From Marsupella aquatica (lineage: Eukaryota > Plantae > Marchantiophyta), in the NCBI GenBank assembly GCA_973895155.1, contig OZ316899.1, positions 4,219,241 through 4,283,240 on the forward strand: a stretch of DNA of 64,000 bases. Reading direction: 5' to 3'. The notes beneath the pieces were generated by a model. That model was not told the origin of the DNA. It searched no databases and saw only the letters and a program-made list of their open reading frames with translations. Made by a program: the position numbers and the translations under genes. Positions 1 to 64,000 of the stretch are shown here, one piece after another; position 1 is the stretch's first letter, and every line of letters begins with the position of its first letter.

Positions 1-668
1 CCCGCTTGCCCAATCCTGTCGAACAGCAGCCAAGCCGCGTTTAGTCTCCCAAGGGAGCTTGCGTTGGGGAGGCAAGGCCAAGTAGGTATGGAGGTTGAGT
101 TCCAAGTGTGCTAGGTCCCTAGACCGTCAGTGGGGCAAGTTGGGAGTTGGTTGTACAAGGCGGGGCCATTCTGGTCTCGACGTGCTGGGACAAGCTTTAG
201 GACAAGCTACGCTATTTGGGCCATGAGCATGTCTTGGGGTCAGGGCGGTCAGTTGGTGATGGATAGGTACGAGGGGGAACCCGGGCCGCGCCCAAGGAAG
301 GAGTTGTTCTAGACAAACAGTGGGCGTGGGTTTTGGTTCCGGCTTATGGCATCGGGAGGACCTATTGCTGACCTATTTACCAATGTCTGTTGAGCTTGAG
401 TTGGGATGCTAGACTTGGCAAGTTCTAGATCCTGAGGGGTTACTTACCGAGGTGCTTGGTTGCTTGTGCAGACAGTGAGGACTGTTGAGTAGCGCTCATG
501 TAGGTGAGCAAGTGCGGCTTTGTATGGGAGGGGCCGCTGGTAGTGCAAGGGGCACTAGGGAGCTTGCTCAAGATATTCTGTGGAGGCATTCGGGCACCAG
601 GGTCACTTAGGTGTGAGTGCTGGGATTGGTGAGGGCACTGGGTGGCTTGGTCCACCATTGAACTTTGA
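1..668 (+). repeat. Family A (chromovirus) LTR, 3' part, cut by the window start
   Basis: Collinear with 24456-25396 (+) and the reverse complement of ~62430-63100, which lies next to a PBS. Shared motif GGGACAAGCTTTAGGACAAGCTAC. End placed at CCACCATTGAA. Confidence 0.8.
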
Positions 669-986
669 GAAGCTTCTGGAACTCGGAACGGTGAACTATT
701 CACACGTGCTGTCCCAATGACTCTGCAAGCTGCAGGAAAACTGAACACTTATTGACCACGATTCCCAAGGACCATTTGGGAAAGGGCCGAGTCTAGACTT
801 TGCAATCCATTCCCCCGCTTGCTCATACCTCAAGTCCAGGCAATGCAAAGACCAATCGTCGTATCGGTCTTTGTATTTTTGCCTCCTATTCCTCACACGG
901 AGACTGAAAGATCCATCATTGAAGGTGAGTTGAATGTGACGACTTGAATGTTGAGTGCGATTGGGACAAGCTTTAGGACAAGCTAC

Positions 987-1494
987 AAAAACAAGGTGTT
1001 TGTGTGGACACAAGATTGCGAGTTAGCATTCCTAGAACTCAAGCGACTAATGATAACGCCGCCAATTCTAAAGTTACCTGAGATGGGAAAGCCCTTTGAG
1101 ATTTGGACAGACGCAAGTGATTATGCCATTGGCGCCTGTCTTCACCAAGACGGGCGTCTTATGGCCTTTGAGTCATGTAAGTTGGAAAATCATTGGATCG
1201 CCCCGGAAAGGGAAATGTATGCAGTGATCTATGCATTGAAGGAGTGGGAGATGTACCTTAAGAACAATCCCAAGGTGATAATACACACAGATAGCTTGTC
1301 GGCCGAGTACTTCAGTTCTTACCCAAGGCTGAACCCCAAGGAAATGCTTTGGCAGATGTTCTTGGCAGGCTTTGATTTCAAAGTCTGTCACGTTCCTAGG
1401 AAAACAAACATGGCAGTTGACGCTTTATCACATAGGGACCATCATTGTGTCAATGGGATCACAATGCTTGAATCTGAGTGGCCAAAGGTGTTGG
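987..1494 (+). pseudogene. pol: Family A Ty3/gypsy RT-connection/RNase H fragment (A1), cut by element B
   Basis: KNKVFVWT..CELAF, EIWTDASDYAIGA, W..FL..FDFKV.H.P.KTN..ADALS motifs. Homologous to 23680-24150. Frame runs into the B LTR at 1495. Confidence 0.9.
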
Positions 1495-3483
1495 TGTTAA
1501 ATGCCCAGTTTGACTTGCGATTAACGGACATCTAACTGCCTTCTTCACAGTATCTCCCGCTTAAACGATCAACCGACCTTCTAGCGGGGTACTCCCCTCT
1601 TCCTCTATATAGTCCCCGTAAGTGAATCCTACCAAGTGCTCTATAATGTCTAACTCTTCCTTCCACTTCTTGGGCACAACTGCTTCAGTCAACACCAGAC
1701 CCTCCCTGTAGATGATCTCGATAAACCCACACCAGTAGCGGTAAGTAATTAAACAGATGGGAATACTCTCCTGGCGTAACGCTCGGGTAATCAGGTGGGA
1801 ACCGATGGAACAGATCCACAATTCCAGTGGTCTTAACTTAATCAAGGAGCAAGGCTTGTCCTCCTTACTGTCTACATTCATGGTTGTTATAGTAGCAGTG
1901 ACCGGGGTAGGTCCTGCTGTCCCTCAATCGGCCTTCCTGGCAATCGATCTGTCTTTGGCTAAATCAAGCAATTTAAATAGAGGTATCCGTAGTAGGAACC
2001 CCAGTTTAACGGTTGACCCTGTATGTTGAAGGTGTATGACGACCAAGGTCACGTCCTGGATACACACAATCTCCAACCAGACCTTGCTTCCCACGAGCTG
2101 TCTGTTAAATCGCTGCCTTAACGTGCTAAACCGTAAGGTCCTCACTCGTAGTGAGACGATTTCCATTCATCCCAGCGATTTACGATTAATCGACTTAACA
2201 CATGTTCCTAACGAGTACTTCGCGCGAACTCCCATAACCGCACTCCTCGACTCTCAGTATTAATCACGAATGCCTCTCCTTCTTCGAATGACTTTCAAAG
2301 TTACTGTTTATTCTGACTTAATTCACAACATTCTTCCAATGTTGAATCTGGACTCTTACTCACCGCTCAAGCACAAGGTAATGAAGTTCCTCTGCACTCT
2401 ATTGCATTCATACACATCTCTTTATAATCGAAAACTACTCAAAACGAGTAGGGACACTAATACAAAACGCTGGTAATCTTGAGGTGAGTCCGGCTCTACC
2501 TCTCAACCAAGCTCCTAGCACAAAGTGACAGAGCGCCTAGCGTTCCACAGCCTCTAAATACCTATGCCTCGTGTCCGTCTTTGCTGAGGTTTCTAACTAC
2601 TTTCCGGGGCGCGCCGACTTCAGTTGGACGGTTTGCCCTTCAGCCGCGGTCTCCTGCGCTAATCTGCCAAGAAACTCTAACTGTCTCCTGCCAAGAATGA
2701 TGAGCGAGCCAAGAACCGTGTTTACATGTCAAGAAGATTCCCGTGGTTACTGAACTGTGCAACGACGCCTTTGATTCTCTTCTTTGATGGCGCCTGAACT
2801 GGAAGCTTCCGGACTTTCGATCGCCAATCCTGCTAAGTGTGAAACGACATTTAGGTTATCGTCCCCTTCCTTAGCGGTAGTCGCTTTGTTGGCGACAATT
2901 ACTTGACCGGCGGTGATTAATCGCCATGCAATCCGTTGATCGCAGTTGTTATCCCGCCTTAGTACCAGATTCCACTTCTTCCGCATGACATTTCTGCAGA
3001 ATTCCTCAATGGCCCCGCTGGTCGTGAATCGCTGATGAAACTCTTCGCCCTTCATTCCAAACAATTGTTGCCCGGCCTCATCCCAGACACGATAGCTCCC
3101 TTCTTTCACCCGAATGGTGAACATAAACATAAGCACTCCTTCGCCTAGCGGTTTACACCTATGCCCTACTCGATTTCGGCTAATAGGGGTTCCCATGTCG
3201 GTCCCCTCTTGTCTTTTCTGTTGAGCCCTTGTGCCTAAGGCACAGACCTTGCCATCTGCTAGAAAGCCATCGCAACCTTCATAACAGAACTCTACTCCTA
3301 TCCGGCCACTAATCACGATGATCGTCGCCTCTCCTAATTCTAGCCTTTCCGCCATTCTAACAGGATGCAATGAACTGCTACCGGTCCTTGCGTGCTGCTC
3401 CCTAAATACCCTGGATTAACTTCTGGCTGACGCTTCTAAGACTAAAGGACTATAATTTAACCGGTGTAATGTTACCGTTTACA
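1495..3483 (-). repeat. Element B 3' LTR
   Basis: TGTTAA...TTTACA. Matches 17345-19333 at offset 15850, roughly 2-3% divergent by eye, mostly transitions. Confidence 0.97.
2747..3355 (-). CDS. RPA1 C-terminal (DBD-C)-like OB-fold protein, ~202 aa, inside the B 3' LTR
   Basis: First ATG at 3355 (MAERLEL). Pattern ATI..I......CYEGC......KVC...HRC......FMFTIRV......WDEAGQQLFGMKGEEF resembles the Zn-finger-containing OB fold of RPA70 DBD-C. Confidence 0.65.
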   Translation of the reverse strand: MAERLELGEATIIVISGRIGVEFCYEGCDGFLADGKVCALGTRAQQKRQEGTDMGTPISRNRVGHRCKPLGEGVLMFMFTIRVKEGSYRVWDEAGQQLFGMKGEEFHQRFTTSGAIEEFCRNVMRKKWNLVLRRDNNCDQRIAWRLITAGQVIVANKATTAKEGDDNLNVVSHLAGLAIESPEASSSGAIKEENQRRRCTVQ

Positions 3484-3500
3484 TCCTCCTTTACTTACCT
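3484..3500 (-). promoter_or_regulatory. Polypurine tract of element B
   Basis: AGGTAAGTAAAGGAGGA abuts the TG start of the 3' LTR on the minus strand. Confidence 0.85.
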
Positions 3501-3545
3501 ACGGACTCGCCCTCGATGTCCGTATTGCTCGGTAATCGTTGCTGC

Positions 3546-6500
3546 TTATTCGACTCCATTGCCCCTGCTAACACCTGGTTTCTTAATTGGGGTGATCTGT
3601 GTTCGGACTTGTGCCTTGAGCTTCCTCACCTCTGACCTGAGATCTAGAATAGATCTTTCCTTGTCTTCCAATTCTTGCGACAATTGGTCATGCTCTGACC
3701 TGAGCTGTTCCAGCTCCCCATTCGCTTTGCTCCCCTCTGGTCGTTGTTTCAAGGCGTCTGCAAGTTGTACTTCTAATTGACCGATCCTACTTTCGGCTGC
3801 TTCCTTATACCTTGCGGTCTCCAGCGTGGATTCTCCTGAAGCCGTTGTTGGATCCCCTTGTAAGGTGGCTTGGCTGAGTTGTGTATCCAGATCCTTGATT
3901 TTGCTTCAGTTCTTCTACACGTTGGCGTTTGACTTCCCACTTGCTGGCTATGCTCTGTTGCTGTGCTGCTTCTTCTTTGAGTTGGAGTCTCAACTTCTCG
4001 ATCTCCTTTAGCTTCTCTATACCCTGCTTCGTCTGTAGGTTGGCTTTTCGGTTCTCCATCTTTACCGTGGTAATCGCTGCTCGGATGGCCACGATTACTT
4101 CCTTATAGTTGCTTGTTAACCCCCCCGCTTGTATCTTCTCGATGCCCAGGAATTCGGCTAAGTCTTTGATGGCTGTTTCTTCGTGCCTCCATCCTCGTTC
4201 ACTAGTCGCTAATCGATCGTTTTCTTGTAACAACTCTGCATTTCGGGTGAGTAACTTCTTAATCGTCCCCTCGGCCTCTACTGCCCATTTTATCGATTCT
4301 TCTTGCTGGGCTAACTTCCTTGCCATGTCTTCTTCCTGCTTGGCTAACTTCCTTGCCATGTCTTCTTCCTGGTTGGCTAACTTCCTTGCCATGTCTTCTT
4401 CCTGCTTGTCCCACTGCAACTGTAATAGAGCACTTTGTATCCCCTGATAAATTGACATCTGACTGACGATCTGTCCCACCATGACGTTGAAAATGCTATT
4501 CTTTTGTACCATTTCGATCTCAGCTCGTAGCCCTTCCAATCCTCCCTCATGCAGTACTAGTTTTCCCTCTTTTTCTCTAATCGCTGATAAAGCGTAATTA
4601 AGATCCTCGTCTTCAATCACTGCCGTCGAGTACTTCCTGGTTTCAGCTGGTCCCTCCTGGTCCTTCGTTGGTGGTTGCTCCGTGACCATACTCCTCGTTA
4701 CTCGCATTGGCGATCGATCGTCTCCTAGTTGATTATCTTCTTTGTATGCATTGTCGTCCTGCCTTGCGCTCTTGCGCTTCTCGGTCGGTTCGACCTTCTC
4801 TGTCTTGTCTGCGGTCTTGGGTCGTGCTACTGCTGGACTTCCTCTCTTGCAATGTCCGAGGGTCGGTCTTGATGATTTTCCCCCTGCATCTCCCTTGGTT
4901 CTCGGTGGGCCTCCACGTGGAGATGAATTTGCTGTAGTCCTCGGCTTGTAGCTCAGTTGGAACACTCCACGTCGAATTCACGAAATCCTCTAATCCTTGC
5001 GAACGTAAGAACTTCCGGTGAGTTGGGTCTCTCATGTTCTTCAAGATATGGGGCTCCATCCTTTCGAATTTAAGCACATGGAAAACTTCCCTCGGACGGG
5101 CTCTACTCGATCCAACTGACTTCTTCTTCTGGACTGCTGTTTCGTTGCCAAGCTCTTCTTCCTCGCTGGCTGAGCTACTCTCTTCTTTTTCCTCCTCGGG
5201 TTCGATTATCTTGGCCTTCTTCTTCTCTGAATCGATCGCTCTCCTCTTGGGCCGTTCCTCGTTAATAAATTTCACCTTGTTCGGGCGAGTTCTCTTCGTG
5301 TCGGGAGGCGTCGATTTCTCAAGTATGGCTGCTGTGACTGCCGCAATCTCCACCTCCGGGTCAGTTTCGGTCAGCCAATCTACAAGCGTAAATTTTTGTT
5401 TTACCTGCGGTCCTTCATTCCCCACTGACAGCACCTCCGACCTCTCGACCTGAGCTTCCGGTACCTTGATCGGTACTTCCTTTTCTACTTTGACATCCTG
5501 CCGCTCGGACCCCGGCTCCATTTTGAGTTCTTGCTCTCCCATTTCCGTCTCCGCTCCTGCTATACTATCGGTGATCGGTGGCTGCTTCCCGACGACTCCT
5601 TGATCATTAATAGTCGTGTCCGCGAGGACTTCTTGCACCTCTGTTTCTATTTCTTCCGCATGTTCTTCTTCTGTGTATGACGTCGTTCCTTCCATGGCTG
5701 GCGTTTCTAGCAGTTCTGCCATCGTCGTGCGTTTCCTGGGGTACTCGTCTGCAAGTTTGCCTGCTCTCTTGAGGGTTACTACCTTCATTCCTACAGGCAA
5801 TGTGTAATATTTGCTCCCCACTCTTGTCCACTCGAACCTCAGTGCTCGCTGATAGCCGCTCCACTCTGCAGTCGCTCGTAGCTTCCGCGCCAACCGCAAA
5901 TAGGGTTTCCATCTTAGCAACTCCCTCGCTGATAGGGGTATTTGATTCTCGGACTCCCCCGTCTCGTAAGCTTTTAGAAGCACATGTAATTTTCCCGTGG
6001 AATAGTTCTCTATGCACGGTATTGAGTTAGGTCCTATCAGTATCCGATCCACCATCCAGGTGGACGATTTTCCGTGAGTACACCCTACGATCACTACCCT
6101 ATACGGAAATCGTTCCCGCTCTTCTTCCTGTCCTTTTGTTAGTTTGTATTTCCAATCATGAACTTGAAATATTTCCGATAGATCTTCTGCTGCTAGTACA
6201 ATTGATTTGATTTGGCTTGTCTTCGCTGAACTAAACGGTCCGCTTGATGGGACTACTTCATTCACGTAATCTGCTAGCGTACATCCCTTAATCGCTGCTG
6301 TCCGTACTTGTTCGTTTGTTCGGTCCCTTCGCTGCTGTCGATAGTGGTTAGAGGTGGTACTTGGCCTGGCCGGGCGAGCCAAGGACGGTCCTGTGTGCGC
6401 TGGTAGTTCTTCCCCTTCTGTGGTCTCCGCCGCTGCGGGGTAGGGAGCCACGCTTATACAAGCCACGACTCTGGGAGATGATTGGTACTCCCCTAACCCT

Positions 6501-6685
6501 ACTTGATTCCGGTTTCTTGTAGCAGCTAATGGTTGATAGCGGTCGCTATCCTCGGCCCGTGTTGGTACTGCATCGTGGTCATTTCTGCCGTCATCTTTGT
6601 TCAGGTAGTCGTTAACCGTGCTTTCTACCTCCCGCAAGTACACGTTGTTTCTAACGTGATATGTCTTCATTTTGTTCCCGTTCAT
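3546..6685 (-). pseudogene. Accessory region continuing from integrase: unknown domain, PMD-like module and coiled coil; broken by two frame changes (~4850, ~3895)
   Basis: ORFs 4733-6685, 3805-4965 and 3546-3752 join into one reading path. The first begins with the integrase end motif NGNKMKTYH. GLEDFV..TW..P...D..KFI.TWRP matches the X ORF. Long heptad-rich segment. Confidence 0.7.
4310..4405. repeat. 33-bp tandem repeat x3 encoding EEDMARKLA.Q
   Basis: CTTCCTTGCCATGTCTTCTTCCTG.TTGGCTAA repeated; ends approximate. Confidence 0.9.
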
Positions 6686-8204
6686 CAGCTGCTGCTCGCT
6701 GCCGTCCTGGCTGGCAATTTCGAAGGTTCCATTCCCCCATACCTTGAGTATAGTGAAAGACCCTTCCCACTTAAGTCTTAACTACCCTTTTTTTATGCGT
6801 GCCCTTTTCCGGCACCAAAGTACCAATTCTCCTTCAGTGAACGTGGTGACATCCCGTTGATCGTCTATCCGTCGTTTGCGTTGTCCTTGTACGTATTCTA
6901 ATCGTTCTTCAGCCTTCCTTCGAGTTTTGGTTACCTCCAGTAATGTCCTTAATCGTTTGCTTAAAGATTAATGTTGTACCCGACGGCGATTTGCAGATTG
7001 GGAAGTTCGTAATCTGCTGGCATACGAGCTTCTACTCCAAACATTAACTAAAAGGGAGTGTGGCCCGTGGTTACCTTATACGCCGTTCGGAATGCCCATA
7101 CTGCGGCGGGTAGCTGAACGTCCCAATCATTCTGTTGGTTGTTAATCACTTTCCGTAAAACGTTGAGTAGGATCTTATTCGTCGATTCCGCTTGTCCGTT
7201 ACACTATGGGTAGTAGGGCGTTGAGAACCGGTGACTGATATGATAGTTGTCGGTTAGCTCCTGGATGACCTTGTTTATGAAGTGCGACCCCTGATCGCTT
7301 ACTAGTTCCCCCGGTAATCCGTACCTTGTAATGATGTTTTGATATATGAACTTAGCCGTTACTTGCGCGGTGTTGTCGCGAGTTGCGACTGCCTCTACCC
7401 ATTTCGTCGTGTACTCCGTTGCTGCCAAAATATACTGATTCTGGCTATACCTGGAAGGTGGGGTAATGGGCCCGATGAAGTCCAATCCCCATTTCTGGAA
7501 GATGTACGACGCTATTATGGGCCGGAATTCCATGTTTTCTTTTATTGGGCCCGTTCGCTGACACAAATCGCAAGTCTTCACAAACTCCCGAGTGTCCTTA
7601 TGGATCGTTGCCCACCAGCGTCCTTGCTGCAGAATCTTCCTTATGGTGATTTTGGTGCCAAAATGTCCTCCGCCTAGCCCCTCATGTGCCGCGATCAAGG
7701 CTTCCTACTTCTCCTCTTCTGGGATGACCCTTCGTAGTATATCATCCGGCCCTTTGTAATAAAGCACGTGGTTGATTAAAGTATAGGGCCTCGCCTTGTA
7801 TGCATAGATTTTCCTCTCTTTACTGGATAACCCGTCGGGGTATTCTGCTGTGCGTAAATACCTTTCTAACGCCGGTTCGTCATCTAAGGTGACCAGTTTT
7901 ACATGGTATGTCTCTTGATCGCCTTGGAATAACTCCATATCAGGCAATTGATCATCCCCTTCCTTACAGGTCTCTCCTGACTCTAATCTACTAAGATAAT
8001 CGGGTATAACATGGGTCTTCCCTGGTTTATAAATGATGGTGTAATCGAATTCTGCTAGCAGTAAAATCCACCTTGCTATTCTGCCTGACAATTGCGGTTT
8101 GTTTACCAAATTGACTAAGGCATTGTGGTCTACATAAAACACAAAGCGATTACCGAGTAAATAATGCCTGAATTTCTTTACGGCAAATATCATGGCTAAC
8201 GCTT
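6686..8204 (-). pseudogene. pol: Element B RNase H (3' half) and integrase, disrupted
   Basis: FAVKKFRHYLLG, DYLSR, H....GGHFG...C..CQ, KWGLDFIGP, SDQGSHF. In-frame TAGs at 7705 and 7204 and later frameshifts. Confidence 0.93.
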
Positions 8205-8577
8205 TGTGATGCCTAGACAGGAATCACTCGGCCGGTTAAGTGGGTAAAGCAGGAAGGCACCCTAGGAACACCTTAGTATAGTGACAAAACAAGGAAAATA
8301 TAAACAATTAGGGGCAACCATGGAACCCGGGCCGAGGCCGGAGGTAAGGCTAAGGGTGAAAACCCGATTAGGGTTAGGGCGCGTTAAGCGTCGGCGGCTA
8401 GGAAGGATCAACGGGAAGAAGGACCGGCAAAGGAGAGGGGTAAGGAGCGCTTGCAGGAAATAGTGGCTCATTTGCGAGCACGAACTAGGCAGACGACTAC
8501 GGGAGGCCAACTACTGTCAGCTGCTTAGGCAAGCACTCGGGGAGAGAGTAGATACCGACGATCAACCTAAGGAGGGT

Positions 8578-11500
8578 ATGAGCAACGTCAATCAAGCGGC
8601 ACATTTCTGGGGATGCCTGTTCGAACGGGCAACTGAGTACATCAAGACTTACGAGGACGAGGAATCAGAAAGGGCAGCTAGAGAACGGCAGGAGCTCGCT
8701 CGATTGTGGGAGCTGCAGAAGACGGCTTTCTTAGGAGGCGAACTCATCAAGGACGAGTTCCTGTGGACGCCTACTTCCAATCAACTCGACGATCTTCTGT
8801 TTTGCAAAGACAGCGTCGTCGGCATCCGAGAGGCCATCAAGAACTGCAACGACATACACTGGGAATTAAAGGGTAGCACGGAAAGGTGGACCCAGGCAAC
8901 GGTGCTAGGAGAAACCTCCACGGCAGCAGAGATGAAGAGGAAGGGAGCCGTCAACGATGAAGCCACCCCGGCAAAAAGAACGAGATCGGCGGCACCAAAG
9001 AAGCCAGCCGAGCAGCAGAGCAGGAGGCAGGGAGAAGCCGAAGAAGAGGAGGTCGATCCCATCAAGGCCATTCCAACCAGGGATGACACCTGGAAGGGCT
9101 GGGCGGCAACCCTACCGGTGGAGGTGCAACTACATTTTGCACGGGAGGAGGATGCATGCTTTACGGCCATGCAGACCAAGAAGTACCAAGGCTTCATGGC
9201 CGGATCCGGCTTGGAGGCCTTTGTAAGATTACCATGGCTGAAGCCGGAGGTACCGGAGTCAGACCTATTAGAATTCGTGGGGTCATGGGAACCCGAGACC
9301 AATTGCACGAGGATATATGGGAAGGATTTCTATCTTACTCCCAAGGTAATTGCCGAAGTGTTTGGCCTGCCGATAGGCAATAAGACCAAAGTTGATACCA
9401 GGAAGACCTTGCCTGACAAGGAGTTCCGGTCGTTCCCCGGGCCATCAACGAAGAATGGCTTCTTCCGGAACACCTGCACCAACCCGCACATAGGAGAGAT
9501 GATCGACTTCTTGCGGGTGACCATGCATTGTAACTTGCCGAGGGCAGAGATCGGCAAGGCACAGGTCTATCTGGCAGAAAGGCCAGACCCAAGCCGGGAC
9601 TACAACGGGTACCTCCTCAACCAATTGAAGAAGATCTTAAAGGAGGAGCAGCAGGTAATCGGCATGGGGAGCGTGTCGCGGCTTGGCTATCACATGCCGC
9701 TGTTGTGCCGGTATGCCAGAGGTCAGACTTTTGCCCCGGTACTTCCCCTGCAGGTAAGGGCACCCGAGGAAGCTCCAACGCCGAGGCCGTTGGCTGAGAA
9801 GCCTCAACCACCTGTTAGTCCTACGATCGAGCAGGTGTTTAGGCCCAGGAAGGAGGACTTGCCGATGCAGCAACCAGGCATGCAGAGTCTGCTGAAACTA
9901 CTGGAGAAAGAAAAGAAATCGGCATCGGCAACAACAACGGCAACGGCAACAATGCAGGACACTACTACAGAGGTAGGCCTACACCGGCTCACAAAAACCC
10001 CTTTGCTGGAGACAAGGAGAGAATCAGGCCGAAATCCAAGCCAGGTGTTCGAATGTACGTGGGAACCTCAAGCTCCGAATCTGAGGCAGAATTGCCTGAA
10101 GCTCCTACCGACGAAGAGGAGAGGGAGAAGCCGGACGTCCAAGAGGTAGAGGAGGCAGTGGAGGACTGCAGCCATGATAATTCCGGCTATGGGTCGGACC
10201 ATCACGTTCCAGGAGTAAGGACCTGTGGCCGGTTTGTCCCCACACTTCCAAGGGTAGTGCGAGGGGACCCCAACCAGCAGAGTAGCCCTGAGTCTCCCCC
10301 ACCAGACGTTGCCCCCCCGAGCTTCGACGGCATAAAACAGACGGTGCAGGAATTTCAGGAGCGAATCAAGCAGGAAGAGGAGGCCGCCCTGGCTAAGGAA
10401 AAGGATTTACCAGGAGGAGATTGGCCGGAGGACATCAGGCGGCTAGCCGAAAAAGGAAGCAAACCTCTAGCCACGATTGAAGAGATCCGCAGGACGGCTT
10501 GGGAGCAGAGGCCACGATGGGCGATGCCGATCACTTCTACTTACTCCACCTACGCTAAGAATAGAGCCATGGAGTATGGTGAGATGTGTGGGGAACTTGC
10601 GCTCGGCATCTTTGGAGAGGAGTTGGAGGTAGGACCCTTTTTCCATAGGGAGCAGTTGGAGAAGCACCAATTAGAAGAAGCGGTGGCTTTAGAGAGAAGC
10701 AAGAAGGACGAGGTCATTCGGCGGCTTAGGAGGATGGAAGCCGAGATTGAAGATCTAAGGGCGGCCAAGAAAGCCCAAGATGAACTGCGGATTAAACGAC
10801 ATGAGCTGAACATCATGCAGGGGCAGTTGGACACCGCGCAGGCTGATAATCAGAATATCAAGGATAAACTGACTCAGACGCAGGAAGAGTTGGCCGACAC
10901 GATCAAAGAGAGGGAGAAGTGGAAGCAAGAGCTGAAGAATACAGAGGAGGCCCACATAACAGCCAACAGCCGGGCCATGGCGGAGACCCAAAGAAAGGAA
11001 TGGGCGTTGAAAGGGGAGCTCGAGAAAATCCGCGGAGCCCTTGAGCAGAAGGAGGCCGAGTTAGGGAAATCCTATCAAGGGATTATGGCGCTGCAGCAGG
11101 AGCTTGCGTCCCTGACGGCCAGCTTCAAGGCCGACCTAAGGGAGAAGGACGAGATGCTCGAACAGACTTACGCCAAGATGAATCAGATGGAGTCTGTCAT
11201 CATTGCAGAGCTCGACAAGGAGCTAAGAGTAACCCAGGAGGAGAGGGCTACCTTGAAGAAGGAATTGGAGGAAGCCCACAGGGAGCAGGAGGAGGCCAAA
11301 AACGAGCTGGAGGGAGCACGTAAGGACCTGGATGAAACCCAAGAGGAGTTGGAGGAAATCACGAGGAAGATGGAGAACCTACAGCGGCGGGCCGACAACC
11401 AAACTGAGCGGCTGAAGAAACAAGCCGCAGTATTTAAATGCTTAGCTGCAGCAGGTCCATCTCCCGTTGGGACAAACCAGTTACCAGGGGTGGTAATTGC

Positions 11501-11939
11501 CGAAGGACAGGCCGCGCCACCTGCACCAGTGCCGGAAGTAAGTGGGAAGGGGAAGGGACCAGATGCCGAGCCACCAACGAAGAAGAAGCGGAAACCTTCA
11601 AGGTCAAGGAGTAATACGACTTCACAGGCCGTGGTGATCAAGGAGGTAGACCCAGCACCGACCCCAGACAGGGTCACGGCTAAGGATCCAACTACCCTAG
11701 GGGAAGGGGAGGCCGAAGCCGAGGGAGTGGCTGAAGCCGAAGCCGTGGGAGTGGCTGAGGCCGAAGCCGTGGGTATTGCCGAGGCCGGTGTCGAGGCTGA
11801 AGCCGAAGGTGGACCCAGTCAGGCCGAGGGAGAGTTGACTCGGTCAAGGGCAGGTAATCTGTCAGTAGGCGGGCCAACGGCAGTGGCTGAGGGGGAAGTG
11901 TTGGGGGCGTCCATTGAGGATCCACCACCGGTGTCGTGA
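8578..11939 (+). pseudogene. ~1120-aa PMD-like + Pro-rich + coiled-coil protein, one frameshift near 9995
   Basis: ORFs 8578-10149 and 10053-11939 overlap; in X2 the equivalent junction (TKADPFVGD...GVRMYMG) is in one frame. SWEPET..RIYG....T...IAEVFGLPIG (~9280-9378) resembles the plant mobile domain core. Confidence 0.75.
11710..11810 (+). repeat. Degenerate 24-bp tandem repeat encoding AEAE(G/A)VGV
   Basis: GCCGAAGCCG.GGGAGTGGCTGA units; absent in this form from X2. Confidence 0.8.
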
Positions 11940-12850
11940 CGGTGCAAGGGCGCCGTTCCTTTTAGGGAGGGCGGACGTGGAGGGAGGAGGCGTGAGTGGG
12001 CAGGGCGGGCGCGGATCTCCACGTTTAGGATTAGGATTAGAACCAGGAGCGGCCCTAACACTTAGCTTAGTGGGATTGCGGTTCCACTGGTAGGAGCAAC
12101 ACTTGTGCTCCTGCCTTGCTGTACATAGGTAGATTCGGGCAAGTAGATTACTGTCAGGTAGATTAGGCTTACGATGCAAAGAATGGCGGATCCACTACCA
12201 GGATAAGTACCTGGGCAGCGGGGAGCTCAGGGCCTCTTCTTTAGCAAGTTTTTAGTTTGCACCAGCCGGGCTAGGATCAAGTAGTACGAGAAGCTCTCGG
12301 TTAGTCATACAGTGACCCTTGTGTATATTCATGTTTCCTCATGCCTAAGAGCTGAATAGAGTTGGCCTCACGGCTTAGTTCGCAGAACTGGTGTATGAGA
12401 TGTACTGTTTGTATGGCAAGTGCATGGTATGACTCAGTCAGAATGAGTCATTTTGCTATTTGTGTGTCGCATTAACTTGTGTGAAGAGTGCCCACATCAA
12501 CAGAAGGAAGGAAAGTAAGCAGGGGAGTGAGAGTTGGATGTGTCGAGCTGAGAGAGGTCTTAGCGGCTTAACCAAGCCTATTGGGGATCATTCCGGCGGC
12601 GGAATCCAAACATACCTAACAAGACGGAGGGGAAGACAGGGGAAGACCTATATTAGGCCGGCTACGTATCTCATGACCCGATGAAGGATCTGTCCAGTAT
12701 ATGTGTGTAAAATGTTAATAGTAGTAGTAGAAGGTTAGCAGCGTCCCATGCCGCTAAGCCGCGGAAACGGCCTCGCCAAGCACGAAACCTGCGGGAATCG
12801 GCTTGAGCTGGGGGGTTTCTTGGGTTTAGGGAGCCATGGGACGCACCACA

Positions 12851-15595
12851 CGCTTCTCTCTCGGTCGTAGTGTAATTCCTTTCATGCACGTTTAACAGTC
12901 TACTGGCATAGTATACTGGTAAATCGATACCTTGTTCTCCCTTCTGTGCCAACACCGCTCCCACCGCCACCAGAGAGGCATCTGTATGTAGATGGAACTC
13001 CTTCTTCCAATCTGGTTCCTTGAGTATGGGTGCATGGCACAACCGGTCCTTGATTTCTTCAAACGCTTTCTGACAGTCGTCGTCCCAAGTGAACGTTTGA
13101 TGGTTACTCGTTAATCGTGCCAACGGGGCACTGATTTGGGAGTAACTCTTGATGTAACGATGATAGAAACCTCCACTTCCCAGGAACCTTCTGACTTGGG
13201 TTGCACTATTGGGGACTGGCATCTCTTTAATGATTTTTATCTTATCTGGGTCTACTAACAAGCCCTGTTTACAAACTATGTGTCCTAATATCTTGCCCGA
13301 TGGTACAAAGAAGGTGCACTTATCAGGGTTCAGGCTGACTCCCCCTTCCCTACATCTTAAGAGACATAATCTGAGGTGGCCTATGTGTTGCTCTTCCTCT
13401 TCGTATATGGTGAAGTCATCCAGGAAGATTTGCATAAACTGATTCAAATACTCATGAAATAACATCATCATTAATCGCTGAAATGTACTAGGCCCATTGC
13501 ATAATCCAAAGGGTAATACGAGACACTGGAAAGCGCCCCATTCCATAATGAAAGTGGTTAGCTCCCTCGCTTCTGTTGCTAACCGGACCTGACTGTACCC
13601 GCTGTACCCATCTAGAAATGAATAAGCTGATTTTCCTGCTACCACATCCAGAACTGCTTCTAGAAATGGTACTGGAAAAGGGTCTTTTATGGTAGCTGCG
13701 TTTAATTTTCTGAAATCAATGCAGACTCTCAACTTCCCATTTTTCTTAGGTACTACGACTATCGGAGATAGCCACGTATAACGCTTAACGGGTTCAATGA
13801 ATTTGGCATCAAGGAGCCTTTGGATTTCTTCTTTTACCTTTTCCGCATAGTTGGGGTTCATCCTATATCGTTGCGTCTGCACCGGTACTGACCCTGGTAC
13901 GAGTCGGATTCGATGTACGCCAATTGACTCTGGTACTCCCTTCAACTCCGTGTAATCCCAGGCAAAAACATCTTGGAATTCGGCGAGTAGTGTAACAAGT
14001 TCCTCTTTGAGCTCGGGGGAAAGGTGCTTTCCTATCTTTACTTCTCGCGGTCGTTCGGTGTCACTCAAATCGACCTTCTGAATGTGCTCTTCCTCGGTGG
14101 CACTCCATCCCACCACTTTCTCTGCTAGATCCTGCAAGGTGGTCTGTGCTTCTTCCTCCTTTAACGAGCACTCCTGAATGCCTTGCGGGTCTATGTGTTT
14201 AAACAGATCGTTTCGTAGATCATGATCCATCTTTTCTCTGGTCATTCCTTGCATCTCGTCGAGCTTGACTATTTCCATATCTGAAATTGGTACTAAGTCT
14301 GGACGGCATTTTAAATAGGTCTCTTCTTCATCCTCATTCAACCCCTCTGCCCAGTTCAAAGTACAGACTCTGGCCATAGGTGGTACACCGTCTTCGATGG
14401 CCTTGGTCCTGATCTTGAAGGTCTCTCCTTTGTGTTCTATTTTTATATAATCCTTTTCTTCCCCCCAGTGTTGTTTTACTTTGGCCTGTCTTAGCCAAGG
14501 TCGTCCTAACAACATGGGTTGTCCTTGGGTAGAATCTGCTTCTCTCAAAACTACCACTCCTAAATTGTACTTGATGCTTGAAATCAGCATTGGTAAGTCT
14601 GGCACGTAACCCAGTGGGTGACAGCTGCTTTGATCGGCCATTACTAGATTAAAAGGGGCCACTAAGAGCTTGACTCTACCTAGCAGTCTGTAGGTCTGCT
14701 CACTCATGAGGTTTACAGCTGACCCTCCATCCAGCAATACGTTCTTCAGTTTGATGCCCCTTACGCTGATCTGTACTACGGCTCCTTGGTCGATCAGGGG
14801 AATCTTCCCAGCTTGGTACAGTGGTACCCCTGGCAGTGTGGTAGGACTAATTTTGCCTCCCAACCGTCTCATTACTGCTTCCTTGCACTGTGGTGCTAAC
14901 TGGAACAGTTCCTCGACAGTGATGTCGACTCTGGTCTTCGCGATGAGTTGCACTAGCTTATCCACTATTCGCCGGTTCGCTTCGGCAGGGTTATTCGGTG
15001 GTTCTTCGTCTCGTGGGAGTTGTCCCGTTTCTTGATCGAATCCCCCCATCGTCACTCCCTCCTCTAGAATTTCAGTATCCGTCTCTGCGTAAGGTTCTGA
15101 ACGCATTAATCGTTCAGGCCGTGGCAGCGTCTCGTTCTGCTGTTTGTGGTGAATTTCATCCGCTATTTCTCGTGTGGTTGCGTCCATTTGGCTCCAATCA
15201 AATCCTCCCTCAGTCTCCGTGGGATTGGTTGGGGTTGAGTCCTCTGGCTGCCCCTGAGATCTTGTCACCACGTATGTCGACACCTGCACAGTGTTCACAG
15301 GTGCTGGGGCTTTTCCCGCTATTTCTTCCTTTTCTTTCATATGCTTCATCCATAATTCACAATCAGGGCCCCTGATGTGGCCGGTTAGTCGACAGTAATA
15401 GCAAATCGGTGGGTATTTAGCCCCACCATCCTTATAAGGCCTTTGGTTTGCGTTACGATCAGGATTGTAATATCCCTGGCTACTCTCCATCCTATCCCCA
15501 TCTTGTTTGCTTGTTCCTACCTGATTTACACCTAGGCTAGGTTTCTTTTTAAAAGGATTTTGGTTGCATTCCTGAGTAGTGTGTCCAGGCCTCAT
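12851..15595 (-). CDS. pol: Element B Gag zinc knuckles, protease, RT and RNase H 5' half (open up to the X1 insertion)
   Basis: CYYCRLTGHIRGPDC, LLDGGSAVNLM, LDGYSGYSQV, FGLCNGP, FLDDF, LHTDAS. Confidence 0.95.
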
Positions 15596-15667
15596 ATGTA
15601 TTTCACAGAATTTACGAGTACTAACCTCGCCTCGCTCTCGGTTTTCCTTGACTTCTACCTTAGAAGT

Positions 15668-16420
15668 TTATGTTTTCCGATTAACCCTCTCTTTGTCCTT
15701 ACTGCTCTCGTTCTTTTCCTGGTTAAGCATCTGAGTAATGCCCTCTAGCCGTATTAATCTTTTCTCGTATTCATCAGCATTAGAAGTGGGATTTTGTTCC
15801 ACCACTGTGACTAGACTCCCCTTCACAGCCTTCCTCATCCAGCTAATTTGTTGCCCATCGGACGGTTTATTTGTTAATCCTCTCATTGTTACCTTTAACC
15901 GTCCAATATAGTTTTGTACTGGTTCTCCTTTCTTCTGAGTCATGTTTTGCAGAATGCTATACAAATCGGACTCTTCCTTAGCCCTTCTGTAATGATCTAA
16001 GAATTCTTTTGAAAAATCAGGCCAAGTTTTGAAATGGTCAGCTGGGTATTGAGTGTACCATACAAAAGTCTCCTTGTCCAGCGAGCTGGGAAACAGCTCT
16101 AATCGGGATGTGTCGTTCTGTTCGTGGTTAGCTCTGAGCATTTCTTTGAAACGTGCTAAGTGGGTATCGGCATCTTCATCAGGTGCTCCCTTGAACATGG
16201 GTATTTTAACCCTTCTAGTAGGAGCCGATCTTGAACTACTGCCAGCTCCTTGGTGGATTTTAAGTCGTTCCATGGCTTCTTCCAAGTTTTCTTCGACCTT
16301 ATCTTGAGTCCTTGAATTCTCGATTCGTTCTTCGGCCTCAAGTCTGGGTCTGCTTTCTTGGAAAGGTTCGAACTCCCCTGCCATTTCCCCTTCGTTGGGA
16401 TTGACGGGCATCTTGCCCAT
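15668..16420 (-). CDS. gag: Element B gag (capsid region), separated from the downstream frame by one in-frame TAA
   Basis: IPMFKGAPDEDADTHLARF...WY...TW..FSKEFL...Y. The frame after the TAA reads directly into RKFCEIHMRPGHTTQEC. Confidence 0.9.
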   Translation of the reverse strand: MGKMPVNPNEGEMAGEFEPFQESRPRLEAEERIENSRTQDKVEENLEEAMERLKIHQGAGSSSRSAPTRRVKIPMFKGAPDEDADTHLARFKEMLRANHEQNDTSRLELFPSSLDKETFVWYTQYPADHFKTWPDFSKEFLDHYRRAKEESDLYSILQNMTQKKGEPVQNYIGRLKVTMRGLTNKPSDGQQISWMRKAVKGSLVTVVEQNPTSNADEYEKRLIRLEGITQMLNQEKNESSKDKERVNRKT

Positions 16421-16643
16421 TTATCTTTTGGGGTAGCAAAGCCCTTTCTCTGCCTACAAGCAATATACTCGACGATCAGGTCTTTTCTTTACAAAGGTGG
16501 CGTCAAGTTCTTATTACTCGTTACTTTTCACAAAAACGGAGACCTTCTACTGTCTCCTTTACTTGACTAATGTTATGACCTCTATTAATCAGTTTCTCTC
16601 TCTCCTTTACTTAATTGTGGCTATGCCCTCTGCGAAATGACTC

Positions 16644-16958
16644 CTATTCACTTAAACTAGGAGTGCAGGCTTCTGGAGCCATGAGTTCCTCGTTAAAGCA
16701 CATCATTAATAACTGTTTTAACATAGAAAACTCAAAACTGTCATGTTGACTCCACATCATACATCCTGGGCAAGCCCCTGTGGTTTCCTCTAGTTTAGAA
16801 CTTAATTTCCTAGCGATTCTGCCTATCTGGAATGCTATCGCAATAGGGTACTCATTTCGATTCCAATGACACCACTCTAAGATCTTTCTAAGGTCCTCCT
16901 TCCTCTTGGGTAGGCGGTACTGCGTGTAGCCTTGGGGTAACCGATCACTTGGTGGCAT
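16644..16958 (-). CDS. Element B upstream ORF2, 104 aa, unknown (CPGC..H motif)
   Basis: ATG at 16958, overlapping the ORF1 end by 14 nt; lies between PBS and gag. Confidence 0.4.
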   Translation of the reverse strand: MPPSDRLPQGYTQYRLPKRKEDLRKILEWCHWNRNEYPIAIAFQIGRIARKLSSKLEETTGACPGCMMWSQHDSFEFSMLKQLLMMCFNEELMAPEACTPSLSE

Positions 16959-17226
16959 GGTCGCTGTTGTAAACACTGCTCCGAACAGAGGATTGAAAAT
17001 GAATCGCCCGCCTCCTCACGTTCCAGGTTCCGCCATGCGCTTCTCGAAGTACCAACTCGGTGTGTGTGGGCGTGGTGTAAGCGATTATCATAACATCGCC
17101 TTCTCGTGCATTGCTCCTCCCGTTGGCCAGTATCGAGTGCTCTTTCTCGTTCAGTGTCGTTATGATTGCTGCTTCGGCATCTTTCTCGAAATAGAACAAC
17201 ATCCAGAATTCCTTTGGTGAGTTCAT
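16945..17226 (-). CDS. Element B upstream ORF1, 93 aa, unknown
   Basis: ATG start ~100 nt after the PBS; globular-looking composition. Confidence 0.4.
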   Translation of the reverse strand: MNSPKEFWMLFYFEKDAEAAIITTLNEKEHSILANGRSNAREGDVMIIAYTTPTHTELVLREAHGGTWNVRRRAIHFQSSVRSSVYNSDHATK

Positions 17227-17322
17227 GTCACCCGTTTGCCCTTCTTGATTTGCTCTTCTCTCTCCTGGTTCGGACTGCTGGTCGTAGCAGTTGCTCCTCT
17301 CTCGGAACCCTCAACGAGGCGT

Positions 17323-17340
17323 TCCCCAGTATGGTCGCCA
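17323..17340 (-). promoter_or_regulatory. Primer-binding site of element B
   Basis: TGGCGACCATACTGGGGA, 4 nt after the 5' LTR. Resembles the tRNA-Arg-type PBS of Tat/Ogre elements; tRNA identity not verified. Confidence 0.85.
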
Positions 17341-17344
17341 AAAA

Positions 17345-19333
17345 TGTTAAACGCCCAGTTTGACTTGCGATTAACGGACGTCTAACTGCCTTCTTTGCAG
17401 TATCTCTCGCTTAAACGATCAACCGACCGTCTAGCGGGGTACTCCCCTCTTCCTCTATATAGTCCCCGTAAGTGAATCCTACCAAGTGCTCTATAATGTC
17501 TAACTCTTCCTTCCACTTCTTGGGCACAACTGCTTCAGTCAACACCAGACCCTCCCTGTAGATGATCTCGATAAACCCACACCAGTAGCGGTAAGTAATT
17601 AAACAGATGGGAATACTCTCCTGGCGTAACGCTTGGGTAATCAGGTGGGAACCGATGGAACAGATCCACAATTCCAGTGGTCTTAACTTAATCAAGGAGC
17701 AAGGCTTGTCCCCCTTACTATCTACATTCATGGTTGTTATAGTAGCAGTGACCGGGTTAGGTCCTGCTGTCCCTCAATCGGCCTTCCTGGCAATCGATCT
17801 GTCTTTGGCTAAATCAAGCAATTTAAATAGAGGTATCCGTAGTAGGAACCCCAGTTTAATGGTTGACCCTGTATGTTGAAGGTGTACGACGACCAAGGTC
17901 ACGTCCTGGATACACACAATCTCCAACCAGACCTTGCTTCCCACGAGCTGTCTGTTAAATCGCTGCCTTAACATGCTAAACCGTAAGGTCCTCACTTGTA
18001 GTGAGACGATTTCCATTCATCCCAGTGATTTACGATTAATTGACTTAACACATGTTCCTAATGAGTACTTCGCGCAAACTCCCATAACCACACTCCTCGA
18101 CTCTCAGTATTAATCACGAATGCCTCTCCTTCTTCGAATGACTTTCAAAGTTACTGCTTCTTCTGACTTAATTCACAACATTCTTCCAACGTTGACTCTG
18201 GACTCTTACTCACCGCTCAAGCACAAGGTAACGAAGTTCCTCTGCACTCTATTGCATTCATACACATCTTTTTATAATCGAAAACTACTCAAAACGAGTA
18301 GGGACACTAATACAAAATGCTGGTAATCTTGAGGTGAGTCCGGCTCTACCTCTCAACCAAGCTCCTAGCAAAAAGTGACAGAGCGCCTAGCGCTCCACAG
18401 CCTCTAAATACCTATGCCTCGTGTCCGTCTTGGCTGAGGTTTCTAACTACTTTCCGGGGCGCGCCGACTTCAGTTGGACGGTTTGCCCTTCAGCTGCAGT
18501 CTCCTACGCTAATCTGCCAAGAAACTCTAACTGTCTCCTGCCAAGAACGATGAGCGAGCCAAGAACTGTGTTTACATGTCAAGAAGATTCCCGTGGTTAC
18601 TGAACTGTGCAACGACGCCCTTGATTCTCTTCTTTGATGGCGCCTGAATTGGAAGCTTCCGGACTTTTGATCGCCAATTCTGCTAAGTGTGAAACGACAT
18701 TTAGGTTATCGTCCCCTTCCTTAGTGGTAGTCGCTTTGTTGGCGACGATTACTTGACCGGCGATGATTAATCGGCATGCAATCCGTTGATCGCAGTTGTT
18801 ATCCCGCCTTAGTACCAGATTCCACTTCTTCCGCATGACATTTCTGCAGAATTCCTCAATGGCCCCGCTGGTCGTGAATCGCTGATGAAACTCTTCGCCC
18901 TTCATTCCAAACAATTGTTGCCCGGCCTCATCCCAGACACGACAGCTCCCTTCTTTCACCCAAATGGTGAACATAATCATAAGCACTCCTTCGCGTAGCG
19001 GTTTACACCTATGCCCTACTCGATTTCGGCTAATAGGGGTTCCCATGTCGGTCCCCTCTTGTCTTTTTTGTCGAGCCCTTGTGCCTAAGGCACAGACTTT
19101 GCCATCTGCTAGAAAGCCATCGCAACCTTCATAACAGAACTCTACTCCTATCCGGCCACTAATCGCGATGATTGTTGCCTCTCCTAATTCTAGCCTTTCC
19201 GCCATTCTAAAAGGATGCAATGAACTGCTACCGGTCCTTGCGTGCTTCTCCCTAAATACCCTGGATTAACTTCTGGCTGACGCTTCTAAGACTAAAGGAC
19301 TATAATTTAACTGGTGTAATGTTACCGTTTACA
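17345..19333 (-). repeat. Element B 5' LTR
   Basis: Direct repeat of 1495-3483; TG..CA ends; adjacent to the PBS. Confidence 0.97.
18597..19205 (-). CDS. RPA1 DBD-C-like OB-fold protein, copy in the B 5' LTR
   Basis: Same length and frame as 2747-3355; about a dozen amino-acid differences, no stop. Confidence 0.65.
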   Translation of the reverse strand: MAERLELGEATIIAISGRIGVEFCYEGCDGFLADGKVCALGTRARQKRQEGTDMGTPISRNRVGHRCKPLREGVLMIMFTIWVKEGSCRVWDEAGQQLFGMKGEEFHQRFTTSGAIEEFCRNVMRKKWNLVLRRDNNCDQRIACRLIIAGQVIVANKATTTKEGDDNLNVVSHLAELAIKSPEASNSGAIKEENQGRRCTVQ

Positions 19334-20159
19334 TTTCTCCCAAATGACTAGGTATGTAGGTTAGAAGCAGTTGGCTGTCTTGAATTCTTCTCAAGATTGT
19401 TTGTTGGTACACATTGATGTTGATGACATTTTGCAAGATCTTGAATTGATCACATTAGTCTTGTATCATTGTGAACTATAATTTGGATAAATTCTGTTGC
19501 TATGAATGCTTCATTTTGAAAATGTGTTCAACTCATTTCGAATCATGCCTTTGAATGTGTTGAATGCACCATATGTTTCATTATACTCTGCAATTGTCAT
19601 GAATGCATAATACTTTGAAAACTATGACTAGAATAAAATAGTCATAGACAAGAGTGCATCTCACAATTATACCACAAATACTAACGCAAGACCCATCAGT
19701 CCTCAACAATTGCCCTATAAGTCATGTTCATTACTCGGCCCTGTAGTTTCCTTAAACGATCTTAGTTATAAACACTACTAACACCAGATCCAAAGGATGT
19801 GTTGACAACTTGGAGATGTTAAAACTGATACTTCTGAAAGACTACACATAGTCACAACTTAGTCGCAAACACCAGTAATCTCAGTTCGTCGGAGGTCATG
19901 GTAGTAAGAGAGGCATGACTGATGGTAGTCACAGTGTAGTCACATTAGATGTGTGGTTTTATGCTCTTTTTTAGTCTAAACCTAGTCATAGTTTGGGTAT
20001 CATCCATGTCACGATGTACAGTAGTATTAGTGACTTTCCACATTTTAGTCACCATTTAGATAACTCATGCGGTCTCAACCAGGGTCACGGTTGAGGAAGT
20101 CACGTTGGTGTCACAAGGGCTAAAAATAGTCACAATTTCTGGTCTCAACAAGGCTCGGA

Positions 20160-22147
20160 TTCTTCTAGTGGGAGAAGCAAGACCTTGGTTCAACAGCCTA
20201 TCAAATGCCACCAAGAATGACTGGGATGCCTTCAAGCTAGCCTTCTTGCAGGAGTTTAGGAAGGTGGGAGAAGAATTGAAAGCTTTGATCAAGATGGGAG
20301 AGATCAGAATGGGATCCAAGGAGTCAGTAAGGAGGTTTCTGCAAAGGTTTCAAAGGTTCGCTACCAATCTTGACCCTAGACCAGTAGACTCCATGTTGTT
20401 GGCATGGTTTGTGGCAAGCCTACCCAAGAAGATGGGTGTCTCAGTAAGGCAATCCTAATACTTTGGAGGAGACCATTGAGGCAGCGCAATCTTATAGGAG
20501 TGCTGAGATCTCTAGTTCCAAGAGTAGGAGAAAGAAGAAGCGATTTGCCCATAGTGATTCTTCTTCTAGCGCAAGTGACTCAAGTAGTTCAGTTGAAGAT
20601 ACTTCTGATTCAGAATCTGAGGAGAGTAGTTCTAGTTCAGAATCAGAAGCTGATTTTGAAGAGGACTCTAAGAAGAAAAAGAAAAAGAAAAAGACAAAGA
20701 AAAAAAGCGACCTGAAGAGGAGAGCCAGCAAGAAGAAGCCAGGTGGTAAGCACCACAAATCTGCAACCTTCAACTTGGTGGAAGGCTCTACACCAACAAG
20801 CAAGGAGAAGAAGGTGATGGACAACAATTTGAGTGAGATCACCACCCAACTAAAGGCCCTATCAGTTCACTTTGCTGGTATGCAACCTGATAGGAGGAAG
20901 GTGCCGGTGAATAGAGCCCATGTATGGTGTGTCAAGTGCAAAAGTTTTGGCCATACACCTCAGGAGTGCCAAGGTTGGAGGAATCAAGTTCAGTATGTCA
21001 ATGAAGAGCCCAGTGAAGTTTATCAAGCAAGTGAAGTGGTGGACTACTTCTATGAAGAAGCCCCAGAGATGGTGTACCAGATTTCGGGAGGCCCAAGAAC
21101 TTTGCAAGGAAGACCAGCTCCACCCATGGCACCTCAACTTATGCCTGGTCTTCAACCAAGAATGGTGGATCAAATGGGACCTCAAGGACCTGGGGGAGTG
21201 GCAAGAACTACCGTGGTGATCTGCTGGAATTGTCAAAAACCAGGGCACTATTCCAATAGTTGCCCTGAACCAAGGAGACAAGGAAAAGGAGCTCCCTATC
21301 CTCTTTGTGCTGTTTGCAAAAGAGAGGGTCATACCACAGCCAACTGTCCTATTGGATCGGCTGCCAAGATGATGGTAGGAAGGGTGGAAGCTCCTCAACC
21401 AGTGGTTTTCAAAGCTCCTAGTGAAGCCACAGTGAACTTATTGAGTATGGAATGGCAAGAGGAGACCAAAGATGGAGTGACACAAGTTGTTGGTGGGGAG
21501 TACCAGCCAGATCTACCGGGAATGGAGACACCTGAGGAGGAAGCTGTGTGTTACAAGGTGTCTACCAGGTCCACAAGAAAGAAGGAGAGAGTAGAAGAGA
21601 GGAAGAAGAGGAAGGAAGGAAAGGAGCACTCAGTAGAGTCACCAACCAAAGTTGAAGTTGGAGCAGAAGTTCAAGTCCCACCAGCTGAAGATAGTGACTA
21701 CAAGAGGGACCATCCAAAGCTCTTCTATCCCAAGGTGAATGAGGAAGTCAAGAGGCAACTAGAGGAGATGGAGGCTAAGGAGCATCAAGAGGCCATCAAC
21801 AAAGACCTGAAGGTTGCTAAAGCTTTGAAGGAAGAAGCTGAGGTGGAAGAAAAGAAGGAGACCAACAAGGTACCCTCTTATGACATCAAGAAGGATGTGA
21901 AAGATTGTTTGGTTACTGCTACAGTGGGGCAGCTGATCAAAGACAACCCTTTGTATAGGAGGCAACTGAAGGAGATGTTGGTAGGAAGGAGAACTAAGGA
22001 GGAAACTTCCAAAGGTTGGGACCCCAGCTGATGTGATGATGGTTTGTGAAGACCTTGGAGCACCTGAGATTGATGTTCAAGTGAATGGGTGTGTACTCTC
22101 GTATGTACCAGTTGATGGAGGCTTAGGTGTGAATATCATGAATATCA
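20160..22147 (+). pseudogene. gag: Element C: 5'-truncated gag plus half protease, related to element D
   Basis: GEARPWF..W..FK.AFL; Ser/Lys-rich tract; three CCHC knuckles. YDI..DVK....T.GQL..DNP.YRRQL shared with D. VPVDGGLGVNIM at ~22105. Frameshifts near 20460 and 22000. Confidence 0.88.
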
Positions 22148-24455
22148 CCCTTAGTAGCTGACAAGGTCCTTGTAGGGGATGTTCCTGCCGGAGAGAAGGT
22201 GTTGTTGCAAGAGAAGATACCTCAAGTTAAGACAATGGATCTTGAAAAACTAATTTTTGTGAATGTCACTTCTAACGGTAATCTGGGTGTTGCTTTGGTG
22301 GATACAGGCGCGACCGCTTGCTTCATAAGTGGGCAGGCGGTGGCACGTCTTGGGGTGGACGTGCAAGAGTTGCTACAACCATTAGTGTGCAAGTTTGCCA
22401 ACAACACAAAGGGGATAGTGTCGAGAGTGGTACATAGACTTCGAGTAGAGGTCATAGGCGAACAACCAAATTTTGTTAGTCAGGAGATGTTCTACGTTCT
22501 AGACGGTCTAGCCGTACACTTCATTTTGTTGGTAGGTTATCTCAGAAAGCACAATGTTACCTTGAAACCAGGGGGTGAAGTGCTCCATTTTCCCAATAAG
22601 GGCGGTGAGCCCATCGTTGTACACAAAGTTACCAAAAATAAAGAAAGATTTCTTAAAGTAAGTAAAGTGTCATGGTGGAAAGACTTCAAGGGTGGACATG
22701 AATGTTTCTTCTTTCATCTCCACCCAATTAAGGAGGATGCTTCGCAGCCAAAGGTTAAGTCAGCTAAGGTCGGGCCCGACTGCGGTCAAATTCATGAAAT
22801 TTTAGAGGAATTCAATGACGTGCTCTTGCAGAAGCTACCTAAAGGTTTACTCCCGCGGAGAGAAGTGGATCACCAAGTTGAGTTGGAGCCAGGTTTGGCT
22901 CCTCAGGCTAAAGCTTGTTATCGTTTGAATCTGAACGAACAAATGATGTTGAAGAACGCCTTGGAAGAGTTGATCGACCAAGGGTTCATTCGTCCTAGTG
23001 AGAGTCCTTATGGGGCGCCCGCGCTGTTTGTGTCCAAAAAGGATGGTACTTTGAGGTTGTGTGCATATTAGCGGGCCCTCATCAAGCAGACGGTAAAGAA
23101 CAAGTACCCGCTACCTCATATGGATGACCTCTTTGATTGCCTCTCCTGGGCTAGGAAGTTTTTAGAGGTGAACTTGCGGTCTGGGTATTACTAGATCCGC
23201 ATGGCTAAGGGAGACGAATATAAGACCGCAATGCGCACAAGGTTTGGATCCTATGAGTTTTTGGTTATGCTGTTCGGGTTGTGTAATGCAACCGCAACGT
23301 TCATGAAGATGATGAATACCATCTTTCATGACTTGCTGGACCAAGGAGTGGTCGTCTTTATTGACGACATCCTAATCTACTCAAAAATGTTGGAGGAACA
23401 TGAGCAGTTGCTCAGAGAAGTGTTCTCTCACCTTCGTAAGGCTCGTCTCTTTGCTAAATCTAGCAAGTGCAAGTTTGCAATGAACGAGATTCAGTTCCTT
23501 GGCCATACCTTTACCCCGGAGGGGATTACGCCTAGTCAGGACAAGCTTAAGGAGATCAAAGAATGGGAGCGCCCGTCCAATGTAAGCCAGGTTAGAGCCT
23601 TCTTAGGATTTACGGGGTTCTATCGGAGATACCCGAAAGACTATGCGAGGATCGCGAGGCCCCTAAGCGCGCTAACGTTGAAAAACAAAGTGTTTGTGTG
23701 GACACAAGATTGCAAGTTAGCATTCCTAGAACTTAAGCGGCTAATGATAACGCCGCCGGTTTTAAAGTTACCTGAGATGGGGAAGTCGTTCAAGATTTGG
23801 ACAGACGCAAGTGATTATGCCATTGGCGTCTGTCTTCACCAAGATGGGTGTCCTGTGGCCTTCGAGTCATGCAAGTTGGAAAATCATTGGATTGTGATCT
23901 ATGCGTTGAAGAAGTGGGAGATTTACCTTAAGAACGGTCCTACAGTGATAATCCACACAAAAAGCTTGTCGGGCGGGTAATTCAGTTCTAAGCCAAGGCT
24001 GAACCCCAAGGAAATGCGTTGGCAGATGTTCTTGGCGGATTTTGATTTTGAAGTCCGTCACCTTTCTGGGAAGACAAACACGGCAGCTGACGCCTTATCG
24101 CGTAGGGACCATCATCGTGTCAATGGGATCACAATACTCAAATCCAAGTGGCCAAAGGTTCTGGCCGCGGCGTATGGGGATGACAGGTTAGCTAAGGAAT
24201 GACAAAGCAATGGGGGTAGCCAAGGCAAGGTAAGGCACATGTCATTGGGGTTGGATACGACGCATAATGTTAAGTTATGACGATACAAGCAGAGGCGTGT
24301 GTACATACCAGAGTCTCTAAGGTTAGAGGTTCTGCAAAAGTACCACGACTCACCCTGTGGAGGGCATGGAGGACAAGATGCTACGTATTGCAGCATGTCG
24401 CGAGATGTGTATTGGCCGGAGATGAAGCAATCGGTCCTTCGCCACGTGCAAAGTT
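22148..24455 (+). pseudogene. pol: Family A chromovirus copy A2: protease, RT, RNase H and start of integrase
   Basis: [60 protein letters not shown]; several stops. Confidence 0.92.
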
Positions 24456-25396
24456 TAGGGACCAAAGTTGGTCCGAGGGTGGCAGGTCTCCGCAAGCATA
24501 TATGAGGGGAGTGGTGTCACCCTAGGGGCCAAGCACGAGCCGAAGTCGTGAGCCGTGGCGATCGCGACACTAGAGGAAACCGCCACACAAAAATGACGAT
24601 ATCTTCCCAACAGGAAGTCCGTTGGAGGACTTCTTGGGTGCGTTGGAAAGCTCTCGACAAGGGCTACGTCCTCCTGAGCTCAGGTGGGTCTGGGGACACC
24701 ATGGGTTCTTGGGGTTTATGGGTGTTAGCCCGCCCGCTTGCCAAATCCTATCAAACAGCAGCCAAGTCGCGTTCAGTCTCCCAAGGGAGCTTGGCATTGG
24801 GGAGGCAAGGCCAAGTAGGTGTGGAGATTGAGTTCCAAGAGTGTTTGGCCCCTAGACCATCAGTGAGGAAAATTGGGAGTTGGTTGCTAGAGTTGGGGCC
24901 ATTCTGGTCCCGGCGTGTTGGGACAAGCTTTAGGACAAGCTACGCTATTTGGGCCATGAGCATGTCCTGGGGTCAAGGCGGTCATTTGGTGATGGATAGG
25001 TACGAGAGGGAACCCGGACCGCGCTCAAGGAAGGTGCTATTCTAGACAAACAGTGGGCGTGGGTTTTGGTTCCGGCTTATGGCATTGGGAGGACCTATCG
25101 GTGACCTATTTACCAATGTCTGTTGAGCTTGAGTTAGGATGCTAGACTTGGCAAGTTCTAGATCTTGAAGGGTTACTTATTGAGGTGCTTGGTTGCTTGT
25201 GCAGACAGTGAGGACCGTTGAGTAGCGGTTGCATTGGAGAGCAAGTGCGGCTTCGTATGGGAGGGGCCGCTGACGGTGCAAGGGGCACTAGGGTGTTTTC
25301 TCAAGGTATTCCGTGGAAGCGTTCGGGCAATAGGGGCACTTAGGCGTGAGTGTTGGGATTGGTGAGGGCACTGGGCGGCTAGGTCCACCACTTGAA
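24456..25396 (+). repeat. Family A LTR (3' portion) joined directly to the integrase Zn-finger region
   Basis: Collinear with 1-668 and the reverse complement of ~62430-63365. Confidence 0.85.
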
Positions 25397-25414
25397 CCCT
25401 GACTAGGCATCACA
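25397..25414 (-). repeat. 18-bp remnant of an element X terminus
   Basis: CCCTGACTAGGCATCACA versus TCCTGGCTAGGCATCACA at 59613-59630. Confidence 0.6.
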
Positions 25415-25639
25415 CGTACTATAATTTCTCTAAGACAATGAAAGGGCCGAGTTGCTTCTATTCCAAAAATCTCTCCAACAACAAAAAGATATGACAAGAG
25501 GGGCGAAAGGTGCAAAAAATAAAGGCAAGAAATCCTATCGTCCAAATTTATCCTTGATTAATTGCACTGTAAACAGGACCAACACTGGTAGATTTGAAAC
25601 AAGATTGTTTGTAACCACAACAAAAGAAATCATTGAAGA

Positions 25640-26679
25640 AACCCATAAGGATCTAGATCTCCCATGTCTAGCACCCTAGCCCAAGCTCAACAGACATTGG
25701 TAAGTAGGTCAATGATAGGTCCTTTCGATGCCATAAGCTGGAACCAGAACCGACACGCACTGTTTGTCAAGAACATCCCCTTCCTTGGGTGCAGCCCGAG
25801 TTCCCCCTCATACCTATCCATCAACAAATGACCACCCTATCCCTAGGACATTCTCATGGCCCAAGAAGCGCAGCTCGTCTTAAAGCTTGTCCCAAGCTTG
25901 TCCCAACACTTTGGGACCAGAATGGCCTTGACTCTAGCAACCATCTCTTGGTTCTCGCTCCACTAATGGTCTAGGGGCCAATTACCCTTGGAACTCAACC
26001 TCCATGCCTATTTGGCCTTGCCTCCCCAATGCAAGCTCCCTTGGAGACTAAATGCGACTTGGCTGTTGTTTTGATAGGATTTGGCAAGCGGGCGAGATAG
26101 CCCCCGCAAACCCCAAGAACCCATGGGACCCTTGAACCCAGATGAGCTTAGAAGAATGTAGTCCTCATTGAGAGATTTCCAAGGCACCCAAGAAGTACTC
26201 CAACGGACTTCCCGTTGGGAAGTTATCGTCGTTTTTGTTTGGCGTTTTCCCTTAGTGTTGTGACCACTGAGGCCCACGACTTTGGCTCGCCCTTAGCCCC
26301 CAAGGAGACACCATTCCCCTCATATATGCTTTTGGAGACCTGCCACCCTTGGACCTACTTTGGTCCCCCAATTCCCCCCCCCCCCACCTGGACCCCAATG
26401 GCGTCCGTAAGTGGAGTGCCTTAGCCTGTTGTGATTGGGCCGACCTAGTACTCATGCCTAGGCCCTTGGATGTCATTGTTGCCCGGGACCCCCAATTGGC
26501 CAAACCCAGATCGGGCCGTAACTCATGCCCCAATTGTCCGTTGTCCATGGAATAAACTCTATTTACCTTGGGTTCAAGAAGAGCTCTCACTCAAGCCCTC
26601 AAAACTCAAGGTCCGTCTGGGGGTCTGGACGGTCAACCCTTGAGTCCGATCCATTCCCTCTTGACCCAACCAACCCTCA
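25640..26679 (-). repeat. A3 3' LTR, distal part (last ~210 bp missing)
   Basis: Matches ~62650-63725; homology stops at AACCCATAAGG. Confidence 0.88.
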
Positions 26680-27257
26680 TGTAATAGAGGGTTTAAGCCC
26701 TTAAGGATATAAAAGTTATCATATATGAAAAAAATGGTTTTCAATGACCATGTTGAGGACCTTGAATGACTATTTAAATATCTTTGAAGTATATTAAGCT
26801 TGAATCATGCCAAGGTGCATGTAAAGATGTTATGGTTCCTCATCCAACTCAATAGTGAAAGAGGAAGAAAACCATAAATGGATTGGTATTGGGAAAATTT
26901 GATATTGAGGAGAGACCTATTTCAAACCCTCAAGGAATGGTTTGGCTTTGGAATTGAGATCCAACTTTTCACAAATTTGAGTTAGACGGTTAATTCTAAG
27001 ATGAATTAATCAGTGCATTTTAGTAACAAGTAGCTCAAACATTTATCAAGGTTGTGTTGCCCCACATTCTAATAGTTCATGGGAAAAATTACACCAGCTA
27101 AGTCACGGAAATTGAGGAGTTATTCCATCCAGAATTTGAAGCGATTTCCATCCGGTTTTTGAGTCGGTTTTTGATCCGATTTGGACATATCACCTGGTAG
27201 AAAATTGACCATAACTCTCAAACCATTTATCCAAATCAAGATCTATAAAGTGTGTTG

Positions 27258-27421
27258 TGTTGTAACCATTTACTCTAGACCATGGTTAACCCCTAACCCT
27301 ATCCTGAAGGGGTAACATGGGTTAACACCAACCCCAACATGTAACCCTATGGTGACTATATAAGTCACACCCATAATGGAACACAATAGCGAGTTGCAAG
27401 TCTCTCCATTGTCACACAACA
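27258..27421 (+). repeat. Copia 5' LTR
   Basis: TGTTGTAACC...CACACAACA; contains CTATATAAG; followed by CGTTATCAGCGC (Bianca-type PBS candidate). Confidence 0.97.
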
Positions 27422-27877
27422 CGTTATCAGCGCGATAGCATCTAATTTTTTTTTTTCAGTTTGGAGTTAAGGTAGGATAATTGGAGTACGGCTTTCAGAC
27501 AAAGAAATTGACTTCCAATGTTGCGTTTTTAGCCCCACCCCACATCAGTAACTGCCACCGATTCAAATCACACCATAATTTAAACTTCGGATCCTCTGAA
27601 TAGTCCACGAATCCTTACGGAAAACACACAATCCGTATATAATTGATTAGTGACACTATCGGAGAGGCATGAATCACTTTGAAATAGTGTTTTCCCGTTC
27701 AAATTCGACTCAATTTTTTTTATATCTTATTGTTCCGCCACGGAAATCCTGAGTTTCTTTTATCGCCAAGGAAAATCCCGTGGATAAAAAGGCACGAGTG
27801 ATTGAAGTAATTGAGAACGACATAGATTTGATATTAATCAGAACGCGGACAGTGATTTGTTACAGATTTGAGATACT

Positions 27878-30800
27878 ATGGCCACCCTGGAGAAATTACA
27901 CTTTCCAGCCCTATTGGCAGATGGCAATAATTACTTAACCTGGTCAATAGATGTAGAGACCTACTTCGCATCAATACAACTAGAGGATACATTAATTACT
28001 GATGACAATTTAACATTGCAACAGAAGGCCAAAGCTGTATTTCTACTTAGACAGCATTTGACACCATCACTGAAGACACAATATATGAGTGATCTTAATC
28101 CCCGTCTATTATGGGACAAATTAAAAGCTCGATTTGACCATATGCGAGAGGTCTGGCTCCCAGAAGCCCGCAGGGATTGGTTTAATCTACGTGTCATGGA
28201 TCATACTTCTATAGCAAATTATAATAGTTCTCTATTTCGTATTACATCTCAATTGGAGATGTGTGGCCACCCAGTTGCAGACTTAGACAAAATCGATAAA
28301 ACGTTGAGTACTTTCCCAGAGGCCAACATCGCCTTGGGAACTCAATACAGGAATATGCAATTCACAACTTATTCTAACTTAATTGCACATCTCCTAGTAG
28401 AGGAGAAACAACAAATTGTCTCTATACAGAATGCAAGGAAACGACCACCAGGCACTGCACCTATACCACAGAAACCAGAAATTAATTACAATGCCCCAGA
28501 AGACCAACAACGAAATATAAGAGGCCGGGGTACACAAAGAGGTGGATATAGAGGACGAGGTCGCAACTCAAATTATAGTGGAAGGGGAAATCAGTATGAA
28601 AATACCAGAGGTCGAGGCAGCAGAAGCCGTGGCCGGGGTAGAGGAAGAGGACGCGGCAGAGGTCACGCCCAATCATCTGACAACACACGAGAAGACCGAA
28701 TGTGTTATAGATGTGGAAAAATTGGCCACCTAAAGAAAGACTGCTGGGCTTCTGACCAAGCGGCTAAGAGGCACTCAGAAGCAAGAGCTAAGTTAAAGCA
28801 AAATCCAGATGGCAACTATATGGAATTGGAAGAGGAGCTACCATCTTATCGAGAAGAAAATGATACGATAGACCAATCCAACGCTGAAGCTCATCTGGTG
28901 ACAGAAGAGCCACCATATCCCTCCTCCAACGATCCCAATTTAGGTATCATTGATAGTGGGACATCCCACACTATCCTAAAAGATAGGAGTTATTTCCAAG
29001 ATATCACTCCATCTGCCAGGATAATGACAACCATATCAGGTACGAATAAGATTGAGGAAGGAACAGGAAAGGCTACTGTCAAATTTCCCCAAGGAACAGT
29101 CATTAACATCGAAGCAGCTATCTTTGCACCAAAAGCTACTCGAAATTTGATTAGCTTCAAAGACGTTGTTGCTAATAATTATCAACTCCGCACAGCAATG
29201 ATCCAGCAGAAACCTACTTTGCAAATAGTAGCCATGACCACAGATGGAATTCAAATCAAAGAGATACTACCTCTAATACCCCCAGGTTTATATGCAGCCC
29301 CAATAACAGCGAACTATGCCACAGCAGAATCAAATAATCTTACATACCTCTGGCACTGTCGACTGGGGCACCCGGGAATAAATATGTACCGTCGCATCAT
29401 CAAGGACTCACGAGGAATCCCTAAAGGAGTGCGTCCATCTATAAATCATAAGCAATGTCTTGCATGTTCTCAGGGGAAGCTGAGTACACGCCCAGCTACA
29501 CAAAAGACCATCTATACTATCCCTAAATTCCTGGAACGTCTAAATGCTGATGTCTGCGGGCCAATACACCCTCCAAGTGGGCCTTTCAGATATTTTTTAG
29601 CCATTGTAGACTCTTCAACTAAATGGCTCCACGTTTCATTAATTTCTACTCGTAACCTGGTCTTTGCCAGAATCTTAGCCAACTTATTAAAACTTCGAGT
29701 ACAATTCCCAGATTGTCCAATTAAGAAATTGCGAGTGGACGGGGCAGGGGAATTTACCTCCAGAGCATTTGACGACTTCTGTATGACAGCGGGGATCGAC
29801 ATTGAATACTCAGTTCCTTACGTCCATTTCCAGAACGGCATAGCAGAGTCAATCATAAAAAGGATTCAAATGATAACAAGGCCACTTCTATTGAACTCTA
29901 AACTACCACCTTCAGCATGGGGACACGCTGTCCTCCATGCAACAACTTTGCTTAAGTATCGACCGTCAGCATTTAATACTAAAACCCCTCATCACCTTGC
30001 ATTCGGTTTACCCCCTGACCTTTCACACATTAGAGTATTCGGATGTAAAGTGATGGTACCCATCCTTGGGCCACATCGATCCAAACTTGGCCCACAGAGG
30101 AGAGAAGGTATTTATATTGGCCATGACTCCTCGTCTCTTATCCGCTATCTGGAACCTAGCACAGCTGATGTATTTAAAGCAAGACACGCTGACTGCCATT
30201 TCTATGAGGAAATTTTCCCCTCATTACACGACATAACACCAGTACAGCTCAATTGGAATAGCAGAAATCTACTCAATCAAGATCCAAGAACTCAAAGTGC
30301 AGACGAGGAGGTAAGGCGCTTATTACATCTCCACGAAATGTTGGAAAAGATTCCTGACGCTTTCAATGACGCAGCAAATGTGACCAGATCACATGTTGAA
30401 GCAGTCAATACCCCAGCTCGGATTCAGCTGCTGCCAACTCAAGCAAAGGAAACCTTACCTAAGGCGAAGAGAGGACGCCCACTAGGATCCACTGATTCTC
30501 GCCCTCGCCAGAGACGTACACAAACGGTAAATACTGAAACCACATTTAATCTGGTCAGTATCGAACCAGAGAAAAAGAGGGCACCAGATAATGAAGAAAT
30601 GTCTATTCAATACACACACACAGGACACATTTATGCTCGATCAAACACAATAATAGACGAGCAGTTTGCTTATCATATAGCCCAATCCATCTCAAATGAT
30701 ACACCTGATCCCTATACAATCAAAGAAGCACAGAAAAGGCCCGATTGGCCACAGTGGAGAGAGGCTATCAATACAGAAATGGACGCATTAATCAAAAGAC

Positions 30801-32497
30801 AAGTATTCGGCCCAGTTAAGGTTGTACAACCAAAGAATGACTATACAGATAGTCGTTTTATATTCGTTAGAAAACGCAATGCCCAAGGAGATGTCATAAG
30901 ATATCGAGCAAGGCTTGTAGCGAAAGGCTACACCCAAATCCCTGGAAGGGATTACGATTTAACCTATTCGCCAGTTATGGATGTAACTACCTTTAGGTAC
31001 TTAATATCTTTTTCAAGAAAGCATAAACTCAAAAACATACTCATGGACGTGGTAACTGCGTACCTATATGGAGTCTTAGACTCCGAAATATATATGAAAG
31101 CTCCAAAGGAATTGCTCGAAAGAGTGGTAGAGCACATCCAGGGGAAGAATATACATACCCTAAGTCAGGACATGAAGTCGGGACTTCGACAGATTGTCCC
31201 TGATGATGACATTAAAGGCCTAGTGTTGAGCAGTGGCAACACACTCAAAGAACCACTCCAGTACCCAGGTAAATATGGGACTGGACAGCAGGCATTTGCT
31301 GTGCAAGTCCTTAAATCAATAAACGGACTGAAACAGAGCGGACGCATCTGGTATCAGACATTCAAAACTAAGATGCAGACTCTTGGCTTTATAAATGACG
31401 ACCTCGCCCCTTGCATTTTTATAAAACACCTAGCACCTGAGTTCGTGATATTAGCACTATATGTTGATGACGTCAATCTGTTCGGCACCCCCAAGCTATT
31501 AAAGCAGACTATTAATACAATGAAGGGCATCTTCGAAATGAAAGAACTGGGAGAACCGACGTATTGCCTCGGTCTACAGTTCGACCACCTGCCACAAGGT
31601 ATGTTTATTAGTCAATCAACTTACACAAAGAAAATTCTTCGACAGTTTAACATGCAGAATGCTTACTCAGTCTCGACTCCCATGGAGATGCGATCCCTGG
31701 ACACCACTAAAGATATGTTTAGAAGGAGACAAGAAAATGAACCACTTCTTGATGCAGACAAGCCTTATTTATCTGCAATCGGAGCTCTCCTCTATCTGGC
31801 GAACAACACCCGTCCCGACATTTCATTTGCAGTGAGTCTCTTGGCACGACATAGCGCCCAACCTACTATTCGCCACTGGAACGGCATCAAACGACTATTT
31901 CGTTATCTTCAAGGCTCCATGGATATGGGCCTGTATTTCGCCAATGATAACCCGGATGAACTGCAAGGATACGCGGACGCTGGATATCTATCCGATCCGC
32001 ATGACTCGAAATCTCAGACTGGTTATGTCTTCTTGCAAGGCAACACAGCAATATCATGGCGCAGTACAAAACAAACCTTGACTACCACATCGTCCAATCA
32101 TTCAGAAGTAATAGCTCTTTACGAAGCAACAAGAGAAGCGCTATGGCTTCGAAACATCATAAACCACATCCGCAAGAATACTGGTAAGCCACTACTCACC
32201 AAACCGACGATTATCCATGAAGATAACAAAGCTTGCGTGGACCAAATCAATGCAGGATATATGAAGACAGACCGCACGAAGCATATCGACCCAAAATTTT
32301 TCTTTACCCATGAACAGATAGGGCAGCACATCAATGTGCACTGGAAGAGCTCCCAGGAGAACTGTGCTGATCTATTCACGAAGCCATTACCCGCCAGCCT
32401 CCATCGAAAGCACGTAGCAGCGATCGGCATGACAAGATTGTCGACATTGCGCCTGCCCGTCGACACACAAACGAGAGAAACTCCACAGTTTAAATGA
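27878..32497 (+). CDS. gag-pol: Copia Gag-Pol polyprotein (Gag, CCHC, PR, GAG-pre-IN, IN, RT, RH)
   Basis: NNYLTW..D (Bianca-type gag), CYRCGKIGHLKKDC, IIDSGTSH, LWHCRLGHPG, DVCGP..RVDGAGEF, RYRARLVAKG, YVDD, YADAGY..D, KHIDPKFFF. Confidence 0.98.
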   Translation: MATLEKLHFPALLADGNNYLTWSIDVETYFASIQLEDTLITDDNLTLQQKAKAVFLLRQHLTPSLKTQYMSDLNPRLLWDKLKARFDHMREVWLPEARRDWFNLRVMDHTSIANYNSSLFRITSQLEMCGHPVADLDKIDKTLSTFPEANIALGTQYRNMQFTTYSNLIAHLLVEEKQQIVSIQNARKRPPGTAPIPQKPEINYNAPEDQQRNIRGRGTQRGGYRGRGRNSNYSGRGNQYENTRGRGSRSRGRGRGRGRGRGHAQSSDNTREDRMCYRCGKIGHLKKDCWASDQAAKRHSEARAKLKQNPDGNYMELEEELPSYREENDTIDQSNAEAHLVTEEPPYPSSNDPNLGIIDSGTSHTILKDRSYFQDITPSARIMTTISGTNKIEEGTGKATVKFPQGTVINIEAAIFAPKATRNLISFKDVVANNYQLRTAMIQQKPTLQIVAMTTDGIQIKEILPLIPPGLYAAPITANYATAESNNLTYLWHCRLGHPGINMYRRIIKDSRGIPKGVRPSINHKQCLACSQGKLSTRPATQKTIYTIPKFLERLNADVCGPIHPPSGPFRYFLAIVDSSTKWLHVSLISTRNLVFARILANLLKLRVQFPDCPIKKLRVDGAGEFTSRAFDDFCMTAGIDIEYSVPYVHFQNGIAESIIKRIQMITRPLLLNSKLPPSAWGHAVLHATTLLKYRPSAFNTKTPHHLAFGLPPDLSHIRVFGCKVMVPILGPHRSKLGPQRREGIYIGHDSSSLIRYLEPSTADVFKARHADCHFYEEIFPSLHDITPVQLNWNSRNLLNQDPRTQSADEEVRRLLHLHEMLEKIPDAFNDAANVTRSHVEAVNTPARIQLLPTQAKETLPKAKRGRPLGSTDSRPRQRRTQTVNTETTFNLVSIEPEKKRAPDNEEMSIQYTHTGHIYARSNTIIDEQFAYHIAQSISNDTPDPYTIKEAQKRPDWPQWREAINTEMDALIKRQVFGPVKVVQPKNDYTDSRFIFVRKRNAQGDVIRYRARLVAKGYTQIPGRDYDLTYSPVMDVTTFRYLISFSRKHKLKNILMDVVTAYLYGVLDSEIYMKAPKELLERVVEHIQGKNIHTLSQDMKSGLRQIVPDDDIKGLVLSSGNTLKEPLQYPGKYGTGQQAFAVQVLKSINGLKQSGRIWYQTFKTKMQTLGFINDDLAPCIFIKHLAPEFVILALYVDDVNLFGTPKLLKQTINTMKGIFEMKELGEPTYCLGLQFDHLPQGMFISQSTYTKKILRQFNMQNAYSVSTPMEMRSLDTTKDMFRRRQENEPLLDADKPYLSAIGALLYLANNTRPDISFAVSLLARHSAQPTIRHWNGIKRLFRYLQGSMDMGLYFANDNPDELQGYADAGYLSDPHDSKSQTGYVFLQGNTAISWRSTKQTLTTTSSNHSEVIALYEATREALWLRNIINHIRKNTGKPLLTKPTIIHEDNKACVDQINAGYMKTDRTKHIDPKFFFTHEQIGQHINVHWKSSQENCADLFTKPLPASLHRKHVAAIGMTRLSTLRLPVDTQTRETPQFK

Positions 32498-32850
32498 GCA
32501 GCTCGAGCCGACAGACGACAGCCGACTCGACGACGATGCAACCTAAAACTTTCGTTCCTGTATACATAGACAGAATACGATTTTTCATACCAATACAAGA
32601 TAGAATAATTATTATCGTAAACACCCCATTTAAACTAAGGGGAAGTAGTTTTAGTAATAGGGGACCCAAATTAAACTTTACATTTGGACAAATTATAAGG
32701 TAGACTCACCTTAGTGCAAATTTAAGAAAATCCTACTAATGGTGGCTAGAACCCTTTTTCCTTATGAAGAAAGCAGAAGGTTTTAATGGGGTAGCACCAA
32801 AAATAAACATAGGGTTAGTAGTGTGGTGATTTTATACCCCTAAACTCTCC

Positions 32851-33023
32851 AAGGGGAAGTGTTGTAACCATTTACTCTAGACCATGGTTAACCCCTAACC
32901 CTATCCTGAAGGGGTAACATGGGTTAACACCAACCCCAACATGTAACCCTATGGTGACTATATAAGTCACACCCATAATGGAACACAATAGCGAGTTGCA
33001 AGTCTCTCCATTGTCACACAACA
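32851..33023 (+). repeat. Copia PPT (AAGGGGAAG, 32851-32859) and 3' LTR (32860-33023)
   Basis: Direct repeat of 27258-27421 preceded by a purine run. Confidence 0.96.
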
Positions 33024-34621
33024 TGTTGGAAAGTTCTTTCCAAGGCGGTTAAGATATATATAAAGAAGTCTGAAAATGGATTCGATATGACCCACTTAAT
33101 ATTATGAGATGCAACCAAGAGATATCCAAAATTTCCGGACAAATAATGGAATGAAGACTTTGAAACGTTATTTCCACACTATTAGACTTTCAAGAATGAC
33201 TTTGGACCAATAGGAAGCATGATCCATGGCTAAGGACCTTAACCAATTAAAATGGTTGGATAAGTATGAAAGAATACTATGAAAAGATATACCCATTCAT
33301 TGGAAGATGGAGAGACTCAATAGTCAAATTCTTATTACTCTTGCACTCCTACATTTTACCTACACCAATGGACACCATCTCATGACCTTATCTTTGGAAA
33401 TCTTTCACTTTGGAACCAAGAAATGTACACCCCTCCCTATTTTATTACTACAACCTTTGGAGGTGTCACTTTCATGCCAAACCCTCTTAACTCCATTGAC
33501 CCAGCAATAGACCCCACACTGGTGAAACCTAACACTTCAAGTCCTGATCAGTAAAGAGTTATTCCATCCGGGATTTGAACCGGTTTCTGATCCGGTTTCG
33601 TGTTTACGGCCTTATAAAACTTAGTATAGAAAGAATTAGACTTTGAATTTTTGCTGAGTACTTTATCTCATAGTCTAGTTTCATACTTTAGTATTACTTT
33701 TGACTTTTACACTTAGGTTAGGAAATGAAGAGGCATACCTCTTCAACTTTTGTTTAGAGGAGACTTGTCTACAAGTATAAGAGGGAAAGTTTCCACCATT
33801 TCACTTAGACTTACATTGCACTTGTGAAAGTCTCCTTCTTTGAAAAGAAGTAATAGATTTCCTAATTATCTTTGGTAATCTATGACTTGTGTTTGGAATT
33901 TAGTGTGTGACCATACTTGCTAGAATCTATTTGATGTGACTAACAATGCCATGTCAATATTCAGATTGACTGAAAATGCATGCTTGAGTTCATGCAAAGA
34001 TCTGAATTGACTTGAGTGTTTGGAATACTTAACAAGTATTTTTGGAAGATGCGTCAGACAAGAACTCACAATTACCATAGATCCAGAAGAGCAATCTGGA
34101 GAGTTGATTAAAAGAGGAAGCTTGTTCGGAGTGATGAGTACCGCCTTGTTTTGATTTGGCCATAAAGTTAATACAGGCTTACTTCTATATATCTTTTATA
34201 GATTCTTAGATGGTTGGCTTTAGAGATTAGCTTTAGGCATCAGCCTAATTTAGTCAAACTCTCTGTTGACTCTTAATAATGTCTAACTTAGTCATAGATT
34301 ACTAAGTGGTGAGAGGAGAAGAGACAATTCAGGCTCGCCTAATCCTATCTTTATGTCACCTGCTTTTGGTTGTTTTGTTATATTTTTAGAATTGATTATT
34401 GTACTATTGACGATACAAAGGTCACAATACCTGAGGATGTATTAAAAATTCCTTCCACTTGACCTAAGAATGTCGGTAAAGGCTTGAAATCTGAGATAGG
34501 TTAGCTTAATCATCTCAAAGTATGTTAGAACAATCTTTTAGGTCTCACAAGATTTTAACGGGAACAAACTTTGGTTGTTTAAGAGGAAAAGAATTCATTT
34601 TCCCCTAAACCCTACTCTACA

Positions 34622-34830
34622 CCTCAGCTAGTTTAAGTCCTTAGTGTGCGTCACCAGCTTAGCGCCTTGCCTTTGCTAGTGCCACGCCCCATTGCCCACA
34701 AGTCTCTCCATGCTAAGTCCTCCCCGGATGGCCATTCTGGGCCTGGACCACAGGGGAGCTTGGGGTTGGAGTCAACAACGCCAGAGCTAAGTGTTAAGGT
34801 AGTTGAGTTTTGCGACTTGCACCTCCCCTT
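34622..34830 (-). repeat. A3 3' LTR first 200 bp (34821-34622) and PPT AAGGGGAGG (34830-34822)
   Basis: Matches ~63725-63906; starts TGCAAGTCG on the minus strand. Confidence 0.88.
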
Positions 34831-35255
34831 AAAAATGGTCACGTCTGCGTGACCTAAGTAAATGTTCCAACACGCCTAGATCACCTTTGGTCTGAAAGAT
34901 ATTATAAGGTAACAAATGGTTTGCCCATAAGGCTGATGCAAACTAGGTTGGTATGCGCATTCCAAACTTAGGAAATTCCAACCTATCCCACTTATCCAAG
35001 TAGGATGTCAGTCCAAGCGGGCAAGCCAACTCCAAACTTGTCGGACCCTTTGCTCCCCCCTTGGGATACTTCCCTTTAGTTCAAACTAACCAGCCCACAG
35101 ATGTGAGGCGAGCACCATCAACTTCCACTCACAAAAAGAAAATCGGCCACCCAACAACCTCTAGCGACCACGCAATCCAACTTTATTCTTAAGAGGCCGA
35201 GATGAGTGAAACTAGGATACAACTCACAAAGGTAGCCACAATTGCCTGTACCAAT

Positions 35256-35507
35256 TCACAACGATGGTAGGCCACTTTGCTTACAATAGTTTCCAAGGAT
35301 CTTTGGGAGATTACCCAACTTTTCTTCCGGTTCCCAAGTACTTTTGGCCTGGTCGTAGCTAGCCCAATTCACCAAATACTCTAAGATTTGTCTTCCTAGA
35401 TTGCGTTTGTAACGGTGGTCCAAAATTGTCTCCACCTCAAACTCTTTCGCGTCCTCCACCAGCATGGCGTCTAGACGCAAGACCTGATCCTGGTTGGGAT
35501 CATTACT
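35256..35507 (-). pseudogene. pol: Chromodomain at the end of A3 integrase
   Basis: FEVETILDHR...EYLVNWASY...STWEPEEKL. Joins in frame to YHVSRLKKFVKS at ~48455-48490 across the D TSD. Confidence 0.92.
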
Positions 35508-36936
35508 TGTGGTATACCCGTTAGCGATAATCTTCTAAATAGGAGACATTTTTAATTTTTTTGGATGGAAGTTAGAAACTTTGAGGTTGTAAGCAGGATA
35601 ATTAGCCATAAAGAGCATTAAGTGAGTAGGGAAGAGGAACGGCCTTTACCAAGAAATGAGCGCTTCAACCTGGTGACCGGTAGCAGTAAGAGCGCGAGAA
35701 AGAATGAGTACTGGCGGAGGAGCTATGCAGGTCGAGGAAGAAAACCGAAGGCTTAGGACAATTGTTGAAGCTGTAATGTGACACCCCTGATTGAAGACAG
35801 GGCGCTGCGAGTAAAACAGGGATAATTTTTGGGCAGAAGTGTCAACTCATAAGAGGCGCCCTCTGTTAGTAGTTCTTAAGACAGCACTATTTACTTACTC
35901 AGAGCACCTTTAGTAAGTTTACTAAGTAGATGTTCACTATTGTTTTACCGACAGCGCTACTAGTTGATTTTCCACCATAGTAAGAAGTCTCTTTTCTAGT
36001 TAGCAGCACTCAGTACTCTACTACTTTTCATACTAGTTAAAACTACAGTATGTAGTTTAGTTTAGATCAGCCTTTCTAGATCTCATTTTAGTTACTTTTC
36101 TTTCTAGATTCTAGGGAACACTTTCTCTGCCCTGACTTTGATGATACTTAAGCCCTTGTTTTTCCTCATTTCGGGTGAGAAGGACTAAATTGGAAGCCTG
36201 GCTGTAGATGCAAGACTCCCGGTCGCTCCCTTTGTTTGTGATCTATTCAGTTGTAGAGATTGCAAATGAAGTAAATGTTTGTGTTGAGGAATTTGTTTTG
36301 AAAGATTCCTCGATAAACAAGTGTATGTTCAACTTCTGGAAATCAAGATGAATTTTATGATTGATTGCTTACAGTGATGAGAATCATTCAAAATTCAAAG
36401 ATGAATGTTTATAGGAAAGTGTCAAATCTATCATTGAGGGACAAGAGTACCATTATTATGCCCTGGACTTTTGCATTAGTGTTTTGTCTATGCCATACCT
36501 GATGCCTAGCCAAACCGTGTTGCCATCATTTTAATGCAAAGCTCGGCAATTATAATCTGAAATTTACCTTCAAAATGGTAGAGATTATATCTTTCCTGTG
36601 ATCTTCTCATGACAAGAGCGAGATTTTGAAGGAGAAGAATATAGGAGAATGGGTTGAGTAAGACCCTAATCTTTGTTGAAGGAAGGGCAATGCCATTCAT
36701 ATTCCTTGAATTCTTCCTTATGTAAATCCACCTTCAATCATGATTCCAGAATTAGTTGTTACTGGTTGATTTTATTCTGTGTTTGATCGGTTGAAGATAG
36801 AGAAATTTGAGAGGTCAGCTTATATCTCTTCATTAACACTATTTCCTTCAATAGCTTCCACTTTGTTCTTTACGGGATCGACTTTGGGTTATCTTTGGCT
36901 TTAAACCTTGTGTTTTATTTATAGACCTATACCACA
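35508..36936 (+). repeat. Element D 5' LTR (1429 bp)
   Basis: TGTGGTATA...TATACCACA; followed by the PBS. Confidence 0.93.
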
Positions 36937-36944
36937 TAGATTTT

Positions 36945-36962
36945 TGGCGCCGCTGCCGGGGA
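36945..36962 (+). promoter_or_regulatory. Element D PBS, tRNA-Asp type
   Basis: TGGCGCCGCTGCCGGGGA, one base off the Athila-type TGGCGCCGTTGCCGGGGA. Confidence 0.9.
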
Positions 36963-37569
36963 ACGAATTGGAAGTAATTGAAACTCAGGCAGTGAATGCC
37001 ACTTGTAGTGAAGGATTTTAAGAGCTTAGAAGGGAGAATTTTGGCCTCATGGAGCCATCTGTGGAATGGCCGGTGATGACATTTGAGACCTATTCTTTCA
37101 CCATTGACAATGCACCACCTTCTTTTGAAGAATTGTGGCGAAGGAGAGCGCTCCGTGCAACTGAAAGGAGAAAAGAACGCACCATTAAGAAAGAAAAGCG
37201 AAATGGTGCATAATTCTCTGGCAGGGGCGGATTCTTGGTCCAGACGGAGGGAAGTGTTACTTTTTTGTACAGTATCAGGAGAGGAGCGCTGCTTTACTAT
37301 GAAGAGCGCCGCGGGTTGAGGATGTATTGGTTCTGTTGAAGGGGGAGGCCCTGGGTTCAGGGAGATTTCAGGGAGATTCGAGGGAGATCCAAACCATTAC
37401 GCTCAAGAGGAAGTTCTGGAGGAGAGCGCTATTAGATAGCAAAGGACGACTCCAGCCGGAAGCGGAAAATTCGGAGATTGGACTTGTGCGGCAGTTACAG
37501 ACGGAGCGCTACGGGATAGCAAGGGGCGCCCTCAGATTTGAAGCTGGCCCGGACGCTATCATGCCCTAG

Positions 37570-37866
37570 GTTCAGGGAAGTACCTTTGAGTTTCAAGTAA
37601 GGGTGGACGGCTTCTTGATTAGAACGGTAAGGCTGGACAGAGGTTCGAGAGTGAATTTGCTTTCTTCTTGGTTGGTAGAACAATTAAATTTGGGACCACT
37701 TTTTGCCACCACAGTTAGGATTTGGTATGACGGGCATATCCTTCGACCTGTAGGGGAACTTAGGTCACTTGCTATTCAAGTGGGGGATGAATACTATGTT
37801 ATGGATTTTGTTATAATCGATCCCCCAGTCATGGAATTTCCTGAAATGGTGTTGCGATCCTTTTAA
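37570..37866 (+). pseudogene. Protease-like reading frame upstream of D gag
   Basis: VRLDRGSRVNLLS...PVGEL......MDFVIIDP aligns by eye to the element's own VPVDGGSSVNLMT...PVGRL...LEYIVISP. No ATG; preceded in frame by TAG. Confidence 0.55.
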
Positions 37867-37916
37867 GCTGGTAAAGGAGGAGGCAGGCAGTATCAAGAGG
37901 GGTAGAGAAATGAGGA

Positions 37917-40900
37917 ATGACTGAGAAAAATCAGCAACCAGGCAAGGAGGAAACCCAAGTCTCGACGTCCCAAGTCCCATCCTTCGAATCACCGGTTCAA
38001 CCGAGGGGGTTAATTGCAGAATTTCAGTCACCAGACTTTCCGCCACCTGGAAGTGTAAACGCGAGATTATCCCTCATTCAGCAGAATGATTCGAGGGGAA
38101 CTCTGGAAGCGCCAACTTCTAGTAGACCAGGATTTGTGAACTTACGTTCTGGACCGAAGTTGATTGTCCCACAAAAGCCTCGAAAGAAGCCTGGAATTTC
38201 GGGGAGTTTAAGACGAGCCAGTAGTTTGGATGATCACATAACTCCATCGAGTTTTAAAACTTTCGGAACATCTCTGGTGTGGCAAGAACGAGAGAACTCA
38301 CTTACCCCGCAGGAGGAGCAGAACCAAGGTAGCCTTGAGCAACCCGCAGAAGTCACAACTACGACGCCAGGCACCGCTTTACCAGAGATTGCCCAAGACC
38401 CTTATGACACTCCTGAGAGTGTTTTTGTGGTACCATTGGGAGGCGTTGAGGACTTAGATAACCTGTATACATCTCAGACATCCCACTCGGGAGTATCTTC
38501 GTTGGGAAGTGGTACATCAAATTCCAGTTTACCTTCCAGCACAACCCGCACGCCACGAGGCGGGACCTCTACCCCCGGAAGTACTAAGAGCGCCTCTCCT
38601 TCTTCAGCAGCGCCCGTAGTTACAATGGCCCGGAACCATGTGCGGTATGATAGATTTTTTGGGACCTCAAAGGAGGATGCAGAGGTTTACCTGAAGGAGT
38701 TTGAGGCCTCAGCAACTTCTAATGGGCAGAGCCTGGATGCAGAGAAAGCCAATTTATTCGGGGGGCTAATGAAGAAAAGAGCACAGAAATGGTACGATCG
38801 GTTCCCAACCAAACAGGATTGGCCCAGTGTGAAGGCTGCGTTCTTGGCTAAATTCCAAGAAGATGGAGCAGCAGCCCGAGCATTTACTCGGATATCTCAC
38901 TTACGTATGAAGAAGCATGGCTCGGTAAGAAAATACGCTGATAAACTGTTGGATTTGGTTGACCAGTATAACCTTGCCACTTCTAAATTAACTGTGAGAG
39001 ATTGGTTTGTCAACGGGCTACCTTCCCGTATTGCCCGATATGTGAGGAGAGAGGGAGGCACGACTTTTGATGAAGCACAAGAAGCCGCACAGAAGTATGT
39101 CGATTCTGAGATTTCAGGGAAGAAACGGGTGAGGAAGGACTTGAAACGAGATAGGCATAAGAAGAAAAATAAATCCAAGGACAGCTCAGAATCGGAGGCA
39201 GAAACCACTAGCAGTTCCAGTGACGACGAGTACAGCTCCACGACCACTACCAGTGAGAGTTCGACCTCTTCTTCAGATTCGGAGAAATCTACTCCAAAGA
39301 AGAAATCTTCCAGCAAGGGGGCCTCCAAGACCACTCACCCGAAGAACCTGGATCGGTTGATGTCAGATCTTAGTGGCAAGTTGTCTAAATTAAGTGTCAA
39401 CATTGCTGCTCTTAAACCTGTGAGACGACAACCGCCTGCTATGAGAGTAAACGTTTGGTGTGCTCGTTGCAATCAGCAAGGCCATTATCCAAGTGAATGC
39501 CCGAATTCCAATCTGAAGGTAAATTACATGCAGATGCAGGAGGAGGCGGAGGGTTATGACTATGATAATTCCTATGCTGTGATAGCACCTGGGGGAAGTC
39601 AGTATTTCCCATCGACACCTCAACCAGCTCCTGGACCAGCATGGGCATCTTCGAAGCCGAATTATGGTCGAGCAGTGCCGAGGCCACCTATGGGACCTCC
39701 TGGAGGATATCCACCTCGTGGTGCACCTCGAGCAAAGGGCTCTTGTTGGAACTGTGGTCAACCAGACCACTATTCTCCTCAATGCCCCTACCCTAGGCAG
39801 GAGGAAGGCTACACGCCAGTCTGTGGGAATTGTCATAAAGAGGGCCACCTGCCAGTTGAATGCCCCAATCCTCCCAAACCCAAAATGATGGTGCGCTTTG
39901 CCCAGGAACCAATTAAGGAGACTACCAGGCCGGAAGCAAAGGTTCGCATGGTATACTCCGAAGAAGTTGAGCATTGTGGATTGATTCATCATACACAGGT
40001 AAATCGTGTCGAAGGGAAGGCCGATTCACTCTTTGCTCAATCTTTATCCGGAGTAGTACCCGATGTCATGGTGGAGCACTTAGTGAAACCGGAAGTGGTG
40101 GGACTACCTAATGCGAGAGTGCAGGACAGGGACAAGGTCTTGAAAAATATTTATGCCACCACTCGCTCCAAGCGAAAGGAGGAGAAGGAATTGGCTGTTG
40201 TAAAGAAGAAAAACACGGAGAGTAAACCTCGTGCACCAACAGAGGAAGGACTTCCCAAGGACCAGGATCCAGCTTATGATCGGTACGATCCGAAATACTT
40301 TCTACCCGATATTTCTTCAGAGGTCAAAGCTCAATTGAAGGAGCTAGTAAAGGAGACTCCTCCCGACCCCACCCTGAAGGAGGTAAAGGCACCAAAGCAC
40401 AATTCTCCCATTGGTCCTTCTCAAGGATATGACATTTTGGCAGATGTGAAGAACTCCCCAGCTCAGATTACTATAGGGGAACTGTTGCAAGATAACCCAG
40501 TGTACAGACGGCAGCTTCGAGGTCTCCTCACTGGTCGAAGACGAAGACGGAAGTTACCGGAGGTGGAGGTGCTACGAGTGATCAGTCAGGATTTAGGCCC
40601 ACCCGAGATCGAGGTACAGGTTCAGGGATGTGTGGTGAAGGGAGTCCCAGTTGATGGAGGCTCTAGTGTTAATCTTATGACTCAGCAGACAGCGTTCGGT
40701 CTTGGCTTCACAAAGTTGGAGAGCACACCAAAGATTTTGCGGATGGCGGACCAATCACGAGTTGTCCCTGTGGGGAGACTAAGTGGAGTGGAAACTCTCA
40801 TTGCTGGGGTTCCTTTTTCCTTGGAGTATATTGTCATTAGTCCTGATACTCCTTCGAGTTTCCCCATTTTGTTGGGTCGACCTTGGCTGTACAAGGCTCA

Positions 40901-41141
40901 TGTACAGGTGAATTGGAGGACTCGAGAATTAACCTTTGGACAACCCAAGGTGGTGGTGAGCTGGGCACCAGACAGACATCAAGGTGAGACTGTGACCGAT
41001 GATGGATACACTTCGGACTTTTCGGATTCTACTTTAATTTTGGACCCTCTAGAGTTTGAGTTGGAAGAGGTTCGATATTTGGAGTTGTACTATGCGGACG
41101 TATCTGCTAGGGGATCTGCTCAAGTACCCAAGGAGTCGTGA
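37917..41141 (+). CDS. gag: Element D Gag-protease, 1074 aa
   Basis: S/T/P-rich N-terminus, capsid region (YDRFFG..EDAEVYL..F), three CCHC knuckles, VDGGSSVNLM, ILLGRPWL. Confidence 0.95.
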   Translation: MTEKNQQPGKEETQVSTSQVPSFESPVQPRGLIAEFQSPDFPPPGSVNARLSLIQQNDSRGTLEAPTSSRPGFVNLRSGPKLIVPQKPRKKPGISGSLRRASSLDDHITPSSFKTFGTSLVWQERENSLTPQEEQNQGSLEQPAEVTTTTPGTALPEIAQDPYDTPESVFVVPLGGVEDLDNLYTSQTSHSGVSSLGSGTSNSSLPSSTTRTPRGGTSTPGSTKSASPSSAAPVVTMARNHVRYDRFFGTSKEDAEVYLKEFEASATSNGQSLDAEKANLFGGLMKKRAQKWYDRFPTKQDWPSVKAAFLAKFQEDGAAARAFTRISHLRMKKHGSVRKYADKLLDLVDQYNLATSKLTVRDWFVNGLPSRIARYVRREGGTTFDEAQEAAQKYVDSEISGKKRVRKDLKRDRHKKKNKSKDSSESEAETTSSSSDDEYSSTTTTSESSTSSSDSEKSTPKKKSSSKGASKTTHPKNLDRLMSDLSGKLSKLSVNIAALKPVRRQPPAMRVNVWCARCNQQGHYPSECPNSNLKVNYMQMQEEAEGYDYDNSYAVIAPGGSQYFPSTPQPAPGPAWASSKPNYGRAVPRPPMGPPGGYPPRGAPRAKGSCWNCGQPDHYSPQCPYPRQEEGYTPVCGNCHKEGHLPVECPNPPKPKMMVRFAQEPIKETTRPEAKVRMVYSEEVEHCGLIHHTQVNRVEGKADSLFAQSLSGVVPDVMVEHLVKPEVVGLPNARVQDRDKVLKNIYATTRSKRKEEKELAVVKKKNTESKPRAPTEEGLPKDQDPAYDRYDPKYFLPDISSEVKAQLKELVKETPPDPTLKEVKAPKHNSPIGPSQGYDILADVKNSPAQITIGELLQDNPVYRRQLRGLLTGRRRRRKLPEVEVLRVISQDLGPPEIEVQVQGCVVKGVPVDGGSSVNLMTQQTAFGLGFTKLESTPKILRMADQSRVVPVGRLSGVETLIAGVPFSLEYIVISPDTPSSFPILLGRPWLYKAHVQVNWRTRELTFGQPKVVVSWAPDRHQGETVTDDGYTSDFSDSTLILDPLEFELEEVRYLELYYADVSARGSAQVPKES

Positions 41142-44099
41142 CAATCACAGAATGACCAGGAGGCCCCGCAACTAGAAGCGCCCTGTGTTGAGGAAGAGCG
41201 CTCACCCCATTTGGAGGAGGCGGATATGGAGCTTCCAAAGTTTAGAGAATTTGAACTCAGACCAGCGGGTCTTACTGAAGGGATAGTAGACACTGCTGCG
41301 TGCCAGAAAATTGAGATCGAACCTGGTAAGTTCCTCAACATCGGTCAGCACATCCAGGGCGAGCTGAGAGAACGGTATATTTTGCTGCTAACCCAATACA
41401 AGGACGTGTTTGCCTGGAGTCATGCAGATTTGAAGGGGATACACCCACACCTTGGAGAACATAGGATTGACCTGATGGAAGGGGCAGTTCCAGTTCGCCA
41501 GAGGCAATACCGTCTCAACCCCAAGTACTCAGTTCTTGTTAAAGATGAGTTAGATAAGCTTACCTCTGCTGGGTTTATTTACCCTGTACTGAGCAGCGAG
41601 TGGGTATCCCCTATTGTCATCGTTCCCAAAAAGCCTGGTCCGGACGGAAAGATGAAGATCCGTGTTTGTCAGGATTTCCGGAGACTGAATGCTGCCACTC
41701 GTAAGGACCATTACCCTCTCCCGTTCATTGACTCCGTCCTGGATTTAGTCGCACGTCATGAATGGTATAGTTTTTTGGATGGGTATTCCGGATACAACCA
41801 AGTCTCAATTCGTCAGGAGGACCGCGATAAGACTACTTTTACCACCGACTGGGGCACATATGCTTTCACCATGATGCCTTTCGGCCTATGTAATGCCCCT
41901 GGAACTTTCCAGCGCATAATGATGATTATTTTTCAGGAGTATTTGAGGCGCTTCATGGAAATTTTTATTGACGACTTCTGTGTGTTTTCTAATTCTGTGG
42001 CTGACCACTTGATACACCTTGAGAAGACCTTTCAGAAGTGCCGGGACGCTCAGCTGTGCCTACACCCAGAAAAGTGCTACATTGGAATGCAGGAAGGCAT
42101 TTTGTTGGGCCATGTCATTTCTCAGCGAGGTATTGAGGTGGATAAAGAAAAAATTCGAGTGATCTTAGAGCTGCGACCTCCGGCTGATTTGAAGCAGTTG
42201 AGGGGGTTCCTGGGACACGTGGGTTACTATCGACGATTTATACATAAGTACTCGGATAGGGCTCTACCCCTCACTCAGTTGCTGAAGCAAGAGGTTCCTT
42301 ACACTTGGACACCTGAGCGACAGGCTGCTTTTCAAGCCTTGAAGGAATGTTTGGTGACCGCTCCAGTCTTGTCCCCTCCTAATTGGAGTAAGAAGTTTCA
42401 TGTTTTCACTGATGCTTCTGCTTTCTGTGTAGGGGCTAATCTCAGCCAACGCGATGAAGCAAATAGGGACCATCCGATTTACTATGCAAGCAGGCAGATG
42501 AGTGCAGCGGAAAAACATTACACTGTTACTGAGAGGGAAGCTTTGGCAATTGTGTTCGCATGTAAGAAATTCCGCCACTACTTGCTCGGCTATCAGGTTG
42601 TTTTCCATACGGACCATAATTCCTTGAAGTATTTAGTCAATCAAGTGGACCTTTCGGGACGAGTGGCTCGCTGGGTTCTTCTGTTGCAGGAGTTCGATTA
42701 CGAGGTTCAGGTGCGGCCAGGGCAGCATCATGAGAATGCGGATTTTTTATCCCGACTTCCTGGTCCTGTGAATGAGCATAGTCTCTCTGATGACTTTCCT
42801 GATGAGCAACTTTGGCATATCGAAGGTGAGTCATCCAAATATTTTGATATTGTGCAAATGTTGTTACATGGGATATTTCCTCCGGATCTGAATGCAGAAG
42901 AGAGGGCGGTGTTTATGCATAAGGTTGGACCCTACTCCATTATCAAGGATGTACTCTTTAGACAAGGTCCTGATCAGAAGTTCCGAAGGTGTCTGGAAGA
43001 GAGAGAAATACCGACAGTGTTACAAGCTCTTCACCAGGGGGATACTGGTGGCCACTATGCCGTCAACACCACAGTTCGAAAGATCCAGGATGCCGGATAC
43101 TGGTGGCCCACAATGCATAGGGATACTTACCTATTCATTAAGAGTTGTGACCCCTGTCAGCGAGTGGGAAAACCGACTGCTTCCTCCAAGTGGCCCTTGA
43201 CATCCATTTTGCCATTGGCTCCTTTCGAGAAATGGGGAATCGACTTCATTGGACCCATTTCTCCAGCAGCACGGCGAACCCGTAGTAAGTATATTATCCT
43301 TGCTACCGACTACGCCACCAAGTGGGTGGAAGCAGCTGCCACGAGGAAGAACGATGCTAACACTGCTGCTGCCTTTTTGTTTGAGCACATTATAACTCGC
43401 TTTGGTTGCCCACTGGAGTTGGTAAGTGATCGCGGCCTTCATTTTCTGAATGCAACTATTGAGCTGATCACAGATCTTTACCTCATTAAGCACCGGAAAA
43501 CTACCCCATACAACCCTCGGGCAAATGGGCTTACAGAGAGGGCTAATGGTATCATGGGAAAAATCCTCAATAAGATGGTAGCAGCCCACAAAACTGATTG
43601 GGACATTAAGTTATTCTCTGCATTATGGGCTTATAGAACTGCAGAGAAAATAACAACCTTACGCACCCCTTTTTACCTGACTTACGGATTTGATAGTATT
43701 GTCCCTATTGAGTTTTCCATTCCCACCGACAGAATTTTGGTGCCCGACCGGCTGTCAGTTGAGGAGAGTTTACCGCATAGACTAGTTGACCTTAATTTAT
43801 TAGAGGAAGACAGACTCGCTGCTTTGCATCACACTCATGTCGTCCAGAGTAAGCGTAAGAAGGTCTATGATGCTAAACTGAAAAAAGTGGAGTTAGACGT
43901 GGGTGATTTAGCCTTAATTTATGATTCTCGTTTTATGTTGTTCCCTGGAAAGATGCATACTCATTGGCTAGGACCATATCGTGTTACCAACATATGGAGT
44001 AATGGATCTGTAGCGTTGACTACCCTTGATGGTCATCCTTTAGATACTCGAATAAATGGCTTCCGTCTTAAACGCTATCATTCACCTGCCCCAGACTAG
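41142..44099 (+). CDS. pol: Element D RT-RNase H-integrase, open and in frame with gag-PR after one TGA
   Basis: FLDGYSGYNQV, MPFGLCNAP, FIDDF, FTDAS, HTDH, GGHYA..C..CQ, KWGIDFIGP, SDRG, WLGPY, NGFRLKRY; no internal stops. Confidence 0.95.
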   Translation, partial: QSQNDQEAPQLEAPCVEEERSPHLEEADMELPKFREFELRPAGLTEGIVDTAACQKIEIEPGKFLNIGQHIQGELRERYILLLTQYKDVFAWSHADLKGIHPHLGEHRIDLMEGAVPVRQRQYRLNPKYSVLVKDELDKLTSAGFIYPVLSSEWVSPIVIVPKKPGPDGKMKIRVCQDFRRLNAATRKDHYPLPFIDSVLDLVARHEWYSFLDGYSGYNQVSIRQEDRDKTTFTTDWGTYAFTMMPFGLCNAPGTFQRIMMIIFQEYLRRFMEIFIDDFCVFSNSVADHLIHLEKTFQKCRDAQLCLHPEKCYIGMQEGILLGHVISQRGIEVDKEKIRVILELRPPADLKQLRGFLGHVGYYRRFIHKYSDRALPLTQLLKQEVPYTWTPERQAAFQALKECLVTAPVLSPPNWSKKFHVFTDASAFCVGANLSQRDEANRDHPIYYASRQMSAAEKHYTVTEREALAIVFACKKFRHYLLGYQVVFHTDHNSLKYLVNQVDLSGRVARWVLLLQEFDYEVQVRPGQHHENADFLSRLPGPVNEHSLSDDFPDEQLWHIEGESSKYFDIVQMLLHGIFPPDLNAEERAVFMHKVGPYSIIKDVLFRQGPDQKFRRCLEEREIPTVLQALHQGDTGGHYAVNTTVRKIQDAGYWWPTMHRDTYLFIKSCDPCQRVGKPTASSKWPLTSILPLAPFEKWGIDFIGPISPAARRTRSKYIILATDYATKWVEAAATRKNDANTAAAFLFEHIITRFGCPLELVSDRGLHFLNATIELITDLYLIKHRKTTPYNPRANGLTERANGIMGKILNKMVAAHKTDWDIKLFSALWAYRTAEKITTLRTPFYLTYGFDSIVPIEFSIPTDRILVPDRLSVEESLPHRLVDLNLLEEDRLAALHHTHVVQSKRKKVYDAKLKKVELDVGDLALIYDSRFMLFPGKMHTHWLGPYRVTNIWSNGSVALTTLDGHPLDTRINGFRLKRYHSPAPD

Positions 44100-44123
44100 G
44101 CTTGTGAGGGCACTGCGCCGTTT

Positions 44124-44235
44124 GAAGGGGGGATTATGTGGTATACCCGTTAGCGATAATCTTCTAAATAGGAGACATTTTTAATTTTTTTGGATGGAAG
44201 TTAGAAACTTTGAGGTTGTAAGCAGGATAATTAGC
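44124..44235 (+). repeat. Element D PPT (GAAGGGGGGA) and first 99 bp of the 3' LTR (44137-44235)
   Basis: Identical to 35508-35606, then breaks off into filler DNA. Confidence 0.93.
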
Positions 44236-44258
44236 AGGATAATTAGCAGGATAAAAGC

Positions 44259-47200
44259 AGGTCCCATAGGTGGCCTCGGCACTGCTCGACCATAATTCGG
44301 CTTCGAAGATGCCCATGCTGGTCCAGGAGCTGGTTGAGGTGTCGATGGGAAATACTGACTTCCCCCAGGTGCTATCACAGCATAGGAATTATCATAGTCA
44401 TAACCCTCCGCCTCCTCCTGCATCTGCATGTAATTTACCTTCAGATTGGAATTCGGGCATTCACTTGGATAATGGCCTTGCTGATTGCAACGAGCACACC
44501 AAACGTTTACTCTCATAGCAGGCGGTTGTCGTCTCACAGGTTTAAGAGCAGCAATGTTGACACTTAATTTAGACAACTTGCCACTAAGATCTGACATCAA
44601 CCGATCCAGGTTCTTCGGGTGAGTGGTCTTGGAGGCCCCCTTGCTGGAAGATTTCTTCTTTGGAGTAGATTTCTCCGAATCTGAAGAAGAGGTCGAACTC
44701 TCACTGGTAGTGGTCGTGGAGCTGTACTCGTCGTCACTGGAACTGCTAGTGGTTTCTGCCTCCGATTCTGAGCTGTCCTTGGATTTATTTTTCTTCTTAT
44801 GCCTATCTCGTTTCAAGTCCTTCCTCACCCGTTTCTTCCCTGAAATCTCAGAATCGACATACTTCTGTGCGGCTTCTTGTGCTTCATCAAAAGTCATGCC
44901 TCCCTCTCTCCTCACATATCGGGCAATACGGGAAGGTAGCCCGTTGACAAACCAATCTCTCACAGTTAATTTAGAAGTGGCAGGGTTATACTGGTCAACC
45001 AAATCCAACAGTTTATCAGCGTATTTTCTTACCGAGCCATGCTTCTTCATACGTAAGTGAGATATCCGAGTAAATGCTCGGGCTGCTGCTCCATCTTCTT
45101 GGAATTTAGCCAAGAACGCAGCCTTCACACTGGGCCAATCCTGTTTGGTTGGGAACCGATCGTACCATTTCTGTGCTCTTTTCTTCATTAGCCCCCCGAA
45201 TAAATTGGCTTTCTCTGCATCCAGGCTCTGCCCATTAGAAGTTGCTGAGGCCTCAAACTCCTTCAGGTAAACCTCTGCATCCTCCTTTGAGGTCCCAAAA
45301 AATCTATCATACCGCACATGGTTCCGGGCCATTGTAACTACGGGCGCTGCTGAAGAAGGAGAGGCGCTCTTAGTACTTCCGGGGGTAGAGGTCCCGCCTC
45401 GTGGCGTGCGGGTTGTGCTGGAAGGTAAACTGGAATTTGATGTACCACTTCCCAACGAAGATACTCCCGAGTGGGATGTCTGAGATGTATACAGGTTATC
45501 TAAGTCCTCAACGCCTCCCAATGGTACCACAAAAACACTCTCAGGAGTGTCATAAGGGTCTTGGGCAATCTCTGGTAAAGCGGTGCCTGGCGTCGTAGTT
45601 GTGACTTCTGCGGGTTGCTCAAGGCTACCTTGGTTCTGCTCCTCCTGCGGGGTAAGTGAGTTCTCTCGTTCTTGCCACACCAGAGATGTTCCGAAAGTTT
45701 TAAAACTCGATGGAGTTATGTGATCATCCAAACTACTGGCTCGTCTTAAACTCCCCGAAATTCCAGGCTTCTTTCGAGGCTTTTGTGGGACAATCAACTT
45801 CGGTCCAGAACGTAAGTTCACAAATCCTGGTCTACTAGAAGTTGGCGCTTCCAGAGTTCCCCTCGAATCATTCTGCTGAATGAGGGATAATCTCGCGTTT
45901 ACACTTCCAGGTGGCGGAAAGTCTGGTGACTGAAATTCTGCAATTAACCCCCTCGGTTGAACCGGTGATTCGAAGGATGGGACTTGGGACGTCGAGACTC
46001 GGGTTTCCTCCTTGCCTGGTTGCTGATTTTTCTCAGTCATTCCTCATTTCTCTACCCCTCTTGATACTGCCTGCCTCCTCCTTTACCAGCTTAAAAGGAT
46101 CGCAACACCATTTCAGGAAATTCCATGACTGGGGGATCGATTATAACAAAATCCATAACATAGTATTCATCCCCCACTTGAATAGCAAGTGACCTAAGTT
46201 CCCCTACAGGTCGAAGGATATGCCCGTCATACCAAATCCTAACTGTGGTGGCAAAAAGTGGTCCCAAATTTAATTGTTCTACCAACCAAGAAGAAAGCAA
46301 ATTCACTCTCGAACCTCTGTCCAGCCTTACCGTTCTAATCAAGAAGCCGTCCACCCTTACTTGAAACTCAAAGGTACTTCCCTGAACCTAGGGCATGATA
46401 GCGTCCGGGCCAGCTTCAAATCTGAGGGCGCCCCTTGCTATCCCGTAGCGCTCCGTCTGTAACTGCCGCACAAGTCCAATCTCCGAATTTTCCGCTTCCG
46501 GCTGGAGTCGTCCTTTGCTATCTAATAGCGCTCTCCTCCAGAACTTCCTCTTGAGCGTAATGGTTTGGATCTCCCTCGAATCTCCCTGAAATCTCCCTGA
46601 ACCCAGGGCCTCCCCCTTCAACAGAACCAATACATCCTCAACCCGCGGCGCTCTTCATAGTAAAGCAGCGCTCCTCTCCTGATACTGTACAAAAAAGTAA
46701 CACTTCCCTCCGTCTGGACCAAGAATCCGCCCCTGCCAGAGAATTATGCACCATTTCGCTTTTCTTTCTTAATGGTGCGTTCTTTTCTCCTTTCAGTTGC
46801 ACGGAGCGCTCTCCTTCGCCACAATTCTTCAAAAGAAGGTGGTGCATTGTCAATGGTGAAAGAATAGGTCTCAAATGTCATCACCGGCCATTCCACAGAT
46901 GGCTCCATGAGGCCAAAATTCTCCCTTCTAAGCTCTTAAAATCCTTCACTACAAGTGGCATTCACTGCCTGAGTTTCAATTACTTCCAATTCGTTCCCCG
47001 GCAGCGGCGCCAAAAATCTATGTGGTATAGGTCTATAAATAAAACACAAGGTTTAAAGCCAAAGATAACCCAAAGTCGATCCCGTAAAGAACAAAGTGGA
47101 AGCTATTGAAGGAAATAGTGTTAATGAAGAGATATAAGCTGACCTCTCAAATTTCTCTATCTTCAACCGATCAAACACAGAATAAAATCAACCAGTAACA

Positions 47201-48449
47201 ACTAATTCTGGAATCATGATTGAAGGTGGATTTACATAAGGAAGAATTCAAGGAATATGAATGGCATTGCCCTTCCTTCAACAAAGATTAGGGTCTTACT
47301 CAACCCATTCTCCTATATTCTTCTCCTTCAAAATCTCGCTCTTGTCATGAGAAGATCACAGGAAAGATATAATCTCTACCGTTTTCAAGGTAAATTTCAG
47401 ATTATAATTGCCGAGCTTTGCATTAAAATGATGGCAACACGGTTTGGCTAGGCATCAGGTATGGCATAGACAAAACACTAATGCAAAAGTCCAGGGCATA
47501 ATAATGGTACTCTTGTCCCTCAATGATAGATTTGACACTTTCCTATAAACATTCATCTTTGAATTTTGAATGATTCTCATCACTGTAAGCAATCAATCAT
47601 AAAATTCATCTTGATTTCCAGAAGTTGAACATACACTTGTTTATCGAGGAATCTTTCAAAACAAATTCCTCAACACAAACATTTACTTCATTTGCAATCT
47701 CTACAACTGAATAGATCACAAACAAAGGGAGCGACCGGGAGTCTTGCATCTACAGCCAGGCTTCCAATTTAGTCCTTCTCACCCGAAATGAGGAAAAACA
47801 AGGGCTTAAGTATCATCAAAGTCAGGGCAGAGAAAGTGTTCCCTAGAATCTAGAAAGAAAAGTAACTAAAATGAGATCTAGAAAGGCTGATCTAAACTAA
47901 ACTACATACTGTAGTTTTAACTAGTATGAAAAGTAGTAGAGTACTGAGTGCTGCTAACTAGAAAAGAGACTTCTTACTATGGTGGAAAATCAACTAGTAG
48001 CGCTGTCGGTAAAACAATAGTGAACATCTACTTAGTAAACTTACTAAAGGTGCTCTGAGTAAGTAAATAGTGCTGTCTTAAGAACTACTAACAGAGGGCG
48101 CCTCTTATGAGTTGACACTTCTGCCCAAAAATTATCCCTGTTTTACTCGCAGCGCCCTGTCTTCAATCAGGGGTGTCACATTACAGCTTCAACAATTGTC
48201 CTAAGCCTTCGGTTTTCTTCCTCGACCTGCATAGCTCCTCCGCCAGTACTCATTCTTTCTCGCGCTCTTACTGCTACCGGTCACCAGGTTGAAGCGCTCA
48301 TTTCTTGGTAAAGGCCGTTCCTCTTCCCTACTCACTTAATGCTCTTTATGGCTAATTATCCTGCTTACAACCTCAAAGTTTCTAACTTCCATCCAAAAAA
48401 ATTAAAAATGTCTCCTACTTAGAAGATTATCGCTAACGGGTATACCACA
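44259..48449 (-). repeat. Inverted copy of D 5' LTR (48449-47021), PBS (47012-46995), leader and gag 5' part (from 46040)
   Basis: Reverse complement of 35508-39698 with at least six substitutions seen. Confidence 0.96.
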
Positions 48450-48454
48450 TTACT

Positions 48455-50134
48455 TTTGACAAATTTCTTGAGCCGGCTAACATGGTAGCTTTTGCCTACG
48501 TCCATTTCCTTGGGTGTCTCCAACACCACCAAAACCGGATTATCCTTGTGGATCCGTTGTATGATGCAATAGGGCCCCACATATCTGGGGCCAAACCAAC
48601 TTCCTACTTATGTTCCCATGGTATTGTTCAGATCTCAACTATAACCAAGCGCTCTCCCCAATTTTAAAGCTTACCTGGCGTGGATGCTTATCTCCTTGCT
48701 CCTTGTACCGACTTTGGGCAAGGGTCATACCCTTGGTAGCCGCTTCTACAACTAGGCATTGCTCTTGAATAAAATTGTCTGCAGAAGGAACCTTGCTCTC
48801 TGTCCGCCAAGATTCCCAATTTATGAACTAGGAGGGCGCCCTTGGCATCCTCCCTGTGACCAACACAAACGGGGAAAACCCCATTGCCAAATGCTTGGTT
48901 GAGTTATACCTAAACTTGACCATTGTTAAGTGCTTTGCCCAATCCTTTTGATTGGTTGTCACAAAATGATGCAAATGGTCCTCAACAATATCATTCACCT
49001 ATTCCGTTTGGCTGTCCGTCTTATGATGATACGCTGATCCCCTAGTAAGGTCTGTGCCAGATAACCGGAATAACACCTTCCAAAAGTGGCCCGTGAACTT
49101 TGTATCGCGGTCGAACAGGATATGCAACGACAATCCCCATTGTTGGAAGACATTGTTAAACACTACACCAACAACCTCTTGGGCCAACCATTTTTGTAGT
49201 CGGCAAGAAATACGTCATCTTGGAAAAACAACCCATGATTGTTAAGATGGAGTTATTGCCGTGGGACTCAAGTAACCCAACAATGAAGTCCGTGGAGATG
49301 GACTCCCATGGAGCCGCGGCTAGAGGTAAACGTTGCAAAAGTCCTCCGTTCGGTTCTTTTGGCACGAGTAACAACTTTGCACGTGGCAAAGGAACGATTG
49401 CTTCATGTTTGGCCAATACACATCTCGCAACATGGTGCAGTACATAGAAGCTTGTCCGTCGTGCCTACCCTAAGACGAGTTGTGGTACTTTTGTAGAACC
49501 TCAAGTCTTAGAGACTTTGGTATGTACACAGCCTCTGCTTGTATTGCCATAATTGGACATCATGCATGGCATCCAACCCCAATGAAATGTGCCTCACCTT
49601 GCCTTGGCCACCCCCATTGTTTTGTCATTCCTTGGCTAACTTGTCATCCCCATATGCCTTGGCCAAAACCTTTGGCCACTCGGATTCAAGCATTGTGATT
49701 GCATTGACACGATCATGGTTCCTATGCGATAACGCATTAGTTGTCGTGTTTGTCTTCTCAGGAACATGACGGACTTCAAAATCAAAATCCGCCAAGAACA
49801 TCTGCCAGCACATTTCCTTGGGGTTCAGCCTTGGCTTAGAACTGAAGTATCCGACTGGCAAGCTATCTGTGTGTATTATCACCCTAGGACTGTTCTTAAG
49901 GTAAATCTTTCACTTCTTCAACACATAGATTACCGCATACATTTCCCTTTCCGGTGTGATCCAATGATTTCCCAACTTACATGACTCAAATGCCACACGA
50001 TGCCTATCTTGGTGAAGACAGAAGCCAATGGCATAATCACTTGCGTCTGTCCAATCTCAAACAACTTCCCCATCTCAGATAACTTTAGAACTGATGGCGT
50101 TATCATTAGCCACTTGAGTTTTAGGAATGCTAAC
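48455..50134 (-). pseudogene. pol: A3 RNase H and integrase, degenerate
   Basis: IIHTD, W..FLADFDFEV, APWESISTDFIVGL, FDRDTKFTGHFW, AYH..TDSQTE; many stops. Confidence 0.9.
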
Positions 50135-52618
50135 TGTGGTGCATCCCATGGCTCTCTAAACCCAGGAACCCGCCTTGAACAAGCCGATTCCCACTAGTTT
50201 TGCTCTTGCCAAGGCCGGTTCCGCGGCTTATCGGCATGGGACGTTGCTAAAACTCCTTTACTAACTTTTTACCCACATATACTGGACAGACCCTTCATCG
50301 GGTCATGAGATATGCACCCGCCCTACTCTAGGCCTCTCCTTCCTCTCTTCCCTTGGTCTCCCTGTAGGTATGTTTCAATTTTGCCACCAAAATGATGCCC
50401 AATCGGCTTGGGTAGCCTCTAAGATGCCTCTCAGCTCAACACATCCAACTCTGCCTGCTCCTGATGACTTCACTTACTTCTTTTCTCTCCTATAGTTGAT
50501 GTGGGCAATCTTTACACAAGTCAATGCAACACACAACTAGAAAGATGACTCATACTGACTAAGTTATACCGTGCAACTGCCATACAAAGAGTACTTCTCA
50601 TACACAAGATCTACAAACTAAGCCAGAAGGCCAACTCTATTCAGCTCTTAGGCATGAGGAAACATGAATATACACAAGAGTCACTGCATAACTAACCGAG
50701 AGCTTCTCTGACTAATTGATCCCAGCCTTGCTAGTGCACTAAAAACTTGCTTAAGAAGAAGGCCCTGAAGTCCCGGCTACACATGTATTGATCCTAGTAG
50801 CGCATCTACCTAGCTGCGTAAGCCAAATCTACCTCTAAGTGTAATCTACCTATGTACAGCGGGGCAAGAGCACAAGTGTTGCTCTTACTAGTGGATCCGC
50901 ACTCCCACTAATCTAAGTGTGAGGGCCGCTTCTTGGCCCTGATCCTAATCCTAAATTTGGAGGTCTGCACCTGCTCTGCCCACTCACGTCTCCTACCTCC
51001 ATGTCTGCCCTCCCTAAAAGGGACGGCCCCCCTCCACCATCATGAACCTGGTGGTTGGCTCTCAATGGATGCCCCCAATCCTTCCTTGGCGGCCAATGTA
51101 GTCGTCCCGTCCTCTAACAGGTTACCCGCTCCCGATTGGGTGAACTCATCCTCGGCGTGACCGGGCCCCCCTCCTACCTCAGCTTCTGCTTCCCCGGCTT
51201 TTGCTTCCTTGGCTTGTAACAGTGGTGAGTTTGCTCCTACGGCTTCGGCACTGTCAGTCCTAGTATTGGCCATCTTGCCGTAGTGGTCCTCCTCATAGGC
51301 TCGTCCTATGAGTCGGGTTGTCTTGTCTTCCCAAGGTTGCGGTTGATGCCGATCAATGATTGACAACCTTGAGTCAGTGCCTGTCATGGCCTCACCCAGC
51401 TAGTCTTCTTGGCGTACCTCCAAGACTGCCTCCTTGACAACCACTACCTCGCATAAGGCCGGTGCCATGCTTTCTACCTCACCCACGATGGCCTGAGGAA
51501 CTGTGTTGCTCCCTGACCTGGAAGGTTTTCACTTCTTCTTGTCCTTCCCTTCCCAGGCAGCCGGTGCCTTCCCCTTGCCACTTACTTCCGGCAAAGGTGA
51601 GGGTGCCTCGACTTGTTGTTTGGTCAATACCACGCCCTGCAACCCTGTTGCCGCCATCGGGGGTCCACTTGTTGCAGCCTACCGATTTAATTCCTTGAAT
51701 AGTTTCTTCAGCCGCTCCATTTGGTTGTCCACCTGCCTCTGCAAGTTCTCTAATTTCTGCATGGCGTCCTCCAACTCCTCCTGGGTCTCGTCTTAATCCC
51801 CGCAAGCTTCCTCCAACTCCTTCAGGTTTTCGTCCAACTCCTTCCGTAAGGCTGCCCTCTCCTCTTGGGTTGCTTTCAGCTCTACGTTGAGCTCATGGAC
51901 GACATCAAACTCTATCTTATTCATCTTCTTGTAGGTTTGATCAAGCATGTCATTCTTCTTACGCAGGTTGGCTTGAAAGTTGGCCGACAGGGTTTCGAGG
52001 TCCTCCTTCAACTTATCAACGCTCTTGTAGGCCTCATCTAAGTTGTCCTTTTTTATGGAAGGCCCTACGGAATTCTTCAATCTCCTCCTTCAGTGCCCAC
52101 TCCTTCCTCTGCACCTCTGTCATGGCCCTATTGCTAATTGTTAGGTGAGCTGCCTTTGCATCTTTAAGCTCCTACTTCCACTTCTCCTTCTCCTTGAGAG
52201 CCTTGGCCAAATGCCCTTGGGTCTGGGCAAGTTTATTCTTGATTAATTGGTTATCAGCCTTGGCCGTATCCAGTTGCCACTGCATGATGTTTATCTCATG
52301 CCTCCTAACCCGCAGCTCGTCTTGAGCTTGCTTGGCTGCCTTTAGATCTCCAACCTTGGATTCCCTCTCTCTAAGCCGTCGGATGACCTCCTCCTTCTTC
52401 ATCCTCTACAAGGCCAGTGCTTCCTCCAACCGGATTTTCTTCAACCTCTCCCTATTGAGAAAAGGCCCTTGACTTCAACTCCTCACCAGAGACGTTGAGG
52501 GCAAGTAATCCGCACATCCTCCCATACTCCAGGGCTCTGCCACGTGCATAGGTGGAGTGGTTAGGAGATGCCGGCATCTCCCAACGCGGCCTTTGTTCCC
52601 ATGCCGCCTTTCAAACCT

Positions 52619-55600
52619 CACTAGTAGAAACCAGGGCAATTTAGACCATACCTTATAGGACTAAGCCCACTAAGTCCTTTTTCCATACTTAAAACGACTC
52701 ATACCCATTGCACCGGTTTTGTTGAAGACTACAAAAGACTATTAGTGTTTTATGGTTCACTAAAAGACTATGAGAAGTAACCTTGCTACTTTGTGAAGGA
52801 TGAATAGTCTAGCACATCAAGGGTAATGACCACTTATGCTGAGGAGGGGTAATTATATAAAGAGGGTGATAGCAAGGGGCATAACTCATTAAATGGCCTT
52901 ATTTTGTGACCAAAAAGATTTTGGGTTTAATGAAGTGAGGTTCATGGAGGGTGGACTACAGAGGGATGGTCAACATATTCTTGGCCATTACTAAATCCAT
53001 CTATAAAAGGCCGAGATGCACAAAGGTAGATTTGTACCGGTCTCAAGGTGGTGTGGGTCAGTAAAGGGGCACATCTAGCCGAAGAACACTCGATTGAAAT
53101 AGTGACGCAACGGTTTAGTAAAAGGAACATGGACCGTAAACCCTAACTTGTTTGCTACCTTGGGAGGATCTTGAGAGCCAGAGCTTGCAAGCGGCGCTCT
53201 AAATGGATGACCCTGGCATTGCAAACATAGTGTGGCCACAGTCGAGTTGTCTTAAGCACATTAGGGGGTTTATGTCAAGGCTAGCTAGGGGGTGGCTGGG
53301 TTTTCACTAAAGGGGGTTTAGGGGGGGTTTGATGTGAAGGGTCGGGGGTTGCATGTTAAGGGGATGGGGGTTTAGGGACCATTGGATCGTCGACATCCAT
53401 CCCCACCATCAAAAAATTGCCCGTTCCAACCTGGCATTCACCTTACCTTTGTCTTTTCTGAGGGTTTCTCCCGACCTGGGTGACGACTTCCTCCTGTCCT
53501 AGCCACCTTCCCGCCGCTACCCAATTTGAAAATGCAAGAGCTTGTTTCAATTGCTGAAACCTGCCGTGCTCACGGCTTCCTCCTGTCCTAGCGACCTTCC
53601 AGCCGCTACCCAATTTGAAAATGCAAGAGCTTGTTTCAGTCTCCCTGAAATCTGCCCTGCTCATGAGCTCAGCACTTGCGCTAGCAAAACTGCCTAATAT
53701 TTCTTACGCCTAGCTTTCATGGTATCTAGTGGCAGTGGTGGAATATTTGAGAAGGAAGTGGATCGGGGACTCAAGGATAAGGCAGCGGCTCATTCGAACA
53801 ATGCGCACCTTTGTAGTCAGAGCAAGGTCTCACTGAATTGCACTACGACACAGAATCAGTGTTCCCTATTTTCTGCATTGTTCCATATGTTTGTGGGAGA
53901 ATACAGAAGCTTTGGATAGACTTTTTCTATTTGTTTGAACCACAAATCTTGGTGTTGGAAGATTGTTTTGTTGGAAATCGATCTAGCTATGTTGATACTC
54001 TTGCTCATGCGCCCAACGTGGATCAACCTGCTGGTGCCAAAGTCGTTCTAGTGTTCAAGTTTCTTCTCAATACGGTACGTGGATTTTTTCAAGTTCCAAT
54101 GTCCACACAATGAACTGCAAAATCCATTTTTCAAATTACTCACTCGATTCTTGATGAATGTTGACAATCATTGGCTAGTTAGAATCGTCTCTTGAAGATC
54201 TTTCCAATGATGTATTCCACGCAGAATTTCATTAGGATTTGACTCGGGAATGTCAAATCAAAAATTGCTGTCAAAAAAAGTTCTGCGAAAATCTGAGAAA
54301 TTCAATTTAGTGTAACTTTTTCAAATCTTAAGTATAATCTGCGATCTTGGAGTGGTTAGAAGCGGATTTAACATATCTTTCTGATGCACCATGCCACAAC
54401 CATTCAACTCTTGAAGTTTCTCCTCAGTACAGTACGTGGATGTTTTCAAGCTTCACTGTCCATACGTACAATGAACTGCAAAATCTACTTTTCAAATTAC
54501 TCACTCAATTCTTGATGAATGTTGATAATCATGGGCTCATTAGAATAGTCTCTTGAAGATCTTTCCAACGATGTATTCCACACAGAATTTCATGAGGATT
54601 TGACTCAACAATGTCAAATCGAAAATAGCTGTCAAGAAAAGTTCTGCAAAAATCTAAGAAATTCAATTTAGTGTAACTATTTCAAATCTTAAGTAAAATT
54701 TGCGATCTTGGAGTCTTTAGAAGCAGATTGAAGAGATCATCCTAATGCATCATAGTACTCTCTGTTTTGTTGCGGATTGACAATGTCATTAACTCAAAAT
54801 TATGTTGCTTTACAGGTATGTCAGCCTAGAGAGGTTTTGAAAACGAATTTCTGCAAAAAACATTTTGGATTTAAAGAATTGCAGAATTGCCTCTGGCTTG
54901 CTACGCTTCCATTGACACTCAAGTCCTGCACTCATTTCAAGAGTTGTGTAAGGACTGTACCACATCTAAGAGATCTGTAGAGAGATTTTTGCATGGAATT
55001 TTCTGAAGTAGAAAATGACCTGGTATTTGGCAGGTGGCAATCTCTTTCTCTCTCCCTTGTTTTTTTGGCTATCACGTTTTCCCTCTGTCCCTCTTTGTTT
55101 TGTAGACTGTTGCCTGAGAAATCTGAACATGTGTATATCTCCAATGCAGCGTTTCAAGTGTTCTCGGCAATGTACACTTCTGGGCGGGCACGAAGTGGAT
55201 GCAGCATAAGGTTGGGGAGGGATCTGGGCGCCTCAAAGCTTAGAAGCATCCTTAATTCTAATTTGGGGAGTTCTCGTTTTTAATGAATCAAAGTTTGGTC
55301 CAAGAAGTTTCTCATCTCTTGTGGCCTTGGTGATTGCATAATAGAAAACGAGAGAGCATGAATAGGACAACCTATTGATACTTCTAGGCCACCTCTGGGC
55401 CACAAAGTTGATGCAGCATAAGGAGGGGGGATCTGAGAGGCGCTGTGATCACAAGCATAGCATGTTAATCTCTTTTAACATAACTCTAGTTTGTTCTCTG
55501 TTGTGTACAGTAATGCTATGGCCATCCTATGGGTTTTGAGGACTTCACATTATAAGGTGATCATTTTTTTCTTTCTATTCTACCTTTGTGTGTGTCTTGC

Positions 55601-57256
55601 AATAAGCTACTTACTGCATATCACTTGTAAAACTTAAAGTATAAATATAGTGAAGTTTTTGTGTGGTGCAGGACAATTTGGTTTGAAAAGGTTATTTCTT
55701 GGAGGGTGAAACAAGAGCATTTGTGCCTAATCTCTTTTAAAATAACTGTAGTTTGTTCTCTGTTGTGTACAGTAGTGCTATGGCCATCCTATGGGTTTTG
55801 AGGACTTCACATCCTAAGGTGATAATTTTTTTCTATTCTACCTTTGTGTGTTTCTTGCAATAAGCTACTTACTGCATATCACTTGTACAGATTAAAGTAC
55901 AAATGTAGTGAAGTTTTTGTGTGGTGCAGTAGTTTTGATTCTCAAGTTGGCATGGCAAAGTTGGGATTAATTTCTGAAAGATTAAAGTAATTGTTCATGC
56001 AGGAGTAAGTAATCCTTGAGATGATAGTGCAACTGGTATGCTCCAACTGTACCTTTAACTGTTAGATTGAGCTCATCATATTCCTCTGCCCAGGTGAAGA
56101 ATGTCCCAACAGAGCCTCTGCCCAGGTGAATTTTCATTTTGTCTAACCAATTGGAACCAGATTGCCTAACAATTATTTCACATAATAGAGATTACATGAT
56201 GTCTCACAACTCTTGTGTGTGATTACAGGACTGCTGTTGCATCAATTGTACATGTCTTGCCATGATCAATTTCTGGTGAGCAATGAAATCACTCCTTGAG
56301 CAAGTTTGACAAAGTTCAAGGAGCATAAGCTAGTTTGGGGGATAGGATTAGACGGTCATGATTGCCCACATAGTAGATCTATTGACAGTTTCTGAAATGT
56401 ACAATTGTTAACAATAAAAATGTTTGGATCCTTTCAATATAAGATCTAGGAGTTCTTTGAGTTCTTTATTGTGAATGTCATATACATGATGTTTTTGTTA
56501 TTGTTTAGTGGTTTCCAATCATTGTGATGTAACATGCTTACATTTTTAATCTTGTTGTGGGTCTTGTTGTGGACGCATTGTGGATTTCATTTTGAATATC
56601 AATCATGTGAAACTGTGCAAGATCTCACCTCCCATGAACCCTATAACCTGAGACGTCCCAAATAACCTGAGACACCCTATAACCTGACTTATAATGACAA
56701 CATTGTGTGCACTTGTGTAATTGCCACATGTTCTAATATCATTTGTTTAGATATATGTCATTTTGAATGTCATTAAAGACATGGACAAATGACTGACGGC
56801 CGTTCATTCAGTCATTTTGGACACCGTGTCATTTCCAAATATTTGTGTCATTTCAGACACCCATAAATGACTGATGGGAGTTTTAGTCATTTGTCTTATT
56901 TGACTGTCCTAAAAGACAAGGCAAGTATGACCAAAAAGCTCTAGTCATAAAATGGTAGAAATGACTGATTTTTTAGTCCTCATTAGAGTCCTTAAAGACA
57001 ATGTTTTCTACTAGTGTATAAAAGACTGAAAACGACTCACCAAAGCTACCCACACAAAGACTACAATAGACTGAAAATCCAGTCTATTAAACGACTTACA
57101 AAACCAGTTCTATAAAGGACTCAGTTGATTATAGTAACAAAACATACGATTCGCAGTCCTAAAAAGGACTGGAGTCCTTCCCAGTCGTTTCCAAGTCCTA
57201 TACGGTACTGAATAGTCGTTTAATGGGGTCTAAATACCCCCCGGTTTCTACTAGTG
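52619..57256. mobile_element. Non-autonomous CACTA (En/Spm) DNA transposon
   Basis: TIR CACTAGTAGAAACC / GGTTTCTACTAGTG; 3-bp TSD CCT on both sides; subterminal GACT/AGTC-rich repeats; no transposase ORF seen. Confidence 0.95.
53487..55930. repeat. Three internal tandem duplications in the CACTA element (~89 bp at 53487-53664, ~358 bp at 54068-54730, ~260 bp at 55467-55930)
   Basis: Adjacent imperfect direct repeats read by eye; boundaries approximate. Confidence 0.8.
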
Positions 57257-59630
57257 CCTTGTCAAACGTGGGCAAGGGCCCAGCTTGGTCCTCTCCAAGC
57301 CGCCAAATGTCCTCTGGCTATCCTCCGCCTGGCAAATCCTTCTCCTTGGCTAGGGTTGCCCTCTCCAGATCTCTGAGTTGCTCCTGCAACTTGTGGTGGG
57401 CCTATTTTCTCCCATTGTAATTCAGAGGAGGGACATCTGGTGGGGGAGACTCTGGGCTTCTCTGCTATTTTGGGTCCCCACGCACCACTCTTGAAAGTGT
57501 GGGGATGGAATGGCCACAGGTCCGTAACCTGGTACCAAGCAATCTGACCCGTAGCCAAATTCATCCTCGTTGTATTCCTCCACGCCCTCCCTTCCGGCTT
57601 GGAATAGTGGTGCCTGTGGGTCCTCTCTTGGGGTAGCCGCAAACGTGGCATCCTGCTGGGAACTACTCATGTGTACGGGTCTCTCCTCTTGCTCCCACAC
57701 CCGCCTTCCTCTCCCCTCATCATGATTGGGAACCTTGGGCCCTTGTCCCTCGGGTTCCGGTCTTGAGGCTCCCATGTACATCCGCACCCCCGACTCATCT
57801 TTTGGCCTCCTTCTCTCTGCGTCCCCGACAAATGGATCTGCTTTGGTGGGTCTTCTGGTTCCTCCCTCCCCAACCATGCCCTGTATCGGTGCCTCTGTTG
57901 CCATTGTCGTCTTCTCCTTTTGCAGCATCTGCAAGAGGTTCTGCATGGCCGGTTGATGCATTGGCATGGGATTTGGCGTCAGCCTAAAGATTTGTGATAT
58001 TGTGGGGCTGCTGGGCGGTTTGGGCTTCCTTGCTGCCGGCCTCGGCTCCGGCTCCTCCTCTAGCGCCCTTGCCTGGAGGGGGAGTATTGGTGCAAAGGTC
58101 TGGCTCGGGGCATACCGGCACAACACCGGCATGTGATAACCAAGCAGGGACATGCTCCCCTGGCATACCACTTGTTGTTCCTCCTTCAAGATCTTCTTCA
58201 GTTGGGTGAGGAGGTACTTGTTGTAGTCCTGACTGGGTTTGGCCTCTCTGCCAGGTAAACCTGTACCTTGCCAATCTCCGGCCTTGGCAGGTTGCAATGC
58301 ATTGTCACCCGCAAGAAATCAATCATTTCTCCAAGGTGCAAGTTAGCTGTTCCGGAAGAAGCCATTCTTTGGTGATGGCCCGGGGAACTATCTAAACTCC
58401 TTGTCCAGCAAGTTCTTCCCCGGGTGTCTACCTTGGTCTTGTTGCCCATCGGCAAGCCAAATACTTTGGCAATCACCTTGGGAGTGAGATAGAAGTCTCT
58501 CCTGTAGATCTTGGTTGAGTTGGACTTGTGGTCCCATGATCCCACAAATTCCAGCAAGTCTGATTCCGGCACCTCCAGCTTTACCCACGGCAATCTAACA
58601 AAGGCCCCCAAGCCTGATCCGGCCATGAAGCCTTGGTATTTTTTGGTCTGCATGGCTATAAAACATGCATCCTCATCCCATGCAAAATGTAACTGCACTA
58701 CTAGTGGTAAGACTGCCGCCCAACCCTTCCATGTATCATCTCTGGTAGGGATGGCATTGACTGGGTCAACCTCATGTTTCTCGGCTTCCTCCTGCCTCTG
58801 TCTCCCTTGCTTGGCCGGCTTTCTTGATGTCGTCGAGCTTGTTCTTTTGGCCGGTGTGGTTTCTTTGTTGTTGGCCATCTTCCTCTTCATTTTGGTCGCT
58901 CTTGATGACTCCCCTAGCACTGTTGCTTTTGTCCATGCCTCTGTGCAACCCTTTAGGTCCCAATGTTTGTCGTTGCAGTTGTTGATGGCCTCCTGGATGC
59001 CAACAATTCTGTCCTCTCAAAATAGAAGATTGTCGAGCTGATCGGCATTAGGCGTCCATAAGAATTTAGCCTTGATGAGCTCTCCTCCTAGGAAGACAGA
59101 CTTCTGCAATTCCTAGAGCCAAGCAAGCTCTTGTCATTCTTGGGTTGCTCTTTCCGAGTCCTCCTTGTAGGTCCCAGTGTACTTAGTTGCCCGTTTGAAC
59201 AGGCATCCCCAGAAATGCGCAGCTTGATTGACGTTGCTCATTCCCTCCTTATGTCGTTGCTTGGTGTCTGCTTCCGTCCACCGAGTTCACCTTCGCAGCT
59301 GACAGTCGTTAGCTTCTCCTCGCAATCTGCTCGATCAATGTGTGTGAACAAGCCATCACCCTTGGTGTACCTTCCTTACCCCCCTCCGGCCTGTTGTTGC
59401 CTGACTTAGTTGTTGATTACCTGTAGCCGCCGGTGCTTAGCATACCCTAACCCTAATCATGCCCCTTAGTTGCCGTCGTGCCTATTACTCCCGGCCTCGG
59501 CTCGGGTTCCATTGATACCCTTAATTGTTTAAATTTTTGCTTGTTTTTCCTCCTTGTACTAAGGGTTTTAGTGTATACCACCCAAATTTACTATTTTACA
59601 AGGCCTAGTGATTCCTGGCTAGGCATCACA

Positions 59631-62181
59631 CTAACTCATAATCCTATGTCCACACAAGCACTCTATTTTTCATCGTTAGTGCATTTAGGGGCCTCAAAAT
59701 CCTTGCATAGTCTTTCATGTATCTCCAATAGAACCTTGTAAATCCTAAGAAGGCCCTCACCTGCCCTACATTGGAGGGCATTCCTATTCTTTGATTCCCT
59801 TAAGTTTGTCTTGACTAGGCGTAATCCCCTCCGGGGTAAAGGTATGGTTGAGGAACTGAATCTCGTTCATCGGAAACTTTCACTTGCTAGGTTTAGCAAA
59901 GAGACAAGCCTTACAAAGGTGAGAGATACTTCCCTGAGAAATTGCTCATGTTCCTCCAACGTTTTTGAGTAGATTAGAATGTCGTCAATAAAGACTACCA
60001 CTCCTTGGTCCAACAAGTCATGAAAGATAGTATTCATCATTTTCATGAACGTTGCAATTGCATTACACAACCTGAAGGGCATAACCAAAAACTTGTAGGA
60101 TTCAAACCTTGTGCGCATTGCGGTCTTATACTTATATCCATTAGCCATGCGGATCTGGTAATACCTAGACCGCAAGTCCACCTTTGGAAATTTCTTAGCC
60201 CCAGAGAGACAATTGAAGAGGTCATCCATATGAGGTAATGGGTACCTACTCTTTATCGTTTGTTTATTGAGGGCCCCATAATTTGCACACAATCTCAAAG
60301 TACCATCCTGTTTTGACACAAACAGCGCGGGCGCCCCACAAGGACTCTTACTAGGAGAAATGAACCCTTGGTCGATTAACTCTTCCAAGGCGTTCTTCAA
60401 CATCATTTGTTCATTTAGGTTTAAACGATAAGGAGATTTTGCCTGAGGAGCCAAACTTGGCTCCAACTCAACTTGGTGATCCACTTCCCTCCGCGGGGGT
60501 AAACCTTTAGGTAGCTTCTGCGAGAGCACATCAGGAATTTGACCAAAGTCAGGCCTGACCTTAGTTGACTTAGTTTTTGATTGCATAGCAACCTCCTTAA
60601 TTGGGTGGAGATGAAAGAAGAAGCATTCATGTCCACCCTTAAAGTCTTTCCACCATTGCTTTATGCAATCTTTCTTTATTTTTGGTAATTTTGTGTACAA
60701 CGATGGGGTCACCGCCCTTATCAAGAAACTTGAGCACCTCATCCCCCGGTTTCAAGGTAACATTGTGCTTTCTAAAATAACCTACCAACAAAATGAAGTC
60801 TACGGCTAGACCTTCTAGAAAATATAACCTCTCTACTCAAAGTCTATGTACCACTCTCAACACTACTCCATTTGTGTCATTGGCAAAATTGCACACTAAC
60901 GGTTGCAATAGTTCTTGCACGTCCACCCCAAGACGTGCTGCCGCCTGCCTACTTATGAAGCAGGCGGTTGTGCCTATATCCACCAAAGCAACCCCCAAAT
61001 TACCGTTAGAAGTGACATTCACAAAAATTAGCTTGTCAGGATCCATTGTCTTAACCTTAGGTACTTTCTCTTGCAACAACACCTTCCCTCTAGCAAGAAT
61101 ATCCCCTAAGGGGACCTCGTCAACTAATAAGGGTTTGGTTAGAGCAATACTTACCTTAAAGCTCTTTTGCCCTCCATCTCCACTCGGATTTCCACCTTTT
61201 GTGGGACAATCCTTACTTTGATGGCCCATGGCGCCACATGTGTAGCACAAACCTTTAGCCTGCCTCTACTTTGTGAGCACCTGTTTTTTTGCTTTTTGCG
61301 CCAATGAGGGTCCTTTCTTAAAGTTGTTGGCTTTTCCGATTGCGCTAATTTGCTTCTCCATTATGGGGCTCAGGATCCAAACCGCTGGCCCCCGCCCCCT
61401 CAGGCTGCTTGCACTTGTTCCCGAGACCTTTTGCTTTCCTAGCTTCCCCTTTGGATCCCTTGCCACCCACGTTTGCCAAGTCTGGCCGGTTATTCACTAG
61501 CGTAGTGGCCTTGTCAAAGGCGTTAGAAAGCTTTTTAAACTCATGATGCTTTTCCTTTAACTTTTCCCTAAGCAACGGCGGGAGGTTCACTATAAAGTTA
61601 TGAAGCTGCGTATGTAGGGTCTCCTACCCCGCCGGGATACACGCCAATTGGTTTGGGTAATAAGTGATGAACTTTTGGATATCACCGCTGAAGCTTATTT
61701 TTGTTACACATTTTTGTGCGTGCCGCTCTGGGTACTTAGTGGTGACATGAGCATGGAGACCCTCAACCAGATTTTCCCAAGTTAACGGTCAGAAGGAGTC
61801 CTCTTGCAACTTCTTCCAAGACTTGTACCAAGTCAAGGCATAGTGCTTGAGGTAAGGAGCGGTTGCGGAACGCATGCTTGGAGATGAATTGCCATTGTGG
61901 AGAGCCAACTTTTTTCCACTCTACTCATAGGCCCGTTGTAAGTTGGGACCCAACCCTCTTAAGGTTAGGATCACTCCCTCTTCTGGGTTTTGACCCCCTT
62001 CCTCTAATCCGGCTTCTGCATCTTTCTTGTCTGAGTCGGTGCTGTCATTGCTTGACTCATCCATTGGAGGATCGGCTGCCTCCTTCCCCTTCAGTTGATG
62101 GTGCTCAGCATGTGATGTGTTTGCTCCAGCGGCCAATAGTCCCGGCTGCCATGTCCTCATCATCTTGCTTGTAGCGTTCAT
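59631..62181 (-). pseudogene. gag-pol: A3 gag, protease and RT, degenerate
   Basis: [51 protein letters not shown]. Confidence 0.92.
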
Positions 62182-62415
62182 CTAGGGAAGTGAACCGGTC
62201 CTCTTTTTGTTCTTCTTGAACTTGAGCCCTTCCCTAGGTGGGAAGAGCCTTCCTGCCACTTTTTGATCGAGTGTTCTTAACCATGTCTCCAACAACCAAA
62301 TCTTCCAGCAGCCAACCCGCCGGGCACCGTGAAGCACTAAGTCCTCACAAAAATCCGTTAAGATTTTTGGATTCTGACCTAGCCCAACTCCGGCATAGTG
62401 TCTATGCAAGCAATC

Positions 62416-62427
62416 GGTTTGATACCA
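62416..62427 (-). promoter_or_regulatory. A3 PBS, tRNA-Met(i) type
   Basis: TGGTATCAAACC versus canonical TGGTATCAGAGC. Confidence 0.75.
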
Positions 62428-63906
62428 CAAGTGGTGAACCTAGCCACCCAGCGCCCTCATCAATCCCAACACCCACGCCTAAGTGCCCTTGGTTCCCAAA
62501 CGCCTCCACAAACTCCTGTAGCAAGCAACTTGGTGCCCTCAACACCACCCACAACCCTTCCCTTACAAAGCCGCACTTGCTCTCTAGTACGACCGTTGCT
62601 CAACGGTCCTCACTGTCTGCACAAGCAACCAAACAGTCTAGTAAGTAACCCATAAGGAACTAGATCACCTAAGTCTAGCACCCTAACTCAAGCTCAACAT
62701 ACATTGGTAAGTAGGTCAACGATAGGTCCTCCCAATGCCATAAGCCGGAACCCAAATTGACACACACTGTTCATCCAGAATAGCCCCTTCCTTGGGTGTA
62801 GCCGGGGTTCCCCCTTGTACCTACCATCACCAATTGACCGCCCTGCCCCCAGGACATGCTCATGGCCCAAGAAGCGCAGCTTGTCCTAAAGCTTGTCCCA
62901 ACATGTCAGGACCAGAATGACCCCAACTCTAGCAACCAACTCGTGATTCTTGCTCCACTGATGGTCTAGGGGCCAAGTACCCTTGGAACTCAACCTCCAT
63001 GCCTACTTGGCCTTGCCTCCCCAACGCAAGCTCCCTTGGTACACTGAACGCGGCTTGGCTGCTATTTTGGCAGGATTTGGCAAGCGGGCAAGATAGCCGC
63101 TGCAAACCCTGAGAACCCATGGGACCCCTAGACCCAGCTGAGCTCAAGAGAATTTAGTCATCCTTGAGATATTTCCAAGGCATCCAAGAAGTCCATTGGA
63201 GGACTTCTTGTTGGGAAGTTATCGTTGTTTTCATTTGGCATTTTCCCTTAGTGTTGCGACCGCCGTGGCCCACGACTTTGGCTCGCCCTTAGTCCCCAAG
63301 GAGACACCACTCCTCTCGTATATGATTCTGGAGACCTGCCACCCCCAAACCTACTTTGGTCCCCAAATTTTGGCTCCCCACCTGGACCCCAACCCACAAG
63401 TTTGGGCCCGCCACCAATTGGCAATGCCTATAACTTTATAGTTAGGTGTCCGTAAGCGGAGTGTCTTAGCCCATTGTGATTGGGCCGACCCAGTGCTCAT
63501 GCCTAGGCCCTCAAATCTCATTGTCAACTGGGACCTCCAATCTGCCAAACCAAGATTGGGTCGTAACTCATGCCCCAAGCGTCCATTGCCCATGGAGTAA
63601 ACTCCATTTGCCTTGGGCCCAAGAGGAGCTCTCACTCAAGCCCTCATAACTCAAGGTCCGTCCAGGGGTCCGGACGGTCAACCCTGGAGTCTGTCCCATT
63701 CCCTCTTGATCCAACTAGCCCTCAACTAGTTTAAGTCCTTAGTGTGTATCACCATCTTAGCACATTGCCTTTACCCCATTGCCCACAAGTCTCCCCATGC
63801 TAAGTCCTCCCCGGATGGCCATTCCTGGCCTAGACCATAGGGGAGCTTGGTGTTGGAGTCAATGACAAGGGGCTAAGTGGTAAGGTAGTCAATTCCACGA
63901 CTGTCA
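62428..63906 (-). repeat. A3 5' LTR (~1.48 kb)
   Basis: Starts TGACAGTCG at 63906, matching the PPT-adjacent LTR start at 34821; inner end uncertain by a few bases. Confidence 0.85.
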
Positions 63907-64000
63907 AGCTGTGAAGATGACTACCAAAAACTAAACCTACTAGCAATAGATAAACAACATGAATGTACAGGAATAGGTCAGAAGATGATAAGAAATTCTT

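Follow-up and report, generated by a model that had tools for sequence, protein, structure and literature searches.

The DNA analysed here, referred to as the window, is a stretch of 64,000 nt from the liverwort Marsupella aquatica (assembly GCA_973895155.1, contig OZ316899.1, positions 4,219,241-4,283,240, forward strand). It contains a 17.8-kb LTR retrotransposon with the following features:

1495-3483, minus strand: 3' LTR, 1989 nt, with the ORF at LTR positions 129-737
2747-3355, minus strand: ORF for a predicted OB-fold/Zn-ribbon protein, 3' LTR copy, ATG at 3355 to stop at 2747, 202 aa
3403-3408, minus strand: TATA-like box TATTTA within GGGTATTTAGGG, 53 nt upstream of the ATG, candidate promoter
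3484-3492, minus strand: polypurine tract AAAGGAGGA, abutting the 3' LTR
3805-6685, minus strand: 3' extension ORFs, 650 aa with a PMD-like module and 386 aa with a coiled coil, ending shortly before the polypurine tract and LTR
7204-8193, minus strand: pol part 2, second half of RNase H (7705-8193) and integrase (7204-7698)
8205-12850, strand not given: nested TG...CA unit X, 4.6 kb, 5-bp duplication CGCTT
12671-15595, minus strand: pol part 1, CCHC knuckle, RT and first half of RNase H, ending at the X insertion
15668-16420, minus strand: gag, Retrotrans_gag (Pfam)
17324-17340, minus strand: primer-binding site (PBS-like) TGGCGACCATACTGGGG, 4 nt past the 5' LTR, identical in Calypogeia fissa L001
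17345-19333, minus strand: 5' LTR, 1989 nt, 97% identical to the 3' LTR
18597-19205, minus strand: ORF for the predicted OB-fold/Zn-ribbon protein, 5' LTR copy, equal open length, 13 residue differences
19253-19258, minus strand: identical TATA-like box, 5' LTR

A self-BLAST of the window reports the LTRs as a direct repeat (1495-3484 and 17345-19334; 1990 nt aligned, 97.2% identical). Reading of the ends gives a length of 1989 nt and TG...CA termini on the minus strand (3483 to 1495 and 19333 to 17345). The Pfam matches on the minus strand follow the order gag, RT, RNase H, integrase, with rve and Integrase_H2C2 in the integrase region, and are colinear with an uninterrupted element of C. fissa. 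Paired TG...CA LTRs, primer-binding site, polypurine tract and domain order identify an LTR retrotransposon of the Ty3/gypsy order. The assignment, and the sense orientation of the ORF, follow from the fact that gag, RT plus RNase H, and integrase are all encoded on the minus strand between the LTRs. A target-site duplication of the 17.8-kb element was not found at its two ends, where the flanks read GTTGG and TTTCT; this mismatch suggests recombination between two copies or a later rearrangement. The element in the window is inactive because unit X splits RNase H. Unit X itself consists mostly of one PMD-like/coiled-coil gene.

The ORF is located wholly within the LTR in both copies. The original prediction of a sense ORF of about 202 aa, which starts 128 nt inside the LTR and is open at equal length in both LTRs, holds to the base. 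A start at the TTG at 3370, five codons earlier, yields 207 aa, and the residue numbers used in our alignments follow this longer form. The product is a stand-alone predicted protein of about 200 aa. Since the gene lies entirely inside the LTR, it is duplicated with every transposition. The two copies differ at 19 of 624 nt (7/6/6 by codon position); 14 of these changes are non-synonymous and 5 are synonymous, and dN/dS is 0.74. The residue differences, originally put at about a dozen, amount to 13 within the ATG-started ORF. The neutral decay surmised at the outset agrees with these figures: the window copy is a dead element and its two ORF copies decay neutrally.

The TATA-like box ahead of the ATG may represent a promoter of the ORF itself. 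In five lineages, the window and four others, the ATG is preceded by such a box at a distance of 47-69 nt. Within the LTR, TATA-like motifs are present at positions of about 76, 1058 and 1873. As the ORF possibly possesses its own promoter, its location in U3 is one that we infer from the sequence; the ORF would fall in R/U5 if the TATA at about 76 were the promoter of the element.

An exhaustive HMMER search returned 71 matches at E<=1e-3, of which about 69 are genuine, diverged relatives (best E 4.3e-30, 25-55% identity). All named relatives are from liverworts and represent two classes. Two matches, P0030 and P0045, were rejected as family members; they are WD40 proteins which match only a 'VWD..G' stretch in many short pieces. 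A word-indexed protein search with the family profile yielded four further members and no bridge to annotated RPA. As a member of a conserved protein family the ORF is far beyond chance. Alignments of 24 sequences (A1) and of 63 sequences were examined. Conservation reaches at least 90% for Y30, D39, C43, L45 and H70 across the 63 sequences, and for C43, H70 and C72 in A1. At position 33 the majority of sequences have C. Thus, the candidate zinc ligands C33, C43, H70 and C72, a C-C-H-C set, are kept in the family.

Between lineages the dN/dS values are 0.18 (L001/L003), 0.10-0.30 (L005/L006) and 0.33 (L003/L004). By these sequence comparisons the ORF is under purifying selection between lineages. 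Further, it is the only part of the LTR which is conserved between the window and C. fissa; the remaining LTR is unalignable. At locus L001 of C. fissa a homologue is located 2.5 kb upstream of the identical primer-binding site and is followed by gag, pol and int on one strand. Its pol is 58% identical to that of the window, and gag-pol-int looks intact. A related element in a second genus therefore has an ORF homologue upstream of gag, in the same layout as in the window. In C. fissa the 5' limit of the LTR is presumed, because the 3' LTR is outside of the locus. The loci L003 and L004 share a unit of 1071 bp with a TG start about 110 nt before the ORF and no clean duplication; we refrain from calling these copies solo LTRs. 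Several homologues have neither gag nor pol within 10 kb. In Riccia, PMD-like, coiled-coil and RING modules are joined to the domain in paralogous gene models with several exons. There the domain forms the C-terminal part of long gene models, and residence in an LTR can thus not be extended to the whole family. The RING and N-terminal modules of the Riccia models were looked for in the window and were not found. Taken together, a liverwort Ty3/gypsy lineage has long conserved the ORF as an accessory gene, situated about 100-130 nt from the 5' end of the LTR.

What kind of protein is encoded? AlphaFold2, supplied with the 63-sequence family alignment, modelled 165 residues with a pLDDT of 87.8 and a pTM of 0.80. 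A single-sequence model (pLDDT 39.5) was unusable and was kept out of the fold searches. The top 16 PDB matches by Foldseek are all RPA70 DBD-C or its archaeal RPA counterparts. With VIA-align the best scores (Z 11.1, 10.9 and 10.8; 131-136 residues aligned) again belong to C-terminal OB domains of RPA large subunits. Residues 456-610 of human RPA70 gave the Z of 11.1 twice, once following Foldseek and once in a scan of 48,161 chains independent of it. Generic OB folds such as SSB and PriB reached only Z 6-7. The structural matches also include Teb1 OB-C, CTC1, Cdc13, the C-terminal OBs of POT1, and TEBP-alpha. Among the 10 structural neighbours listed by the ESM Atlas most are Rep_fac-A_C clusters (TM 0.61-0.67). 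In the model the insert with the candidate zinc ligands is positioned between strands 29-32 and 79-82, and strands 91-95 and 132-139 enclose three helices assigned by DSSP (97-104, 108-114 and 118-129). A helical insert between strands 3 and 4 is, as we take it from the 1L1O structure, typical of DBD-C. The core is thus predicted to be an OB fold of the RPA70 DBD-C type, a beta-barrel in which strands 1 and 2 are separated by an insert with the candidate zinc ligands and strands 3 and 4 by one of three helices. Past this core comes a conserved, putative amphipathic helix at the C-terminus. Its motif (e.g., NLNVVSHLAGLAI) is found 30-60 residues past the barrel in nearly all full-length members, outside of the 165 residues modelled.

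At the level of sequence the link to RPA is faint. The protein from the window has no Pfam match at E<=1. Rep_fac-A_C (PF08646) is the Pfam family matched by the largest number of members, i.e., four of the 63, in a single register (profile positions 64-116) and below threshold; the cut-off of 28.5 bits was passed by none of the 63 members, the best reaching 14.9 bits (E 0.024). The top PDB profile match is yeast Rfa1 DBD-C with a weak E of 0.33. In it the stretch 'VW-EEAG-QL-G' aligns with 'LF-DDQAKQLLG' of Rfa1, and W95, which is mostly conserved, aligns with the F of the strand-3 motif 'LTLF'. This position is presumably that of a DNA-stacking residue in RPA70. Single-sequence searches were empty, namely phmmer against the PDB, the ESM Atlas by features and a word-indexed protein search.

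The OB fold that had been proposed from motifs is accordingly supported by structure comparison, in which C-terminal OBs of RPA large subunits lead both rankings, and fails at the Rep_fac-A_C profile, where the window protein and all members stay below the Pfam threshold. The residue-by-residue match to the DBD-C motif stands in outline; the putative zinc site differs, being C-C-H-C and not C4. Two reservations in the original prediction can be lifted. The ORF is not a one-off, given about 69 relatives, a between-lineage dN/dS of 0.1-0.3 and the same layout in C. fissa. A recent Helitron fragment is excluded by the lack of a significant sequence link to canonical RPA and by neighbours which are LTR, gag, pol and int.

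Gag and pol are regarded as all that a plant LTR retrotransposon requires, and its LTRs as non-coding control regions. To our knowledge, the DBD-C type of the RPA large subunit has among transposons so far been tied to Helitrons. These are rolling-circle DNA transposons which carry RPA-like genes in the element body beside Rep/helicase, usually with several OB domains. RPA70-like genes of plant Helitrons, transposon-borne relatives of the large RPA subunit as is the LTR gene, are mentioned in two articles (PMC3627910, PMC4067079). In contrast, the ORF described here has a single DBD-C-like domain and resides inside a Ty3/gypsy LTR; Helitron or helicase families are absent from the Pfam matches of the large ORFs of the element. 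Compared with RPA70 (RPA1/Rfa1) DBD-C, PF08646, its predicted fold agrees over about 135 of the 165 residues, including the helices inserted between strands 3 and 4; its candidate zinc ligands, too, are placed between strands 1 and 2. Yet DBD-C, with C4 zinc ligands, is one OB domain, the fourth, in a subunit of 600 aa, whereas the LTR protein is a retrotransposon-encoded, stand-alone protein of about 200 aa with candidate C-C-H-C ligands, a 26-residue spacer and a sequence identity of 10-16%. The C-terminal OBs of Teb1 (OB-C), CTC1, Cdc13 and POT1 belong to the same DBD-C-like structural class (Z 7-10); they are parts of telomere proteins, and a link to telomeres is not evident for the LTR protein. 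In these proteins the C-terminal OB domain mostly binds partner proteins.

A coding gene in an LTR, present twice per provirus, is known from the superantigen gene ('LTR ORF') of MMTV, and other retroviral genes reach into U3 (for MMTV see, e.g., PMC2118998). The superantigen, however, is an unrelated protein with an immune function in a vertebrate retrovirus. Plant LTR retrotransposons carry extra ORFs which are lineage-specific and under selection: Ogre ORF1, Athila env-like genes, 3' and antisense ORFs of Retand/Tat, and ALKBH in an orchid Ty3 element (PMC7264820, PMC11963269, PMC9289625). Those are located in the internal region or fused to pol and not in the LTR. The text of the review PMC7264820 contains no match for an LTR gene, a replication protein or an OB-fold. 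In the searchable literature, with its incomplete coverage, we found no prior report of conserved genes within the LTRs of plant LTR retrotransposons. Within these bounds, and as absence of evidence only, neither the RPA-DBD-C-like cargo nor its location has been reported previously for plant retrotransposons. A conserved and selected gene in this position widens the notion of what LTRs can be. Further, a solo LTR, commonly regarded as an inert scar, could remain a source of protein. The approximately 70 unannotated proteins constitute a family to be flagged for domain databases, and the gene is approachable in liverworts as genetics exists in Marchantia relatives.

The function which we consider most probable, at roughly 60%, is that the conserved LTR gene encodes a single-stranded nucleic-acid binder or RPA-like module which serves the element. 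The protein would be produced from its own TATA promoter at the edge of the LTR or from the 3' end of the element RNA. It would then act in trans on intermediates of reverse transcription or integration of the element. Among retroelement-encoded proteins it is a tangible candidate for a single-strand-binding or RPA-hijacking factor. Two points count against a role as a binder. The element already encodes a CCHC nucleocapsid knuckle and, therefore, a second nucleic-acid chaperone is not obviously needed. Further, OB folds of the DBD-C type often serve protein-protein assembly and not DNA binding.

The latter point leads to a different function, unlikely in our judgement yet with specific arguments on its side. 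The protein may mimic the trimerisation core of RPA, i.e., copy the part of RPA70 onto which RPA32 and RPA14 dock, and act mainly by protein contacts. It could assemble an RPA-like complex specific to the element or withdraw RPA subunits from the host, for instance to blunt DNA-damage signalling or RPA-dependent silencing. The best structural matches are all C-terminal OBs which join heterotrimers or partners (RPA70 DBD-C, Teb1 OB-C, CTC1, Cdc13, POT1, TEBP-alpha). The conserved, putative amphipathic helix behind the OB core of nearly all full-length members is at the place equivalent to that of the trimerisation helix in RPA70. Also, only a single OB domain is present, whereas several are used for the high-affinity ssDNA binding of RPA. 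The alignment of W95 with the F of 'LTLF' in Rfa1, on the other hand, would fit retained DNA binding. A far-reaching extension, speculative and likewise improbable as a whole, is that every LTR including solo LTRs might be a self-contained, TATA-driven gene for such a mimic, which would recruit or sequester host RPA32/RPA14 and couple the ssDNA machinery of the host, or RPA-dependent silencing, to the retrotransposon; LTRs would here generally carry accessory genes, unit X being a second case.

Decidedly less probable is a regulator of copy number or a host-side function: a gene expressed from thousands of LTRs, solo LTRs included, would restrain the element, or copies would have been adopted by the host. 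In yeast, the truncated Gag p22 restrains Ty1. The candidate promoter in every LTR, the many copies apart from any gag or pol, and the multi-exon models of Riccia with their PMD-like, coiled-coil and RING modules are compatible with such a role. Yet a selfish element would hardly retain a gene by which it restrains itself, the C. fissa layout with its intact-looking gag-pol-int fits a gene which serves the element, and a syntenic single-copy host orthologue was not seen.

That a host or Helitron RPA-like fragment was captured once by the LTR and is carried as a functionless, neutral passenger is largely refuted and very improbable. Plant transposons often carry captured gene pieces (PMC7264820) and the two copies in the window evolve neutrally. 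Frame, start, candidate zinc ligands and predicted fold, however, are kept across lineages that are 25-50% identical, with dN/dS of 0.1-0.3; the ORF is the sole conserved part of an otherwise unalignable LTR and is present in two liverwort classes. A recent capture is unlikely because the similarity to canonical RPA is too remote. Finally, an ORF of 200 codons may arise by chance in 64 kb of DNA, and a divergence of 3% could leave both copies of a repeat open, but the roughly 69 homologues (E down to 4e-30), which share a confidently predicted fold, reduce this explanation to a practically negligible one.

Two minor observations concern the C-terminus of the protein and the copies in public assemblies. 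The terminal sequences CTVQ, CVIQ, CRFQ and CRIL invite a CaaX-type reading, which we set aside because members from Riccia have extra residues beyond the motif. In public assembly contigs the element is high-copy in two species labels. Seven of the 16 ORF variants listed there are synonymous, numbers too small and too collapsed for a test of selection; in both labels the listed variants inside the ORF are free of indels.

We propose that the Ty3/gypsy element of the window encodes, within its LTRs, a small zinc-bearing OB protein of the type of DBD-C, the zinc-containing C-terminal DNA-binding domain of RPA70. Its targets, in trans, would be the single-stranded intermediates that form during reverse transcription or integration. 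The probability of this reading as a whole is roughly 0.6. Identity and location of the protein are very likely correct; its function is tentative, at somewhat less than even odds. Each constituent has precedents: reviews cover additional ORFs in plant LTR retrotransposons, RPA-like genes occur in Helitrons, and the 'LTR ORF' of MMTV is the classic gene inside an LTR. The text of the reviews on plant LTR-retrotransposon additional ORFs holds no match for 'replication protein' or 'OB-fold', that of the aORF review none for a gene 'in the LTR', and nothing on such genes in liverworts was found in the searchable literature. New here is the combination of transposon accessory gene, RPA-like cargo and LTR-borne ORF.

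Self-comparison of the window yields a single long direct repeat, 1495-3484 / 17345-19334, with 97.2% identity. It delimits the following features.

Features of the element
Two LTRs, 1989 nt each, minus strand, start TGTAAACGG, end TTTAACA (ends read)
Abutting the 3' LTR, minus strand, purine tract AAAGGAGGA
4 nt past the 5' LTR, minus strand, PBS-like TGGCGACCATACTGGGG
Between the LTRs, minus strand, gag (Retrotrans_gag)
Between the LTRs, minus strand, CCHC knuckle
Between the LTRs, minus strand, RT
Between the LTRs, minus strand, RNase H
Between the LTRs, minus strand, integrase (Integrase_H2C2 + rve)

Thus, this is a minus-strand retrotransposon of Ty3/gypsy order, 17.8 kb long. Despite the 97% LTR identity no target-site duplication surrounds it (flanks GTTGG, 1490-1494, versus TTTCT, 19334-19338); two copies may have recombined. 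The copy is dead because a TG...CA unit of 4646 nt, which comes with the 5-bp duplication CGCTT, splits its RNase H at 8205-12850; in the related Calypogeia element the two halves adjoin each other. The inserted unit consists chiefly of two long plus-strand ORFs (8578-10149 and 10053-11939) carrying a PMD-like module and a long coiled coil, and looks like a solo LTR that is mostly gene itself. Diverged copies lie at ~50135-51172 and ~58037-59310. DNA flanking the element recurs 3-4 times in the window at 80-90% identity (1-1494, 23681-25397, 49373-50135, 62428-63392), so the element sits within a nest of older repeats. The window also holds an inverted repeat of 4194 nt, 99.8% identical (35508-39701 / 44256-48449), a candidate palindromic retrotransposon.

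The original prediction of an ORF inside the LTR, sense to the element and open at the same length in both LTRs, was confirmed by self-comparison and by reading the LTR ends.

Copies of the OB ORF
3' LTR, ATG 3355 to stop 2747, minus strand, sense to the element, 202 codons
5' LTR, 19205 to 18597, minus strand, sense to the element, 202 codons

The ORF starts 128 nt inside the LTR, with equal length in both copies. Two features argue that it stands alone and is not a terminal exon: the Calypogeia homologues start similarly, and its reading frame has a stop 20 codons ahead of the ATG. Each LTR also contains two further open sense ORFs, of 106 and 80 aa (minus strand, 1564-1881 and 1927-2166; copies 17414-17731 and 17777-18016). 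None of the loci retrieved has a counterpart, so these ORFs are probably due to chance.

Single-sequence searches with the ORF returned nothing from Pfam, PDB sequences, the ESM Atlas or a word-indexed protein collection. When 1.84 billion cluster representatives were scanned exhaustively with HMMER, 71 proteins matched at E<=1e-3, 25 of them at E<=1e-10, the best with E 4.3e-30 and 48% identity. Two matches, P0030 and P0045, were rejected as WD40 proteins which match the 'VWD..G' stretch in many short pieces; the remainder align across the entire core. The ORF motif 'YRVWDEAGQQLFG' resembles a WD40 repeat and gives multi-stretch false matches to WD40/STAND proteins at E ~1e-7 to 1e-10. All named family members are from liverworts, Calypogeia fissa (Jungermanniopsida) and Riccia sorocarpa (Marchantiopsida); the others are Logan contigs. 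The family consensus reads ..WG...G.F.YEGC...L.DGR.CALG..AR..R....SR.R.GH.C...G.G..MF.F.VQ.....VWEEAG.QL.GM.G.EF.........C..V....W. In the numbering of the 207-aa translation from 3370 (minus 5 for the ATG-started protein), Y30, D39, C43, L45 and H70 are at least 90% conserved in all 63 sequences, C72 is at least 90% conserved in the 24-sequence alignment A1, and C33 is the majority residue. C33, C43, H70 and C72 form a C-C-H-C set of candidate zinc ligands. Nearly all full-length members have a conserved, putatively helical amphipathic motif after the barrel; the RPA70 trimerisation helix occupies the equivalent place. Several end in a CaaX-like tetrapeptide (CTVQ, CVIQ, CRFQ, CRIL; window 2747-2761, P0002, P0003, P0020), perhaps a site of prenylation, perhaps a conserved motif of another kind at the C-terminus. 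Riccia members carry NCDWVE or NCHWVV there, with extra residues.

An AlphaFold2 model of residues 1-165 (63-sequence alignment, no templates) reached a mean pLDDT of 87.8 and a pTM of 0.80. It runs from strands 9-16, 19-21 and 29-32 through a ligand-bearing insert to strands 79-95, three helices (97-129) and strands 132-139 and 149-156. Against the PDB, each of Foldseek's ranks 1-16 is taken by a C-terminal OB domain of a large RPA subunit, from U. maydis, human, yeast or Pyrococcus; the top match has E 3.2e-4 and probability 1.00, and 160-166 columns are aligned. VIA-align gave Z 11.1 against human RPA70 residues 456-610 (135 residues aligned). A second VIA-align scan of 48,161 chains, independent of Foldseek, placed RPA70 DBD-C first (Z 11.1, 11.0, 10.9), followed by Teb1 OB-C (10.3), yeast RPA (9.1), CTC1 (8.4) and archaeal RPA (8.1); generic SSB and PriB OB folds scored only 6-7. 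Rep_fac-A_C clusters made up most of the 10 rows returned by the ESM Atlas structure search (TM 0.61-0.67 by query, rmsd ~3 Å). At the sequence level the signal points weakly in the same direction. The top PDB profile match is yeast Rfa1 DBD-C (E 0.33, weak), aligning the family's 'VWeeagqqLlgmsgqef' with 'LFDDQAKQLLGVDANTL'. Rep_fac-A_C is the Pfam family matched by most members, namely 4 of 63, always at profile positions 64-116, with a best score of 14.9 bits, below the cut-off of 28.5. Accordingly, we file the domain as an RPA70 DBD-C-type fold and a probable, very remote homologue, and not as a Pfam-level member. The closest structures are all assembly domains. This would fit the main rival, a protein that mimics the RPA trimer core and serves mostly for docking to other proteins, which we consider unlikely.

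The layout of the element recurs in L001, a locus of Calypogeia fissa.

Features of L001
10001-10630, P0003, ORF homologue, 34% identical
12532, PBS identical to that of the window, preceded by ...GTTAACA

After the PBS follow, on one strand, gag, pol (58% identical over 923 aa), RNase H, integrase (74%) and a PMD-like module. This is the 5'-LTR layout of the window's element. When the presumed LTRs of the two elements are compared, conservation is restricted to the ORF (tblastx and blastn). We infer the 5' edge of the Calypogeia LTR at TGTACAAGCC, 103 nt before the ATG; the locus stops short of the 3' LTR. The sole segment shared by loci L003 and L004 is a 1071-nt unit starting TGTTACC, 111 nt before the ATG. 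In L007, a Riccia locus, the gene is preceded on its own strand by integrase fragments. For several further copies no gag or pol lies within 10 kb; these are perhaps solo LTRs or fragments. In public assembly contigs two species labels show the window's LTR family at high copy number, with word depths that sum to thousands, and no indels inside the ORF are listed for either label. The Logan contig L012 (64-816 and 1398-2090) has an ORF with a SWIM-like motif and a CCHC knuckle, resembling the C-terminus of a Mutator transposase; 580 nt downstream of it, behind a short tandem repeat, comes an OB-family ORF. Either the transposon context differs here or one element is nested in another.

The two ORF copies of the window differ at 19 nt, 7/6/6 by codon position, with 14 non-synonymous and 5 synonymous changes and a pairwise dN/dS of 0.74. 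As originally stated, the LTR pair alone does not show selection. Codon-aligned pairs between lineages give lower ratios; in pairs deeper than those tabulated synonymous sites are saturated.

dN/dS between loci carrying homologues
L001 / L003: dN 0.38, dS 2.05, dN/dS 0.18
L005 / L006: dN 0.31-0.37, dS 1.2-3.0, dN/dS 0.10-0.30
L003 / L004 (93% identical; premature stop in one): dN 0.027, dS 0.082, dN/dS 0.33

Long-term purifying selection with neutral decay of single insertions is the pattern which a gene serving the element should display. We rate a restraining or domesticated role of the protein as improbable and a neutral captured fragment as highly improbable. A chance ORF has practically no standing beside a family aligned across its entire core.

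Two TATA-like motifs downstream of the ORF (LTR positions 1058 and 1873) are kept in both LTRs and would fit the usual picture of a long U3. With a long U3, the genomic RNA would carry the ORF at its 3' end, and expression would call for a spliced or subgenomic message, as for MMTV sag. In five lineages that cannot otherwise be aligned, a G-flanked TATA-like box precedes the ATG by 47-69 nt; two short Logan contigs depart from this pattern.

TATA-like boxes upstream of the ATG
Window, -53, GGGTATTTAGGG
L001, -69, GGGATATAAAG
L003 / L004, -47, GGGGGTATAAG
L005, -56, AGTATAAGGAG
L006, -59, GGGGGTATAAGGG

This pattern suggests that the ORF has its own promoter at the LTR edge, and each LTR would therefore be an expression unit. 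Alternatively, the box may be the promoter of the element, with the ORF in R/U5; the originally predicted placement in U3 is tentative.

Paralogous gene models of Riccia sorocarpa, 375-826 aa long (P0024, P0026, P0027, P0046, P0050, P0066), contain the OB domain as their C-terminal part. They run from a PMD-like N module through a coiled coil and a RING-like Cys/His cluster to the OB domain and the conserved C-terminal helix. In three loci (L002, L007, L008) the conserved segments follow one another in colinear order at ~70% DNA identity, with unconserved DNA in between. The 3' region of the window's element, which lacks the RING module, continues from integrase to a PMD-like module (650-aa ORF), a coiled coil (386-aa ORF), the PPT/LTR edge and the OB ORF. 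This region is thus colinear with the Riccia module order, which suggests that the OB module either cooperates with a larger accessory protein of such elements or has separated from one.

Follow-up and report, generated by a model that had tools for sequence, protein, structure and literature searches.

Element X (8205..12850, + strand; 4,646 bp), found in the 64,000-nt stretch of Marsupella aquatica DNA analysed here (the window), is probably a solo LTR of a Ty3/gypsy retrotransposon, and most of it is occupied by a gene that is shaped by purifying selection. The parent element is likely to have taken its accessory gene into the LTR. The usual view is that LTRs do not code for protein and that the coding life of an element is over once it is reduced to a solo LTR; a selected gene of more than 1,100 codons inside a 4.6-kb LTR would break both assumptions for a plant retrotransposon.

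X starts with TGTGATGC and ends with GCACCACA. In this copy and in a second copy in the window, the TG..CA termini form short imperfect inverted repeats and a TSD in the 4–6 bp range surrounds a single unit, as seen for solo LTRs. The left att-like end of X (8205..8214, + strand) matches the reverse complement of the right att-like end (12841..12850, + strand) at 8 of 10 bases, and the TSD CGCTT is present on both flanks (8200..8204 and 12851..12855). The left border is supported by public sequencing data, in which contigs of run X2 bridge the empty site by skipping 4,651 bases, equal to X plus one TSD copy; at the right border, loose contig ends begin at 12850–12852 in all four runs. The inverted repeats and TSD described in a first-pass annotation are thus confirmed. 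The insertion interrupts the pol of a young host Ty3/gypsy element (1495..19334, − strand; 1,990-bp LTRs with 55 mismatches), splitting its RNase H such that positions 1–56 of Pfam RT_RNaseH align on one side of X and positions 51–105 on the other.

The second copy (50135..59630, − strand) is full-length and decayed. It has the X termini and the TSD GTTAG, is 69–78% identical to X, and sits in the pol of another gypsy element. A CACTA-like element with a 3-bp TSD splits it at 52619..57256, and its gene is broken by stops and by this insert.

No internal structure of the kind expected of a complete element is observed in X. A blastn search of X against the window returns X itself and copy 2, with no long direct repeat, and local alignments of the X ends against the rest of X give scores (25, 34, and 29) below the maxima for shuffled sequences (32, 42, and 39). 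The sole repeat within X is a 24-nt coding tandem at ~11710. Pfam searches of both frames reveal no domain of gag, pol, or a transposase, Rfam yields zero families in X, and there are zero tRNA genes in the window. A single unit with neither gag/pol nor an internal direct-repeat pair is again consistent with a solo LTR, and the earlier description of X as devoid of direct repeats, gag and pol stands. The same annotation had named short internal LTRs, or a PBS or PPT inside X, as observations that would speak for an ordinary deletion derivative. There is no direct repeat above chance and, by eye inspection, no PBS; a PPT-like tract followed by TG is, however, present at 11960..11977 (+ strand), immediately after the stop codon. 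This tract is kept in both copies, and its form is similar to the PPT junction of a gypsy element at 44137.

It is highly improbable that X is a TRIM/LARD-like deletion derivative with short LTRs, a TIR DNA transposon, or two unrelated fragments. The PPT-like tract and TG at 11960–11979 could mark a 3′ LTR of ~870 bp, but this 870-bp tail is without a counterpart at the 5′ end, and an element of the TRIM/LARD type would have two direct-repeat LTRs around a PBS..PPT part; an ordinary element with short LTRs was rejected on these grounds. The imperfect inverted repeats at the X ends would suit a TIR DNA transposon, a reading that was rejected because X lacks a transposase. Two unrelated fragments were likewise rejected, as contig depth is unbroken across 8205–12850 and copy 2 has the same ends, collinear content, and its own TSD.

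The public runs also show a high copy number along the whole of X and sharp borders on both sides. Summed contig depth across X is 1.7e5–1.3e6 vs. 1.2e3–2.4e3 in the outermost flank bins (runs X1 and X2). Diverse 3′ flanks begin at 12850–12852, in 39, 18, and 3 contigs of run X2 (agreement 0.36–0.56) and in 15 and 14 contigs of run X5. On the 5′ side, at least three contigs of run X2 carry a purine-rich tract with G runs that ends 4 nt before the 5′ TG of X (agreement 0.86, median loose length 14). Such a PPT-like tract, seen in one of the four runs among the contigs listed, is as expected of a 3′ LTR; it could also reflect insertion beside the PPT of another element. The 3′ flanks share no common PBS in any of the four runs, which is weak counter-evidence to paired LTRs because contigs merge identical junctions.

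These flanks bear on a different explanation, in which X has no LTRs and travels as a passenger. It would form one transcription unit with att-like ends, and every copy would be made and inserted independently by a Ty3/gypsy integrase acting in trans. We consider this reading quite improbable. It would account for the presence of both window copies as single units, each with its own TSD, and for 3′ flanks that are diverse and devoid of a PBS consensus. It also fits the host LTRs, which differ at only 55 of 1,990 bases, such that a full X element must have recombined soon after insertion if X is a solo LTR. However, the PPT-like tract adjoins the 5′ end of X in at least three contigs, and LTR-type reverse transcription needs a repeated R region to rebuild both ends, whereas X contains no direct repeat.

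The gene in X runs from an ATG at 8578 to a stop ending at 11939, a span of 3,362 nt that covers 72% of X and holds ~1,120 codons. It is read in two frames that overlap, with the switch near 9990. The first-pass annotation's single gene of ~1120 aa, with one frameshift and filling about 72% of the unit, is therefore borne out. The first frame (8578..10149, + strand) comprises a helical N-terminal part and a conserved core domain (9055..9750, + strand). The second frame (9843..11939, + strand) comprises an acidic linker, a coiled coil, a basic stretch (KKKRK), and a low-complexity tail; the coiled coil is predicted to be long and rich in E, K, R, and Q (~10680–11430), and an ATG16 coiled-coil Pfam match to this frame is weak and below the cut-off. 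Copy 2 is single-frame through the region.

Compared with copy 2, the X gene has a dN/dS of 0.18 (bootstrap 0.14–0.23, 732 codons), with values of 0.18 for the N-terminal part, 0.11 for the core, and 0.22 for the second frame. Control values are 0.86 and 1.64 off frame and 0.82–0.90 in the X tail. An in-frame upstream extension from an ATG at 8320 (8320..8577, + strand) is a candidate addition to the gene. In this copy it contains a stop at 8461–8463; because most run contigs have a sense codon there, the frame of the family may comprise ~1,207 codons. The extension displays no sign of protein-level selection and no codon-position bias (0.29/0.32/0.34). Copy 2 keeps the ATG at 8320 as well as that at 8578.

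Downstream of the gene lies a conserved non-coding tail (11940..12850, + strand) with ~18% mismatch to copy 2 and no codon bias. The two copies are identical in a TATA-like motif located at ~12695, which lies 156 nt before the 3′ end of X. The TATAAA that had been noted upstream of the ORF, a putative promoter, is indeed present at 8299..8304 (+ strand), but it is not conserved in copy 2.

A homologous gene is found in the host element. Between the integrase and the 3′ LTR of this element is a broken extra ORF (3805..6685, − strand) that is homologous to the X core (BLASTP E 2e-8) and that also matches a profile built from homologs outside the window with E 5e-13; the profile test is informative for the host ORF only and is circular for X, as these homologs were gathered with X. 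The same window therefore holds a homologous gene in its ordinary internal position, allowing a direct before/after comparison for entry of the gene into an LTR. In line with a gene inside an LTR, the host LTRs also carry a 202-codon ORF, which we took to resemble an RPA-type OB fold; this assignment is unsupported, with no match in Pfam, the PDB, or the Atlas.

In the architecture that we propose, X would have stood at both ends of a gag-pol region in the parent element, with a PPT just ahead of the 3′ copy. The gene would sit in U3, and transcription of the element would be driven from a promoter of its own close to the 3′ end, at the TATA-like motif at ~12695, so that reverse transcription would copy the gene to both ends. 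Such an arrangement could have arisen if a different PPT, located upstream of an ordinary 3′ extra ORF, took over plus-strand priming. The PPT-like tract at 11960–11977, behind the stop, would in that case be what remains of the former priming site and may mark an older LTR boundary. Recombination between the two 4.6-kb repeats would then remove gag-pol and leave one repeat with the original TSD, and each such remnant would retain the accessory gene. LTRs of up to about 5 kb are known in non-chromoviruses in the available text of PMC6317226, and a gene in U3 has retroviral precedent (PMC4667437, available text).

A variant of the solo-LTR reading, counted within its probability, places the gene in a very long U5 with the promoter near 8299, making the gene the first cistron and solo LTRs self-contained promoter–gene units. 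This placement is consistent with a TATAAA upstream of the ORF and with conservation of both ATGs in copy 2. It is nevertheless unlikely: the motif that is identical between copies is the one near the 3′ end, not the TATAAA, and the homologous host ORF occupies a 3′ internal position, bordering U3.

With regard to the first-pass annotation, its proposal of a giant LTR that has absorbed an accessory gene is favoured as the likely reading by the two copies with their own 5-bp TSDs, the PPT-like tract in at least three contigs, and the homology of the host ORF. Its further suggestion that solo LTRs scatter intact expression cassettes is unsupported for the window copies, because both are broken (X by its frameshift, copy 2 by stops and an insert) and the TATAAA is not conserved.

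Homologs of the X gene are found in another liverwort, Calypogeia fissa, which accounts for 4 of the 10 HMMER matches looked up; the core is the part common to the Calypogeia proteins and the host extra ORF. The HMMER search gave 23 matches, from which P0019 was removed as a spurious bacterial repeat protein. Alignment A1 contains 18 of the remaining 22 (P0005, P0007, P0009, and P0023 omitted) and two cluster members, and alignment A2 contains 21 of the 22 (P0015 omitted) and four further homologs. Word-index searches for homologs matched 0 of 878 candidates, 0 of 3,201 candidates among proteins of 1,379–3,935 aa, and 2 of 7,993 candidates, both from Calypogeia. Scans of JGI metagenomes gave 309 pattern matches with the X core and 103 with P0012, none of which was confirmed.

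The Pfam families ATHILA, Transposase_32, and PMD are detected neither in the X frames (E ≤ 0.1) nor in the core (E ≤ 10), nor in the 28 aligned sequences. In language-model features, the closest Atlas look-alikes of the core are the Transposase_32 (0.90) and ATHILA (0.89) clusters, which share 150–151 of 256 features with it, where same-family matches usually share 170 or more. A sequence search of solved structures gives zero matches. Among 48,161 solved chains, the best match to the core model is VANC21 (9LNK; rmsd 5.3, 189 of 242 residues aligned, 8% identity), with a Z of 4.8 for a model of pLDDT 65, where Z is meaningful from about 8 according to the tool; the next-best match has a Z of 3.0. 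A second model of 386 residues (pLDDT 61.5) gives only generic helical-bundle matches, for residues 1–112 (best Z 6.2), and VANC21 is absent among the matches listed for it, a list filled by the N-terminal helices. Foldseek retrieves nothing at E ≤ 0.001 from the PDB for either model, nor from BFVD (best E 0.062).

With its helical N-terminal part, conserved core, long coiled coil, and basic stretch, the X protein probably acts on chromatin in the nucleus as an oligomeric accessory factor of the Athila/Transposase_32/PMD/VANC kind. Its most likely single role would be to counter host silencing, a tentative and weakly supported assignment. Somewhat closer to an even prospect is that the LTR architecture is right and the protein serves another purpose: particle assembly or nuclear import, the targeting of integration, or movement from cell to cell. 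Roles of this sort have been proposed for other Athila/Retand extra ORFs (PMC7264820, available text) and would suit a long predicted coiled coil with a basic stretch; the VANC21 match is weak, and a target-motif array was not found in the non-coding DNA of either copy, where no 5- to 8-mer exceeds shuffled sequence in the 1.3 kb of X or in copy 2. On the other side, VANC21 stands alone atop the matches of the core model, the PMD protein MAIN is a structural relative of VANC, and coiled-coil oligomerization is predicted for VANC as well as for the Athila domain (PMC13547354, available text).

Among known systems, the closest in kind are the sense extra ORFs of plant non-chromovirus Ty3/gypsy elements (OTA: Athila ORF-1, PF03078; Transposase_32, PF20167; Ogre PMD, PF10536; Retand Transposase_28). 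As described in the available parts of PMC6317226 and PMC7264820, they resemble the X gene in being large accessory ORFs whose products combine a conserved helical core with a coiled coil; like X, they occur in gypsy-rich plant genomes, and the X homolog in the host element follows pol and precedes the 3′ LTR, as is usual for them. They differ in that these texts place them in the internal region only, whereas the X ORF lies inside the TG..CA unit, and in that X gives no Pfam match.

The clear precedent for a gene in an LTR is sag of MMTV, which is encoded mostly in U3 (PMC4667437, PMC11998498, available text). According to the same sources, sag is duplicated at the two ends, as proposed for the X gene, and is better preserved owing to its retention in solo LTRs. 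MMTV, however, is a retrovirus of vertebrates; its solo LTRs measure ~1.3 kb, and the encoded protein is a membrane protein that modulates immunity. X, in a plant, is 4.6 kb long and carries a gene of ~1,120 codons; no sequence relationship between the X gene and sag was found. The rice elements Retrosat2, RIRE3, and RIRE8 also have very long LTRs (over 3.2 kb), together with an extra ORF0 and many solo LTRs (429 vs. 162 complete elements), but in the available text ORF0 is described upstream of gag-pol and is not placed inside the LTR (PMC3485330). We found no plant case of a gene inside an LTR in the literature; subscription papers and supplements may hold one.

VANC21 of Arabidopsis VANDAL21 (9LNK; PMC5735166, PMC13547354) and the PMD proteins MAIN and MAIL1 (PMC5418596) share with the X protein, in the available parts of these papers, a conserved domain, variable repeat-rich regions, and a coiled coil. 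VANC differs in being encoded by a eudicot Mutator-like DNA transposon, whereas X has LTR-type ends and a 5-bp TSD and lacks a transposase, and in binding arrayed motifs (PMC5735166), whereas no motif array was found in the non-coding DNA of X.

The full combination, in which a liverwort Ty3/gypsy lineage moved the ~1,120-codon gene into U3 via a PPT shift, the gene product is a VANC-like protein that counters silencing in a sequence-specific manner, and solo LTRs can act in trans on the whole family, is rather unlikely. If it holds, each solo LTR would be a stand-alone counter-silencing gene, the host's main route for deleting retrotransposons would leave a counter-defence behind, and the Athila/Transposase_32 extra ORFs would join VANC and PMD in one structural family. 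Because the predicted fold points weakly to VANC/PMD chromatin proteins, the function of Athila-type extra ORFs becomes testable. For annotation, units such as X resemble host genes or unclassified repeats.

Element X is a real feature of 4,646 bp (8205–12850) with termini TGTGATGC..GCACCACA, whose inverted ends match at 8 of 10 bases and which is flanked on both sides by the target-site duplication CGCTT. It is inserted in the RNase H of a minus-strand Ty3/gypsy host (1495–19334), with positions 1–56 of Pfam RT_RNaseH on one side of X and 51–105 on the other; the insertion is recent, as the host LTRs, 1,990 bp each, differ at only 55 sites. Within X, direct repeats do not exceed chance, Pfam finds neither a gag nor a pol domain, and Rfam has no match; 72% of the element is filled by a gene of ~1,120 codons (8578–11939) that is divided between two overlapping frames. 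These observations agree with the first-pass annotation, which had described an LTR-like unit without internal direct repeats, gag, or pol, about 72% of it one ORF. That X is instead an ordinary derivative is very improbable, and this reading is ranked below that of a solo LTR.

X is a family and not an accident. The second copy (59630–50135, minus strand) lies in the same window in four blocks of 69–78% identity, with the same termini and a separate target-site duplication, GTTAG. It is interrupted by a CACTA-like element of 4.6 kb (52619–57256; ends CACTAGTAG..CTACTAGTG; 3-bp duplication AGG), which is AT-rich, has internal tandem duplications of 260–360 bp, and is without a long ORF. Among the 15 public sequencing runs listed, none on record as an RNA run, six hold at least half of the sampled words, and the contigs of four runs were compared over window positions 8000–13100. 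The summed contig depth of runs X1 and X2, which is not copy number, is 1.7e5–1.3e6 across X versus 1.2e3–2.4e3 in the outermost flank bins. Empty-site contigs in run X2 join the flanks and skip 4,651 bases, and some contig joints represent X inserted into other X copies. A contig of run X6, at 12796–12797, has sequence like the core of the gene (~9610–9640) fused to the final ~55 bp of X, possibly an internally deleted derivative.

Comparison with the second copy shows the gene of X to be under selection: dN/dS is 0.18 (732 codons, bootstrap 0.14–0.23), with 0.11 for the conserved core (9055–9750) and 0.22 for the coiled coil. The other frames give 0.86 and 1.64, and the non-coding tail gives 0.82–0.90. 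The frameshift is likely restricted to this copy, since an indel near 9993 separates it from contigs in all four runs. Both X copies in the window are broken, so they do not support the proposal that intact expression cassettes are scattered. The frame may start at an ATG at 8320 rather than at 8578, because the stop at 8461–8463 is a sense codon in most run contigs; against this start, the second copy likewise has a stop at that place, and codon bias is absent from the extension. The upstream TATAAA noted previously is present at 8299 but is not conserved in the second copy; the two copies do share an identical TATA-like motif, which lies 156 nt from the 3′ end.

A separate contig comparison in four runs reveals diverse flanks at the right end of X, beginning at 12850–12852 (39, 18, and 3 contigs in X2, agreement 0.36–0.56; 15 and 14 in X5; 3 and 2 in X4; 4 in X6), and no primer-binding site common to these 3′ flanks. 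At the left end, a purine-rich G-run tract stops 4 nt before the TG in at least three X2 contigs (agreement 0.86), with no such tract among the matches listed for other runs. By its sequence this tract has the form of a polypurine tract (PPT), and it is the sole direct hint in these data of X acting as a 3′ LTR. Of the two origins first proposed, a giant LTR with a whole accessory gene is favored: we infer that X is quite probably a gypsy LTR that became solitary when the parent's two 4.6-kb repeats recombined. The other, an LTR-less passenger, is unlikely and is placed behind the solo LTR. As an LTR, X would probably carry its gene in U3, and reverse transcription would thereby copy the gene to both element ends. 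Immediately past the stop codon, a PPT-like tract followed by TG (11960–11979) is kept in both copies and resembles in form the PPT junction at 44137; a conventional 3′ extra ORF may therefore have come to lie within the LTR through an upstream shift of plus-strand priming.

Athila, Ogre, and Retand elements commonly carry extra ORFs, which are described as lying in the internal region, whereas the gene of X is inside an LTR-like unit; the same sources give non-chromovirus LTRs of up to about 5 kb (PMC6317226, PMC7264820). Rice Retrosat2 is reported to combine LTRs >3.2 kb with numerous solos, and its ORF0 is placed upstream of gag-pol (PMC3485330). The MMTV sag gene in U3 is a precedent for an LTR-borne gene (PMC4667437, PMC11998498), and X would act as a solo LTR with a similar layout. 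Literature searches turned up no case of a plant element whose LTR houses a large gene.

In terms of relatives, the core is homologous to a broken extra ORF of the host (E 2e-8; profile E 5e-13) that sits between the integrase and the host 3′ LTR. HMMER returned 23 matches, one spurious, from 1.84 billion representatives; four of the ten looked up are from Calypogeia fissa, the remaining ones having no informative name, which points to liverwort. The protein matches no Pfam family of relevance, and the resemblance of the core to the ESM Atlas clusters Transposase_32 (0.90) and ATHILA (0.89), with 150–151 shared features, is a lead only. VANC21 (9LNK) tops 48,161 chains for the AlphaFold2 model of the core (pLDDT 65; Z 4.8, rmsd 5.3, 189 of 242 residues; next Z 3.0), a weak fold match that was not found by Foldseek with the core or longer models; a longer model gives generic helical matches only, for its N-terminal part. 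VANC targets are described as motif arrays (PMC5735166), whereas no short motif is enriched in the non-coding DNA of X. The protein is at most a candidate for membership in the VANC family or among the Athila extra ORFs. It is predicted to be, likely, a nuclear, oligomeric accessory factor, for which anti-silencing is tentatively the leading single role because of the weak VANC21 match and because VANC is reported to be related to the PMD protein MAIN (PMC13547354, PMC5418596).

The window holds a second LTR-borne ORF, unrelated to the gene of X: each 1,990-bp host LTR has a 202-codon ORF (2747–3355 and 18597–19205, minus strand; 93% identical between LTRs) without matches in Pfam, PDB, or the Atlas. 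An inverted duplication of 4,194 bp (35508–39701/44256–48449; 99.8% identical) covers the 5′ portion of a gypsy element and begins right after a 3′ LTR that breaks off at 99 bp; this fold-back may stem from misassembly or from a template switch. A Ty1/copia-type element (27257–33027, plus strand) looks young; its LTRs, each of 169 bp, are 99% identical, and its ORF of 1,539 aa is unbroken. A ~1-kb repeat family, direct and inverted and 80–89% alike, occurs at approximately 1–663, 24449–25397, 25636–26679, and 62428–63724 and adjoins two copies of another gypsy family.

What the first reader, a model, noticed from the sequence alone, without database searches (positions are those of the whole stretch)
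35508..48449. Palindromic retrotransposon bounded by two U3 ends: a potential natural hairpin silencer
Seen: 5'LTR-PBS-gag-pol-PPT-99 bp of 3' LTR, then a 4191-bp inverted copy of LTR-PBS-leader-gag. Both outer ends are the LTR's U3 end and both abut the same TTACT duplication. The arms differ at six or more sites; 35539 A is shared with the 44137 LTR stub but is G in the inverted arm. Established: integrase normally joins one U3 and one U5 end, and inverted duplications such as maize Mu killer produce siRNAs that silence their family. Inference: two broken cDNAs joined tail-to-tail (or a fold-back cDNA) were integrated concertedly. A post-insertion template switch returning at the TATACCACA terminal repeat is the alternative. 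Read-through or convergent LTR transcription would give kilobases of dsRNA.
Basis: partly seen in the sequence, partly recalled or inferred. Interest (0 to 1): 0.85.

Follow-up and report, generated by a model that had tools for sequence, protein, structure and literature searches.

The report
Retrotransposon insertion with two identical ends
A liverwort-type jumping gene sits in the genome as a 12.9-kb unit whose right third is a mirror copy of its left third, apparently pasted in as one piece by its own integrase; that is an unusual way to insert, and the layout could make double-stranded RNA against its own family, which is untested.

Summary
Window 35508-48449 is a Ty3/gypsy element with this layout: 1429-bp LTR, PBS, gag-PR, RT-RNaseH-IN, PPT, 99 bp of 3' LTR, a 23-nt stuttered filler, then an inverted copy of LTR-PBS-leader-gag. 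The arms are 4191 nt and differ at 6 sites. Both outer termini are the U3 end and both abut TTACT.

Contigs from public runs show paralogous empty sites where the two flanks are contiguous, so the whole unit lies inside one 5-bp target duplication.

My best reading (about 0.6) is that host end joining linked two truncated cDNAs tail-to-tail. Integrase then inserted the product through two U3 ends, which look the same to it because of a 9-bp terminal inverted repeat. A post-insertion fold-back returning at that repeat is possible (about 0.25). It is not favoured by microhomology, because 131 other shared 9-mers were available. An assembly artefact is unlikely (about 0.08), but I could not exclude it: no listed contig bridges the junction, and contigs drop rare paths.

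Four of the six arm differences are methylation-type C>T changes, and all three in gag are non-synonymous, so the arms decayed after formation.

The silencer role is structurally plausible and untested, since no RNA run holds the stretch. This is a new variant of the known TSD-flanked "complex" LTR insertions.

The parts
35503..35507 (.). left copy of the 5-bp target-site duplication TTACT
   Evidence: Paralogous empty sites appear in the loose ends and are compared.
35508..36936 (+). 5' LTR, 1429 bp, TGTGGTATA...TATACCACA (9-bp terminal inverted repeat)
   Evidence: The start is defined by identity to the PPT-adjacent stub. The end is defined by the CA terminus upstream of the PBS.
36945..36962 (+). 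PBS-like TGGCGCCGCTGCCGGGGA, 8 nt after the LTR (priming tRNA not identified)
   Evidence: No tRNA gene is in the window.
37917..41141 (+). gag(-protease) ORF, 1074 aa, ending in TGA in the same frame as pol
   Evidence: Pfam Retrotrans_gag and zf-CCHC. Sequence.
41142..44099 (+). pol: RT, RNase H, integrase (ORF listed from 41211, 962 aa)
   Evidence: Nearest named relatives are in the liverworts Riccia sorocarpa and Calypogeia fissa.
44124..44136 (+). polypurine tract GAAGGGGGGATTA
44137..44235 (+). 3' LTR stub: first 99 nt of the LTR, 100% identical to 35508-35606
44236..44258 (.). 23-nt filler. With the end of the stub it forms AGCAGGATAATT x 2.8, then AGCAGG, which joins antisense gag at the AGCAGG/AGGAGG microhomology
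44259..46040 (-). inverted arm, part 1: first 1782 nt of gag (an open frame of 619 codons runs on through the junction to 44181)
46041..47020 (-). inverted arm, part 2: leader and PBS
47021..48449 (-). inverted arm, part 3: complete LTR in reverse orientation, with its U3 terminus at 48449
   Evidence: The LTR contig of run X1 ends exactly at 48449.
48450..48454 (.). right copy of the target-site duplication TTACT

Best explanation
This is one integrase-mediated insertion of an aberrant, inverted-dimer cDNA of a young liverwort-type Ty3/gypsy family.

Proposed origin. Two 3'-truncated linear cDNAs from the same parent lineage were involved. One was trimmed back to position 99 of its 3' LTR, the other to position 4191 in gag. 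Their broken ends were joined tail-to-tail by a host microhomology and templated-insertion end-joining reaction of the polymerase-theta type. The joining happened either before integration or just after an intasome had synapsed the two intact U3 ends. The LTR carries a 9-bp perfect terminal inverted repeat, so a U3 end looks to integrase like a U5 end. The two U3 ends were therefore inserted concertedly, 5 bp apart, giving the TTACT duplication.

Consequences. The copy could not transpose from the moment it arrived, because it has no 3' R-U5. It keeps open gag and pol frames and has two convergent LTRs. Any read-through transcript would fold into a stem of up to about 4 kb. The locus has since accumulated methylation-type point mutations in both arms.

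What is shown: the anatomy, the target duplication, the junction signature and the mutation pattern. What is inferred: the cDNA origin, the enzyme that made the junction, and any dsRNA or siRNA output.

The confidence of 0.6 is for a pre- or at-integration origin as a whole. It includes the reverse-transcriptase strand-switch variant that is listed separately among the rivals.
For: - **One insertion.** The whole 12,942-bp unit lies between two TTACT copies. In paralogous copies of the host repeat the flanks are contiguous. The loose end of an X3 contig matches the left flank at 17 of 18 positions and abuts 48455, with 5 nt in between. That 18-mer occurs nowhere else in the window.
- **Natural template end.** The inverted arm ends exactly at the LTR's first base, which is the natural end of a linear cDNA.
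- **Equivalent ends.** The U3 and U5 termini share 9 of 9 terminal bases.
- **Junction signature.** The junction is not a homologous misjoin. It has the 12-nt unit AGCAGGATAATT 2.8 times, at 100% matches. It then enters antisense gag through AGCAGG/AGGAGG.
- **Weak alternative.** For a post-insertion return, the terminal 9-mer is one of 132 shared 9-mers. There are also 40 shared 10-mers, 12 11-mers and 2 12-mers.
- **Common parent.** Both arms carry the same state at 44787/39170 and at 48171/35786, where the majority contig of run X1 differs.
- **Post-formation decay.** Four of six arm differences are CpG/CHG C>T-type changes, and all three gag differences change the amino acid.
- **Canonical copies exist.** X5 record 25 runs from the PPT through the full 3' LTR.
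- **Literature.** TSD-flanked complex elements formed before integration are documented in PMC1950507 and 10.1101/452573. Ligated or rearranged retrotransposon cDNA fragments are abundant (PMC12951756).
Against: - No independent data confirm the novel junction. No listed Logan contig covers 44236-44258. From the bin depths I calculate that in run X1 nothing covers roughly 44167-44258. Every contig laid on the right arm runs on at 44259 into ordinary gag.
- This is expected if low-depth connecting paths are removed during contig building, but it leaves the junction unverified.
- I found no published in vivo case of a U3-U3 LTR-retrotransposon insertion.
- The 9-bp terminal repeat does offer a route for a post-insertion event.
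- The U3/R/U5 boundaries, promoter activity and any transcript are unknown.
Confidence: 0.6

Rival explanations
1. Rearrangement after insertion. A normal element inserted at TTACT. Later, a replication fork or a broken end left the 3' LTR at position 99, after slipping twice on AGCAGGATAATT. It then copied the opposite strand from gag position 4191 back to the first base of the 5' LTR. It returned to the original template at the 9-bp TATACCACA at the end of the 3' LTR. This deleted LTR positions 100-1420 and kept the target duplication.
For: The 9-bp terminal inverted repeat makes the return possible. The stutter and microhomology at 44221-44261 fit serial template switching. The arms share private variants and differ only by later-type mutations. 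Fold-back inversions through single-strand hairpins are well documented (PMC7467729, abstract).
Against: The copying strand had no reason to stop at the element's first base. The hypothetical nascent strand and the downstream template share 132 9-mers, 40 10-mers, 12 11-mers and 6,367 6-mers, so the terminal repeat is not a privileged landing site. The model needs two independent switches, one of which mimics an integrase end exactly.
Confidence: 0.25
2. Strand switch by reverse transcriptase inside the particle. The growing plus strand reached position 99 of the 3' LTR, slipped, and jumped onto a displaced or second plus strand at gag 4191. It then ran off at that strand's U3 end. The fold-back cDNA was integrated through its two U3 ends. 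This is a sub-variant of the pre-integration origin, and its 0.15 is already counted inside the 0.6 given for the best explanation.
For: The evidence is the same as for the best explanation: target duplication, natural template end and microhomology. Aberrant template switching during reverse transcription is the published model for tandem complex elements (PMC1950507).
Against: The iterated 12-nt stutter is, to my knowledge, more typical of polymerase-theta end joining than of reverse-transcriptase jumps. The product would also need host repair of a flap or nick on the other strand.
Confidence: 0.15
3. Assembly artefact. A chimeric read or a misjoin between two inverted family copies created the palindrome.
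For: No listed contig from four public runs bridges the filler. Contigs on the right arm continue into normal gag. No protein record holds the junction-spanning ORF.
Against: Fold-back read artefacts have no 4.5-kb spacer. A repeat-collapse misjoin occurs inside shared sequence, not at a filler between LTR position 99 and antisense gag. The right flank abuts an inverted LTR, which differs from a direct LTR at every base beyond 9 nt, so reads must have supported it. The arms differ by substitutions only, mostly methylation-type. The flanks form one precise target duplication. Logan contigs drop low-depth connecting paths, so the blank is weak (tool note).
Confidence: 0.08
4. Two separate events. 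A second copy inserted in reverse orientation into the first, followed by two deletions that removed everything between LTR position 99 and gag, and between the inverted U3 end and the original U5 end.
For: Antisense self-nested insertions do occur, for example EVD in PMC11624286.
Against: There is no integrase-type junction (LTR terminus plus 5-bp duplication) inside the unit. The model needs two precise deletions. The arms share private variants.
Confidence: 0.02

Closest known systems
TSD-flanked 'complex' LTR retrotransposon insertions (Sabot & Schulman 2007, PMC1950507; Zeng & Sun 2018, bioRxiv 10.1101/452573)
   Same: A multi-part element of one family is bounded by a single 5-bp target duplication. 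Its outermost LTRs are near-identical. This is taken as evidence that the composite formed before integration.
   Different: Those elements are tandem (LTR-internal-LTR-internal-LTR) with a normal U3 end on one side and a U5 end on the other. This one is inverted, has two U3 ends, and its inner junction is non-homologous with a stuttered filler.
Mu killer of maize (Slotkin et al. 2005, as cited in PMC3440606 and PMC11624286)
   Same: A naturally arisen long inverted duplication covers a transposon's terminal region and the 5' part of its coding sequence. In principle it can give a hairpin RNA of about 4 kb.
   Different: Mu killer derives from a DNA transposon through a chromosomal rearrangement. 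It is transcribed from a flanking gene, and its silencing activity is shown genetically. Here the element is an LTR retrotransposon, the promoters would be its own LTRs, and no expression, siRNA or silencing data exist.
Antisense self-nested EVD insertion in Arabidopsis (PMC11624286)
   Same: Inverted LTRs of one LTR-retrotransposon family lie a few kb apart. The authors propose them as a source of LTR hairpins or convergent transcripts that start transcriptional silencing.
   Different: That structure comes from two ordinary integrations, each with its own ends and duplication. This one is a single unit with one duplication and no internal integrase junction.
Fold-back inversions / inverted duplications by hairpin or template switching (PMC7467729)
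   Same: An inverted duplication with a spacer and a microhomology junction.
   Different: Those are chromosomal events whose ends have no relation to transposon termini. Here the outer end coincides with the LTR terminus to the base and preserves a target duplication.
DIRS-type retroelements with inverted terminal repeats
   Same: A retroelement bounded by inverted repeats.
   Different: By my own knowledge, DIRS elements use a tyrosine recombinase and make no target duplication. This element encodes a DDE integrase (Pfam rve and Integrase_H2C2) and has a 5-bp duplication. Canonical copies of the family have direct LTRs.
Inverted T-DNA dimers joined with filler DNA (own knowledge; mentioned in PMC11624286)
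   Same: Two linear DNAs are joined at their unprotected ends, with microhomology and templated filler, while the protein-bound ends face the genome.
   Different: T-DNA ends are joined to the genome by host repair without a fixed duplication. Here the outer ends show an integrase-type 5-bp duplication.

Membership tests
Ty3/gypsy LTR retrotransposon | pol domain order RT - RNase H - integrase | tested here: met
   Pfam RVT_1 139-301, RT_RNaseH 392-495, Integrase_H2C2 598-653 and rve 670-769 in the 962-aa ORF.
Ty3/gypsy LTR retrotransposon | gag with zinc knuckle upstream of pol | tested here: met
   Retrotrans_gag and zf-CCHC in ORF 37917-41141.
Ty3/gypsy LTR retrotransposon | LTR with TG...CA termini, PBS after the 5' LTR, PPT before the 3' LTR | tested here: met
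   The priming tRNA was not identified.
Ty3/gypsy LTR retrotransposon | two direct LTRs, with a U3 end on one side and a U5 end on the other | tested here: not met
   The 3' LTR is a 99-nt stub. The right terminus is an inverted U3 end. The locus is an aberrant copy. Canonical copies of the family exist (X5 record 25).
Ty3/gypsy LTR retrotransposon | 5-bp target-site duplication | tested here: met
   TTACT on both sides. Empty-site paralogs.
Pre-integration 'complex' LTR insertion (Sabot & Schulman type) | a single target duplication around the whole composite | tested here: met
Pre-integration 'complex' LTR insertion (Sabot & Schulman type) | outermost LTRs highly similar | tested here: met
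   3 differences in 1429 nt.
Pre-integration 'complex' LTR insertion (Sabot & Schulman type) | tandem arrangement sharing a central LTR | tested here: not met
   The arrangement is inverted, and the central junction is stub-filler-antisense gag.
Mu killer-like hairpin silencer locus | long inverted duplication of transposon sequence | tested here: met
   4191-nt arms at 99.86% identity, with a 4560-nt loop.
Mu killer-like hairpin silencer locus | transcription across both arms | not testable with these tools
   No RNA run holds the stretch.
Mu killer-like hairpin silencer locus | arm-derived siRNAs and heritable trans-silencing of the family | not testable with these tools
   No small-RNA, methylation or genetic data are available.
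DIRS-like retroelement | tyrosine recombinase instead of DDE integrase, and no target duplication | tested here: not met
   rve integrase and a 5-bp duplication.

The most novel reading that the evidence does not exclude
Active LTR-retrotransposon families may generate their own 'killer' alleles through integrase itself. When cDNAs are abundant, broken cDNAs are joined tail-to-tail and inserted through two like ends. That creates promoter-equipped inverted repeats whose read-through hairpin RNA yields siRNAs that start family-wide silencing. This locus would be the first natural example, in a liverwort. The unverified note s1-329009 describes an LTR body with 252-bp inverted repeats and a 5-bp duplication in the same genome, and could be a second.
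Probability: 0.12. Interest if true: 0.85.

Novelty: new variant of a known kind. Interest (0 to 1): 0.55.

Why it matters
Two questions meet at this locus.

1. **Integrase substrates in vivo.** If the structure is real, it is natural evidence that an LTR-retrotransposon integrase can carry out concerted integration with two U3 ends. By my own knowledge this is known in vitro for retroviral integrases. I could not find it reported for a genomic insertion.

2. **How silencing starts.** How silencing of a newly active LTR family is first triggered is an open problem. Rearranged copies that form hairpins are a favoured but rarely observed candidate (PMC11624286). Here the hairpin-capable allele belongs to a young family (contigs about 99.9% identical to the window). 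That makes the idea directly testable with small-RNA and methylation data and with accessions that lack the locus.

If it proves to be a post-insertion fold-back or an artefact, it is a curiosity of little wider interest.

Tried and rejected
- **Read support.** One sequencing-run run and one read-laying run were allowed. Only Logan contigs were available. No listed contig bridges 44236-44258 or 48449/48450. I treat this as inconclusive, because low-depth connecting paths between high-depth repeat unitigs are typically removed and the tool warns that contigs show presence, not absence. Run X2 was only 57% read and has holes across the LTR.
- **Exact-protein look-ups.** I looked up the junction-spanning 619-aa ORF, gag-PR and pol. 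None is on record.
- **Homology search with gag-PR**. Nothing at E <= 1e-20, so I obtained no extra family copies.
- **Metagenome scans.** I scanned for a junction word and for a canonical PPT-LTR word. Both were blank. The collection therefore lacks the family, and the junction blank means nothing.
- **Window search for further copies or an empty-site paralog**. None was found. The empty-site evidence came from the loose ends instead.
- **tRNA genes for the PBS**. None in the window.
- **Canonical TATA[AT]A or AATAAA motifs in the LTR**. None, so I could not place the U3/R/U5 boundaries.
- **Autointegration.** Rejected, because it gives circles or LTR-terminus-to-internal junctions, not an internal-to-internal junction on a linear unit with two U3 ends.
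- **Inversion by recombination between inverted copies.** Rejected, because it cannot change the outer terminus inside a fixed target duplication.
- **Depth ratios in X1.** Pol end 47.8, gag-leader 90.3, LTR 175.7, flank about 15. These fit extra gag-leader copies, but the tool warns that depth is not copy number, so I do not use them.


Full report
**1. What is there**

The window carries a perfect-looking inverted repeat, with arms at 35508-39701 and 44256-48449 and 4554 nt between them. It also has a 99-nt direct repeat, 35508-35606 = 44137-44235, at 100% identity.

A base-by-base comparison finds 7 mismatches. The one at 39699 is followed by only two chance matches. True homology is therefore 35508-39698 against 44259-48449. 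That is 4191 nt with six differences, at 35539, 36571, 36576, 37957, 38974 and 39061.

The left unit is a Ty3/gypsy element:
- a 1429-bp LTR (35508-36936), TGTGGTATA...TATACCACA;
- a PBS-like TGGCGCCGCTGCCGGGG 8 nt downstream;
- a 1074-codon gag ORF with a zinc knuckle;
- a 962-codon ORF with RT, RNase H and integrase domains;
- the PPT GAAGGGGGGATTA directly before 44137.

The two ORFs are in the same frame, separated by a single TGA at 41139-41141. The nearest named relatives of pol are in the liverworts Riccia sorocarpa (58-63%) and Calypogeia fissa (65%). This agrees with earlier notes of the scan that call this genome liverwort-like.

The LTR start is the end next to the PPT, so both outer termini of the 12,942-bp unit are U3 ends. 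Both abut TTACT.

**2. The target duplication is real**

The host sequence is itself a high-copy repeat. When contigs of four public runs were laid on 43100-49000, several contigs matched from 48455 rightwards and carried "loose" letters to the left. Those letters are left-flank-like sequence:
- the X3 consensus matches 35485-35502 at 17 of 18 positions;
- the X1 consensus matches at 20 of 25 positions;
- neither occurs anywhere else in the window.

In paralogous copies of the host repeat, then, the two flanks are contiguous with five bases between them. The whole palindromic unit occupies one integrase-type 5-bp staggered cut.

**3. The inner junction**

The stub ends in AGCAGGATAATTAGC. The assembly then repeats the 12-nt unit. 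Tandem Repeats Finder gives 44221-44254, period 12, 2.8 copies, 100% matches. A last AGCAGG follows and runs into antisense gag, whose own sequence there is AGGAGG-TCCC.

The junction is thus a microhomology join preceded by iterated, locally templated synthesis. This is not what a repeat-collapse misassembly looks like, since those switch inside shared sequence. It is also not what a fold-back read artefact looks like, since those have no 4.5-kb spacer.

**4. Is it independently supported?**

Not yet.
- All runs available were Logan contigs.
- No listed contig bridges 44236-44258.
- The bin depth in run X1 is fully accounted for by contigs ending at 44166 and starting at 44259 (my arithmetic).
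- Contigs on the right arm continue at 44259 into ordinary gag.

The junction path would be about 50 k-mers at single-copy depth (about 15 in X1). It would link unitigs of depth 90 and 176, and such links are usually removed in contig building. The tool itself says contigs show presence, not absence. I therefore treat the test as inconclusive.

The same call does show two useful things:
- Canonical copies exist. X5 record 25 runs from the PPT through the 3' LTR.
- The family is young. X1 contigs differ from the window at 2 of 2802 and 2 of 1419 positions.

Exact-protein look-ups and metagenome scans were blank and uninformative.

**5. History of the arms**

- At 44896 all four runs read the left-arm state, and at 48418 run X1 does. 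The right arm is therefore derived at both sites.
- No difference row is listed at the other four sites. That suggests the left arm is derived there, with the caveat that 16 rows were not shown.
- Four of the six differences are C>T/G>A changes at CpG or CHG sites.
- All three differences in gag change the amino acid: Q/R, L/P and T/M.
- Both arms share a state that differs from X1's majority contig at 44787/39170 and at 48171/35786.

Together these indicate that the arms came from one parent lineage and were identical or nearly so when formed. They have since decayed independently in a methylated, unselected state. This also argues against an artefact.

**6. How it arose**

Two families of explanation fit the target duplication.

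*(a) Before or at integration.* A linear DNA, or two synapsed DNAs, carried a U3 end on each side. The 9-bp perfect terminal inverted repeat makes a U3 end equivalent to a U5 end over the terminal bases that integrases read (the equivalence itself is inference). The inverted arm stops exactly where a cDNA stops.

*(b) After insertion.* A fold-back template switch left the 3' LTR at position 99 and returned at TATACCACA.

I tested how special that return site is. I compared the strand that would be made by copying leftwards from 39698 with what would lie downstream in a canonical insertion. They share 132 9-mers, 40 10-mers, 12 11-mers, 2 12-mers and 6,367 6-mers. The terminal repeat is one option among very many, so (b) needs a coincidence of order 1% or less, and (a) needs none.

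Within (a), the iterated stutter favours host polymerase-theta-type end joining of two truncated cDNAs over a reverse-transcriptase jump. That preference rests on my own knowledge of such junctions. Ligated and rearranged cDNA fragments are abundant when LTR elements are active (PMC12951756).

My odds:
| Origin | Odds |
|---|---|
| Pre- or at-integration (about 0.45 end joining, 0.15 RT switch) | about 0.6 |
| Post-insertion fold-back | about 0.25 |
| Assembly artefact | about 0.08 |
| Nested insertion plus deletions | about 0.02 |
| Unassigned | remainder |

**7. What it does now**

The copy cannot retrotranspose normally. A transcript from the left LTR has no 3' R, because the 3' LTR ends at position 99.

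A transcript from either LTR would instead run into the antisense copy of its own 5' part and could fold into a stem of up to about 4 kb with a 4.56-kb loop. The two LTRs also face each other, so convergent transcription is possible.

This is the structural logic of Mu killer and of the LTR-hairpin idea proposed for EVD (PMC11624286). It is only a possibility here:
- no RNA run holds the stretch;
- the LTR has no canonical TATA or AATAAA motif by which I could place the start and end of transcription;
- the right-arm-specific A>G at 35539/48418 lies in the only TATA-like motif near the LTR start (CTAAATAGG becomes CTAAGTAGG), a speculative point.

**8. Comparison and novelty**

The closest documented class is the TSD-flanked complex LTR insertions formed before integration (PMC1950507; 10.1101/452573). 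Those are tandem and have normal ends.

I found no report of an inverted, two-U3 insertion in four literature searches. The library is incomplete, so this is not proof of novelty.

I class the locus as a new variant of a known kind. Interest is moderate (0.55): the structure is unusual and makes a long-standing idea testable, but it is a single locus with an unverified junction and no functional data.

An unverified note from the scan (s1-329009) describes an LTR body with 252-bp inverted repeats and a 5-bp duplication elsewhere in this genome. I could not read that sequence. It is the obvious place to look for a second case.

Noticed in passing
window 41139-41147: gag-PR and RT-RH-IN are in the same frame, separated by a single TGA (GAG TCG TGA CAA TCA). 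The closest relatives in the protein collection also have pol as a separate product of about 940-965 aa. The stop may therefore be a lineage feature (read-through) rather than a lesion.
   Followed up: partly
window 27257-33027: A young Ty1/copia element lies just left of the finding. It has 169-bp direct repeats (27257-27425 and 32859-33027, 99.4%) around an open 1539-aa gag-IN-RT polyprotein.
   Followed up: partly
window 24449-26398: An older inverted arrangement has arms of about 730 bp (24458-25178 against 25636-26367, about 82% complementary, about 460 bp apart). Both arms resemble 62428-63392. It may be two copies of an LTR-like repeat head-to-head. Its origin was not examined.
   Followed up: no
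window 48450-49000 and 35400-35507: The sequence that received the insertion is a very high-copy repeat in all four runs. Summed contig depth there is tens of times or more that of pieces laid nearby.
   Followed up: no
window 48001-48072 (LTR positions about 378-449): Family copies in the organism B runs (X3, X5) carry a 70-bp deletion in the LTR relative to this copy, and many substitutions. The organism A runs match the window almost exactly.
   Followed up: no
window 44181-46040 (- strand): The truncated gag of the inverted arm stays open for 619 codons and reads through the filler into the antisense LTR stub. If the right LTR is active, the locus could encode a C-terminally altered Gag fragment.
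   Followed up: no
window 1495-3484 and 17345-19334: A 1990-bp direct repeat pair at 97.2% identity, probably the LTRs of a large element about 15.9 kb apart. Other notes of the scan cover gene-bearing LTRs in this region.
   Followed up: no
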